Below are positions 1-64,000 of a stretch of DNA of 64,000 bases, one piece after another; position 1 is the stretch's first letter; the number at the start of each line of letters is the position of its first letter. The stretch is from Chlorokybus atmophyticus (Eukaryota > Plantae > Mesostigma and Chlorokybus algae): the NCBI GenBank assembly GCA_009103225.1, contig RHPI01001327.1, forward strand, positions 248,001 through 312,000, given 5' to 3'. The notes under the pieces are model-generated. The model ran no database searches. It saw only the letters and a list, made by a program, of their open reading frames with translations, and was not told where the DNA came from. Both the position numbers and the translations under genes were made by a program.

Positions 1-1
1 C

Positions 2-2131
2 ATGGGGGTTGTTATAATAGCGCTTCTGCCGGTGGTTCACGCAGTGGCCGGGCATCCCACCTGGGCGCAGGGCAAGGAATCGTTTTCCATTCGGAAACGT
101 GAGATTTTTCATGACGCTTTGAATGTAGTGTTAGGGGATGTGAAGCGGGCGAGTTGAGAAGGTCTGCAGCTCATCGACCCGAATGGCATCGAGCGTCGTG
201 TGTTTCCCGCGCTTGCCAACTACATCAGCGATTTGCAGGTAGTGGGCATGAATGGTTGTAACCGGATGCAGCCTGCCAGCAAACAGTGCATGGAGGATGT
301 TGTCAGTAAAACATCTGAGTTTGTCGTGTTGTAGGAGACTGCCACACTCGCACGCACTGTGTCGGGCAACCAAACACGACATCCTTGCAATGTTTGTCTC
401 GTCACCAAATCAGATCTGTTGGAGATGGATGAGGACTGGGAATTGAGAATCGAGGCCTTCTACACACCAGCAATACGTCAGCTGCGGGCGGACCTGCATA
501 GCGGTGTTAGGAATGCACGCCAGACAGCCAAGGCTTTCAAAGAGCAGCACTCCATGCATGTCGAGGAGGTAATGGTCAAGTTATCGGCATTCGTGAGGAT
601 GAATGGCTTTCCGTGAAACCAGGCAATGTGGTTTGGCAACAGAATGCACTGTGGGGTTGGCGATAGTCGCGGGTGCCGGGAGCTGACTGCTACTCTCGTC
701 TTGCCCCTGACGCAATGCATGTGCTGGGAGGCATCATTGACCACCTGCTTGCTGCTGTGTACGACGCCGCGAAGGAACGAATGCGTCCATCTACGAGACA
801 GATTCTGCAGGCCAGGCACGTCTTTGGTGTTGCTTTTGTGTTGAACACAAAAGCCAATGACACGTGCTCACGTGCAGATGTGCACAGGCTGAATGCATGC
901 AAGGCGACTCTGCGGGTTTCGCACTTCAAGGCACCCACAAGCACAGTAGATTTCTTCCTGTCCGACCACTGACTTCTTCCTGTCCGACCACTCCTTTCAG
1001 GTGGTGGAGAAAGTGGCGGTGCTGCAGCTGTTGCCGGTCCTCGCAGACGGTTTGCTGCTCGACAGTGAGGGCAACGATGTCTTCACCATTGCTGCCGCAT
1101 TGCTTGCCCAGTGGAACAAGAAGTTGATCAAGGCGCATAAACACACATGAGAGACCCTGACCACAACCGACAACGAGCAGGCTGCCTTCAAAGCTGCAGT
1201 GTTGCATCCGCTACTGTCGTCATATTCTGCACAGAAGTCATGTTGGAAGATTGAGAAGATGCATCAGCTCACTCATTTTGGGCCGGCAATTGTCAGCAGT
1301 GGACACCCAGATTGGTTCAGCGCCAACCGTATGGAGCAGACGCACGCCCAAAATATCAAACGATGGGCGCGTGGTGGCAACAACCGGGACTACCAGGCAC
1401 GTATCTTGAAGGCATGGAGCTGTGCGGAATATGTGAGAGAGGATGGCATGGTCGTGGATCCCGAGATGCGCTCGGTCATGGCGCAGGCGCGGCAGCAGTG
1501 CTGTAATGTCATGGAAAAGACGGACAAGTTGCTACGGATGGATGTGCTGACAAGGAGGGAGTTCAGCCCGTACTGGAGCGGATCTGCGCGTAGCCGCCAA
1601 GTCGCCTTGAAGACTCCATTCGCCGACAAGCTGCCTGCCACCCTGGACAGCTGGTTGAGGACTCCTCGGAGGGAACAACTGGAGTGGGCCGACGGGTGGC
1701 GTGCTGTTTGCGTGGTGGACGGAGGCGCAGCGGTGTACATGACATCAGGAGTCACCATGGCGCGCGCAACTGGGATGTTCCATGGGCGGCCTTGGTTCTC
1801 TACACTTGAGTTGGAAGGTGATGAGGACGGTGTGAACGTGACGTGGTGGGCTCAGGCACTCCTTTTTCTGCGCGTGGTGGTGTGGGGTGGTAGCGGCGAG
1901 CGCGTGTGGAAGGAGGTCGTGTTTGTCCGCTGGTACACGAAGCTGGATGTGACGAGAGACACAAAGTGCATCGCTCTGGAATGGGAAAAGCGTCGAGGCG
2001 GTCCACATCTCGATGTCGTGACTCTGGAGCAAGTAAAAGGCATTGTCCAGCTGCTCCCCATGTTTGACAAGGACAGCGCCCGTGTACAAGAGGGCAAATA
2101 TTGGGTGAACGTTCACTGCACTTCCACGTGA
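2..2131 (+). pseudogene. Plavaka-family DNA transposase (5' end outside window), decayed
   Basis: Frame 2 reads IFHDALNVVLGDVKRAS*EGLQLIDPNGIERRVFPALANYISDLQ. After a GT-AG intron (239-334) it continues ETATLART...HPCNVCLV, then PDAMHVLGGIIDHLL and KMHQLTHFGPAIVSSGHPDWFSANRMEQTHAQNIKRWARGGNNR, ending in a VVFVRWY domain. These match the Plavaka motif order (fP.La.yi.D..E, CxxC, PD.lH, K.H.l.H, E..H...K). Lesions: TGA 155-157, a 22-nt tandem duplication at 952-992, TGA 1148-1150. Confidence 0.85.
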
Positions 2132-2334
2132 CACATGTACTTGTCTCATTACTCTGAGTTTGGAGCATATCAGTCAGTTAGGCATTGCTGATCGTATGGT
2201 AAGACTTTTGCATGTGGACATGTACAATACCGGGCAGCTGTCACTGCACAACTGTCACAACAATCGAATGTGCCATGCAACATTCAACAATTAGTCCGCC
2301 GTGTGGCATTAAGCATCAGTACAGTGCACCACAC

Positions 2335-4059
2335 TCAAGCCTCATAGTTCCATGACACAGGAGGGTAGTCACAGCGCATATCCATTATTTCAAGCATGAG
2401 ACGCCCTATGCACTCCGCCATTGCGGGAGGAACTGCGTTCGCTATGGAAACGGCCGAGGTCATCCATCGCACTCCCAGCGCTGTTTGCCACGCAGCAATG
2501 CCGCCCCTGTTGCTTGGAAGGCCATAGACCGGGTACATCTGCTGTGGCGCGTCTGATGTCACGATTGTCTTCTTCGCGCTAGCGGACAGGTGCGGCGATA
2601 GCACTCCAACTGCCTTGCCCGTGTGCGAGCAGCGTGCTGGTGGGGTAGCTACCATTGGCTGTGTCTCAAACAGACGGTGTCGGAAAGTTGATAGGCCAAA
2701 CATCGTGCCACAAAGGGACAGATTGGGTCTAAATGAGGAAGCTGCTCCTGGCACATTGTTAATCACAAACTTGACCTGGCTTGCAAGCAGTAGACGTCGG
2801 ACGAGCGGTATTATATCCTGGTGTCTCCAGGATGTGCCATGTGCCGCTCGTTGAGGTGCTGGGATAGCACCAAAATAGGCCTGGCATGGTGGACTGGCCC
2901 AGATGAGCTCGTACTCGCTCAGCTCTCCTGCACTCAGGGTGCATACATCGCGGTGTATGAAGGGGCAGCGGGTACTCAGAAGAGGGACTTATGTCCATCC
3001 TGGTCACGTCAAAGCCTGCGTGGTATAGACCGACACTGGCACCGCCACCGCCGCAGAATAGGTCGAGTGCCTTTGGTCTGCGTGTGCGTCCCAGCTTGTT
3101 GTCAAATGGCGTGTATGTGGTCAAGGCTGGCCGTGGTGCTGGCCAGGGTCTAACAATGATGCCGTCCGGGCTTACTTTGCGACTGACGTTCTCCCCTGCG
3201 GCGCGCAGACCATGGCGTGCCCCGTCAACTGATGTGTACGCAAATACGTTGTGCCCTTTGAAGTTGATGGTTTGTGGTCGATCACCGTCATCGAATACTA
3301 TACGGTGCTGCCCTGCAAAGACATTTTCCATTGCACCATGCATATATGATGCGTCCTCAATCTCGCACGCCACGAAGCGATGCTGACCTGACGCTTGCTT
3401 GAATGATTCCACAACGCCCGCATACCATTCCCCATCCAGCGGCCAATGCACCATGACACTCACACCGATCAGCTGCTCGCATCCCAACTTAACTGCGTTC
3501 CGCAGCCGATGCAGTGCGCTGTCCAACGGTCGATGGTCTGCCTCCTCTACAGCGGCCAGGGGATGGAACTGCCCACGCCCACACCGTGCAAGACTGCTCT
3601 GAATGCGACAACATCTTCAACATGCATGAAATAAGCATACGCCCAACATGCAGTGATACGTTGCGGTCCACTCTTGTAGATTACCTCCACAGCATCCACC
3701 ACCTGTCCACTAACCACATGTCCCGGTGTTGTTCATGTGAAGAAGCGCATGGGTTCCCCTCGCCACTCGAAGCATGAGCGCGAGCACGATTCGCACACGC
3801 ACTGCACGCAATGGAAAAACTCGGGTTCCTTGCACAGCACTTGGCCGAGGCGGCAGCCAAACACGTCGACATTGTGTGTGGTGTGATGCCAGCAAGCAGC
3901 ACTAAAACCGTGGCACACTGTCTGCACTCGCTGGCATTCGGTCAAGTGTGCTCGCATTTGCTGCCTACGGCCATTGGCACATACGTACGCATTGCATTGT
4001 GGGCACACCAAGCATGGTCTCCTAGGTGAGGGTGATTCAACTGCTGCCGCCGACATCAT
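2335..4059 (-). pseudogene. Cys-rich Zn finger + Tudor + phage/bacterial-type C5 DNA cytosine methyltransferase fusion
   Basis: Spliced model with introns 3684-3599 and 3387-3313. It reads CPQC...HLTEC, then the Tudor LIGVSVMVHWPLDGEWYAGVVESFKQASGQHRIVFDDGD. MTase motif I is ALDLFCGGGGASVG, motif IV is IWASPPCQ (about 2880-2900), motif VI appears as VINNVPG, motif VIII region is LCGTMFGLSTFRHRLFE, and the C-terminus is WMT...NAVPPAMAECIG. Lesions: TGA 3733-3735 and one extra C in the run at 2962-2965. Confidence 0.85.
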
Positions 4060-4199
4060 GCAAAATAGGAATCGGCACGGCTGCCCACAAACTGAGCGAG
4101 ACTTTAGGGTATGGGCATCAATTTAGGGTTGCCAGCTTACGAACCCTAAATGGGTCAAACTTCAAGTGAAGCACGACTGTACCTTATACGCTATTGCAA

Positions 4200-4260
4200 T
4201 ACCATGCATGGTACTACATCAACATGAATGGTACTCCATCTGTTAATGGTACTACAGTAC
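4200..4260. promoter_or_regulatory. Perfect 14-bp palindrome TACCATGCATGGTA plus repeated ATGGTACT upstream of the methyltransferase gene
   Basis: Palindrome at 4200-4213. ATGGTACT occurs three times between 4209 and about 4255. Confidence 0.45.
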
Positions 4261-4676
4261 AAGAATACTCGCATACTACCACGATTGTAGAGTAATACTG
4301 TGCTGTCATGCCATGGAACCCAGAGCGCTGTCCGAGTTTGTTGCTGTCAACCACGCTACAAACCAGCGAGGTATGCAAGCCGTGCACTGATTCATGCGCC
4401 GGGCAGTCATCATACACATGTACAGCAAATGCTTCTAACAACAGCAGATCTCTGGTGCACCATGCACCATGCTGCAACTATAGATGTACCTACATGGTTC
4501 ACAGGAAGCCAACACAAAACTACAATACATGCACAATTGGCATCAAGGCGGGGGCCAAATCACAGCCGACACGGTGGCGTCTTGCATCAGGCATGGCGAC
4601 CAAAACGGGTGAGGTTGCTTGCAGAATGGACACGCTTGTAGATTCTTTGATTTATTTGCCACAGTCTTCTGATGCG

Positions 4677-5552
4677 CTATGATGCAGACATGGCACATCG
4701 CTTTCTTGCAACATGGCGTCTCCCCATCCGCTGGGGGGGGGGTGGCTCTTCAATGCGACAAATCAGCACACATGGTGCACGCGGGTGTGCAAGCTGCCTC
4801 TGCCACCAAACTCTATTATCGCGTCGCAGGCGTAGCAATTCCCATCTGAATGGCGCAGCATAATGCTCCACTGCCTGCTCGATCACCTGACGCCCATCTG
4901 CCGCCATACACCACCTGCTGGTCTTGGTGGTCTCGTCCAGCATGCGTTTATCCAGGCCCTCGACATGGCTGTCGTCACTCGTGTACTCCCCCGCATCATT
5001 TTCTTCGAGCTTCCACAGAATCAGCTCGACATGCCGTTTAACATACAGCCACTGCCAGCCAAAGCATGCCAAGTACAGCTCGAATGGTTTTACTTGCCAC
5101 CCAATATGTTTGCTCAGGTAGTGGCACACATCTCGACCCGCATTAGTCGACATCAACAGGTACATCTGCTGCAGCAGGTCGAAGATCTGCTCCGCACATA
5201 GCTCTTGCACATTGCCGGGCTGCTGCGGCTGCAACAACACCATCATATCGAGGACGGCGAGGGGCAACAACGTACAACGGATGGCCATATCGTGTATGGG
5301 TTCCAACCACGGCCAATCCCCAGAGGTCTGTTCAACCCGCATTCTGCGCGTTTGCTCCCACTTATTGCAAACTTTCGTCACCCACCTCGAGGCATGCCGC
5401 ATGCGATGATGCAGCGCGTCTTGGGCGTATTGTAGGGTGATCAACTCCTTTGCACTACGTGTCAGCCCCTGAAAGCGTCTGCGCGTCGGTGCTTTGAGCT
5501 TAGATAGCTCGTGCCGCACCGGCTGTCTCTCTGGACGATGCTGAGCAGCCAC
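4677..5552 (-). CDS. Orphan 291-aa protein inside the putative transposon
   Basis: Uninterrupted ATG-initiated ORF with protein-like composition; no recognisable motif. Confidence 0.55.
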   Translation of the reverse strand: MAAQHRPERQPVRHELSKLKAPTRRRFQGLTRSAKELITLQYAQDALHHRMRHASRWVTKVCNKWEQTRRMRVEQTSGDWPWLEPIHDMAIRCTLLPLAVLDMMVLLQPQQPGNVQELCAEQIFDLLQQMYLLMSTNAGRDVCHYLSKHIGWQVKPFELYLACFGWQWLYVKRHVELILWKLEENDAGEYTSDDSHVEGLDKRMLDETTKTSRWCMAADGRQVIEQAVEHYAAPFRWELLRLRRDNRVWWQRQLAHPRAPCVLICRIEEPPPPQRMGRRHVARKRCAMSAS

Positions 5553-5686
5553 TTAACGCTGTAAACCCGCCTATGCCTACTCAGGACACACAGTCAGCCC
5601 CAGTGAGGCTTCAAGGCGCTGTGCTTCTTCTAATGTTGTAAAGATGCCTCACCTTTCCCTTTTTGGTCCTGTCAGCGTCCTTTATT

Positions 5687-8543
5687 CTAACAACCTTCCT
5701 TTTTTTTTTTGTCACCCTGCACATCCTGGCAGGCGCTCTCCGTGGCACTGTTACTCAGGGGAGGTAAGGCGTTATCTTCTTGTTCCACAGCCTTGCGCTT
5801 GTTGGTTGCCTCCCGTTCCTCCACGACCTCATGTTGCTTCATGAGGTCGAGCATGAAGCCTTTGTCTTTCAGCGCAGCTTTCAGGACACCTCGATCAATC
5901 TCTTTACCAACAAGACAGGCTGGGATCAATGTGGCAAGCTTAGAGGGAGAGGGCGAGCTACAGCTGCTTCTTGATGGAAATGCCTCCGGATGGTCAGAGT
6001 GCGGTGGCAAGTAAGTCTCCGCGGCAGGAAGGGAGGGTGCTGAATTGGGATTGCGAGCATGTGAATGTGGTTGAGGGAAGGCAGGATGTGCAGAACACTC
6101 GGCTACTTCTTGCCTAGAACACGAAGGCGAGGCCTGAGGCGTTTGTGCAGCACTCTGGGTCACTGCCGGTGGTAGCGGGGAAATGGCAACGCCATTCCGC
6201 CACTCTCCGATTAGGTGTGTTACCTCCAGTGGCACTTTACGCATAGGCCACGACCACTGTTCGGTGCTTGCAGGCTTGAGGAGCTAAAAGTGTGCTTCTG
6301 GCTCATTAGGAGCAGTGTTGCCCACCACCAGGATTGAGTTGGGGGCTTCTTTTTTTCCAACCCAAACTGCGCTGCCGGGCCATGGCACCCACTCCCCATG
6401 CTCGCGCTGAACGGTCACGCAGCCAATCAACAAGCCCAGCTTGTGAGCAAACATAGTCATCTGCAGGTGCTCGACGTACACATCTTTTCTCCGCACGATC
6501 TGTCGCACCTTGGCCATGGCTAGGTCAATGTTGCAGTTGACATCAGCCAACATGGTCGTAGGCAGTTTGTCGTAATACTGCGCCATCTCTCCCGCGGCAC
6601 CAGTGGCTCTGCAGAAGTCTAGGATTCTGCTCGCCACGCCTGCATCGACAGCCTTGGCGGTGATTTTGCAGAGAGTGTGCCCCCTGCCGTCGTCGTCCAT
6701 GGTGTCCAGCATGGCCCAAAATCTGCTCGAGCTGGGGCACTTGTGATCATCCAAGACACTTTGCGCTATGGATGGCCTGGCGCGAAATACACAATGGTAG
6801 AAGCAATTACCATCCGTTGGCGCATTGAAGTGGTCCCATGAGGCGAGCTGGCCACCTAGCATGACTACTGGCCGTATGCGGGTTGCGGCCAGCTCCTTTG
6901 ATGACTCGCTGGCAGGTGGTGACCCTTGCTGCATGCGCATACAACACTCACATGGTGTGTCCAACTGTGGACGGCAAGAGTCACAGTGACTGATAAGTAC
7001 CTGAGTGTAGGGCAGACTGCCGGCTTCAACTTGCAGCGGGTGGGGTAAGGTAGGTGCAGAAGCCACATCGGTTGTTGCATTGTGCTGTGGTCTCGCCGGT
7101 GGCGGCAAGAAGGATTGTTGCCCCGCAATCACCGGTGCTGCTCGTGGAGGAGATGGCAGTGCACGAAGGACTGGTGCCGCGGAAGGTGGTTGCGCTCTGG
7201 CTGGGAGGGGAGCAGGAGCTGCAGGTGAGACCACTTGTGCATGCAGCAAGGGGGGCTGTATACAGGACCCAGGATAAGATGGCTCACAATGTTGCAAAGG
7301 ACGAATATAAGCTTATGCAGTGCCTGACGCATTGTTACCAAGGCACGAGCATAAAAGACAGCGACTTACCTCAATGGCCCGTGGGCTGCATGGAGCAGGG
7401 GAAGCCATGGGGGCTGACAAGGTGGTATTGGCTGCACTCTCCCCGCCACCCTCGATGGCAGACTCGTCACGGAGCTCTTGAGCCATGGGCACATCATGCG
7501 CCACTGCCCCAATGGACATGTCGGGATTCAACAGGCCAACATGCATGTTAAACTGATGCCGCATTGCCGCCGCGCCCATCAGCAAGTGGGATTGAAGGAC
7601 CAGTTGATGGGATTGAATCCAGGCTTGCATAGGAGCTCCAACAGGACCTAGTGCACTGTGGTGCTGTCAACCAATCACATGTGGGTTAGCTGCATGCTTG
7701 CGACACTGCAATTGCAATAGTCAACTGCGTCACATCGTCATCAGTTGGTTGCTTTGAACAGTCACCTGCGGCATTGCTGGTTGATGCACTATTGGTTGAA
7801 TGCCGGACGAATGGCCACGCGCTCCTGTGCTCAAACCCAGCCTACTTCGTTCGGCACGCGCGCGCGACTTCGCACGCTCACGCACATCCTAGCATGCAAA
7901 GGTAGGCATGCATTGGAGCCGACATTGCAGTCAACATGCACAGCGAGATTGGCAACAACATACCGCCGCCCAGCTCTGTCTATCTGCTCTTGCTTCCGCA
8001 ATGTCGGCTTGACTGTAGGGTGGGTATGGGTGAATAGTGGAGGCCTGCAGCCACGCTACATATATCACATGGACTGCGCTAAAAAACAAATTGCTCTTGC
8101 AAGGAAATGCATGTGACTGTTGAGCGTACCTCTGCATTCCTTTGTGCTTGTTCCCACAGCCGCAATTGGTCCCACATGGTTCTGACAAGGGGCTCTAAGG
8201 ACTGCAGCTTCTGATCCACTCCTTGTTGCAGAAAGCGAGCCACCAAGCGGCTCTCTGTATGAAGATGGTCTTTAATGGCTTGCCTGCTGGTTTGTCCAAT
8301 GTTGGTGATGCATGTTGGACAGCCCCATTGCTGACGCCTGCCATGATCCATTACGTGGCAACCGGTAGTAGCTGGCTTCGCTGCTTGAACTCTTACGACC
8401 ACAACTTCTCGCAAGATGTGCCACGCCGCCGCCGCCGCCGCCTCCGACTCCTGGTCCTCCGCCTCCTAGTCGGACTCAGGCCCTAAAGCCTGACATTCGA
8501 CCCGTCATCGACCTGGTGCCCCTGCGTGCCATCATCCGGCCAT
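5687..8543 (-). pseudogene. Multi-exon gene: N-terminal C2H2-like finger, Pro-rich linker, OTU-like cysteine protease, low-complexity tail
   Basis: ATG at 8543 is in frame with the CPTC...HLH exon (8414-8130). The OTU-type catalytic motif HFNAPTDGNCFYHCVF and a distal AHF*LL are present. ORFs 6284-7297 and 5687-6244 share a frame and are split only by TAG 6284-6286. Further in-frame stops at 8532-8534, 8505-8507 and 8466-8468. Confidence 0.65.
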
Positions 8544-8602
8544 CAATGAAGCGTGTTTGGGTGAGTGCACACTAACTCCCATTTGGGCTGATCGAGCAAT
8601 GC

Positions 8603-8766
8603 CTCTGTCGTACCATGGATGGTACGACAGAGCCATTGTACGGCAATCGCTGAGGTTGGACGAGAGATGCCTCTGTCGTATCATAAATGTTACGACACAA
8701 CCATTGTTACCAATGGTTGTACGAAGCATGGATGGCACGAATGCATAAGTCGTACCATCAACCATA
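8603..8766. repeat. Cluster of TCGTACCAT-based inverted repeats in the divergent promoter region
   Basis: Perfect 14-bp arms CTCTGTCGTACCAT-gg-ATGGTACGACAGAG at 8603-8632. A degenerate second copy lies at about 8670-8700, with further half-sites to about 8766. Confidence 0.7.
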
Positions 8767-10439
8767 GGAGCAAGGACGCACTACAAGTGCGACTCTAGTG
8801 CGGGACTCTAGACGTTCAAAACCGCCTCATTTTCGTTTTCGCGCCTCTTACATTCGGGCGGGCCAACCGGCGGCGGCAGCGTTGGAGGCGGCAGCGCCAC
8901 TATCAGCTAAACAGGCGGCACCCGACTGTCAATTGGAGAGATGCCTCGTGGTCCATCCGTAAGTGCACCTCGTCGTGGAGGTCGGCGCCAGTTGTCCACA
9001 TTGCCCCTAGTGTTCAACCAGGCAACCGTCGCCAACCAATTGCAGAAAGACCCCGCGCCAACGCCCAGCATATCACAACAACTCCACCTGACACCGCAGT
9101 CGCAAGGGCAAGCTAGACTGCATGCGTTCTTGATGCACTGTGCACGTTGCTTCTTGCTCAACTTCTAACTTGGATGCTTGCTTCTTGCATGACTAGCACA
9201 GTGACTCACTGCATGTGTTCTGGATACACTGTGCACGTTGTTCTTCTTTTGCAACTGTGAGGGTTGCATCTTTCATGGCTGGCAGCATGACTTATGTGGT
9301 TGTGCTTGCAGAGGGTCGATTGGAACCCCCAACCCAAACGCATTTGGCCGTGACGTGGCAACCTCGTCCGTCAGCAACCCTTCCCCAAGCAAGTGGAATA
9401 TTGGCAACGAGGTAAGCAATGTGTGACACTGTGACACTGTGTGTATGTGTGTAACGAATTGTTCTTCTGTGAACAGCATTTGTGAGATGCCGTCGTTGAA
9501 ATCATAAACGGCCACTGGGTAGAGAGCCACGTTTATCCCAAGGAGGATACTATTTGTAACGTCATGTGTCAGGTGCTGTGAATGCTTCGTGACCGCACTG
9601 CACCGTGACACTGACCAACCTGCCCGTGACAGGTGGTTGGCTTCGACCATGACGACGAGGCCGATGCGGCCAAGTTCTATGAGGTGTACTGGACTCCCAA
9701 AGAGTGCCCCTTCCACTGGAGTGTCGCCCTGAAGAAAGCTACGCAGGTCCGGTCTGAGAACGTCACCAAGATCAAGCATGTCCTTGAGAAGGAGTACAAG
9801 TGGACACTGCTTAACAGCAACAAGCGCAAGTGAGTTGGGTCCCTCACCACCATGTCTACTATGCAACACTGCCTTCTGACTAAGCCTCCATACACACGTA
9901 CTCATCTCGCCTATTGTAACCGATTCAATCAGGCACATCGACGCCCTAATAGACCCCGAGACCCAAAAAGTGTTGAGGATATTCTTGTATCCGGTCAGCT
10001 TGCCCTGTGGATAAGAATAGCCGCGAGAAGATTCAGGCGCGAGAAGGTTCCAGTCGAGAAAGGTCCAGGCGAGGATTTCAGTCGAGAAGGTTCCAGGCGC
10101 GGAGTCGAGTCCGCAGTCTGGAGACTTCCAGGCGCTGTAGAAGAAACGTTGTAGCTCGATGGTTACGTCATGTATGGCGCGTGTCATAGCTTGTTGGAAA
10201 GCTCTTGAAAGTAGCTACGTGGTGCAACTTATAGCGCAGGAATCGGTTGAGTGTAGAAGTCGTGGTGGCTTCTAGAGTAGACAGGTGCAGAACTGGCGGG
10301 TATAAAAGCCCGCGGTGTGACTTTGTTGTAATCCTTAGAAAGCCTTTTTAGATCAGCCTTGTGTGTATGCTCTGGTAGAGTGTGTGTACTTGTGCTTGCA
10401 CCAACTCCATGCATGGTCAGCAGTGTCCGAATCTCAACA

Positions 10440-10452
10440 GGTTATGGGCCCA
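10440..10452 (+). other. Primer-binding site of the half-tRNA(iMet) type
   Basis: GGTTATGGGCCCA directly after the 5' LTR, the PBS type known from Drosophila copia-like half-tRNA-primed elements. The same site is at 16915-16927 on the minus strand in copy 2. Confidence 0.85.
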
Positions 10453-10552
10453 CACTACGCTGGTCTAGCAAGTGTCTAGAGGCGTGATAACGGCAATAGG
10501 CTAGGCAAGGAGTTCTAGCTAAGTCTTGTGAGGTTGGGTTGAGTCCTGGAAG

Positions 10553-11410
10553 ATGGCAACCAACTACGACAAGGTGACCGTGGAGCCTTTGGACGTGGAC
10601 AACTACAACACATGGAGCGTGCGCATGAAGATGTTGCTGGTGCACAAAGACCTATGGGAGTACGTGGATACGGAGGAAGCGGATCCCATGAGGCAGAGCA
10701 CGGTGTGGAAGCAACATAGTGGGAGAGCGCTTGCCCTGATCGGTCTCAACGTGAAGGACCATCACTTGGTGTTGGTGGACGGCTGCAAGACTGCACGAGA
10801 AGCTTGGAAGAAGTTGGCATCGCACTTCAAGGCGAAGAATAGCGCTAGCAAGGTGCAGCTGAAGAGAGAGCTTGCTGGGTTGAAGAAGCAAGGAGCAGCG
10901 GAGCCTATTACCAAGTATGTGTCGCGTGCACGAGAGTTGCAGAAGGACCTTCAAGGCGTTGGCTATGAGGTGAAGGAGTCCGAGTTGGTGTGGCAAGTAC
11001 TGTCTGGGTTGCCTGAAGACTATGACACGGTGATCACGATCTTGGAGGGCTTGGAGGCAGAACCCACGGTGGACGAGGTGGTTCCAAGATTGCTGCAGGT
11101 GGAATCAAGGCTCGCGAAGAAGCATGAGGAAGGCCCGGAGGCGACGGCTTTCTCAGCGACTTCAGGAAGAGGTACTGATCGTTTTCAGCATGGGTCTGGG
11201 CGTTTCAGTGGTGATGGTGGCGGTGGTAGTGGTGGTGGAGCGTCCAGGAGTGACAGGGTCTGCTACTATTGCGGGAAGAAGGGCCACATTAGGGTGCATT
11301 GCTCGATGAGGAAGCAGCACGAAGAGGAGCGTGGTGGAGAGAAGCATCATGCCATGACGGGACGTATTACAAGAGACGCCTATTGCCTTTCATGCAACAA
11401 CGAACGGTGA
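10553..11410 (+). CDS. gag: Copia Gag (UBN2-like core, CCHC zinc knuckle)
   Basis: 285-aa ORF with NYNTWSVRMKMLLVHKDLW, VLSGLPEDYDTVIT and CYYCGKKGHIRVHC. Confidence 0.93.
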   Translation: MATNYDKVTVEPLDVDNYNTWSVRMKMLLVHKDLWEYVDTEEADPMRQSTVWKQHSGRALALIGLNVKDHHLVLVDGCKTAREAWKKLASHFKAKNSASKVQLKRELAGLKKQGAAEPITKYVSRARELQKDLQGVGYEVKESELVWQVLSGLPEDYDTVITILEGLEAEPTVDEVVPRLLQVESRLAKKHEEGPEATAFSATSGRGTDRFQHGSGRFSGDGGGGSGGGASRSDRVCYYCGKKGHIRVHCSMRKQHEEERGGEKHHAMTGRITRDAYCLSCNNER

Positions 11411-12227
11411 GGCAGCTGGCTGGGTGCTGGACTCGGGTTGCACGAGGCATATGACGGGTGATCGTGAGAAGTTGGCAAAGTACAAGGTCTTGGAGACACG
11501 TATGAAGGTGAAGTTCGGCAAGACGGAGGTGTTCGCGGTTGGTGTAGGAGAAGCCAAAATCCTGTCCCAGGTTGGAGGAATGACGAGGCAAGTGTTGTTG
11601 AGAGAGGTTTCGTATGTCCCAGGGCTAGAGGTTAGCCTATTCTCTGTGCGCATCGCGGCGAGAGTTGGTGCTGTGACAGTGTTTAGTGGGGACATAGGAA
11701 GGATAGTGCTGCGTGGTGTCACAGAGTTGGTTGGCATCAACGTTGGAGGGCTCTACATCATTAAGGAGGTCAAGGGTGCGGACATGCAGAAGAAGACCAA
11801 GGTGGAGGTGTCCAAGTCAGCACCGGTTGTGAAGAAGATGAAGAAGAAGGCCAAGGTCGAGCCTGCTACTCATAAGGGAGCGGGAGCTCAAAAGAAGGTT
11901 ACGAAGAGCGTGTCACATGCGAGTGGTGGAGTCATTCCATGTGTGGAGGTTGCTGGTGGTGTCAAGAAGGCTGAAGGTGCAGTTCCGGAGCCCGTGGGAG
12001 CCAAAGGAGGCGTTGGCATCAGCAAAGACAAGAAGGAGAAGCATGGTGGTGGTGGTGTGCAGGACGTTGCCGAGAGTGAGCACGTGGGAGCACATGCAAA
12101 TGACCATGAGAGTTGCAATAAGGGTGTGCAAGTGAAGAGCTTCAAGGAGGCGCTCATGAGAGGTGCGGGAAGTGTTTTCAAGATGGTTGGAAGAGCAAAG
12201 GATGGCGTGGGAGTTCGTCGCGCATAA
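11358..12227 (+). CDS. Copia aspartic protease ORF in the +1 frame relative to gag, followed by a Lys/Val-rich tail; pol truncated
   Basis: Reads IAFHATTNGEAAGWVLDSGCTRHMTG, ends its recognisable part at GGLYIIKE, and has no integrase DDE, RT YVDD or RNase H motif before the 3' LTR. Confidence 0.88.
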   Translation, partial: RDVLQETPIAFHATTNGEAAGWVLDSGCTRHMTGDREKLAKYKVLETRMKVKFGKTEVFAVGVGEAKILSQVGGMTRQVLLREVSYVPGLEVSLFSVRIAARVGAVTVFSGDIGRIVLRGVTELVGINVGGLYIIKEVKGADMQKKTKVEVSKSAPVVKKMKKKAKVEPATHKGAGAQKKVTKSVSHASGGVIPCVEVAGGVKKAEGAVPEPVGAKGGVGISKDKKEKHGGGGVQDVAESEHVGAHANDHESCNKGVQVKSFKEALMRGAGSVFKMVGRAKDGVGVRRA

Positions 12228-13908
12228 GTACGCAAGGAGTTGGCATCGAAGGTGTTAAAGGCCAAGCTGCCCGCGTGGGAGTGTTGAGGATATTCTTGTA
12301 TCCGGTCAGCTTGCCCTGTGGATAAGAATAGCCGCGAGAAGATTCAAGCGCGAGAAGGTGCCAGTTGAGAAAGGTTCAGGCGAGGATTTCAGTCGAGAAG
12401 GTTCCAGGCGCGGAGTCGAGTCCGGAGTCTAGAGACTTCCAGGCGCTGTAGAAGAAACGTTGTAGCTCGATGGTTACGTCATTGTATGGCGCGTGTCATA
12501 GCTTTTTGGAAAGCTCTTGAAAGTAGCTACGTGGTGCAACTTAGAGCACAGGAATCGGTTGATCGTAGAAGTCGTGGTGGCTTCTAGAGTAGACAGGTGC
12601 AGAACTGGCGGGTATAAAAGCCCGCGGTGTGACTTTGTTGTAATCCTTAGAAAGCCTTATTGGATCAGCCTTGTGTGTATGCTCTGGTAGAGTGTGTGTA
12701 CTTGTGCTTGCACCAACTCCATGCATGGTCAGTAGTGTCCGAATCTCAACAAAAAGCCTAGATGCGCAACGCGCTCCAAAGTAAGTCACAGGCACTATTC
12801 TAGCCTGGTGCAGGCTCAACTTGAACTATCTATTTCGTGGCTAATGTCTTGTCGGTATGACTGTCGCAGACAAGTCATGGCGGAGATTTGAGGTGACCGA
12901 CATTGCAGACCCGGAGCGGAGGAGATACATCCATGTATGGGGCAATCCCATAATCTGGCAAATGATTGTGCAATGCTGGTCTTACGCCGTCACTACACCT
13001 GGTCGCCGGCAGCTGACAGTCAACCACCTCGCATACCTGTTGCTTACGGTGAGCACTCTGAACTCCAGCATTAGAAATCCAGGAATGCTGTAGCCCCAAA
13101 CTACAGGCTTGCAGACGCGTTGCAGTGAATAGTGGCTTTCGATGCCACTAAGACATGCCTGTAAACTACGCAGGTGGAGCGCATCCTAAAGGGCAAGGAT
13201 GGAGACCCTCTCCTAGCTGCCAGCATAGACACACATGAAGAGTACCTCAGCGAAATCAACACCATGATCATGTCAATGAAGCGGGAGATGAGGCAACGGT
13301 ACGCAGCCCTCCAGCCATTCACCCTTGTGAAACGCCGCACTGCATCTTGTGTCGAATACCTGAAAGATCCCAATCGGCGCCGGCCGCAAGAGACAGCAGC
13401 TCGTGACCCGCTCGCTGAGGCAGAAGCGGCATTTGATCGGCTGGCACAACCGTTTGAGGAGGAAGAGCAAGCTCCGGCGTCTCCTCCACAGGCCCCAGTG
13501 CGTGGTGCTTTGTTCCGTAATGACGAGCAAAGCGATGATGGAGAGGAGCTGTAGCGCAGTTGGTAGTCCGTTTAGCTGGTAGTGTACATAGCTACAAGGC
13601 TCTTGTAACTGAGTGTTGTGCATCTTAAACCAGCTCAGTCAATCGTCATTATGCTCATGCACATTCATACTTGCATCCCTATGATATACAACAGAAACAG
13701 CATCTGAATCACATAATCGAACTACAAGCCTTGGCAAGTGACTGAGAGACACTGTACACATTTCAGGTACATGTACACAGCACAGGCACATAACAATGCT
13801 GGAAGTCAGTGACAATCGCGTGTAGTCAAGCTATGCAAATACATATGAGGACAGTTGGGCATTAATCACCTTCATTTGTTAAAGAATGCATTATTTTGTC
13901 GATAATTA

Positions 13909-14280
13909 CCTAGTTGGTGCTTGTTAATTAGGCTTGGTCGCCTGCGCTGGACCGGTGTGTAACTTGCAGGTGCCTGTCACATAGGCTGAGTCACCTAAGT
14001 AAGACTAATGTTTAACTTACAGGTGCCCGTTGATTAGTTGTAGTCATCTAATAAGGCCTGATGTGTAACAAACAGTTGCCTGTAAATTACACAAAGTCAT
14101 TTGTTGAGGCCTGGTGTGTGACTAACAGGTGCCTGTTAATTATATAAAGTCACCTGTTAAGGCCTGACAGGTAACTGACAGGCGCCTGTTCGTTGGGCAT
14201 AGTCAACTGTTAAAGACTAAATTGTAACAAAAAGGGCCTGATAGTAATGAAAGTTACTATTAGGTCCCTGTATCAAGATT
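13909..14280. repeat. Degenerate tandem array of about seven 53-bp units with ACAGGTGCCTGT-like palindromic core
   Basis: Units start at 13909, 13962, 14015, 14068, 14121, 14174 and 14227, with exact 53-nt spacing. Confidence 0.8.
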
Positions 14281-15140
14281 ACAGGTGGCATGAGCCACGA
14301 CAGTCCAAATTAGTGTCCTCAGGTGCACGGCCGTTGCCAATATTTAGTCGGCCGGCAGGGAAAACATATTGCGACGTCCTCGGCAGCTGCCCACTCAGCT
14401 GGGGAATTATCTCAGGGATTTATTAGGGTCGGTTACCGGTCCCACAGCCAAGGACCGGCCAAATTAAGCCCATACCGGTCAACGCGCGCATAGGGCACCG
14501 CTGCCGGCCCCACAGGTCGCGTTGCCACGATAGGCAGGTCGCGCCCAGCCGCGCCGACTGAACTGGTCAGTTCGGCGCAACTGCCATTAGGCAATTCGCG
14601 ACCCATCGATGATGGCACTTATTGTTGATATTCGGACACTACTGACCATGCATGGAGTTGGTGCAAGCATAAGTACACACACTCTACCAGAGCATACACA
14701 CAAGGCTGATCCAAAAGGCTTTCTAAGGATTACAACAAAGCCACACCGCGGGCTTTTATACCCGCCAGCTCTGCACCTGTCTACTCTAGAAGCTACCACG
14801 ACTTCTACACTCAACCGATTCCTGCGCTCTAAGTTGCACCACGTAGCTACTTTTAAAAGCTTTGCAACAAGCTATGACACGCGCCATACAATGACGACCG
14901 AGCTACAACGTTTCTTCTACAGCGCCTGGAAGTCTCCAGACGCCGGACTCGACTTCGCGCCTGGAACCTTCTTGACTGAAGTCCTCGCCTGGACCTTTCT
15001 CGACTGGCACCTTCTCGCGCCTGAATCTTCTCGCGGCTATTCTTATCCGCAGGGCAAGCTGACCGGATACAAGAATATCCTCAACACTCCCACACGGGCA
15101 GCTTGGCCTTTAACACCTTCGATGCCAACTCCTTGCGTAC

Positions 15141-16010
15141 TTATGCGCGACGAACTCCCACGCCATCCTTTGCTCTTCCAACCATCTTGAAGACACTTCT
15201 AGCACCTCTCATGAGCGCCTCCTTGAAGCTCTTTACTTGCACACCCTTATTGCAACTCTCATGGTCATTTGCATGTGCTCCCACGTGCTCACTCTCAGCA
15301 ACGTCCTGCACACCACCACCACCATGCTTCTCCTTCTTGTCCTTACTGATGCCAACGCCTCCTTTGGCTCGCACGGGCTCCAGAACTGCACCTTCAGCCT
15401 TCTTGACACCACCAGCAACCTCCACACGTGGAATCACTCCACCACTCGCATGTGACACGCTCTTCGTCACCTTCTCTTGAGCTCCCGCTCCCTTATAAGT
15501 AACAGGCTCGACCTTGGCCTTCTTCTTCATCTTCTTCACAACCGGTGCTGACTTGGACACCTCCACCTTGGTCTTCTTGTGCATGTCCGCACCCTTGACC
15601 TCCTTAATGATGTAGAGCCCTCCAACGTTGATGCCAACCAACTCTGTGACACCACGCAGCACTATCCTTCCTATGTCCCCACTAAACACTGTCACAGCAC
15701 CAACTCTCGCCGCGATGCGCACAGAGAATAGGCTAACCTCTAGCCCTGGGACATACAAAACCTCTCTCAACAACACTTGCCTCGTCATTCCTCCAACCTG
15801 GGATAGGATCTTCGCTTCTCCTACACCAACTGCGAGCACCTCCGTCTTGCCGAACTTCACGTTGATTGGCTTCTCCAAGACCTTGTACTTTGCCAACTTC
15901 TCACGATCACCCGTCATATGCCTCGTGCAACCCGAGTCCAGCACCCAGCCAGCTGCCTCACCGTTCGTTGTTGCATGAAAGGCAATAGGCGTCTCTTGTA
16001 ATACGTCCCG
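15141..16010 (-). CDS. Copia protease ORF, copy 2 (+1 frame, pol truncated)
   Basis: WVLDSGCTRHMTG; the ORF has the same length and stop position as in copy 1. Confidence 0.85.
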   Translation of the reverse strand, partial: RDVLQETPIAFHATTNGEAAGWVLDSGCTRHMTGDREKLAKYKVLEKPINVKFGKTEVLAVGVGEAKILSQVGGMTRQVLLREVLYVPGLEVSLFSVRIAARVGAVTVFSGDIGRIVLRGVTELVGINVGGLYIIKEVKGADMHKKTKVEVSKSAPVVKKMKKKAKVEPVTYKGAGAQEKVTKSVSHASGGVIPRVEVAGGVKKAEGAVLEPVRAKGGVGISKDKKEKHGGGGVQDVAESEHVGAHANDHESCNKGVQVKSFKEALMRGARSVFKMVGRAKDGVGVRRA

Positions 16011-16815
16011 TCATGGCATGATGCTTCTCTCCACCACGCTCCTCTTCGTGCTGCTTCCTCATCGAGCAATGCACCCTAATGTGGCCCTTCTTCCCGCAAT
16101 AGTAGCAGACCCTGTCACTCCTGGACGCTTCACCACCACTACCACCGCCACCATCACCACTGAAACGCCCAGACCCATGCTGAAAACGATCAGTACCTCT
16201 TCCTGAAGTCGCTGAGAAAGCCGTCGCCTCCGGGCCTTCCTCATGCTTCTTCGCGAGCCTTGATTCCACCTGCAGCAATCTTGGAACCACCTCGTCCACC
16301 GTGGGTTCTGCCTCCAAGCCCTCCAAGATCGTGATCACCGTGTCATAGTCTTCAGGCAACCCAGACAGTACTTGCCACACCAACTCGGACTCCTTCACCT
16401 CATAGCCAACGCCTTGAAGGTCCTTCTGCAACTCTCGTGCACGCGACACATACTTGGTAATAGGCTCCGCTGCTCCTTGCTTCTTCAACCCAGCAAGCTC
16501 TCTCTTCAGCTGCACCTTGCTAGCGCTATTCTTCGCCTTGAAGTGCGATGCCAACTTCTTCCAAGCTTCTCGTGCAGTCTTGCAGCCGTCCACCAACACC
16601 AAGTGATGGTCCTTCACGTTGAGACCGATCAGGGCAAGCGCTCTCCCACTTTGTTGCTTCCACACCGTGCTCTGCCTCATGGGATCCGCTTCCTCCGTAT
16701 CCACGTACTCCCATAGGTCTTTGTGCACCAGCAACATCTTCATGCGCACGCTCCATGTGTTGTAGTTGTCCACGTCCAAAGGCTCCACGGTCACCTTGTC
16801 GTAGTTGGTTGCCAT
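15958..16815 (-). CDS. gag: Copia Gag, copy 2
   Basis: Differs from copy 1 Gag at two residues seen by eye (KQH/KQQ, GGGAS/GGEAS). Confidence 0.93.
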   Translation of the reverse strand: MATNYDKVTVEPLDVDNYNTWSVRMKMLLVHKDLWEYVDTEEADPMRQSTVWKQQSGRALALIGLNVKDHHLVLVDGCKTAREAWKKLASHFKAKNSASKVQLKRELAGLKKQGAAEPITKYVSRARELQKDLQGVGYEVKESELVWQVLSGLPEDYDTVITILEGLEAEPTVDEVVPRLLQVESRLAKKHEEGPEATAFSATSGRGTDRFQHGSGRFSGDGGGGSGGEASRSDRVCYYCGKKGHIRVHCSMRKQHEEERGGEKHHAMTGRITRDAYCLSCNNER

Positions 16816-19800
16816 CTTCCAGGACTCACCCAACCTCACAAGACTTAGCTAGAACTCCTTGCCTAGCCTACTGCCGTTATCACGCCTCTAGACACTTGCT
16901 AGACCAGCGTAGTGTGGGCCCATAACCTGTTGAGATTCGGACACTACTGACCATGCATGGAGTTGGTGCAAGCACAAGTACACACACTCTACCAGAGCAT
17001 ACACACAAGGCTGATCCAAAAGGCTTCTAAGGATTACAACAAAGTCACACGGCGGGCTTTTATACCCGCCAGTTCTGCACCTGTCTACTCTAGAAGCCAC
17101 CACGACTTCTACACTCAACCGATTCCTGCGCTATAAGTTGCACCACGTAGCTACTTTCAAGAGCTTTCCAACAAGCTATGACACGCGCCATACAATGACG
17201 TAACCACCGAGCTACAACGTTTCTTCTACAGCGCCTGGAAGTCTCCAGACTCCGGACTCGACTCCGCGCGTGGAACCTTCTCGACTGAAGTCCTCGCCTG
17301 GACCTTTCTCGACTGGCACCTTCTCGCGCCTGAATCTTCTCGCGGCTATTCTTATCCACAGGGCAAGCTGACCGGATACAAGAATATCCTCAACACTTAT
17401 GACCATTTACGATGTTACTGGATCGAGAAACAACGACCGCGGAATTCGTGTGCAAGGTAGGAATTGAACCCGGGTCTCAAGCTCTAATACCAATGTCACA
17501 GCCCACTTGACCACAAAAGACTTGGTGCTTTTATGGTCGATGTGTGGTAAAATAATGTACCTTCCCGTTACATTCCCCCCCACTTAAGAACGCTGACGTC
17601 CTCGGCAGCTGCCCGCTCAGCTGGGGAACTACCCAAGGGGTTTGTTAGGGTCGGTCATCGGCCCCACAGCCAAGGACCGGCCAATTTAGGCTTGAACCGG
17701 TCAGCGCGCGCATAGCGCGCCGGTACTGGCCCCACAGGTCGCGTCTCCGCGATAGGCAGGTCGCGCCCTGCCGCGCCAACTGAACTGGTCAGTTCGGCGC
17801 GACTGCCATTAGGCAAGTCGCGACCCATCGATGATGGCACTTATAAAGTGACCATTTACGATGTTATTGGATCGAGAAACAACGACCGCGGAATTCGTGT
17901 GCAAGGCAGGAATCGAACTCGGGTCTCAAGCTCCGATGACCAATATCACAACCCACTTGACCACAAAAGACTTGGTGCTTTTATGGTCGATTTGTGGTTA
18001 CTTATTGTACCTTCCCGTTACAGACACGGCGGAAACCGCGCTAACACTGAAGCTGCGTCGTCAAGGAGTGCCCAACTTGAATACCTTGGTGGGAGCACCA
18101 CTGAAGACTCGCCAAGGGTGGATGTTCAAGCGGAACGACATCATGAAGTAAATGGCGCCTCCTCACTAAACATTACATGGCATTTGCTGTATTAGTTGCA
18201 ACTAGGTTCCCCAGCATAAACCCGAATAGGTTCATGATTCATGCATGTTTTGCAAATAAAAGCGCCTGCCCCACACAAAGCCAAACACATAGTAACAATA
18301 TGTGCGACATATAACATTAAAAGCGAAAAACATCATCTGTAATCAAATCTGCCGCACAACTACACGGCTACAACTGATAACAACAAAAATTTAAAGTAAC
18401 CTCGCTACTAAGGCGGAGGACTACCCTCCTCCGACTCCTCCTCGTGCTCCGGCTCCGAGGGGTCCACCTCCACATCCGGCGGATCCACCTCCTCCAGGAT
18501 CTCCTCGATCTCTTCCTACCGCCGCTGCACTCCTCGTCACCTACAACGTCATGCTGCTTCATCGTCCTCCGATGAAGGCGGAGACTCAAATGTCTCTGCT
18601 TCTTCGGGGGGCTTCTGGCCGCGGTCGAGCGCCCGCTGCCGGCGACGTGCTTTCGCGACGCACTGACGCTCTTTGCGGATGCGGCGCTTCTCTTTGAGCT
18701 TCGCTTTCATGATGCGACGGCGGTTGACAACAGTGTTGATGTGCCGTGGGTCATGGGCTTGCCGCTTGTGAAAGTCGACGGTGCCGGGGTTCAAGGAATC
18801 CCTGCGGAAGACCTTGCTCAGGTCACTGTCATTCTTTATGATTGTGACCCGACGACCATGAAGAGCAAGCAGGTTCCTGCATCATAACATATTATCATTG
18901 ACACAACATGTCAAGCATCAATCATAAAACGCCTGCCACCAAAAACAAGCACACAACTCAACTTACATGTCCTGCATGTATTTGGTGACAAACATCTCCC
19001 CAGCTTCCTGAAGTGCATTCAAGGCTTCAGCCCTCCAGCGGAAGGTGGGTGTGTGAAACACGTCAGCTGCAACACCGCTTCAGTATATATGCAATAAAAC
19101 CAATTCAATTACAAATTACATATCGTATTTCCTCGTCAGCAAGAAGAGCAATAACACATCCGCGCACAACTTTGCAAAAAGACAACTTAGGGATGATCGG
19201 AGCGGTGCTCTTCTGCATCTGCCGAATTTCGCGCAGAGGTTGCGTAACGCGTGGCCTGCATGACCACCCAAATTACCAAAACGTACATATCAAAACATAT
19301 GTTAGGACAATTGCTTACTTGCGGCGAGGACGCGCGGGAGGCGCAACCGGCAAGGCTTGATCATGTGCGACAATTGCACCTGCGCCAGCGGGTGCAGCGG
19401 CGGCAATAACAAACCGCCCACCAGGACCCCGAGGACGCGGGTAAGCACCATCGACGCGACGACTGCACTGCTTCGTGCGTGCCATCGCCAATTCCTACAA
19501 ACCTGCCCCAAACTACTCTCAAGCACTATAATACACAACAGCAGCGACGCAACAACAACTCAGCAGAGCTCAAAGACGTTTCAGAAATATAAATGCGCCA
19601 CACGACCCAAAAGAAACACATATGAGCCGCCCAAACGTCGAGGCGGTTTCGCCTGCACAATCGGTTGCCAATTGGCCTACGAAACTGTCTGTGGAGCCGT
19701 CACCATCCTAACCCTAAAAGTGCCATTTCACAACCAGGATATGCCGATAACCGTACCAAGTAAACACGATCGATGCTAATGTGCATGACCGCGGTTAACA

Positions 19801-19878
19801 AACACATGTACAGGCGGGCAATGAGCATCACCGCTGGTTGTAACTTGTAAATATGATAACCAAGTGCATAGTAACAGA

Positions 19879-19916
<38 letters not shown>

Positions 19917-19925
19917 GTACAACTG

Positions 19926-19962
<37 letters not shown>
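19879..19962. repeat. (CTA)n microsatellite
   Basis: Near-perfect CTA run with one interruption. Confidence 0.95.
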
Positions 19963-19964
<2 letters not shown>

Positions 19965-21817
19965 GTGCCCCATGCAATCAATACACCATCATATCACTGA
20001 ACAATATCAGTTGAAACGTTATGACGGTACCAGTCTGCTACAGCGATATTGATGTGATTGTTGATGTAAGTTTTGCACAACCTAACATGCTAAATTTAGC
20101 TTGCTTGTTTTACAGAGCGCGCGCGCAGACACACGCTTCTCGGCTTACACACCTCAAAACGTGCATGTGCGTGCCTATGCGTCGACGAGGCCGAGGCAGA
20201 CAGGCAGAGCAGGCAGCCTGCAGATGGCGGCGGCGGTGGCAGCGGCGGCGGTGGAGGAGGTGGAACGGCTACGCCAGCGCCGACTTTCATCATATCCTCT
20301 TGGCCTGCGCTGATCCCCGAGGCTCCCCGAGGCTAGACTGCCTGCTCTGGCGGCTGTGGATCAGCGCCCCCTCCACCTCAGAGTATCCAACAGCAGCAGG
20401 TAGACCTAGGCGCAGCAAGCAACTCTGCGTGTTGCTTGCAGCAAGGCAAGGTTTAGAATGAGTCCGCCAGCGTTGCTAATGTGACAGGTACTAATTGTTC
20501 AAGTCGCTTGTGCATATGTGTGGTCTGTGCATTTGGTTGTACGTTCACATGCTTTCATCCGCCGACCAGTCAAGTGCAGCAAGCAAAACCCCGTTCTTTA
20601 TGTTGCATGCAACTCACACGAACACGTACGCGCATGAGCACAGGCAAAAATGTTAGTTGTCTGTGTGTAAGCTTCTGACCATGCGTGACTCGCGCATACG
20701 GTGAGTTGTACAACAGCCTGAGTCTGCACTGTTAAGCGTGGTTTACTGAGCTGGATGTTTCTGTAGTGCTGTATAAAGATTGCCCTTGCAAACCTTGGCA
20801 CAGATAACTTTGGTGCAATTGCAGCTGAAGCCTTGCGCTCGCTTTCGCCAACACCTGGACGTGATGCGTTGCTGATGTGTTGAGCCAATCAGCCTATTAG
20901 GAGCAGCTCATTCTACAGGTGCCTGGTTAAAGCAGTCGTGTGTGTATGGCTGTCTCGCTGTTATTGTTGTGTTCGTTGGTTTGCAAGCCCTGAACCCTGC
21001 ACCAAGTAGTGTGGTTCACTTTTGCAGTCCCTCAGCGCACAAACTAGCCCAACATGGCTCAACCGGGGCGGAATAGCCGAGGGTTCGAGTAATGCTCAGC
21101 GCTCGACAAACGGTGCCACATCTAGTCGAGTAAGTCGCTGTTCAGCAGACCGACCGTGTTGTGTGTCAACACGGGCCACATTTTGTGTGGTGGTGTACTT
21201 ACTGCAGACGTCAACTCTTGGACTATGCTCATGTTGGTTTTGTTATTTATTATTTCTGACAGCCAGAGAGCTTTGAAAGTGTTACAGACGAAGCAGTGGA
21301 GACCGATTTGAGGCTTGAGCCACCGCATCTTCCACTGTGTTGCAGGACTCAGCTTCAACAACTGGCGGCTTCAGTAGCAGCAGGCCGACAGCCTGCAGAC
21401 CAATTCGATGTGTGGTGAGTGACTTGCTCGGAGATGGTGGAGCAGTTTGTTAATTGCGAGCACATGATTCTGAGGCACAGCTAGTTTACGATGTGTGCCA
21501 CAGCAGGGACTCGGTGTACCTCCAAGCCTAGGACCCAGTCCAAGCTGCAGTTATAGTCGTCAGTGGGCCAGAGCACTGTAGTCACCTACCTCTTGGTTCC
21601 CGCTACTTTCTGTGACACATAACGCAACAGCTGCTTTGCATACCATCAGTAAGCAACCCACAACCCAGAACTGAATGATGGCAAGGTTTATGTCATGCAT
21701 TGTGTGCGAGATCGCTTGCGGTGCATCCGGTGAGCATGCTGAGCTCTCTGTGCGTCAATGCCAATGCTGCGTGTACCACTGCTCCAACTAGGAGTTGGGA
21801 AAGAGAGAGTGCGCGTG

Positions 21818-24800
21818 ATGGCAGCCGCTTCTTCTGCACGGCCCGGCATCTTCGACACCATCGACGACCTGCGATTCTTTCTAGAAAACCTGGATCCGAG
21901 ATACGGCGCATACACGAATGCGCTATGGGAAAAAGGGTATCAGAGTGTGAACGAGCTGAGCGTGGCTTCTGAGGACGCGCTTGTGAGCATTGGCATCCCA
22001 GAGATTAAGGCCAAAACAATCCTTGCAGCAGCCCGGCATGTATCGCCCTTGCGGCCTTCACCTGTTAACAGTGAGTCACTCTTTGTTGACGAACATTGTG
22101 CATGTGATTTGTAGCATCTCGAAGAGGTAGAGTTGCGCATGCAATAGGCAAAAGGTGACCACTCAGCTCATTGCCCGCAAACCATTAGTAACTACCCGAT
22201 GCATAGAGTGTACAAGCACTGCGGTCTGTTTGTGCCAGCTGTCAACACTGCGAAGTAGGTTTCTTGTCGACAGAGTAATCAGTTTCACATTCCACAGAGT
22301 TAACATGCTTACTGGCCCTGTTTGCACCCATGCAACGACACTTTGCATGCTTTTGGCGTTTGACATCCTGCGATTGTATGCAGGTCAGTTTGTGTCTCAC
22401 AGTCCAGGCTGGGTGTACGGACAGCTCGTGGCTGCGGACTTAGTGACAGTGCTCCCTCACTTGAACGAGGGCTCTGAGCCGCCGGGTGGTATGGACATCT
22501 CCGAGGATAGGCGTGGCTTCAGAGACGTCTGGCAACGTCGGTTTGCCTCCTTTCTATCAATTCGGGCGACGTTCCCGGCGGTGCAGAATGAGCGCTTCGC
22601 GGCGCAGAGTCAGCCGGTTTATCAAGCGTTTGCAACCCTGATTGAAGACATCATGTCAGTGATTCATGACAACAACAATGCGCGAGGGGAGTCTTGGTGC
22701 AACAGGCGGAGCCGGCCTGATACCAGTTTGGACTTTGTCGCCAGCGACGTCTTGTGGGCAAGAAAGGTGCGCCACATCTCGTTGGCAACTGTACTGAACG
22801 ACACAAACTAATCAGCACTGAATCTGTGTCATCAGTTTCACGATGTTTCCAACCTGTTCAAGGACGCGGACTTCATCTTGGAATATAAGAAGTCCCTAAC
22901 CCAGCACAACGTGAAATGGGGGTAAGTGCCTGAGCAAGGGGAGTGTGTAGCATGTTCAAGTACATTGTTACCGCTTGAAACATGGCATTCATGAGTCGCA
23001 CATGCCGTTTCTTGTAGCCTTGTGCAGGCGCTTAAGGGCGTGTCTCGCAAGCGTACAGCTACACAAGTAGCTGTGCAACCGCCCTTTCCCTTTGCCGTCT
23101 GCAGCAGCAGCCAGATTGTGACTGCGGTGGGCAAGTTTGAGGGCGAGACACCGCGCGTCATTCGCTCACAGGTCATGCCACTCGCTCAAGAGCTACCCGA
23201 CGGTCGGTACTTGTTAGACCGCACGTCGTCGGGATACAAGGTGCGCATAGGATGCTGTTTACTGCATGGTACAATCTGCTGTCATCTCCTTGTACTTACA
23301 ACATCTGCGCGACGTATGTAGGACTTGGTGTTTGTTTGCTACATTGCGGCAAACGAAGCCATGGAGGCTAGTGCAAGAGCCAAGGATGAAGACTTCTTTA
23401 ATCCAGGTGCGTGATTGTGCAATGAGTTGTTAAACTTTGTAGTTAATGATAAGACTTTCGTCTGTTGCAGGGCATGCTGTCACCTTGAAGTGTGGTGCTA
23501 GTGACATCATGGCCCTAGAGGTGATTGAAGTGGCTGATAGACCCCGCGTGGCTGGCGGGGCCTACTTTGTGAAGGTTGCGGCAGCAGATACAGATGTAGC
23601 GACTCACGTGCTCAAGATCGCTCCGCACCAAGAGTATTTGAATGGTCGCGCGCAGCTGTGCCTAGGTGTTGAGCATTTGCAACAGGTAAACACTTTCACT
23701 ACTATTGTTGTCGATGCACATTTTCTATATTAAGTCAACTACAGTGCTCGAGCCCCCCCCCCCCACCCCCCCCCCCCCCCCCCCCNNNNNNNNNNNNNNN
23801 NNNNNNNNNNNNNNNNNNNNNNNNNNNNNNNNNNNNNNNNNNNNNNNNNNNNNNNNNNNNNNNNNNNNNNNNNNNNNNNNNNNNNNNNNNNNNNNNNNNN
23901 NNNNNNNNNNNNNNNNNNNNNNNNNNNNNNNNNNNNNNNNNNNNNNNNNNNNNNNNNNNNNNNNNNNNNNNNNNNNNNNNNNNNNNNNNNNNNNNNNNNN
24001 NNNNNNNNNNNNNNNNNNNNNNNNNNNNNNNNNNNNNNNNNNNNNNNNNNNNNNNNNNNNNNNNNNNNNNNNNNNNNNNNNNNNNNNNNNNNNNNNNNNN
24101 NNNNNNNNNNNNNNNCCCCCCCCCCCCCCCCCCCCCTTCCTGAACTTGTGAACACCTTTGTGCATACAGGTGCAGCGTGAGATCGCCGTGCTGCAGTACA
24201 TCGGCGCGCATGACATGAAGGGGTTGCCGCAACTTGTTGCAGCAGGCAGCCTCGTGAACTGCGGTCAGGCGCCCCGCGTTGAAGGTGCGGCCGCTGTGTT
24301 GACAACCAAGTTTGGCCAACCGCTCGTGACGGATAGCGGCAAGCTGCCCATCCTTGACATGAAGGACTTGCAGCAACTTGCTGCTGACATCTTGGAGGTC
24401 CTGCTTTTCTTGCAGGTATAGTATTGCAAGTTGTGCTTTGTCACCAAGCCGCACGGTTGGATTGTGTGTGCACGTGTGCAAGCTTGCAGCGGAACAATTC
24501 TCCTAATTTGCTTCGGGTCTAAATCTTTGTTACCCAATTGTGTGTTTTATGCTTTGAGTAGGGCAAGGGCGTGCAGCACAACGACCTATGCCCGGAGAAC
24601 ATCGCTGTCCGTGTGTCTGATGGTCGTGCCCGATATGGGCTCTTCGACTTTGGCGGTGCGACGTGCATGGCAGCAGGAGTAGAAGACGCGCTCTTCGCTC
24701 GGTATCTATACAGCTCTTGGATGTGGATCTCGGTGGGGTCCACCGAGTTTTATGGGGATTGCGAGTCCCTAGTGTACACCCTGCTGGCTCTGTCTGGGCC

Positions 24801-25176
24801 GGTGCACACGCCTTTGCCCTGGGCGTATGCTGCGCAGCAACGCGACATCAAGAGCCTTCGCGAACTTCGGTGGGCCGTGCTCACAGCTGGTACGGCTGGC
24901 AATGCCGTGATGCGCACGTGGCCCTCGGCGTTGCGCGCCTTCGCCGATGGGGTGTTTGCGAGCGCCGAGAGATTGAAGCCGTTGGCCATGCTAGAATGGC
25001 TTTCAGCGCTGCAAGCTGCGCTCGCCTCCGATGACGCATCCTTGAAGGGCATGCGGGTGGTTCCTGCAGGAGCCACCCCTGATGACGCACCCCTTGGTAT
25101 GTTGAGCTGTTGTGCTGTTGAGCTGGCGTTCATGTTGAGAACAATGGCAACACATCTTCTTCGCGCAGTTGCTTAG
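21818..25176 (+). CDS. Crinkler/CR-type protein: SAM-like header + PD-(D/E)xK nuclease-like domain + protein kinase
   Basis: Exon 1 FLENLDPRYGAYTNALWEKGYQSVNELSVASEDALVSIGIPEIKAKTILAAAR is SAM-like. RPD...FILEYKK...GLVQ has REase-like spacing. The kinase shows VLKI, VQREIAVL, HNDLCPENI, LFDFG and GDCESLVYTLL. The downstream exons splice in frame at GT-AG sites. Confidence 0.75.
23786..24115. other. Assembly gap (330 N) flanked by poly-C, inside an intron of the kinase gene
   Basis: N run with C-rich tracts on both sides. The exons EHLQQ and VQREIAVL flank it in frame. Confidence 0.98.
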
Positions 25177-25559
25177 GTACTACGGAGAAATGCGCACGCG
25201 TGCATGTGCGTGTGCAATCCTTTGGGCAGGTGGGTGGCACAACAGTGCAAGAGTCGAGAACCCTCTTGCCGTTGCAGAGCAAGAGTCCTCATGGGGGTAC
25301 TGCAGGAAGAGGTGGGTTGGATGGCGGCGGGGTTGGGGGCAACAGGGAAACTATGAGGCAGTAGTCAACGCGCAAGGAGGCCCACTGCGCAGCTTGAGGG
25401 AAAGGTTGCCAGCGGCAACGCCTCAATCGCCAGGTAAGCCAGAGGCGTGCGAGCCTGCGCATGTGCATGCGTGCGTGCGTGCGTACACACGCTTTTGTGC
25501 ACTGCCAGGTGTGTGCGTGTGAGTTATGTGAGCAGAAAACTTCAATCTGCATGTGCCCT

Positions 25560-28130
25560 GATGTAGCGTCTTTCCAGCCTTGAGGGCGTGCGAGCATGCA
25601 ACTTTCCGGCGACTGCATAATGGAGGAAGAGCTGTGCTTCGCTGATGGCAACTACGCCGACCGCTGCGCGGTGTGTGGCTGATTGTGTGTTCTTGTACAG
25701 TGATACGTCTGTCTGCATAAGCTTGTTGTGTAGCATACTCGTAACGCCTTGTTACAGGCTAGGTGCACTGTGCAGTAGGACAGACACGCCTCTGTGTATA
25801 TTGTTCGTAGGCAGGCACCTGTCGCCTAGTCTCTTGTCTGGACTTGCTTATGATGCACCAGAACTTGACCACAAACAATCAAGCAGAGCAATGATTACCT
25901 TCTTCTTGTGCACAACACTTGCAGACTGGTCGGAACTTACTCAAGAGCTATGCTAACAGAAGGACTATGCATATGTACACAAGCTGTGCATCAGTTGACA
26001 AACATGGTGTCGTGCACGAGGCTCTTCTTCGTGAACCTGCGCAAGAAGTCGTTTAGCTGGTCGCGGATATGGTCATACCCGGCCTCACATGTCTCGATGC
26101 GTAACAACGGCGTCCTGATGCATGGCATGGCAGGAATACTGTCCCCTCCTCCCCCCCCCCCCCAACTCTCTGCTGTCACTCGCCTCGCCCAACCAAAATC
26201 TCCGCCTCGCAGAACCACCTGTTGGGGATGAAGCATTCGATATCTACCTCCACAATCTGTGTGCGTGCGTGTATGTGTGTGTGTGTCTTTGTATCGCTCT
26301 GCGTGCGCATGTGCGTGTGTGCGCGCATGCACATGCTTGTGCGTACATGTTGCAACAAACGACAATATACCACATTAAGCGTTACCTCTAAGGGCGTCAA
26401 GGCTGTCCCAAGCGTGTCTCTGCTCTCTCTCGCCATCACGTTATTGGCATGTGTGGTGGCGGGCGGGAACAACAGCGCTGAATCCGCATACAGGTCCGTT
26501 GATACCTCTACGGCTCAGCTATTCAGAATCTGACCAAAGGACTGATCTGAAGCCCTTTGGTGGTTCTCATTCACATGCTATTGGCGCCTGTCCTGATGCT
26601 GGTGATGATGTTGTTGGTGGTGTGATGCTGCGGTGTTGCGGGGGAGGCTGCGTGTAGCCCAGTCCCTGGTGCACGTTGGTGCTTTGGCTGATGTTGTCCT
26701 TCTGCTCACGCTCCTGGTGTGATGTCGCCTGTACAACAGAAAGGCCCTCACACTCTCTCTCAAACCTCCCCCAGAATAAACACGGCATTGTTATCACGCA
26801 CGCAGGCATGTGCAAACACAAACACAGGTAAACTATTGCACACACGCGCACGCCCGCAGGTGCGGACACACAAGCATGGCCGCAGATGCGCACAACGACA
26901 CAGGATTACACACGTGTATGCGCACACACAAGAACACACGCATGCACGCATGCACACGCTTTCTCCACGTCACATATGGAGACACAGCAGCGATAGTCTC
27001 CTCCACGCTTCTGCTCCTCCCCTCGTACACATCACTGCTGCTGTTGTCATTGTTATTGTTGTTGTTGTGTCCCGCATTGGCATGTGCGTGAAGCTAGTTG
27101 AGCTCCGTCACATCGCGAAAGGTCTCGTAGCTCGCTGCCTGCTGTGGGTTGCATGTTGAATTACATGCCGAAGTCAAGCTTCCAGCATCGCGCGCTCCCG
27201 AGCATTACACCACTGCTTCTACTCTATCTGCTCCAGCAGCTCGCTGCAATACACTTACCAAGAGATTGATATGAGGACACATGTGTGCGCACTTGTATAC
27301 GCGCACTCATTCACACACAGACATGACGTGCGCACAGTCACACATGCTTACATGCACACGTGCACATATCGAGACATACTTTGCTTTTTCCCTAACCGTC
27401 TCGTCTTCTCCCTGCTGCTGCTACTGTTGTTGTTGCTCGTGTTGTTGTTATTGTTGCTGCGGTGGCAGCGGCGATGGTTGTTGTGGTTGCTGTCAAAAGT
27501 GCGATTGTGGTTGCTGATAGCGTGCTTTCGACTTACTCGTAATCATGCTCAGCACTCCTGTACAACGTCAGTACTGAGAGACCATGTTTTTACAACTTGG
27601 CTGTCGCTTTGCACAACTAACGAGACACACGCGCACGTGCATGCACGCCCACATCCCCAGACATGGTGCGCAACTTGTCCTGTACAGAGTAGACGATAAC
27701 ACAATGAGCACAGCTATTTGCCTGCATTGCCGAGTACTCAGGAGGTATCTGCTGATATCACAAATGCTCCCTGGTGGCTGGCAAGCATGTTGTCCCATGG
27801 CATGCTCCCCAGTCCTTGTTTTCCATGACCTGCTCAACAAACCTACCAGGTGTTAGACTGCAATCAAGGTGGCAATATCGTCCATCCACGCTTCCTGCAT
27901 CTGGCAACCCAACCTTCCACAGACTCAGTACAGGCGTTTCTGCGTTGTAAGATGCAATGTGTTCTCCCAACCTTAGCTTTCCACTCGGTACTCCTTGCTG
28001 TACTCCTCAAGTTGCACAAGCCAACCTGTCTGCAAGCTTTGTGGCGCGCCCGACAAAACATATCAGCAGCTCAGCTGCCGTTAGGTCTAGCGTCCCAGCA
28101 TGGCCGACCTGAAGGATATCAAAGCTGATA
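25560..28130 (-). pseudogene. Possible decayed multi-exon gene, with a kinase-like GDFGWARR fragment
   Basis: Short exon-like segments between CA/TG-rich introns, many stops, and a single DFG-like motif near 26200. Confidence 0.2.
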
Positions 28131-28991
28131 AGCAGCTGGGGCACAAACATCAAACATGCTTGCCCACCTGGCTGCTCTCCCTCCCTCGCTGGTCCACAGG
28201 TCGGTCCACCACGTCCTTACTGCTACCTGCCCTCTGCACTGCACGCACATAGAGCACTAGTAATAGCATAGGGCCCCGGGGGCTGGTAATAATCTCTGTT
28301 GGTCTGCTTCTCCTATGCTGCCTGCTTGCTGTGCGCTACTGCTTGCAGTCTGCTACTTGCTGCTGTTGTGCAGTTTGTGTGTGTGCGCATGCCGTGCAGA
28401 TTGACTTACACCTTATGCTTGCGCTTATGATTGTTTGTTCACATTCTGTGGCTTAATGTGTACAGATGAAAACCGCTGCTCCAGTACAGCATAAGAACAC
28501 TAATGTTGTTAAGCGTGTTTATTTCCCCTTGGGATTATGCAGCTCTTTTTCATTCTTGCTTAACTCGAGAAGTAGACCTGCATGTTGTGGGCGATCAACA
28601 TCATCCTAGACTGCCTAAGGAGCTGATGTCTGGCATTGGCGTGCTTTCTCATATGGTAGGAGTGAAGCAAATCCAAAGTTTGAAACACTGTTTGTCACTG
28701 GCGAGCAGTGTCTGAAACCTTTGATCTGGTAGTGGCCGAGCCTAGCAATGTATAAACGCACTGATTGGTAGGTGTTGACAACTTGCATGCGGTGTCAAGA
28801 CTAAGTGAGCTAACCACAACCATAAAGCGCAAACAGACAATAGTTGAACGAAAAACTTTACAACCACAAACTACGTCGTTGCCTTATCTTACTTGGTTAT
28901 TCTACTTATTTATCAAAGGAAAAAGTTGTATACATAGTTACAAGCATACAACGCTGTATATGTACACGGTTGGCTGGCTGCCCGCCGCAAC

Positions 28992-31412
28992 TTAATGTTT
29001 GTGTATCGCATCATCATCTGACATGTATGTTTCCCTTGTTTCATGATCAGAACCATCCATCAAGGCGTCTTCCACCAGGATGGATGCGCGTTGATGTTGC
29101 CTGCCTGCTTTGCCCTCCATGGTTTTCATCTTGACATCGATGTCTGCAACAGGAACACCTGTGATGGCTGCATACACGCTTGATGTCCAGACAGGGTCCA
29201 GCTTAGGCAGCGAGTACGTCTCCAACTTGATTGGCAACTTGGCTTCCGGCAGATTTGGAGCTGATACGGGTTCTCTGCAGACACAACATGGCAACGTGAG
29301 CAGAGAGCTGACACATGTGTGCAATTTCCGTGCAACTGTTTGCGCATGCACGCAAGCGCGCAGCCAGCACGCACCGCTCGTAATATATCTGTGTGCTGAT
29401 TTTCTCCATCTTTTCAAGGTCTTTGGGGAGCCGGTCACGAATGGCAAGCACGAAGTTGTGCACCAGCAGCTTACTGCATACACATGCACAGTAAGCTCCA
29501 GGACACACCCAACTGCACAACAGCGAACACTCGCACCAAGTCAGTGCGCACCTGTGGTGGGGACGTAAGTGGTTGTATTCACGACGCAGATTGTCGGCTT
29601 GCGCTAGGAGTAGCTGAGCCAAACGCAAGCAAGCCACAGCCTGGCAATTGCAGGAACAGATGTGTTATACACCAATTAGCACACACCATGGTCTCCAACA
29701 AACCTGTAGGCTCAATGTCAAACCAGTACCTGGCCATGGCTGCCCTTCTCGTCCTCTTCGTCCAACACGAGACCATGGTAGAAGTAGGCAGTGGCCTGCG
29801 ACTTTGACAGTTACTATGACAGGCTGGCCGCGGTCACCGCTATTTAACCAGGCATGTGCCGTGGTACACTGCTACACGTGCATTGCACAACTAGCTCAAG
29901 CTACTTACCCGTGCTTGTACAAGTTTCCAGTTGAAGAAAGCATCCTGCTTGGCGGCTGCAGGACCAACTCTCTTCACTGCACGCAAGTTGGCCACAGCCT
30001 GCAAAGAACCACGTGTTGGTACATTATCACAACTGGTATCATAGCTGAACCCCATGTGAAGTGGTTACCCACCTCATCCCAAAGATGAGCAATGAAGCAT
30101 GCCAGCCAGCACTGCGCTTTCAATGTGACACTTTCACGCTCATGTGCCGCAAGCTGCTGCAGCTCTTCGACCTGCTTGGGCTCGAAGTCAGCAGTCATAG
30201 CCAAGGCGGATTGGCTTTGTGACAACTAAAGCAGCGGGTGCTTGTACCTGTGCAAGACACTGCAGCTGCAACGCCCGCAACACCTTTGGAGAAAGGTCGG
30301 CCGGCAGCTTTGCCCTGCAAACCCATATACCAGTTGTGATGAGAAACAAACCACGCAATAAACAAATTCAGCCAGCATCACTGTCATCGCACCTGGTGTG
30401 AACGGACATTGTGGGAAGCAGCTGCGTGCAGCAGTGTTCCAAGATGCCCGCAGCGCGGAGCAGAGCTGCATTGCCCTCCTTGCGCTCCATCGTGCCTTGT
30501 CCCATGCAAAGCAGAGAGTCGGCCTCCATCATCTTCGCGCACGCCTTGAGCACCAACACAGACAGCACCTCATACTGTGCGCTGGGCACCTCGGTTACCT
30601 GACCACGACACACGGGTCAAACGTTTGCAGCAACGTTTGTGTAACGTTGTTGAGTTGCGTGCCCGCACGCATGCTTGCAGTGCGTTTGGTGTTGTTGGCG
30701 AAATTTGCAAGCTTTGCTCTCACGCAACACACCTGTTCCTGAGACAGCCAGTTGTTCCAAGAGAATGACACCGAGCTCTCCAGGTCACTGCCTGCAAAGA
30801 GAGTCACACACAACAAGCATCATCAGTGCCAACAGTCAGGACCACAAAGAATACACTGTGCATCGCTGTGTGTGCAGCAACACCAAACATTGCGTGCACT
30901 GCTGTATGCATGTGTATGTTGAGTAAGGGGATGATGGAGTTTACACCTGCACTATCCGGCATGCTGAAGGGAGACAGCAGTCCGAGCAGAACTTCAAGAT
31001 AATCGTTGGCATTCTGCTCAACGTAGTGTTCGTTGCCGCGCTCCCAGGTACCGAAGGTGGGGTCAGCATTGCTGGCTAGAGAGGCGAGGCGGTTGCGAAG
31101 GGATGTGAGGGTGTCAAGCAGCTCGGGTGGGGCTGCATTGAGGGCCTTTGTGTGCCAATCTGGCCCGGGGCCGAGAGGCGCCCGTAGAGGCGGGACATGC
31201 ACGGCGCAGCGGCCCTCCCAGCTGCCGCCAGCGGTGACGGAGGCTGCACCGGCCACGACAGCTGCAGCCGCGGCTGCCGCCGCACTCTTGCGGCCTCCTT
31301 GCAATGACAGGGTGCGTGAGATGCTGAGCGACGCGGGCCGGCGCAGTGCCAGCGACGGGCGGTGCTCACGGTTGCTGCCTACTCCTCGCTCAGTGGACCC
31401 GCAGCACCCCAT
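28992..31412 (-). CDS. Plant-type BRO1-domain endosomal protein (BROX-like)
   Basis: Starts MGCCGST; includes VHVPPLRAP...LLDTLTSLRNRL, FSWNNW, YEVLSVLVLKA, ATAYFYHGLVLDE and STQIYYER. Multi-exon; the 3' end is approximate. Confidence 0.8.
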
Positions 31413-32194
31413 GCACACAAAGCCCAGTGCAACAGCCCGCAACGCCACCCAACAGCCTACAGGGTCTTTAACCTCTCCAGCTGCTGCCTCAGTATGCTTG
31501 AACAGGGTGGGGCTTCACTGCAAGACAACGCACAGTTGGACCCAATGCACAGCGGTTGCTGCCTACACTTCAACAGATCAACTCGCGCACTGGTGAGGAA
31601 TCAGATTTTCTTATATTGCAACTTGGATGGTCTGCAAGCTGCTTGAAACATTATGTGCAACGTGCATTGGGCCAGCAGGCGGCATTGGCCCAACGTACAA
31701 TGCAGCGACAGCACAGCTAGCTTACATGAAATGCATACATGCACGTCAGCTTGTGAAGAGCAAACTGCACGCCAGCAATGACCCTGCAGTTGACCGTCTC
31801 CCCAACGCATTAGTCAAGCAGGGGGCCTCTTGCTGGGAACCTTGTCAAGCAAAGAAAGCCCCACCAGCAGGACGCAATGCGCGTGCCCTCACCGTTCAAA
31901 TGGTGAGGAACAAAGCATAGCATTCCAGCATACACGCTTCTTTCCGCTCTAATGGAGCAGCACCAAGCTTGACCAGGATAACTGGTCAAACTCCAGTACT
32001 CCGCACAGCTGAGCCACTACTCACTCGCGAACCGGACAAAGGCCTTCAATTCTGCGAGCAAGCACAATAATCTCACCAGTAGAGCCTGCGTGACGCCCGC
32101 AAACTCCTCCACCCCCGGCTAACCCCTTCACTGCCGCCGCCGCCTCCGTCCCCGCCGCGGCCCAGCAGGCTGACGCCAACAAGGTGTAGACCGG

Positions 32195-32203
32195 TTAGGG
32201 TTT
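32195..32203. promoter_or_regulatory. Telo-box upstream of the BRO1-like gene
   Basis: TTAGGGTTT next to a CpG-rich stretch. Confidence 0.4.
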
Positions 32204-33648
32204 GGAATCTAACGCAACCGAACGGTTAGGCATAACCCTGGAAGGGAGCCGTTGGGGTCTTTACCGCTGACGCTTCACTGAGATGCTGAAACACGTTGAC
32301 CGTAACTGACGGTCCATCAGGCAGGTACAAACTGCTGCAGTAACGTTACACCGTACAGCAACGTAACCGATTGTGATAGTTATTTTATAGTGTGCACACG
32401 GACATTTGTCACATGCAACAACAACAACACCTTGATCACATTGTGAGCCTACAAGTTACAGATGCGAACTTGACTTAGCACCTTGTTTATAAGAAATTGT
32501 TATAGGTAATGTTGATTAATTGTACAGGATATGCGCGAGACAATTGTATTCAGAGAGTGTGCCAGCTGCTTGATTAAATGCTTAGATGACATTTGCAAAC
32601 GGGGCATACATAAATGTGGCACTGCGCATAATGAAAATTTCATTGTGAACTGCAATTAAAAATAAAAGTATACAACCTACATTGATTGAATTGTATATAG
32701 TCACGTCCGTACTATAAATTTACTGAAGAAACGAATCAACAATCTACTCATGCATATACTTATATATTGAGTTGTAATTTTATCTGTATGTCATTTTAGT
32801 ATTCTTTATGCAAATGCTTATATTCGTTCAACAATGATTAATCTTGTAGATATATTGGTTTCATATAATTGCTTACGTGTTGATGCTCGAGTTGACTCAA
32901 ACATGCTTAACATGATCTATTCTCGCTTTTTTCAGACCATATCATATTTTGCAGCATAAAGTATTGATACAACAGGATACAACATTTGTTACGTATGTAC
33001 TAATAATAATACTTTTGTGACACATTTCGCAAAAGGGCTGCTGAGCATCATCTTATGCCATAAACCATTCCAAATCCAGTATGACAACCAACAGTGCAAT
33101 GTACATATTGCCGAGAAAGTTAAATAAATTCGTAGCATGCATACGCCACGATGATGATATCACACGTGAATGCATAAACACACTACGCAACATGTTGCAT
33201 TGATTATGTATGCAAATTTCTCACACAAGGACATGCTCCGCTTTTCAAAGTTTCATGATGTTTGACATATGCAATCTCCGTATCGCATTCAAACTCTCCA
33301 TACACATTAGCATAATGTCCATGGTCATGCCATGGTCACTACCGATACATGTTGCATTTTGCCTGCATGTCCTATAACCGTAATGTGTTTGCAACCGAAT
33401 CCCTATGAAACAGGGTGAGCGTGCGGTAACATATCATTCAAATCCCACGATACCCAATCCAACCAACCAACCAACCAACCTACTCAGGTATTTGTAAACG
33501 CCGATTCTTTTGTACACATGGACAACAAGCCATGCCTTGCTACCTTATGTAACGATGCGTCTACACCGTGTATGTACATAGTGATCATTGGAGCACATGC
33601 AACAGCGCACCAAATACGCTCAACTCGACAAGTTGCCTCTCACAATGC

Positions 33649-34976
33649 TCACGAGTACGTCACCACGCTCACAAAGGGTTGTCGCTCGGATGACAGCTGC
33701 CGGTTGCTGTGGTTGCGCCACGCACATGCAATGGCAATGCCGGCAGCAAAAAGCAGAGCGAACGCGAGCAGCAGCAGCGGCATGAGCCAATGTGATTGGT
33801 GGTGTGGGTCGTTGGATACATCACCGTCCATTGTTCCACCGCGGCAAAAACAACCAGAGTCCCAGACACTTGTTGCTGAAGGATCGCTTGGGATGAGGCT
33901 GATGGAGACACAGTGCTCTGCAGTCAGCTCGGTTACTTGAGTTTGCAATTGTGCAGGAAATATGCGCTCCCAGCGCTTGCGTAAGCTCCTGCGCACCAGA
34001 TTGCGTTGCTGAGTGACATATGCACGTATCCAAGTTTTCCAATACAGTTGAAAATCCTCAAGTGACAACAAGGCTGCGCGGTGGCATGTGTTCCTTGGTG
34101 ACATATGCGCGTATCCAAGGTTCATTGCAAACGAAGTTGCCGGATGGTGCATTATTGCCCGCATGCATGTGTTGTGCTGCGTGCATGCGTGAGCGTGCGT
34201 GCATGCCTCTGCGCCTATTCGTGCATGCGGGCATAGTTGTGTGCGCACACACGCACGCGCATGCGCGTGCGCTTGCGTGCGTGTTGGACATCGTGCCAGA
34301 CCATGACTGCTGGGTGCCCAATGACTGCAGAGTGCAAGCAGCACGGAGGCTGAAGAAAGATTATGTATGTGCTTGACAAAAGGCAGCAGAAAAACTGAGA
34401 AGCAGTGGGAAGAACGACACAGTAACCTCCTCCCAATTGCCAGAAAGCGTATAACCACTGCACAAAGCCTGTTCTTTGCAAAGTGATTGTATGCTTCCTG
34501 TGCTGTTGGCCTGTGCAAGAATGCCCCTCAACGCAGCTGGAATCATCTATGCACTTACATACACATATCACCTGGAACAAACCACAAACAGGCTTGCTTG
34601 CAAAACACGATAATGGTAGTGCGGCTCTGGACAGAATCTAGCCATGTGCTGGCACAATGCTGGCAAGACAGATGCAAGACGAGCAGCAAGGTAAGCAGCA
34701 CATGAACAATTACGTTACTTGACAAAACGCAATTTGAAACATACAAGGCCAATACACGAACCACTCATCCAGGCAGTGGCTGACATGTACTCAACAAAGG
34801 CCAGCAGCGCCTGGACCTCCCGTTTCTCACCTGCCCAGCCAGGCTCCACCGAGGCGGCAAAGAGAAGGACTCTGCCCTCAACGAAACCTTTAACGACAAC
34901 GCCCGCGACGACACCCTCCCAAGCAATCGCCCGTCCCGCCACCGCCGCCGCCGCCGCCGCTGACACGTTGGTAGCG
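33649..34976 (-). CDS. Hypothetical single-pass membrane protein (gene model uncertain)
   Basis: Several GT-AG exons, a Cys-containing segment (QSLCKEQALCSGYTL) and a terminal hydrophobic helix LMPLLLLAFALLFAAGIAIACAW followed by a basic tail. The start codon is unresolved. Confidence 0.35.
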
Positions 34977-35093
34977 CATTCCAGCCACTACACTTGTGTG
35001 TGTTGACTACAGCACGCCACTACGTTTCGCACAGCAGGCTGAGCAGGCGGCGGAGGCGGTGGAGGTGGGTTTTATCTGCTTGTTGTCGGCAAC

Positions 35094-36595
35094 ATGGTCG
35101 GGCACATCGTCGACCCTGCGCAAGCAGAGCGCGAGCAGGTAAGCGGTGAGGAAGCTTCAACTTTGTTTGTTTAGACGTTGCTTGTTCATGGCTTGCGTTC
35201 TTCGCATCCTAAATAGTGGTTTTTTGATCTGAAGGCAAAGCGGATGATGGTGGAGAGGGACGGCCTGGAGACAGAGATCGCAGTCATCGCTGAGCGGCTC
35301 AACGCGCCTGGCGGGCCCGGCGAGCATGGCCCCCTCGTCGACAACGAGGTAGAGGTGGTGGTGGTGGTGTTGTTGTTGTTGCTGTGACTGTTGCTGTAGT
35401 CGTTGTCTTCGTTGCAGCTGTGGTTGTTGTCGTAATTCACCTGAACGGCAACAACCTAGCTGCTTGCGTTATTGTATTGTACGCACTGCTGCATGTTACG
35501 GAACGTACGCTATTTCAGCTATAGCAATAAACTGCAAAAGTGGCTGCAAAACTTTTGGCAGCAATTCCGAGTGGCAGGCATCGTGCATGCTTAAAGGACT
35601 ACTGTCTCCCATTGTGCAGGGCTTTCCGCGGGCAGATATTGATGTTTTTCAAGTGCGCAAAGACCGCAACCGGCTTGCTGGTATGAATCTTGATTACTCG
35701 ACGTGTGTCAAGGATCTTGTCATGCCTATGCGACTCACTGGAAATACCGTTAAATCAAGTGTGTGTCACATGCCATCTCAACAGCGCTACACACGGATCA
35801 CAAAGAGCTGACCGCGCGCATAGAGAAGCTCATGTACGACGTCATGAGCAAGACTGCCAACTCAAGTTTCCGACCAACACCAAGCGCAGGTGTGACAAAC
35901 ACAGATACACACTCAATTAGCTGGACAAACACAATAGCAACACTTGCACCAAATCACAAGACTTGTGCGCAGCCCCTGTTCGCGCGACACCATTGCCAGC
36001 AGCGCAGCAGTCTATTCCACTCCCCACGCCATCGATTACAGCCGCAGCGCCGCTCCCGAGACCATTTGCAGTCATAGATGAGGTGGCCGAAGGCTCGCCA
36101 GCAGCTGAAGGCGGCATACAGGTTTGTAGTGTTTTGTGTGCATGTGTGTGACAAATAAAGAGGGATGAGGATCAAGCAATTAGCTGATAACACACATGAC
36201 CTGTACAGGTTGGAGACCAGCTTGCGCGCTTTGGGTTGGTAGATGCTGCCTCCAGCTCGGGACAGGCAATGCTCGGATTGGTTGCCAATGAGTTGCAGTC
36301 GCGAGCGAATCAACCTGTTGAGGTATGGTCACCCATGCTGCCTCGCACATGATACTAGGCTGACCAACATGTTTGGTCTTTCTTATCTTGCAGGTGATGG
36401 TCATCCGGCGAGGGCGCCGGGCAGACCTGAGCGTTACACCGCACACGTGGAGTGGGCGAGGACTGTTGGGGTACTGTTGTGTTGATGTTTGTTGCTGTGT
36501 ATGTGCATATGCATTGAGCTGAAGTGCTGCCACTCGTCGCTTTTGCGTGTGACATTGACGGAATGTCTGGCAGGTGTTACCTGCAGCCTTTGTAG
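35094..36595 (+). CDS. PSMD9: 26S proteasome regulatory subunit assembly chaperone p27/Nas2 (PDZ)
   Basis: Spliced exons give GPLVDNEGFPRADIDVFQVRKDRNRLA...LHTDHK, PFAVIDEVAEGSPAAEGGIQVGD and TPHTWSGRGLLGCYLQPL*. Confidence 0.92.
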
Positions 36596-36832
36596 CGTGA
36601 GCTCAAGGTGGAACTGTACTCCAACAGCAACAAGTTACCCAACATGTGTGTGAATGCATGCTGCCTGTATGATTGGCACTTGTACAGTGTTACATAAGCT
36701 TGCAACATGCTAGACTGGCAAGCTGTGAGGTGGATCGGGTTGTAGTTCGGTAACAACCACGCGCCACAGCAGTTCTATTCCGTGAAGCTGTTTGCAACAT
36801 GTAGCGTCCACATTTGACACAACTGCAGAGTC

Positions 36833-38209
36833 TCATTGTTTGGATGCAACAAGGCATCCCATAAGTCCAGCTGCAATTTCATAAAACATAGCTCTTGCAA
36901 ATCCCGCCTCCACAGCAAGAGTCTCCAGTTCTGGTCCTGTGGGATAGACCTCGATTGACGGGCGCAAGTACTCGTACTGCGGGCCAACTCCGAATGATTT
37001 TGCCACTGGCACAACAACGTTGTCCAGCATCCAGCCCTGTCACAACAGCAGTGCATGTGACAAACATAAGATTTTTGTAAACAGCAACATGCAATGCAAG
37101 GCTCGAGGTTTACTCAGTGTACCTGCGCTGATGATGCAAGAGCGTCAGTGCTATTGTTGAAGTCCAGGATTGCAACTCTTGAGCCCGGCTTCAAGACTCG
37201 GTGGAGCTCTCGCAAGCACTGCATGGGAAGCACACCACAGTGTGAAAAGAAGCATGAGGGCCCAACACTGCGAACATGTACCATGTGGCGCGTGCTCAGC
37301 ATGCCAGCTTGCTAGCTATACCTTTGGAATGTCAACAACGTTTCTCAGCCCATAGCTGATGGTTGCTGCATCAAAGGAGTTGTCTTCAAAAGGCAGATTG
37401 AGTGCATCTCCCTGCTTGCACACACAGCTACCAGTTGGCTTTGCAGGAAAGCAGCTGTGGACACAACAGAGGAACCAATCACGACCTACCTCAATGAACT
37501 TGACAGGCACATTACACGCAGGGTACGATGTTGCATGTCGTTTGGCTGCCACCTCCAGTTGGGCACGAGCAAAATCAAGTCCTGCCAGTGTGTATTTGCG
37601 TCTAATGTTAACTTGCATGAGCACGAAAAGTGTTGATGCATGGATTTCTTGTACCTGTTACGGAACCTGCCGGCCCAACTGTTTCGGCAAGGCGCAAAAC
37701 TACATCCCCGCTGCCGCAGCACACGTCCAACACGGACTGCCCCTGACGTGCCCCGGCCCACTTCACTGCCATCCTCTTCCACACACGGTGTTGACCCAAA
37801 CTGTGCACGCATATGAGGCAATAAACACAGTCACACGCCAAACGAATTGTACTCCCAATTTATTGACGTTGTTTACCTTAGCGCATCGTTGAGGACATCA
37901 TACATTGGCGCGATGCTATCGAACAACCCTTTCCGGCCCTCAGCACCTTCACCGACTTTAATGGTGGCATCCGATGTGGTGGCCACATTCGTTACTCTGG
38001 TGACCCTTGTGCTTGTTACAGCACGCTGAGTACTCAACCTTGGCCGTGCGCGTGAAACGCCAGTGCAATGACCGCTTGTTTTGTTCACAGCCAGTGGTAG
38101 CGTACATATATATGCTGACACCATCGTTGATCCACTGCGTGCAAAGAAACCTGGTCAATACGCAAAAGATACAAAGCTACACATACGCTTTCACGAGGAC
38201 TGTCAGCAT
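36833..38209 (-). CDS. MENG: 2-phytyl-1,4-naphthoquinone methyltransferase (UbiE/MenG family)
   Basis: [88 protein letters not shown]. The N-terminal exons are approximate. Confidence 0.9.
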
Positions 38210-38334
38210 CAGCGCTTAATTACCAACAAGGTGCGACCTGGCTTACACACCAACACAGTGATACCTGGGAGGGTTGTAGTGACACAGTAGACTGTGCAAT
38301 GGGTCTTTTACAAACTGATTGGGTGCAGGAGTGA

Positions 38335-39102
38335 CTAGTCCTGGGGCTCAGCTGCAGCAAACAGCTGTTTCCAGACGTCCAGTGACTTCAGTGCCTTTGC
38401 CTGGCTGGCATGCAGTCTGCCACCTTCAGCAAAGAGCGCGTTGATGGCGTGCACGCGCTCCACCCTGCGAATGCCCTTGCATTGAGCTTCACATGCCGCA
38501 CATTCACAAAGGCATGAAACGCACTCTCATTTCGGTACAGAAATTGCTTGCATGCATACTAGACGCGAGAAACATACATACATGCAGTTGGTGGGTGGGT
38601 GGGTGGGGGTGGGGGATGTGTTTGAACTGGCAGCAGAAATTAACCAACGGAACGCGCAAGCATTGGTTCATTTTGCAATCAGGGTGACACTGTAACCTGA
38701 CAAGCAAGGCTTCGAGTAGACAGTGCAGCCAGTGCGAAGCCAGCTTGATCGCAAAGCTGTTAAGGTAGGGCCGCGACTAAGCAGCCTAGCCAGCAAACAA
38801 AGCATTGACTGGCTGACAGACAAGCAGACAATGAGCATTTCACTGCTTACAATGCATGCATGCGACGCAGCAGCAATACATTATTGTCAAGAGTTAACCA
38901 GCACGCACTGGAGGCAGGCTTACGCGCTATTTACTGTGCTGAGTGTGGCTCTTAGCTCCAGCAGCACCTCTAGCTCTTCTTTGGTCAGTCCGCCAGGCAG
39001 TCTACCCCCTCCCTCGCTGCCTCCCTCTCCTCCTCCTCCTCCTCCTCCTCCTCCCTGTCCGCCGCCGCCGCCAGCACGCACCCCTGCCGTCTGCATTGAC
39101 AT
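38335..39102 (-). CDS. Small Gly-rich coiled-coil protein resembling DASH/Dam1 complex subunit Dad2
   Basis: Two exons (39102-38924, 38464-38335), 102 aa: KEELEVLLELRATLSTVNSAVERVHAINALFAEGGRLHASQAKALKSLDVWKQLFAAA. It matches from memory the Dad2 pattern ELE.L..LR...lE.l...lA(D/E)G...L..W..vF. Confidence 0.55.
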
Positions 39103-39155
39103 CCAGTTGGAGCAGACAAACTTAAGCTCAGCACCACTGTGGCGGCGGCGATAGC

Positions 39156-40602
<1,447 letters not shown>

Positions 40603-41452
40603 CGGCGCCTTGCTCTCTTTGCGGTACCCTGATGTATATGTTAATCTGCTAGGTTTCCTTCAACTTACACGATCTATGCACTCTATACGAAGAGTGTTAC
40701 AATGAGATCACTCATTGACAAGGGGTGATTGCAAGCTCAGTTGGTTAGGTTAGCAAATGGGTTGACAATTTGAGTACATAGCCATGCCGCATGCAGCGTT
40801 GAAAGCTTGTAGCTTGCATAATAAGCTTGCAACTGCTAGGATGAATTGCTTTAGCATGTTGGTTGTAAACAAACGCTTTATAAACCATGACGCCCACGTG
40901 CTTAAACAGCTTGTTCACTATGATATGCGTGCCCGCATGTGTGTGAAGTGCAAGTGTGTGTACAAAGATGGAGTGCTGATAAGACCGCAGGCATGCGGTC
41001 ATAAGCATGAGACATGCATGTTGTCATGCACAGAATGCTCTTGGAGATATGTACACGCCGCAAGCAAACGGTAGGCAGCAGTCATAATGCTATGTCACTA
41101 CCCGGCTAGGTAATTCTAACACGCTAAGCTACCACTACTTGGCTCCCCGTTAGTCATGCATGCATGTATGTTCCATTATTTGGCAGCAGCAGTCATGCAC
41201 GTATGTGTGAAGAATTGCAACCCTAAGTTGCTGACTTATGTTTGCTTACAAGCGTACACTCAACTGGTCAAACAGCCACACATAGTATTGGTGGCTTGTA
41301 CATATCGTTTACACGTTTTATACAAGAGTTGAGCATATAAAATTATCTCAAGCAATGGTTCCATTCAAAGGCTGAATTATTAATATGAATATAGATTACA
41401 AGCGAATGCAAAAAGACTGTTGATTAACTATATGAAACTGCATTTATAAGAA

Positions 41453-42370
<918 letters not shown>

Positions 42371-42994
42371 GGGCAATCCCACAATGAAGTATATATACAT
42401 ATAATCATTTACATACATGATTGATGCATTTGTTAGTTAATGGTTATCATGCATGTCGCAGGCTCGCACGCCTGCACACTATACATGTGGCAATTTTGTC
42501 AGCTGTGGTTGTATGTTGGCTGTGTATGGGGTTATTGCATTTGTTTTTTATGCTATACCCTTTGTGATCAACATATCGATCTTATTCACAAGTGATGTGC
42601 TCGTGCAGTTTTCGCTCATAAAGTATATCCTTATAGCCCGGGAGGTTAATTGCGCAAATACGGCGCTCGTCAGGCTCCAGTATCACTTATACTGGAGCCC
42701 GTGCTTATACAGTATAAGTATACTGTATAAGCAAGCGCACAAGCGTGCATTGTCCTTGTGCGACTGCGCACTTAACCCTAAGACCCGGGCCTGCAGCCGG
42801 TTCGCATGACAGAATCGACTGCAACCGGGCTCACCAGTAAAGCCCGTCTCCAGCCCAAGCGTTGCGGGCGGCGCCTACGTGGGTCTCTTTGCCGTCGTCG
42901 CTGCCGCCGGGGTCGCCGTCGCTGTCCGCCGCCGCGGCAGGGGTGATCGATTACTTGTTGGCCAGTAGCCTGAGCGTACAAGCGTTCTTCCAAG

Positions 42995-44256
<1,262 letters not shown>

Positions 44257-44521
44257 ACTTGACGCGCTGTATCTGTACCTTTGGCAGTGGAAGCTATTTC
44301 ACACTTATGGTCCCTGCATCATATTGCATGGTGCTGTCAGTTGTGTATGGTTTGTTGTGCTAGCTTCTCACCGTCAACTTCTTCAACCTGCATGACGGTG
44401 GTGGGTTGTGTGGCGATAGCGTAGGCCTTCACAGCTTAGTTTGCACAGTACAACCGTTTTATGCATTGCAGCCTCTATCCACGGGATCATGCATTATGTA
44501 GCTACGCAACATGCAAATCAA

Positions 44522-44688
44522 TACCGCATTTACCTATGCAGAACCTCCCCCCTGCTACAAGCCCCCTTGGCTGAAAATGGTGGGGGGCTTGTGCAAACAA
44601 TGTCGCTTTTTTGGTGAAAATGGGCTCTATTACAAGCCCCCTTCAAACAGGGTGGGGATTTATGGCAAAAGGGGGTTGGCATACGGTA
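44522..44688. mobile_element. Possible small TA-flanked MITE
   Basis: TA at both ends, imperfect terminal inverted similarity (CC-TATGCAGAACC versus the reverse complement CCGTATGCCAACC), and internal ACAAGCCCC direct and inverted repeats. Confidence 0.3.
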
Positions 44689-45972
44689 CGCAATGCAGGA
44701 CAGGCAGGGAAATTCGTCACATTTATAGTGGAGGGTGTGCAGCTGACAAGCCTTTGCTGTATGCAAAAAATATAGGCTTTACTGATTGCCACAATGCAAC
44801 CACAGGTTGTCACCAAGTTGTTGAACATCTGAAGGTGCTTGCGACATTCACTACAGCATACAATGCTGCAGTGCCACGATCACATGCGGAAACAACTATT
44901 TTCAGAAGCTGCTTCTATAAAGTTTCTATCAAAAACTTCAGCTTTGTACCACGTGTGACTGCCCTTAAGCAACACTTCTTACCAGCGGCAAAACCACATG
45001 TATCATTGCCACAATGTCTCGCCGCCATTCCACCCCTTGTGCCACCGTTGCCACCCTCTGCAGAAGACTGTTGGGCTCTCCAAACAATTCACTTGATGAT
45101 TACCCGACATGGGCTTCTTACTGCCTGGCCCCTCAAGGCTTCAGACTTATGCACTTGGTATAAGGTATAAAAATGGCTGTGCTCACTCAAATGACACCAG
45201 CAGATGTACACAAGGGGTGTGCTACTATGCCGGCATGCATTGTTTGCCGAGACATGCAAGCGACATGCATAACACTCATGGGTAAACACATTCTATTCTC
45301 CACCGGGCTAGTATTTCTATGCTATACCAACTGTAGTCTGCCCCGTTAGCCATGCAGTCAGCATGCAGAATTGTATTCACCTGCACCACGGCTGCGTTTA
45401 GCGGCCACCCTCCACAACAGTGACGACAGCAACAGCAGACTGTAGGACTCCCCCCGCCCTCCTGCATAGCCTTGACAATGGCAAGTTCATTGCGAACAAC
45501 TTCACTCTGGTACTCAGACTTGCACAGTACGTACAAAACTAACTTGAGGTTGATCTGCGCTCTAGGAGCATGTCCAAGCACACTACTACTACTTCTTACT
45601 TCATGCAAGCGGCCAGACATTGCACGTGTGTGTAATCTATACTTATTCTCGTTACTTCCCTTTACATCTTACCTGCTGCATACCACCACGTTGCGTCACC
45701 GCACAGATAGCGCACACCAGTGCAATATTACAAATTAACCATGGTCATGCAGGGTAGTAGTGTAGCCAACAGGTAAGCGCGTGCAATTTTGAAGCCATTT
45801 TGTACAAAGCAGCAGTTGACTGGTCATCCGAGCAGTGATCCATGTACACCTGCAGACAGTTCTCTGCGGCATAGCTGCGGCAAAGCTGGTGCAGCAAGAC
45901 TTTTTACTCGCGAGCCGACAGCTTGGTCGGCCCAACTTGCCGCAAACATTTCAATTACCAAATGCAGCTTGC

Positions 45973-48900
45973 TCAGTCCTGATGCTCCCTCCCATCTTGT
46001 TCTGCTGGTTGCCTTCGTGGAGCTTCAGCAACAGGTGCTGCCTCATCAGGACCCTGCAATTAGTAACGTATAAAATCAGTAATGGTTGAACAGTATAGAA
46101 ACAAGTCGCAATATGCACTTGACTGCTGAATGGGTACCTGCCAGCCTGGCAACAGCGATGTGAAAAAGCCAATCACCAGCAGCTGCACTTCACGTATCAA
46201 CGATGCCAGCATGCCCTGGGGCGGGGGATCGGCAACAGGTGCAGCAGCACCATCCTGTCCTGAAAAGTAGCGATCAAGGGTGAGGTTCCTGCATTTGCCA
46301 CGCAAGATGAAATGCACCAACGACTTACCGGCCGCTTCTGAAGGTACTGCTCGCGGTCTTGGAGTTGGAAGCCGGGGGCGTTCAAACCTAGCTACGAAGC
46401 GCCTCAACCCCGCAAACATTCCAACATGGTACCTGGCAAAGACATTGCATGTCTGTAACCTGACATACTCCCGTTAAGTGCAACAAGAGGCACTGCTGGG
46501 TCACTTACAAGTAGATCAACACTGCTCCAACACACAACACCACAAGGCGCGTGCGCGATGTGTCTCCACCTTGACTAAGAATGAACACCAGAAGAGCCAA
46601 CTTGAACATGAGGGTAAGGTCTACGCGCACCTGCAGCCAACACATGCACGATCATGCACTCAGCAGCTCTGGAAGCAAGCAGTCACACAGGCGGTGAGTT
46701 AGTCACCTGCAACAGTATTCGGCGCGGCTGCCCTGCAGCGGCACCTCCAGGTGCTTGAGGCACATTTACTCTGCCATGTGCCACGCCAGCCACACCAGCT
46801 CTTTGCTGAAGCCCCACAGCTGCAGGTGGTACACCAGCTGCAGGAGCCTGCAAAGCTTACACACCAATTCATGACAAGGCCAACCTACATCTCCAGATGG
46901 TGTTTCATGCGCCTCGCACAAATTTCGTTCAAAAAACCAAAGGTCATGATGCTACCTGACCGGCAGGGGCTGCGGCGGCAACAGCTGCACCATGTGCTGG
47001 CACAGTAAACGCCATCTGCATTGGAGCACCACTGCACACAGGATGGATACCGCTGTGAGTAACATGCACGCTAAGCACAAGTCAGCTTTGCAACAGCAAG
47101 ATCGACAAACTGTCAGCAGATCTTTCATTAGACTTACACAAAGTAGCCGGGTGGAAACACATTCGGCGGCATGCCATTGAATGGCGTGGCCATAGGGGCA
47201 AATGGAAAGAACGGGTTCATTTGGTTGGGAAAAAAAGGCGGCGGCATCATCGCAGGGGGAGGGCTTTGTAAAGAACTTGCACTGGTGCTGGGCTGGCTAA
47301 CAGCAGTTGCACCCGGGAACATTGGAGGAGGAAACATGCTGGCTGCTAGAGCATATGGATTGGGCATCATCATTTGTGCCAAGTATGGGTTTGCGAGAAA
47401 CATTTGCTGCGCATACATATGTAGTGGTCAGAACACCAGCACTGCTGAGCATGCTGCATGGAACAAGCTCACCATTTTGTTTACGTCCTACGCCAGTCAG
47501 GTTGCTACTCATAAAAAGACAGTTGTGGACCATGCCCAAACAACCTGCTCATCCAACCTGTAGTGCAGCAGGGTCGAGTTGTGGAAACTGATGGCTTGGT
47601 GCTCCAGACTGTGAAGACGATGCGCTGGTGGAAGGGGCTCCATCTACCGTGCTGGCTGCAGGTGGAACAGGAGGGAAAGGCATCCCCGGGAAGGAAGGGA
47701 AAAAGGCCGACATGTTGGGATGCGGAGCGCCGTGTGGTGACAATGGCACAGTCTCTGAGCCCGGTGGGACACCTGCAGATCTGCAATAGGTAGTTGTGAG
47801 TTTATGAGCAAACAGGTGCCCAACCTGATATCTTCAAATTCAGCAAGCTTGGCAGGGTTTGTTTGCTGTCCATGCGGTTGGGCGGATTATACTGCCGATT
47901 GCAGGAAGCCCGGGCATAAGGCACTCACGTTGAAGGTGTTGGGACTGGGGCTGTCGGGGCTGCAGCTGCAGATGAGCCTGGTGCTGCTTGAGCGGCGGAA
48001 GCAGCAGACGGCGGAAGCACCGAAGGCGGGACGGGTGGCGGTGAAGGCTGTATGATGGGCTCCGTTGCACGCTGTGACAATGCAGCTGAGGGCTGTGTAC
48101 GGGAAGGAGACGCAACCTGCCATGCATGACAGTTTTAGCCACACATGCTTGTTGCAAATTGTTTGCGCATCTCAGCATGGCCAACCTGAAGCTGACCTGT
48201 GCTGAAGCGGCAGACTGAGATGGTCTGCTGGGAACGGTGCCAGCAGGCGATGTGCCTGTGGAATGTGCTATAGGAGCTGCATTACCAGCGTTGGTCACTG
48301 ATGAGGATGCTTGTTGTGCAGTTGATGATGATGGCGTTGCCATTGACAGCTTCACCACCATGTGAACAACCTTTGAACCACACAGAGCGTGTGACAAGAC
48401 GGAGACCAATTCCGTTCTTCAGTCAAGCAGCCTGGCAGCCTGACACAGCTGCATTGCATGCATGCATCCAACCTTACCTGGGGTGTAGAAGTGTCCACCG
48501 TGCTGAACAAGTCAGCCAACATTTGCTCGTTGTGCAGCACATGGCCGGCATAGATCAACTGCTGCTGCGCAGCCTGCCGATGATATAATGTCAATCCAAA
48601 CTGACATGCGATTAGAGCTGCTATCAAGCTGCGTGCTCCGTGCAACGAAGAGGTTTCTCAAGCAACCAAGTTCAACATTACCCAACGGAACGAACAGTGC
48701 ATCACGACACCGAACACCAGTAGACGCCGCACAAAGGTATGTGTGTAACTACCAGTGCTGGACACGAACCACCACAGCTTGCATGTGCATGCATGTACAA
48801 GCCACGCAGAATAAAAGTGCTTACAAATCAAAACCACCACGCTGAACAGACGAATGGTAACGATGACAATCAGACATGCATTTCCAAGCACACCTCAGGT

Positions 48901-49055
48901 TGGCCAGGGTACTGCTGAGCAAACACCTCCTTCAACTGCGCGACGGTCAGCGACAGAGGCACCTGCGTCTGGAAATCAGGCCTGCCAGCAGCAGCTGGGT
49001 TCTTGACCACAATGCTCACAATCAACTGCTCCTCTGGCCGCTTCTCCCCCTCCAT
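45973..49055 (-). CDS. HERP-like ER membrane protein with N-terminal ubiquitin-like domain
   Basis: SIVVKNP...TVAQLKEVFAQQYPGQP, QQLIYAGHVLHNEQML and VVHMVVK, then a Pro/Ala-rich middle, VDLTLMFKLALLVFILSQGG...LIYLYHVG and EVQLLVIGFFTSLLPGW. Confidence 0.85.
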
Positions 49056-49472
49056 GACTACGCCGCCGAGGCCGGCAACACCGACGCCAACACTGCAGCT
49101 CCCACCGCAACATCCCCGCAATAAAACCCTAATTTACGTTTACGCACCGTCACTGCCGGATACGTAAAGTAACGCAATGACGCCAAGACACGCAGCGCAA
49201 CTTGCTAAACAGATTCTCGAAGATTCCCAGTTTGGCTTCAATATTGCATTATTTTGACATGGTTGAATCTCAAGCATTCGTCGCTTTGCGACGCAGCTTG
49301 CCAGCAGCATCACTCATTGACATCGACGTAGTCAAGCACTATCGCCGGGATTTCTGCTGTCCTGGGGCTCCTGGATTATGGATATCAGCACTTGGTAGCT
49401 TATATCCAGCCTCCAATGCACAGTGGTTCCAGAAGTGCAAACCAGGCTGTTGTGAGCGCTGAAACGGGCGGT

Positions 49473-49475
<3 letters not shown>

Positions 49476-49520
<45 letters not shown>
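49476..49520. repeat. (GTCGGT)n hexamer repeat between divergent genes
   Basis: About seven perfect units. Confidence 0.9.
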
Positions 49521-49521
<1 letters not shown>

Positions 49522-49689
49522 TGCGTGTCCTTTGCTATTAAGGTTTGATTGCGTAGTGAGTGTTGTTGTGAATGAATGCATGAGTGCGTGAGTTTGAGCG
49601 GATGAGTCAATGCTGGTGGTGCTGTGAGTGTTTGGCAGCATGCACAGCTGACAGTGTGGCTCATGCGTAGGCAGTAGTTCGCTGCGAAG

Positions 49690-50903
49690 ATGTCGAACAC
49701 CAAGCACTGCGAGGACAAGGGCCACGTCGTGGCGCATGAGTCCCTCGGCAAGGAGGTGAAGTACAACGACCTGGACATCTATATCAACGAAGATGGCCAT
49801 GGCAAGGTCGGCGTCATCCTCGTCACCGACATCTTTGGTAAGCTACTAATGCCTGCATTTTCTTCAACAGTCCAATGAAGGCCACTGAAAAATGGGATGC
49901 CTCTTGAACGCACTGGAAGCAATACCAACAGCTTGACATGCCATGCACGCAGGCTGGGAGTTCCCTAACGCCAGGAAGATTGCTGACCGCTTTGCTGCCG
50001 CCGGCTTCGTCGTCGCTATGCCCAACGTCCTGCGTGGCAACTACTTCGACGCTGAAAAACACACTGACCTGATGGCGTATATTGCACAACACCCCGATGT
50101 AAAGCACCACGCATGCAAGAGATGACGCTGCTCGACCTCATGCATGGGGGGACGTATTGATTTGAAATGCTTGCCAGGAACGGGTATGCGGCGACATTGA
50201 TACCACCATCCAGTTATTGAAGAGCCTTGGTTGTGAGAAGATTGGCGCATTCGGCTTCTGCTGGGGAGGTATGCAACATGATGATGCCTGGCCACCTGCG
50301 AGCACTGATGAAGTGTGGGCACCACTTGTGTAACAACTTGTCTCAGCACAGTCTGATTGTCTGGGTGGTATCGTGTGTGACAGGCAAGTATACCACCCAG
50401 TATGCTGCGGATCCCAGCAAGATCCAGGCCGCTGCGGCTCTGCATGGAAGCTTCTTGAAGATTGAGACTGTCAAGGGTACTCATGTCTTTGACAGTATGC
50501 TGTGTGCTTTGCGGCAATGGAAGGGTGTTCTTATCAGTGTTTGATCGCAGAACACAAGGTGCCAGTCCTGTACGTGTTCGCCGGCAATGATGAGTACTAC
50601 CCCAAGGAGTTTGTTCAGGAGCTCCAGCAAACCATCAAGTCCACTCCTCCGGTATGTCGCGTCATGCTTCTAGTCATTAGCTTTCCATGCTTTGCTCTGC
50701 TGTAGCGTGGTGGTAGCAACTTTCTGGCATGCGTACCGCATTCCAACTTCCACCTTATGTGCATGCAGCATGACTTCAAGGAGTATGCGGGAGTTGGCCA
50801 TGGTTTTGCCGTGCGCGGTGACTTGAACGACCCTACAACAGCAAAGGCTCAGGATGCTGCTCTCGAGGAAACCATCAACTGGTTCAAGAAGCACCTGCAG
50901 TAG
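49690..50903 (+). CDS. Dienelactone hydrolase family protein
   Basis: VILVTDIFGW, nucleophile GFCWG, FAGND and GHGFAVRG, giving a Cys-Asp-His triad; exons splice in frame. Confidence 0.92.
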
Positions 50904-51751
50904 GGCAGGCAGCCTCTGTGAGTTACAAGGACAATTTCCTGCAAGCCAGGCGTAATGTATGCAGACATTGTTAAGGTGGTGTTGCTAAGAGGCATGTGAT
51001 CTCCGTTGGTAGTCAGAATACGTCATATGCGTCACAATGCAGTACTGCCTTGCCTAGGTCGGCTTGGTGCATGTAAATGTTCGAAGGTGACCACCCTGTT
51101 TCCTATGTAAAGCCACACAGCCTGCTTAGTTTGTTAAGTTGTTAGCTTCCTGCAGCCTGTCCACGAGGTGCTTCAACTATGCTGTGCTGTGTGCGCAACC
51201 GTAGCTGACTTATTCACTAGAATTGATCCACAACATGCTACACCTGTGCAATCACATGCTTGGCCACATACTCAGCCAGTGCAACGAGCTTCGGCTCACA
51301 CAGCCATACTCAAACGTGCAGTTGCTGCGTGCAGTTGCTGCAGTGCAGAAAGCTCATGTACTGAAGTGTGATTGTACGAGAATATGAACAATCCTGCAGC
51401 CTCCATCATGCAGACCTTGCTCAACGTGTATGCACAGTGGATGCGATGGAAGCACGCTTATGTGAGTCACCAGAGTGGCAAGCTACATCTGCGAGACAAT
51501 GGCGGTCAGCACAAGGTGTGATGACTCACGAAGTCGTCCATGGCTGGCGGTGAGTCACCGCCAGTGACACTACAACGAGTAGGCGACAGCAATGTTGGTG
51601 CGGCGTTTCCAGCCATAGGAGACTTACTAGAGCACAGAGTGATCAGAATGTCATGTGAAATAAATGCGCATACTATACAATCAAGTAATATCAACATACA
51701 GATGTGCCCCCTGGCTGTGACGCTTTCCCGGCACCATTCCTGCAGGGGTTG

Positions 51752-53646
51752 TCACTCTTCCACCGCGACAAGCCACATGAGGAACCACTCAGCGATGTCA
51801 AGAGGAAGTAGTAGCAGGCTCAAAGGGAACGGAAGGCCAAAGCCGTTGGAAATCTGCTGATAAAAGCCAAACAGGGCAAAGGCGCCGGCAATGCCAATGA
51901 ATGTGATCGATGACTCGTTGATGTCCGAAACTCCATCATTGTCAAAGTCTATGAACTTGCCTCTGCGTGCACAGTACTCAAGCAGGGCCTGTCAAACGTT
52001 TTGCAGATGTCAGCAATGCACTCTCTGTATCTGGTGCACGTCACACCTGTAGCCTCAGACAAGCTACTGTTGCAAAGGGGCTGATATTGTCAATGGCACA
52101 ACAGTGCGGTGTAGCGCAGCATTGGCTGTGGTTGGTTGTGCACAAAGATTCCATGCTATGTTAACATGACTGTCTTATGGAAACGGATGTGACAACAAAT
52201 TGAGACCCACCTTGGTAAACATATGGGCGCCACGCAGAGCTGAGTGGAAGGAGCTGATGATGCGTTGGATAAACCAGGCAAGGCTGACACCAGCCAACTT
52301 GCAAGCGTAGTGCAGAAGCACTGGCACCCACTTTGCATACTCCCGCGGGACGAGCTGCGCATGATGTAGCCACGTTGTAGAATGCCATCTCTCAACAAAA
52401 CTGGCAAACCATGCCAACATGCAGTGTCATGACCATATGTTCAAATCGGCGACTGTCAAAGAACTTGCCGGCAGAATGGCTGGGCCCAGCACTCTATTCA
52501 CAGCAGCAAAGCATATGTCGCCAATGGACGTCCCCAAAGCTATTGTCTTTGCAAAGCGTATGCGCAAGGCAGCCACTACTGCCATCAACCCTGTCCCATG
52601 CAGAGTGCTCCTGTGAGCACAACTGCAGCAGCTTGACAGCTTTGCATAGAAGTTCCGAAGTTGCTAAAATGCTATGTCATGTACCTGCATAGAGGGCTCC
52701 AATTGCTGTGGAAAGCCGGTTGGGGTCTACAGACTTCAGCGCGAGCGCAATCTTGCGGCGAGCCCATTCTTCGTTGCTGATCTGAAGGACGTCAGCGATG
52801 CCATCTCGATTGGCATCCACCTAAACAGACGTGTCTGGCCTTCAGCAAGGCACTGAGAGGTGACACAAGGTTGAAGTTCAATTGCAGTGCTGACCTTATC
52901 ATCTTTATGCGATGCTGCCTGAGCCAACTTGAAGTTGTGCACCATATCTTGCAAAGCCTGCAATGCAACGGCAACAGCATATTATACATTTAACATCAAC
53001 ATGCATGTTGACCTGACAACTGCTGATCTCAGCATGTTCTCCAGTCTCCTACATTTCACTTGGACTGGCAAGCAGAGTGTTATAGCATGGTCAGTGTCAT
53101 GGCAGTCAAGTACCGTTTGTGTGGATGACCAGCCAACTATCCTGTAAGCTTCCACGGCAGCAATCAGTGTCAAGAACCTCCCGCCAAAGAACACCATGAC
53201 CAGACCGAAGATCATGGGCAGCCATTCCTCGGGATGGTACGGCTGCAGCTTCGCATAGACGGCAAGGCTCGCCCGCCACACAGCAGCAACTGAAGGTTAA
53301 ACAGCAATTTCAAGTAATCTGAAGATTGAGCAGCAATAGGCTTCTCTGCAGCAAATAACAAGCAATGCAATATTGAGTGGCTGAAACCCTAGCCCCTGCA
53401 TGCACATGCAGGCACCTGCAGGGACGACCGCCCTGAGAGCGCCCACGGCGCTGAGAGCTACGGGAGTGGCTGACGCAAGTACGCCTGTCAAAGCAGACGA
53501 AGACACGGACGGCTGCCCCGAGCGGGCGGTGCCGGCCGCCGCCATTGCCTCCAACCAAGACCACGACTACGACACCTACGTCCCACTCTGGTGCTGTCAA
53601 CGCCGCAGTATTGTTGAAGGCACGTGAAAGCAGCAGCGCACGACAT
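51752..53646 (-). CDS. Conserved uncharacterised multi-pass membrane protein with DANRDG EF-hand-like motif
   Basis: LPMIFGLVMVFFGGRFLTLIAAVEAYR, VDANRDGIADVLQI...KSVDPNRLSTAIGALY, ALRIRFAKTIALGTSIG, WFIQRIISSFHSALRG, GFGLPFPLSLLLLPL. Confidence 0.75.
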
Positions 53647-56411
53647 GGAGCCTAACCTATGTCGTATCATTGGGGGGCACCGAAATGCAAAATTGGAACC
53701 CTTTTGTCTACGAAGACCCGCGGAGTCACCGGGCGGCCGGCGCCCCCGCCGTCGGCCCGGCTCCGGTTAACCGTGGTGTCGGCGGCTGACGCCCGTTGCG
53801 CCGACGCTGGGGCGGTGGTGTTGGCGGGCGGGCGGGAAGGCGGCGAACTCCTTGCCGCCTGCGCCCGGCAAGCAGCGGAGCGAGAGCGGCGGAGGGCAGG
53901 GTGGTGTGAGCGGGCGGAAAGGCGAGCTTCCCGCCGTTCACTCGCAGCAATAGACGGCGGCGCAGGGCAGGTTGGTGTGGGTAGGCGGGAGACAGCCGGG
54001 CAGGAGCGAAGTAGAGGGGCGGGAGCGAAAAGCAGCCGGTTTCTCATATGTAGGTTGGTATCATACCTGTTGCTTGGTCTTGTGAGCAGGCGCTAAAGTC
54101 GCAGGGTTGTGCTTTGTGCAGGCTGTGTATTTTTGTCGTATGGTTGTCTTGTTAGCAATCGATGAAGTCGCAGGGTTTGTGCTTTATGTAGGCTTGCTAC
54201 TTTGTTTCGTTGGTAATAGCTTCATTGTTGACATATTAAATGGCTTGACTTATTGCAATGCTTTAAGATTGTGTGCATGACTGGCTAACGCATACACTCA
54301 GACTGCATGCAGCAGTGCACATGATCGGGGACTGAATAGTTACAGGATTTGTACAAACTGTTGGCGCGCACACGCACACACACTGCATGCAGTTGTACGA
54401 GTGTAAGAGTGTGTACATGACAGGCGACAGTTGTAGGGTTTGCTGTATGTGTAGGCACACGCATGCCCTCACACCCACACACGCGCACGCACACACATCA
54501 TGCCACACACATTCACGCACACACCCAGCAGACACCAATTTCGACCGAATTAGTGCACTTGTGAACTACTGGAACTATGCAGGCGCACATGCAAACGCAC
54601 ATGCACATGCACACACGCACAGTGCACGCAATAGTTATATGAGTGCAAGAGTGCGACAATTGCAGGGTTTCTTGTATGTGTATGCACGAACGTGCACCCA
54701 GCAAGCAGTATGCACGTGCACGCACCTAGCAAACAGCTGCCCAATTATACCACTTGTATCTCGACTTCAGGCATGATATTCAATGTGGCACATGCACATG
54801 CTCAACTCTCAACTGAATCAAGGCATGCCTCCTTTTCTACTTCATCATCGTCCGGAGCTTTGCGCTTGCTGGAACGTTGCGCGTGCAGCTGTGTGATCGA
54901 CATTGCTTTTCCTAAACGGTGTTGTGCTGGGTCATTCCTGTGAGCATCAAGTTGCGATGCTGCATCCTCGGAAATGTGAAGGTCCTTGGCCGTCTTCATT
55001 ACGTGCTGATATGTGATGTTGCGCTTGTCAAAAGCTTCGCCATGGCGCGGTCTCCCAACCACCACGCAGTCTTATACAATTGCACAAGCTCTCTAGCTGC
55101 TGGCCCACCATCCAAGCCAGATGTGTATTCCGTCCAGATGTCTATCACAGTAGACAACTCCTTCTGCAACTAATACCTTGGTGGAACGTCGCGTGCACTC
55201 TGAGCTTCAGGAGGTTGTCGCGATGTTGTTTGACGATGTGCATCTCTTGTAGACGCTGCAACAGAGGGTACGCCATTGCATGCTGAGCTGTCCGAAACGA
55301 ATTGCACTCCCTGCTGTGTGAATCCTCCACAGATCATACGCTCCATGCGAGCAAGTTAGCATCCACATATGCCTCAAAGGCAATTAGCATCTGCTGCTGC
55401 GCTGTTACATCGTGCATCACCATCTGCAATAGCCGCTTTTGCTGTCGCATGATGACGGCAATCTTGACAAGAGTCAATATCAACATATGTTGATTCATAC
55501 ATACATGCATGCTATCAATTGTGTATAAACAGTTTGACACAATAGAATACATATTTATGAACAGATACACATCATACATCTCGGAAACTTACCCGGGACT
55601 GCGGCCATTTCACCGTCGTTAATGGTAGTCAATATCATGTGTTGCATGTCAGGCTTGGGCCAGCCCTTGTTGCCTACTGACGGTTGCTGCTTGTAACACC
55701 TGTAACTTACGCATAATCATCACATATATGATGTTATATACGTACGGCTAACATGCGCTTTGATTATTTTCTCATACGTTTTGTTAAAAACGAACGTTTA
55801 TGATATGCTATGTACAATTATGATATAATTCAAATCTGATAAAAGCGCATTACAGAAATACGTGTTTATCAAGCAAACTACTGTAAATTATTGCTACATA
55901 AGCGTATTATTATCAACATAGATGATACATCGTGTTACAACATCGTACAATAATAAAGATCACAATGTATTATAATGGTTCAACCGAATTCTCAAGGACT
56001 GTCAATTATTGCAAAGATTAAAAGCCACATCAATGTTGATGTGACTATTTTGATAAACACTTGTATACTTGCACCATAATACCAATTTAAACCTGCCACC
56101 CATAGTCATACATGATCACACTTTTTGCCTTGCTTGTCTTGTGCAAATAGCACCAGGTATCGGTAATAACACTGTTGCTGGGGCGTAGGCATCTTGGCGC
56201 AGATTCTTGCAGCCGGGGTCTGCTCCGCTCTTACCAAACCGCGGCATTGCAGCCGATTCAGACCTTGAACCTGGTACCAACAGCAGCCGACTTAAGACCC
56301 GACACCAGCGCAACAGCGTCGGCGAAGGATGCCCGCCTGCTAAAAAGCAGCGCGGATCGCAGTGCGCTACGCACGGACGAGAAAGCGCCGCGCATACTGC
56401 AAAGCCTCGGC

Positions 56412-56419
56412 TAGGGTTT
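56412..56419. promoter_or_regulatory. Telo-box upstream of eEF2
   Basis: TAGGGTTT in the CpG-rich leader; a second TTAGGGTT lies at 57067-57074 in intron 2. Confidence 0.5.
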
Positions 56420-56556
56420 TGTGTTGGCCCTCTTGCGCGGCGCCGGTGTTGGCGTAAGCGGCGGCAGCGGCGGTGGTGTTGAGGGTGGCGGTGTCCCCCT
56501 CGTTTGCTCTGTCCTGTACATCGCCTTGGCGGCGCGGGTGACAGAGGGTCGTCAAG

Positions 56557-59500
56557 ATGGTAAGAAGTTTCGTTGTGTGCAGTATGCTGCGCGTACAGCT
56601 GCCAGCTGTACGCGCCGGTTTGCATGCTGCTTAGATGTCATCGGGTTGCCAACAAGTTGCTGGGGTAGTTGTTGTCCAGATGGAAGGATGCACGTAATTG
56701 CTTGTTTGATGGTACCTCGGGTTCGGAATGACGTGCGTTTTGCTGTGGAAGCTATGTGCTTTGCAGATATGGGCTTTCATGCGGTTTCTTGGGTCGCTCT
56801 CTGGGTTTGCGTTTGGGCGCTATGGTCTTCCAGAGCTGTGGTTCGCAGCTTCATACCGTTCGTTGTTGGTACGGTTGCTTATGCGATGGCTGTGCGAACA
56901 GGTCAAGTTTACGATCGAGGAGATTCGCGGTATCATGGACAAGCAGAACAACATCCGTAACATGTCTGTGATTGCCCATGTCGACCACGGTGAGTTGCCC
57001 GCTTACTGTGTCTAGGATGCGTGCTGATGCTCATATGTAGCAACGTAAAGGCAGTCAATATCATTGTTAGGGTTAGCACCGCTAGTTGCTGTGCGACTGC
57101 AGGTCGGCAGGTAAAGCCGCTGAGCTATGGTTGTGCTGCAGGCAAGTCAACACTGACAGATTCACTGGTGGCCTCTGCTGGTATCATTGCTGTGGAGTCT
57201 GCTGGCGATGTCCGCCTTACAGATACCCGTCAGGATGAGCAGGATCGCGGTATCACTATCAAGTCTACCGGTATCTCCTTGTACTACCAAATGAGCGAGG
57301 CTTCTCTTGAGGTGTGTTTAGTTCCGGAATGCTTGTCATATGAAGGCAACATTGATGCTCAACCGCATCAATTTGGTAGGGGCTGGAAGGTACTCGTCAA
57401 GGCAACGACTTCCTCATTAACCTGATTGACTCTCCTGGGCATGTCGACTTCTCTTCAGAGGTGACGGCTGCCCTGCGTATTACTGATGGTGCGTTGGTGG
57501 TGGTGGACTGCGTGGAGGGAGTGTGTGTGCAGACAGAGACAGTGCTTCGCCAAGCGCTTGGTGAACGTATTAGGCCTGTAAGTTTTGTTACTCAATAGAT
57601 GCCTTATTTGTATTCACCATTGCTGTTGCAACCTTGCTAACCTCTGTGAGTGAACAGGTGTTGACTGTGAACAAGCTGGATCGTTGTTTCCTTGAGCTTC
57701 AGCTTGAGGCCGAGGAGGCTTACTTGACCTATCAGCGTGTGATTGAGAATGCCAATGTCATCATTGCCACCTATGAAGACAAGCTGCTTGGTGATGTGCA
57801 GGTAAGAGTTCCAAGCTTATCTACTGCCCTGTTTGTCATGTCCGGTACCCGTGACTATGACGCCGTAATTGTCTCTCACAAACGCAGTTGATTTAGTGCC
57901 CTGTTTGTGGCAGGTTTACCCTGAGAAGGGTACTGTCTCTTTCTCAGCCGGCCTGCACGGTTGGGCCTTCACACTGACTTCCTTTGCCAAGATGTATGCT
58001 GACAAGTTCGGCATTGATGTCAAGAAAATGATGGAGAAGCTGTGGGGTGACAACTTCTTTGATCCTGCCACCAAGAAGTGGACAAAGAAGTCAACTGGCA
58101 CGGCCACCTGCAAGCGTGGTTTCTGTCAGTTTGTTTATGAGCCCATTCGTGTTGTGATCGATGCTGCCATGAACGATCAGCGCGACAAGCTATTCGCTAT
58201 GCTTGGAAAGCTGGGCGTTGACAAGAAGCTGAAGCCGGAAGACAAGCAGCTCATGGGCAAACCACTGATGAAGCGTGTCATGCAATGCTGGCTGCCGGCT
58301 AACGAGGCACTGCTGGAGATGATGATTCATCACCTCCCCTCCCCGGCAAAGGCACAGAAGTACCGTGTGGAGAACTTGTACGAGGGTCCGTTGGACGACA
58401 AGTACGCACAGGCCATCCGGTCTTGTGACCCTGAAGGGCCTCTCATGATGTATGTGTCGAAGATGATTCCTGCCGCAGACAAGGGTCGGTTCTTTGCCTT
58501 CGGGCGCGTCTTCGCCGGCAAAATCTCCACTGGCATGAAGGTCCGCATTATGGGCCCCAACTATATCCCCGGCCAGAAGAAGGATCTGTACAACAAGAGT
58601 GTCCAGCGCACTGTGCTGTGCATGGGCAGGCGACAGGAGTCCGTGGAGGATGTGCCTTGTGGCAACACAGTCGCACTTGTTGGTCTGGACCAGTTCATTA
58701 CCAAGAATGCCACCCTCACTGGCGAGAAGGAAGTGGACGCTCACCCTATCAAGGCCATGAAGTTCTCTGTCTCCCCTGTCGTGCGTGTCGCTGTTGAGTG
58801 CAAGGTGGCCTCCGATTTGCCCAAGCTGGTGGAAGGTCTGAAGCGGCTTGCCAAGTCGGACCCTATGGTTCTCTGCAGCATTGAGGAGACTGGCGAGCAC
58901 ATTATTGCTGGAGCTGGCGAGCTTCACTTGGAAATTTGCCTCAAGGATCTGCAGGACGACTTCATGGGTGGTGCCGAGATTCGGGTTTCTGACCCCGTCG
59001 TGTCGTTCCGCGAGACTGTTGCTGACAAGTCAGATCACACCTGCATGTCCAAGTCGCCAAACAAGCACAACAGGTTGTACTTTGAGGCTCGCCCTCTTGA
59101 GGAGGGTCTTGCTGAGGCGATTGATGAAGGCCGCATTGGCCCACGCGATGAGCCCAAGGCTCGCGGAAAGATTCTCACTGAGGAGTTTGGCTGGGATAAG
59201 GAAGTTGCGCGCAAGATCTGGTGCTTTGGCCCTGACACTACGGGACCCAACCTGGTGGTGGACATGTGTAAGGGAGTGCAGTATCTGAATGAAATCCAAG
59301 ACTCCATTGTTGCCGCATTCCAGTGGGCAACCAAGGAGGGCGTGCTTTGCGAGGAGAATATGCGCGGCATTGCCTTTGAAGTGTGCGACGTGGTGCTGCA
59401 CACAGATGCTATCCATCGTGGTGGTGGCCAGATTATCCCAACTGCCCGCCGCGTGTTCTATGCTTGCCAGCTTACCGCCCGCCCTCGTCTGCTCGAGCCC

Positions 59501-59848
59501 GTGTACCTTGTGGAAATCCAGGCACCTGAGAACGCCTTGGGCGGTATCTATGGTGTCCTGAATCAAAAGCGTGGCCATGTATTTGAGGAAATGCAGCGTC
59601 CCGGCACCCCCATCTACAACATCAAGGCATACCTGCCTGTCACAGAGTCTTTTGGCTTCACAAGCACCCTGCGCGCTGCGACATCAGGACAGGCCTTCCC
59701 CCAGTGTGTGTTCGATCACTGGGACGTGATGAACAGCGATCCCCTTGATTCAACAACCACCTCCGGTCAGCTGGTGCTGGATGTGCGCAAGCGCAAGGGC
59801 ATCAAGCCAACGGTACAGCCCCTCGCTGAGTATGAGGACAAGTTGTAA
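56557..59848 (+). CDS. EEF2: Eukaryotic translation elongation factor 2
   Basis: ATG 56557-56559, an intron, then VKFTIEEIR...[50 protein letters not shown], the diphthamide loop [11 protein letters not shown], and the end LAEYEDKL*. Confidence 0.99.
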
Positions 59849-60314
59849 GCTGGGCATCTTGGACATTTTGTCACTCGTAGGGCTGTGTATTGCATATTAC
59901 AGTTGGAACAATGACCATGGCGCAGCTAGTAGGGCTTATTAGTAGCGCAGGTGGCACGCATCTATAGCATGATTTTCCTGTTGTTTGTTTATACTGGTAC
60001 AGTGGGTTGCGTTGTTGCTGTCCATGTGTGCCAGTGCTGTGCTCTTGTACTGGTTGATCATTTGCGTGTTGCTTGCGCAGAGGTTGTCTGCTTCCCATTT
60101 CACAACTCTATCTGCAGAATGTTTGCGCCTGCTCTGTGTGGCAGTCTGGCCAGTGCCTGCCTGGCTGGGCGGATTCATCAAGGACTGTCTTAAAATGCGC
60201 TGGCAGACTTCACGCAGAATGTAGCTCTGGGGCCGTACGCGCAGTTAATAAGTCTTAGAGCATGTCTTTTTCGTTGGCTGCATTTCGTTCATTGAGATAG
60301 ATCACTCTGTGCGA

Positions 60315-60761
60315 ACCATGAAGGTTTATTTTCTAGGGATGAGCTGCGTACATAAAACCAATGCAGTGTGCAGAAACTCTCCAAGACTATTCTACACATG
60401 CAATAATTGACTTGCACGCATGCAACATGTTGAGCACCAACTTGCGCCTTTTGTCTGGTAAGCTCGGTTGCATACTGTGCGTTGCTGCGATGTGAATGTA
60501 TACAGAAAATGCGCAACACGTATGCACATGCACGATTGTGCTCACCATGAAGGCTATTATTCTAGGGATGAGTTGTGTACGTAAAACCAATGCAGTGTGC
60601 GGAAACTCTCCAGGACTATTCTACACATGCAATAATTGCCTTGCACGCGTGCAACATGTTGAGCACCAACTTGCGCCTTTTATCTGGTAAGCTCGGTTGC
60701 ATACTGTGCGTTGCTGCGACGTGAATGTGTACAGAAAATGCGCAACACGTATGCACATGCA
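60315..60761. repeat. Tandem duplication, period 229 bp
   Basis: The unit starting ACCATGAAGG at 60315 recurs at 60544 with high identity. Confidence 0.9.
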
Positions 60762-63405
60762 TGACACATGCAATGGACTCAGCATGACCACATTGTGTTT
60801 GTTATTAGCATTACTCATAATAGTTCAATCACTGTTGCAGCCAACCATGTCTCGAGGGCAATTGAGCAAATTTTAAATTGATACTGTGCATCGACCGTTT
60901 TATAGCGCCATCATTTTAAGTTGATACGGTTGGTTGCAACCGGCAATAATATGTGCTATATCATGTGCACATACTTGAAGTGATCGGAGCTGTTGTTCAC
61001 GCAAGGCTTGGCCCGCATTCATGCATGCAGACTGTGCATGTTCTTAAATGCTTTTAGGCTGCTTGGCATTTTCGCTTGCGTACAGCAATGTCATGAGCTA
61101 TCAATGTTTCGTAAATAAACTTGAATATCATTAACACATCAACAACAACATTGAGCAATGGTTTTATGAATGTGTCAATGAGCTCCAGAATGTTATAGTA
61201 ATTGCGAGATCTTTATTAATTTTGGGAAGTGTTTTGCATACTCAACATGGTGCAGTTCTCCAATCATTGAATTGTTAGCAATGCGCATGCATGGTTAAAT
61301 TCAATACAAAATGATTACAACATGCATTGATAGCAATTTTAAATAATATTCGTATTTAAAACAGCAGTGGCAGTAAAGATACCAACATTGATACATGCAT
61401 GACTAACGAGGTCATTTTATTGCTAGAGTTGGTGGCAGGATGGTAGTAGCCCTGGTGGTCACGCATATGGAAAAGAAAAAGGCCCTCCGTCGCATCAACA
61501 GCAACACGCACAATTGTGTCAGAAGCCATGTGAAGACCCAAATCTAGTTTTGGAACATATAAGAATTCCAGATGAGGTGCAAAAGTAAAATTGAGGCTTG
61601 AAGAACGGCAAGGTTGTCACGCCTATAGGTTGGCGAAAGTCATTCTCTGTTTCTTACTTATGTCAATATGAAGGACTAAGTTGAGATTCCGGATGTCAAG
61701 TTGTGTAGTGCTTCGCAGGTGTATTCATGCGGTCGTGCTCATGTTTCTTTATGAGTCGTGGGCACAATATACTACACAAGGCATTTATGCGAGGCTAGCA
61801 TAGAGCATAGAGATGGTCAATGCCTATGGCATGTGAGCCTTTATTATTGCGAGTATTGCAAGTTGCCACCAGAAGTGGCGGTTACAAGATTTTGATCCAA
61901 GCTGGCAAACCACATGATGTGTACTGTGGAAGTGTGATTTGCCACATGTGTAACAGTTGCAAGGCAAGTAGTGCCTGTGGGCAATCCGCAAGTACATGTG
62001 TAGTATGAGAGCCTGAGGTTGAGATTCCGAGGTTGAATTGTTACTTGTGGACCCGAGGTGGTTTGATACTCCCGAGGTGGAGTTTTTTGGTTCCGATGTT
62101 GGAACAAGGTCAGCGCATAGTGACAAGGCTTAGGTGGCCTTGGACATCCTGTGTCAGGTCGGGACAGCAATATGTGGTATATATGATGAGTTGCATCTTT
62201 GGGTGGGGATCCGATTGGTAGTGACAACAGTGTGTGGGGTGCTTGGTTGTTAGTTGAAGGGGCTCTCCCCCTAATCCCTTGTGGGGTGCGGTGTTGTGGT
62301 TGGGGTGGTGCACGTGGGTGTGTTGGGCGTGCGTGTGTGCCTGGGGCTTGAGTTGCGTGAGCGGTAGGTGGTCATCCTCTCCCCCCTTTCTGCGCTGCTG
62401 CAACTTCCCCTGCACCATGGTGCTGGTAGGACTTCCGCTGCAAGTTCTTGGTGCTTGTGCATAACTTTGCCAAGCCCCGATCAGCAAGTAAGTACTGGTA
62501 TCATTGCAAAGGTGATAAGTTAGGTAATGATGCATGCAAAATACGATTTTAATTATTATTAATACCATCACCATGCTTATTTAGCCGCCCCGCGTGTTTT
62601 CCCTCATTTCCCCACTGTAAACTGCCCGAAGCAACAGATGCTGCAAGGAAAGTTATCTGTGCAGTATCTGCCAGCTGGTCTTCATGCGCCATGTGTAGGC
62701 GTGAGGTGAGAGCTGAGACAGCGTAGTAGTATGGATTGCATGAGCATGCACAATGTGTGTGTGTCGATTTATGTGCATGTCGTGCTTGCAACATGATCGA
62801 TGTGTGCAAAGCACTCGGTGCATGCTATATTGGCATTTCAGATAAATGCACACAGCTTTGCATGACATTGTTGCAAGGCAGCTTTAACTTTGTAAATCTT
62901 GCGTTAATATCTCTTCTTTGTTGATATATGCTGTGAGTGGCATAGTGCCACGTCTTCACCCATTGTAGCTACTACTCTAGCTATCATTGATAATTACCAA
63001 TTTACTTCATTCTGCACAGAATGAGAGTTAAGTGCTCGATGACTCCAAATCCTTGTTGCCAGCTGCTGCTTGCATCAACATCTCACCCGTCACCCGTTTA
63101 CCGTCTTACGGCCGTCACTTAAAGTCGCCAGAACAAAAAGGGCCCAACAAATATCGCGAACAGCCGCTTTTCCGGCACTTTCCAGCTGGGCACGAGTTGC
63201 GGTACGATCGCTGGTCATCAGCAGCGATCAATCGACCGACCGATTATCGAGTGTTTTGGGCCAAAACGTTTCAGTGGGTTTGCTAGGCGGCTCGGACAGC
63301 CTGTGAAGAGTCCCAGACTGAACTTGGCCGCAGGCATAAGCATTAGCCTAGTGTACACAACTCAGCTAAGGCAGAGACGGCGGCGAAGTGTCGGTGTTGG
63401 TCAAC

Positions 63406-64000
63406 ATGGCGGCGGTGCATGCCATGAGCTCCTGCAGCTGGGTGGCGCCTGCGACTGTCGCTCTTGAGAGGACTGCTGCCAGCGCAAGGCGCAGCGTCGT
63501 GGACGTGGTGCCGCATGCCGCTGCTTCTGTGTCGAGCCGCAGCGAGTTCCTGCGTGGAGCTGGTCAGTGAGGGTGCAGCTGGCCTGTATTTGCTTAAAAC
63601 TGTGGTCGTCGTGGGCTGGACTGGAAGGGTTCCTTCCGGCTCGTCATGCAGGCACTGGTGGGTGCTTAGCAGAGCTTCTGTTTCTTGCATTTTGCAGGTA
63701 GCAAGCAGCAGGCTGGCCTGCGGTTGCAGGCGTCCACGCCAATGTGCAGGCTTTCTCCTGCTCCCAAGCACATCACAAAGGCAGCCGTTAGTACTGACCT
63801 CTCCACTGACACGTAAGCTGCGCGGTCAAGCGGTTCTTGTGTTTTGTTGCAGGGAGGCATTTGTACCTTGCATGTGTTGGCAATCTCATCGCCGTGGCGT
63901 TGTTGAGTCTGCAAGACCCACAGCGTCTATGTGCGAGCAGGCAAAGCAAGAAGCTTACACAGAAGTCTCGAATAGGCCTCATTGGCTTGGCAGTCATGGG
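63406..64000 (+). CDS. 5' part of a gene with a transit-peptide-like first exon (continues beyond window)
   Basis: MAAVHAMSSCSWVAPATVALERTAASARRSVVDVVPHAAASVSSRSEFLRGA, rich in Ala/Ser/Arg, followed by a GT donor. Confidence 0.5.

Follow-up and report, generated by a model that had tools for sequence, protein, structure and literature searches.

A decayed Plavaka-type transposon copy in Chlorokybus atmophyticus with a predicted Tudor-cytosine methyltransferase cargo gene

The window analysed here, 64,000 nucleotides of a Chlorokybus atmophyticus contig (RHPI01001327.1, positions 248,001 to 312,000), opens with a likely decayed copy of a repetitive Plavaka-type DNA transposon, since a contig from public sequencing runs holds both its transposase and its cargo gene without the frameshift at 2962 and since the runs lack two of the transposase stops. 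The cargo gene model of about 520 codons, with predicted introns, comprises a Cys/His-rich domain, a Tudor domain and a compact C5 methyltransferase. On balance we favour the reading that the element is multi-copy and that its cargo, if spliced as predicted, is a Tudor-tethered cytosine methyltransferase that docks on H3K4me1 nucleosomes and methylates nearby cytosines, most likely those of its own copies. The element probably reaches position 8800 (Table 1). Literature searches found no paper on the combination of Plavaka, Tudor and compact C5 methyltransferase; methyltransferases inside transposons are already known (bioRxiv 10.1101/2025.02.11.637652, PMC5890265).

Table 1. Features of the element, in positions of the window
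Feature	Position	Strand	Basis or remark
Plavaka (CMCT group) transposase	2..2131	+	5' part beyond window; PF18759, D..E, CxxC, HxxxH, last E
Predicted transposase introns	239-334 and 569-642	+
Compact C5 cytosine methyltransferase (phrog_363 type)	2335..3085	-	motifs, phage matches, phrog_363
Methyltransferase sites	motif I 3067; catalytic Cys 2886-2884; NNV 2760-2752; RHR 2682; motif X 2439	-
Methyltransferase lesions	extra base at 2962; Arg for the motif II Gly at 3001	-	runs without extra base, Gly codon restored
Tudor, RDM15/PDS5/MSH6 type	3256..3472	-	7DE9 match; cage residues; split by predicted intron 2
Predicted intron 2	3313..3387	-	75 nt, in frame, no stop; splits Tudor
Predicted intron 1	3599..3684	-	86 nt, GT-AG, phase 0; required to join two frames
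Exon 1, Cys/His-rich domain	3685..4059	-	CxxC-x15-HxxxC plus further Cys/His; in-frame TGA 3735-3733
Open frame, probable cargo	4677..5552	-	291 codons; covered by the same runs
Probable cargo gene, OTU-protease-like motif	5687..7312	-	TAG at 6286-6284
Candidate right end	8586..8800	+	8586-8759, three palindromic repeats related to one another; TAGTG follows, with 8800 as its last position

Transposase, cargo gene and extent of the element

The original prediction placed a Plavaka-type transposase next to a convergent gene with predicted introns, and this is borne out, the stops at 2131 (transposase) and 2335 (cargo) leaving 203 bp between them. PF18759 scores 37.7 bits on positions 2-238 (E 1.8e-9; cut-off 26.3) with an X placed at the stop, and E 0.13 when the two halves are scored separately. 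The order SDLQE, CNVC, HQLTH and RMEQ fits the feature of a C(2)C and an H(3-4)H lying after the second D and before the last E, the residue roles being set by eye and the feature taken from the available text of PMC12730594. For the last transposase exon the resemblance is to basidiomycete clusters (score 0.97, under the tool's threshold for recognition; 19% of members carry DUF6830), and a search for longer proteins with this exon returned 0 of 2855. The transposase is interrupted by three stops (155-157, 664-666, 1148-1150) and, near 952, by a duplication of 22 nt; reading the duplication as intronic was rejected because it shifts the coding frame. These lesions had been overlooked at first, as had the motif II Gly read as Arg.

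The motifs named in advance for the cargo gene all lie on the minus strand (CPQC...HLTEC, VHWPLDGEWY...IVFDDGD, LDLFCGGGG, SPPCQ, NNV, LCGTMFGL..RHRLFE and WMT..NAVPP), and its TGA, its extra base and the AAC at motif VI are all real, in agreement with the view that this copy is dead. Other phase-0 donors and acceptors are present for predicted intron 1. For predicted intron 2, only one of 27 GT-AG pairs (9 of them in frame) sets the third cage residue 25 residues after the Trp, as in RDM15; being in frame and free of stops, this intron could also be read through. A 153-nt piece from run X4, which we guess to be RNA, overlaps its donor too little to count.

The Tudor domain matches PDB entry 7DE9 (E 2e-5) and leads to the PTM/DIR17 Tudor in the atlas (0.84). 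After predicted splicing W, Y, F, D and D stand at offsets 0, 7, 25, 27 and 29, equivalent to W616, Y623, Y641, D643 and D645 of RDM15, the residues beyond Y641 being placed by the numbering in the available text of PMC8184781; the MSH6/PDS5-like subtype first proposed is thus supported. The RDM15 contacts with H3R2, E647 and Q654, are not clearly kept, as the window reads DGDRPQTINF with RPQ at the expected Glu. The second Tudor half gave no PDB alignment, and the Cys/His-rich domain matched nothing in Pfam or PDB.

Two further frames lie upstream of this gene. The frame at 4677..5552 has no Pfam or NCBIfam match; that at 5687..7312 carries the motif DGNCFYHC...HF, which we take to be OTU-protease-like, and shows a weak match to a fragment of a viral L protein (E 0.17), no Pfam match and a single-sequence model of pLDDT 45. 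The candidate TAGTG end would fit the CA..TG ends described for the CMCT group (PMC12730594); the left partner lies outside the window.

The compact methyltransferase and its relatives

The methyltransferase piece matches 323 of 50,697 phage records (best E 4e-25), and phrog_363 is the only family recovered for the catalytic piece (E 1e-9), which supports the original prediction of a compact phage-type enzyme rather than DNMT1, DNMT3 or CMT. Profile searches with the lesions bridged, proposed as a check, held for the transposase, PF18759 being above its cut-off, whereas the methyltransferase piece alone gave no Pfam DNA_methylase match. By sequence, the enzyme is not closer to DNMT1/CMT, DNMT3/DRM or DNMT2 than to phage enzymes, in a comparison whose trees were built without DNMT rows and which leaves DNMT4/5/6 and ChloroDNMT outside. 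Against PDB the family profile recovered HaeIII (2.5e-9), DNMT2 (5e-6) and MET1/DNMT1 (6e-4 or weaker), with no DNMT3 among the best 60 of 74 matches. The model of a relative, P0002 (pLDDT 92), has the C5 methyltransferase fold, with Foldseek E values of 5e-10 to DNMT3A and 6e-10 to M.HaeIII; this fold evidence is the relative's, whose model was built on an alignment with the window piece among its rows. In the literature no compact-family enzyme turned up that has been characterised.

Motifs I (FxGxG), IV (PC), VIII (RxR) and X are intact, with 82 residues from VIII to X (family median 69), and the motif II Gly is present in 141 of 145 relatives. At motif VI the window has Asn where all 145 relatives have Glu, and because this Glu is absent from the window copy we file this copy as a broken homologue and no active member of the C5 class. 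The original prediction counted the Asn among the lesions of this copy; the AAC codon is real, but simple decay is improbable, as the codon is two base changes from Glu, with a chance of roughly 0.02 x 0.003 at the copy's divergence. Since two changes are needed, the loss may characterise the family as a whole and not reflect decay of the window copy, and the sampled subfamily may already be without the Glu and a weak writer.

It is conceivable, and in our estimate unlikely, that throughout the young family the motif VI Glu is replaced by Asn or Asp, the product being an altered enzyme or decoy, which would dock on H3K4me1, grip cytosines and transfer little methyl, shielding the element from host methyltransferases or altering base chemistry. 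Besides the two-change codon, the retention of all other catalytic motifs, with motif II restored in the runs, speaks for it, as do the role of this Glu, described as protonating N3 and holding the flipped base (PMC4802922), and the precedent of anti-silencing cargo in VANDAL and TET-bearing elements (PMC12730594). The uniform Glu of the 145 relatives speaks against it. If the Glu were absent from all copies, the cargo would be a transposon-borne pseudo-methyltransferase.

The nearest relatives are not plain phage enzymes: they form a branch whose members carry eukaryotic readers, an MBD within the variable region or a zf-CW; among 26 scanned matches MBD occurs in 3 and zf-CW in 1. The window enzyme has no MBD in its variable region and a Tudor instead. 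The idea of a horizontally acquired and then eukaryotised methyltransferase thus stands as to the phage-type enzyme, but as the closest relatives already have MBD or zf-CW, no direct phage or bacterial donor is established, and passage through a eukaryotic virus or a mobile element is no less likely. Fusions of relatives to other readers indicate that pairing with chromatin domains is a recurrent event in the family. Tudor-fused relatives numbered 0 among 150 matches and 0 among 1780 longer candidates, and 160 related loci held neither transposase nor Tudor. Neither window-specific peptide patterns, searched in viral and metagenome contigs, nor P0001 or the L097 enzyme, used as queries in viral contigs, recovered a close relative. 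A placement of the window with P0001 and L097 in the first trees (support 0.963; 87/89) was dropped when more rows moved it to the MBD-insert group. The long inserts of P0001/P0016-type proteins resemble MBD by eye only, and a home-made MBD profile did not detect them (best E 0.17).

A broader scenario, which we put forward tentatively, is that an unrecognised, eukaryote-adapted branch of compact phage-derived C5 methyltransferases swapped its DNA-recognition region for interchangeable chromatin readers (an MBD placed within the variable region, or a zf-CW or Tudor preceding the enzyme) and spreads via DNA transposons, retroelements and probably giant viruses, the Tudor version of the Plavaka family being a one-protein histone-guided writer or a Glu-less decoy that sets its own chromatin state.

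Other copies in public sequencing runs

A single contig of run X1 (contig 3) spans 1163-3688 unbroken and bridges the transposase end, the methyltransferase and the Tudor domain with 52 other letters and without the base at 2962, supporting linkage of transposase and methyltransferase in sequence other than the window copy. DNA runs X1, X2 and X3, of which X1 and X2 are one sample and any may be the window's own source, each cover all 30 bins into which 1-6000 is divided. At 65, 74 and 72 places the runs have C/G and the window T/A, and at 14, 17 and 19 the reverse holds (binomial p 1e-8 to 1e-9), a polarity expected of a decayed copy against its family majority. Contigs less than 95% alike make up 31 of 122 in X2 and 127 of 351 in X3, with diverged pieces over the transposase, the methyltransferase end and the Tudor domain. 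The stops at 157 and 664 are absent from all three runs and the 22-nt duplication from X1 and X2; in X3 only about half of the summed depth, which does not equal copy number, lacks the base at 2962, and none of it shows the deletion at 952. The evidence for repetition is the bridging contig, the polar differences and the diverged pieces; a second full-length copy between flanks of its own did not turn up, and elsewhere in the window no further copy occurs. Among the 40 of 149 difference rows listed, outside which the motif VI codon and the TGA at 3735 fall, the 23 C-to-T sites are CG 8, CC 6, CA 5 and CT 4; as they are not clearly CG-specific, they do not reveal the enzyme's target.

These runs bear on two other explanations. 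Chance adjacency, of Tudor and methyltransferase or of cargo and transposase, for instance where an insertion landed next to a gene of the host or of an endogenous virus, would suit the close relative L097, which sits on a gene-dense marine contig without transposase, and a window in which neither an end pair nor a target-site duplication is seen. We regard it as very improbable: the Tudor and motif I share the open frame 2759-3616 even unspliced, one contig bridges both genes, the same polarity of change extends over 1-6000, and an X2 contig joins 7492-7516 to 1447. A once-useful gene already inactive in the amplified subfamily, and now a passenger without function, would agree with a possible family-wide loss of the Glu and with the multiple breaks in the window copy. 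This too we consider improbable, as the runs restore the cargo frame and the conserved cargo Gly and lack two of the transposase stops, and as a 5-nt insertion falls within predicted intron 1 (X1-X3) and the 9-nt and 3-nt indels of coding stretches preserve the frame.

Proposed mechanism and known systems

For the favoured reading, a Tudor-tethered writer, we propose that splicing unites the Cys/His-rich domain, Tudor and methyltransferase in one protein of about 520 residues and that the Tudor would bind H3K4me1 in the manner of RDM15. The short variable region and the missing MBD insert suggest an enzyme with little sequence specificity of its own, so that the Tudor, perhaps with the Cys/His-rich domain, would pick the target, and the element would benefit by setting its own chromatin state. 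Silent transgenes and transposons of Chlamydomonas are described as marked by H3K4me1 (PMC6952782).

If true, this would be a minimal histone-read, DNA-write enzyme carried by a DNA transposon, and likely intact relatives could steer their own methylation via chromatin state. It makes testable how elements exploit, beyond evading, host cytosine methylation, and draws attention to a branch of methyltransferases that receives poor scores in standard domain searches and has gained different readers several times. It also offers a natural experiment in how foreign methylases come under chromatin guidance, as well as a scaffold of small size for targeting methylation.

In motif order and short variable region the enzyme resembles stand-alone, intronless phrog_363 methyltransferases of phages (34-37% identity), such as gp45 of Gordonia phage Yakult (217 aa), and Pithovirus LCPAC201 A0A481Z4Z4; unlike the window, all aligned relatives have the motif VI Glu. 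Its Tudor is in register with RDM15/PDS5C (PDB 7DE9; PMC8184781) at the Trp, the Tyr, the aromatic cage and both Asp, has Phe for Tyr641 and no clear Glu at the 647 position, and is fused to a methyltransferase in place of PDS5 or MSH6. The following systems are compared as far as the available text of their descriptions goes. In bdelloid rotifers N4CMT (PMC8885841) likewise joins a prokaryote-type methyltransferase to a histone reader in a histone-read, DNA-write design, with N4 chemistry and a chromodomain, and is described as a silencer of transposons, not as a passenger in one. Mobile C5 methyltransferases are known from SymbioLINE/DIRS elements (PMC5890265) and, together with a histone reader, from the EpiLTRs of Cymbomonas and Euglena (bioRxiv 10.64898/2026.05.21.726589), but these are retrotransposons with DNMT4-sister, DNMT3 or orphan enzymes and a chromodomain, and a compact phrog_363 enzyme or Tudor was not found in their descriptions. 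Plavaka and other fungal DNA transposons bearing TET/JBP (PMC12730594) share the CMCT transposase, an epigenetic enzyme and CA..TG ends, and carry a 5mC eraser or oxidiser where our element carries a writer-type enzyme. The giant Plavaka PAG2 of Bostrychia (bioRxiv 10.1101/2025.02.11.637652) is likewise an element with a Plavaka transposase, several cargo genes including a DNA methylase, and inverted-repeat arrays; it pairs an N6-adenine methylase (PF01555) with a SET writer in a red alga, whereas the window pairs a C5 enzyme with a Tudor reader in the green lineage.

The cargo gene and its Tudor domain

Read along the minus strand, the gene begins with a Cys/His-rich exon, interrupted by a TGA at 3735, and continues through a Tudor domain into a compact C5 methyltransferase that is frameshifted; removal of two predicted introns leaves a model of ~520 codons. 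Its stop lies 203 bp from that of the convergent transposase, for which a profile search with the first stop read as X gave 37.7 bits to Plavaka PF18759 over 2-238. The last transposase exon resembles basidiomycete clusters, the first of which carries DUF6830 on 19% of its members, a domain that we take to be associated with Plavaka. The original observation of finger, Tudor and methyltransferase in one predicted gene, with a convergent Plavaka neighbour and both lesions, is borne out; the architecture and the transposase linkage are solid, the protein itself being a putative enzyme. The motif ATGGTAC has 6 of its 11 window occurrences upstream of this gene and in candidate subterminal repeats, although shuffling gives no excess of the motif in the window as a whole (6 of 100 shuffles).

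The best PDB match of the Tudor domain is 7DE9 (E 2e-5), the Tudor of the plant protein RDM15 in complex with H3K4me1 (PMC8184781). From the first to the third cage residue 27 GT-AG pairs are available, 9 of them in frame, and the RDM15 spacing results from one, the predicted intron. After this splicing W, Y, F, D and D align with W616, Y623, Y641, D643 and D645 of RDM15; Glu647, the Arg2 contact, is not clearly kept. The domain is of the H3K4me1-reading plant type, as proposed earlier, and we infer that it would bind H3K4me1.

Features of the window
Feature	Position	Strand	Detail
Plavaka transposase	2-2131	+	
Cargo gene	2335-4059	-	
Predicted intron 1	3684-3599	-	GT-AG
Predicted intron 2	3387-3313	-	GT-AG
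Telomere-like boxes TAGGGTT / AACCCTA	4121-4151		inverted pair, 60-90 bases upstream of cargo start codon
ATGGTAC, three copies	4208-4252		upstream of cargo gene
Palindromic repeats	8586-8759		candidate right end
ATGGTAC, three copies	8610-8758		candidate subterminal repeats
TAGTG	ends 8800		candidate right end
Two short LTR elements, Copia-like by reading	9968-12756; 14618-17398	inverted orientation	97-98% identical, gag/protease-like frames
GA repeat	41440-42390		~950 bases
RPS23	43564-44256		host gene; exon matches best PDB chains (presumably land-plant) at 84/88 residues, which points to a green-lineage host
Elongation factor 2	57869-59848		host gene

A probably repeated element and its motif VI residue

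Contigs of four public runs were compared with window 1-6000, and each of the three DNA runs (X1, X2 and X3, from two samples) covered 30/30 bins. A single X1 contig (1163-3688) bridges the transposase end, the methyltransferase and the Tudor and lacks the extra base 2962, which carries the predicted linkage beyond the window copy to this extent. Diverged contig pieces also lie over both genes; contigs less than 95% alike numbered 31/122 in X2 and 127/351 in X3, where contig number is not copy number and the window itself may derive from one of the runs. That transposase and cargo gene, or Tudor and methyltransferase, are chance neighbours appears highly improbable.

With 40 of 149 run-versus-window differences listed, the stops at 157 and 664 proved to be Trp and Gln codons in the run alleles, which also restore the motif II Gly, and a 22-nt duplication shifting the transposase frame is absent in X1 and X2 but not in X3. 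Window T/A against run C/G exceeded the reverse by 65:14, 74:17 and 72:19 in the three DNA runs. As two strains at one locus are expected to differ evenly, this strong polarity most plausibly means that the window holds a decayed copy and the runs show the family majority. The TGA and frameshift would suit a dead passenger, a reading that we consider quite unlikely beside the repaired run alleles. At 1447 an X2 contig runs on into sequence identical to window 7492-7516, and the palindromic repeats with TAGTG suggest the right end of the element, its left end lying outside the window.

The enzyme retains motifs I, IV, VIII and X, whereas motif VI has Asn (2760-2758) in place of the Glu shared by 145/145 relatives in an alignment of 146 rows (from 172); EN is present in 135 of 137 PPC-containing relatives among 150 listed. 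The role of this Glu is to protonate N3 and keep the flipped base in place (PMC4802922). The Asn had been counted as a lesion of a dead copy; it does set the window enzyme apart from its relatives, but AAC is two base changes from a Glu codon, and as two changes in one codon are unlikely at the window copy's rates (~0.02 and 0.003), the family majority may have Asn or Asp. A Glu-less decoy or altered enzyme, with its other motifs kept, is possible though doubtful.

We lean towards a cargo gene kept as a Tudor-tethered writer. The short variable region would leave the methyltransferase little sequence specificity of its own, and the Tudor reader would supply the target; since silent transgenes and transposons carry H3K4me1 in Chlamydomonas (PMC6952782), the element's own copies would by analogy be the likely target.

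Relatives of the methyltransferase

The methyltransferase matches 323 of 50,697 phage records (identity up to 37%) and the compact phage family phrog_363, whereas the family profile gave far weaker matches to known DNMT structures. The predicted structure of a relative, not of the window protein, has the C5 methyltransferase fold, and since among viral proteins it matches one of Pithovirus best (36% identity), the family is also present in giant viruses. In Gordonia phage Yakult the enzyme adjoins DNA polymerase I, dCMP deaminase, Cas4 and a RecA-like gene.

A full HMMER search gave 2197 representatives, 150 of them listed, and the top and longer ones (26) were scanned for domains. In three the variable region contains an MBD, scoring 27.5, 33.7 and 20.7 bits against a cut-off of 21, and one has an N-terminal zf-CW, and the top match P0012 fits a profile built from those MBDs (E 1e-5). 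P0012, P0013, P0018, P0022 and P0023 are compact phage-type enzymes with one or other reader; P0014, P0015 and P0035 (410-450 residues) hold two compact units in tandem. A C-terminal [DN]Y[PD]P motif is shared by 5/296 sequences, the window enzyme and four relatives of the MBD/zf-CW branch. In a 45-row tree with arbitrary root, unsettled bootstrap, eukaryotic DNMTs left out and the window enzyme in no starred branch, that enzyme and relatives of the MBD/zf-CW branch form a group of 7 rows (support 86/95), beside 11 long-insert proteins (joint support 82/68). The predicted likeness to phage enzymes rather than DNMTs stands, but the closest company is reader-bearing. The window enzyme lacks the MBD insert, and as the bridging X1 contig has no gap of such size, this lack is not a lesion of the window copy.

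One long-insert relative (L097:1484-3067) lies on a gene-dense marine contig, eukaryote-like or giant-virus-like by reading, with TM7S3/TM198 and small multidrug-resistance-family genes. On a marine metagenome contig (L158:52-2700) a frame with a weak zinc knuckle at its end (E 0.04) precedes one with the compact methyltransferase, possibly a retroelement capture.

Comparison with known elements

A search of mainly open-access main texts found no paper describing a compact C5 enzyme with a Tudor in a Plavaka element, and none describing the MBD-insert branch. Further literature includes PMC11244446 and a PDS5 preprint (10.1101/2025.05.08.652912). Plavaka elements carry an adenine methylase and a SET gene (Bostrychia preprint, 10.1101/2025.02.11.637652) or TET/JBP (PMC12730594), orphan virus-derived DNMTs mostly lack companion domains (PMC12344493), and the bdelloid N4 methyltransferase N4CMT is in print (PMC8885841). 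DNMTs are also carried by retroelements (PMC5890265, which cites marine-virus DNA transposons with a DNMT), in some together with a chromodomain (10.64898/2026.05.21.726589).
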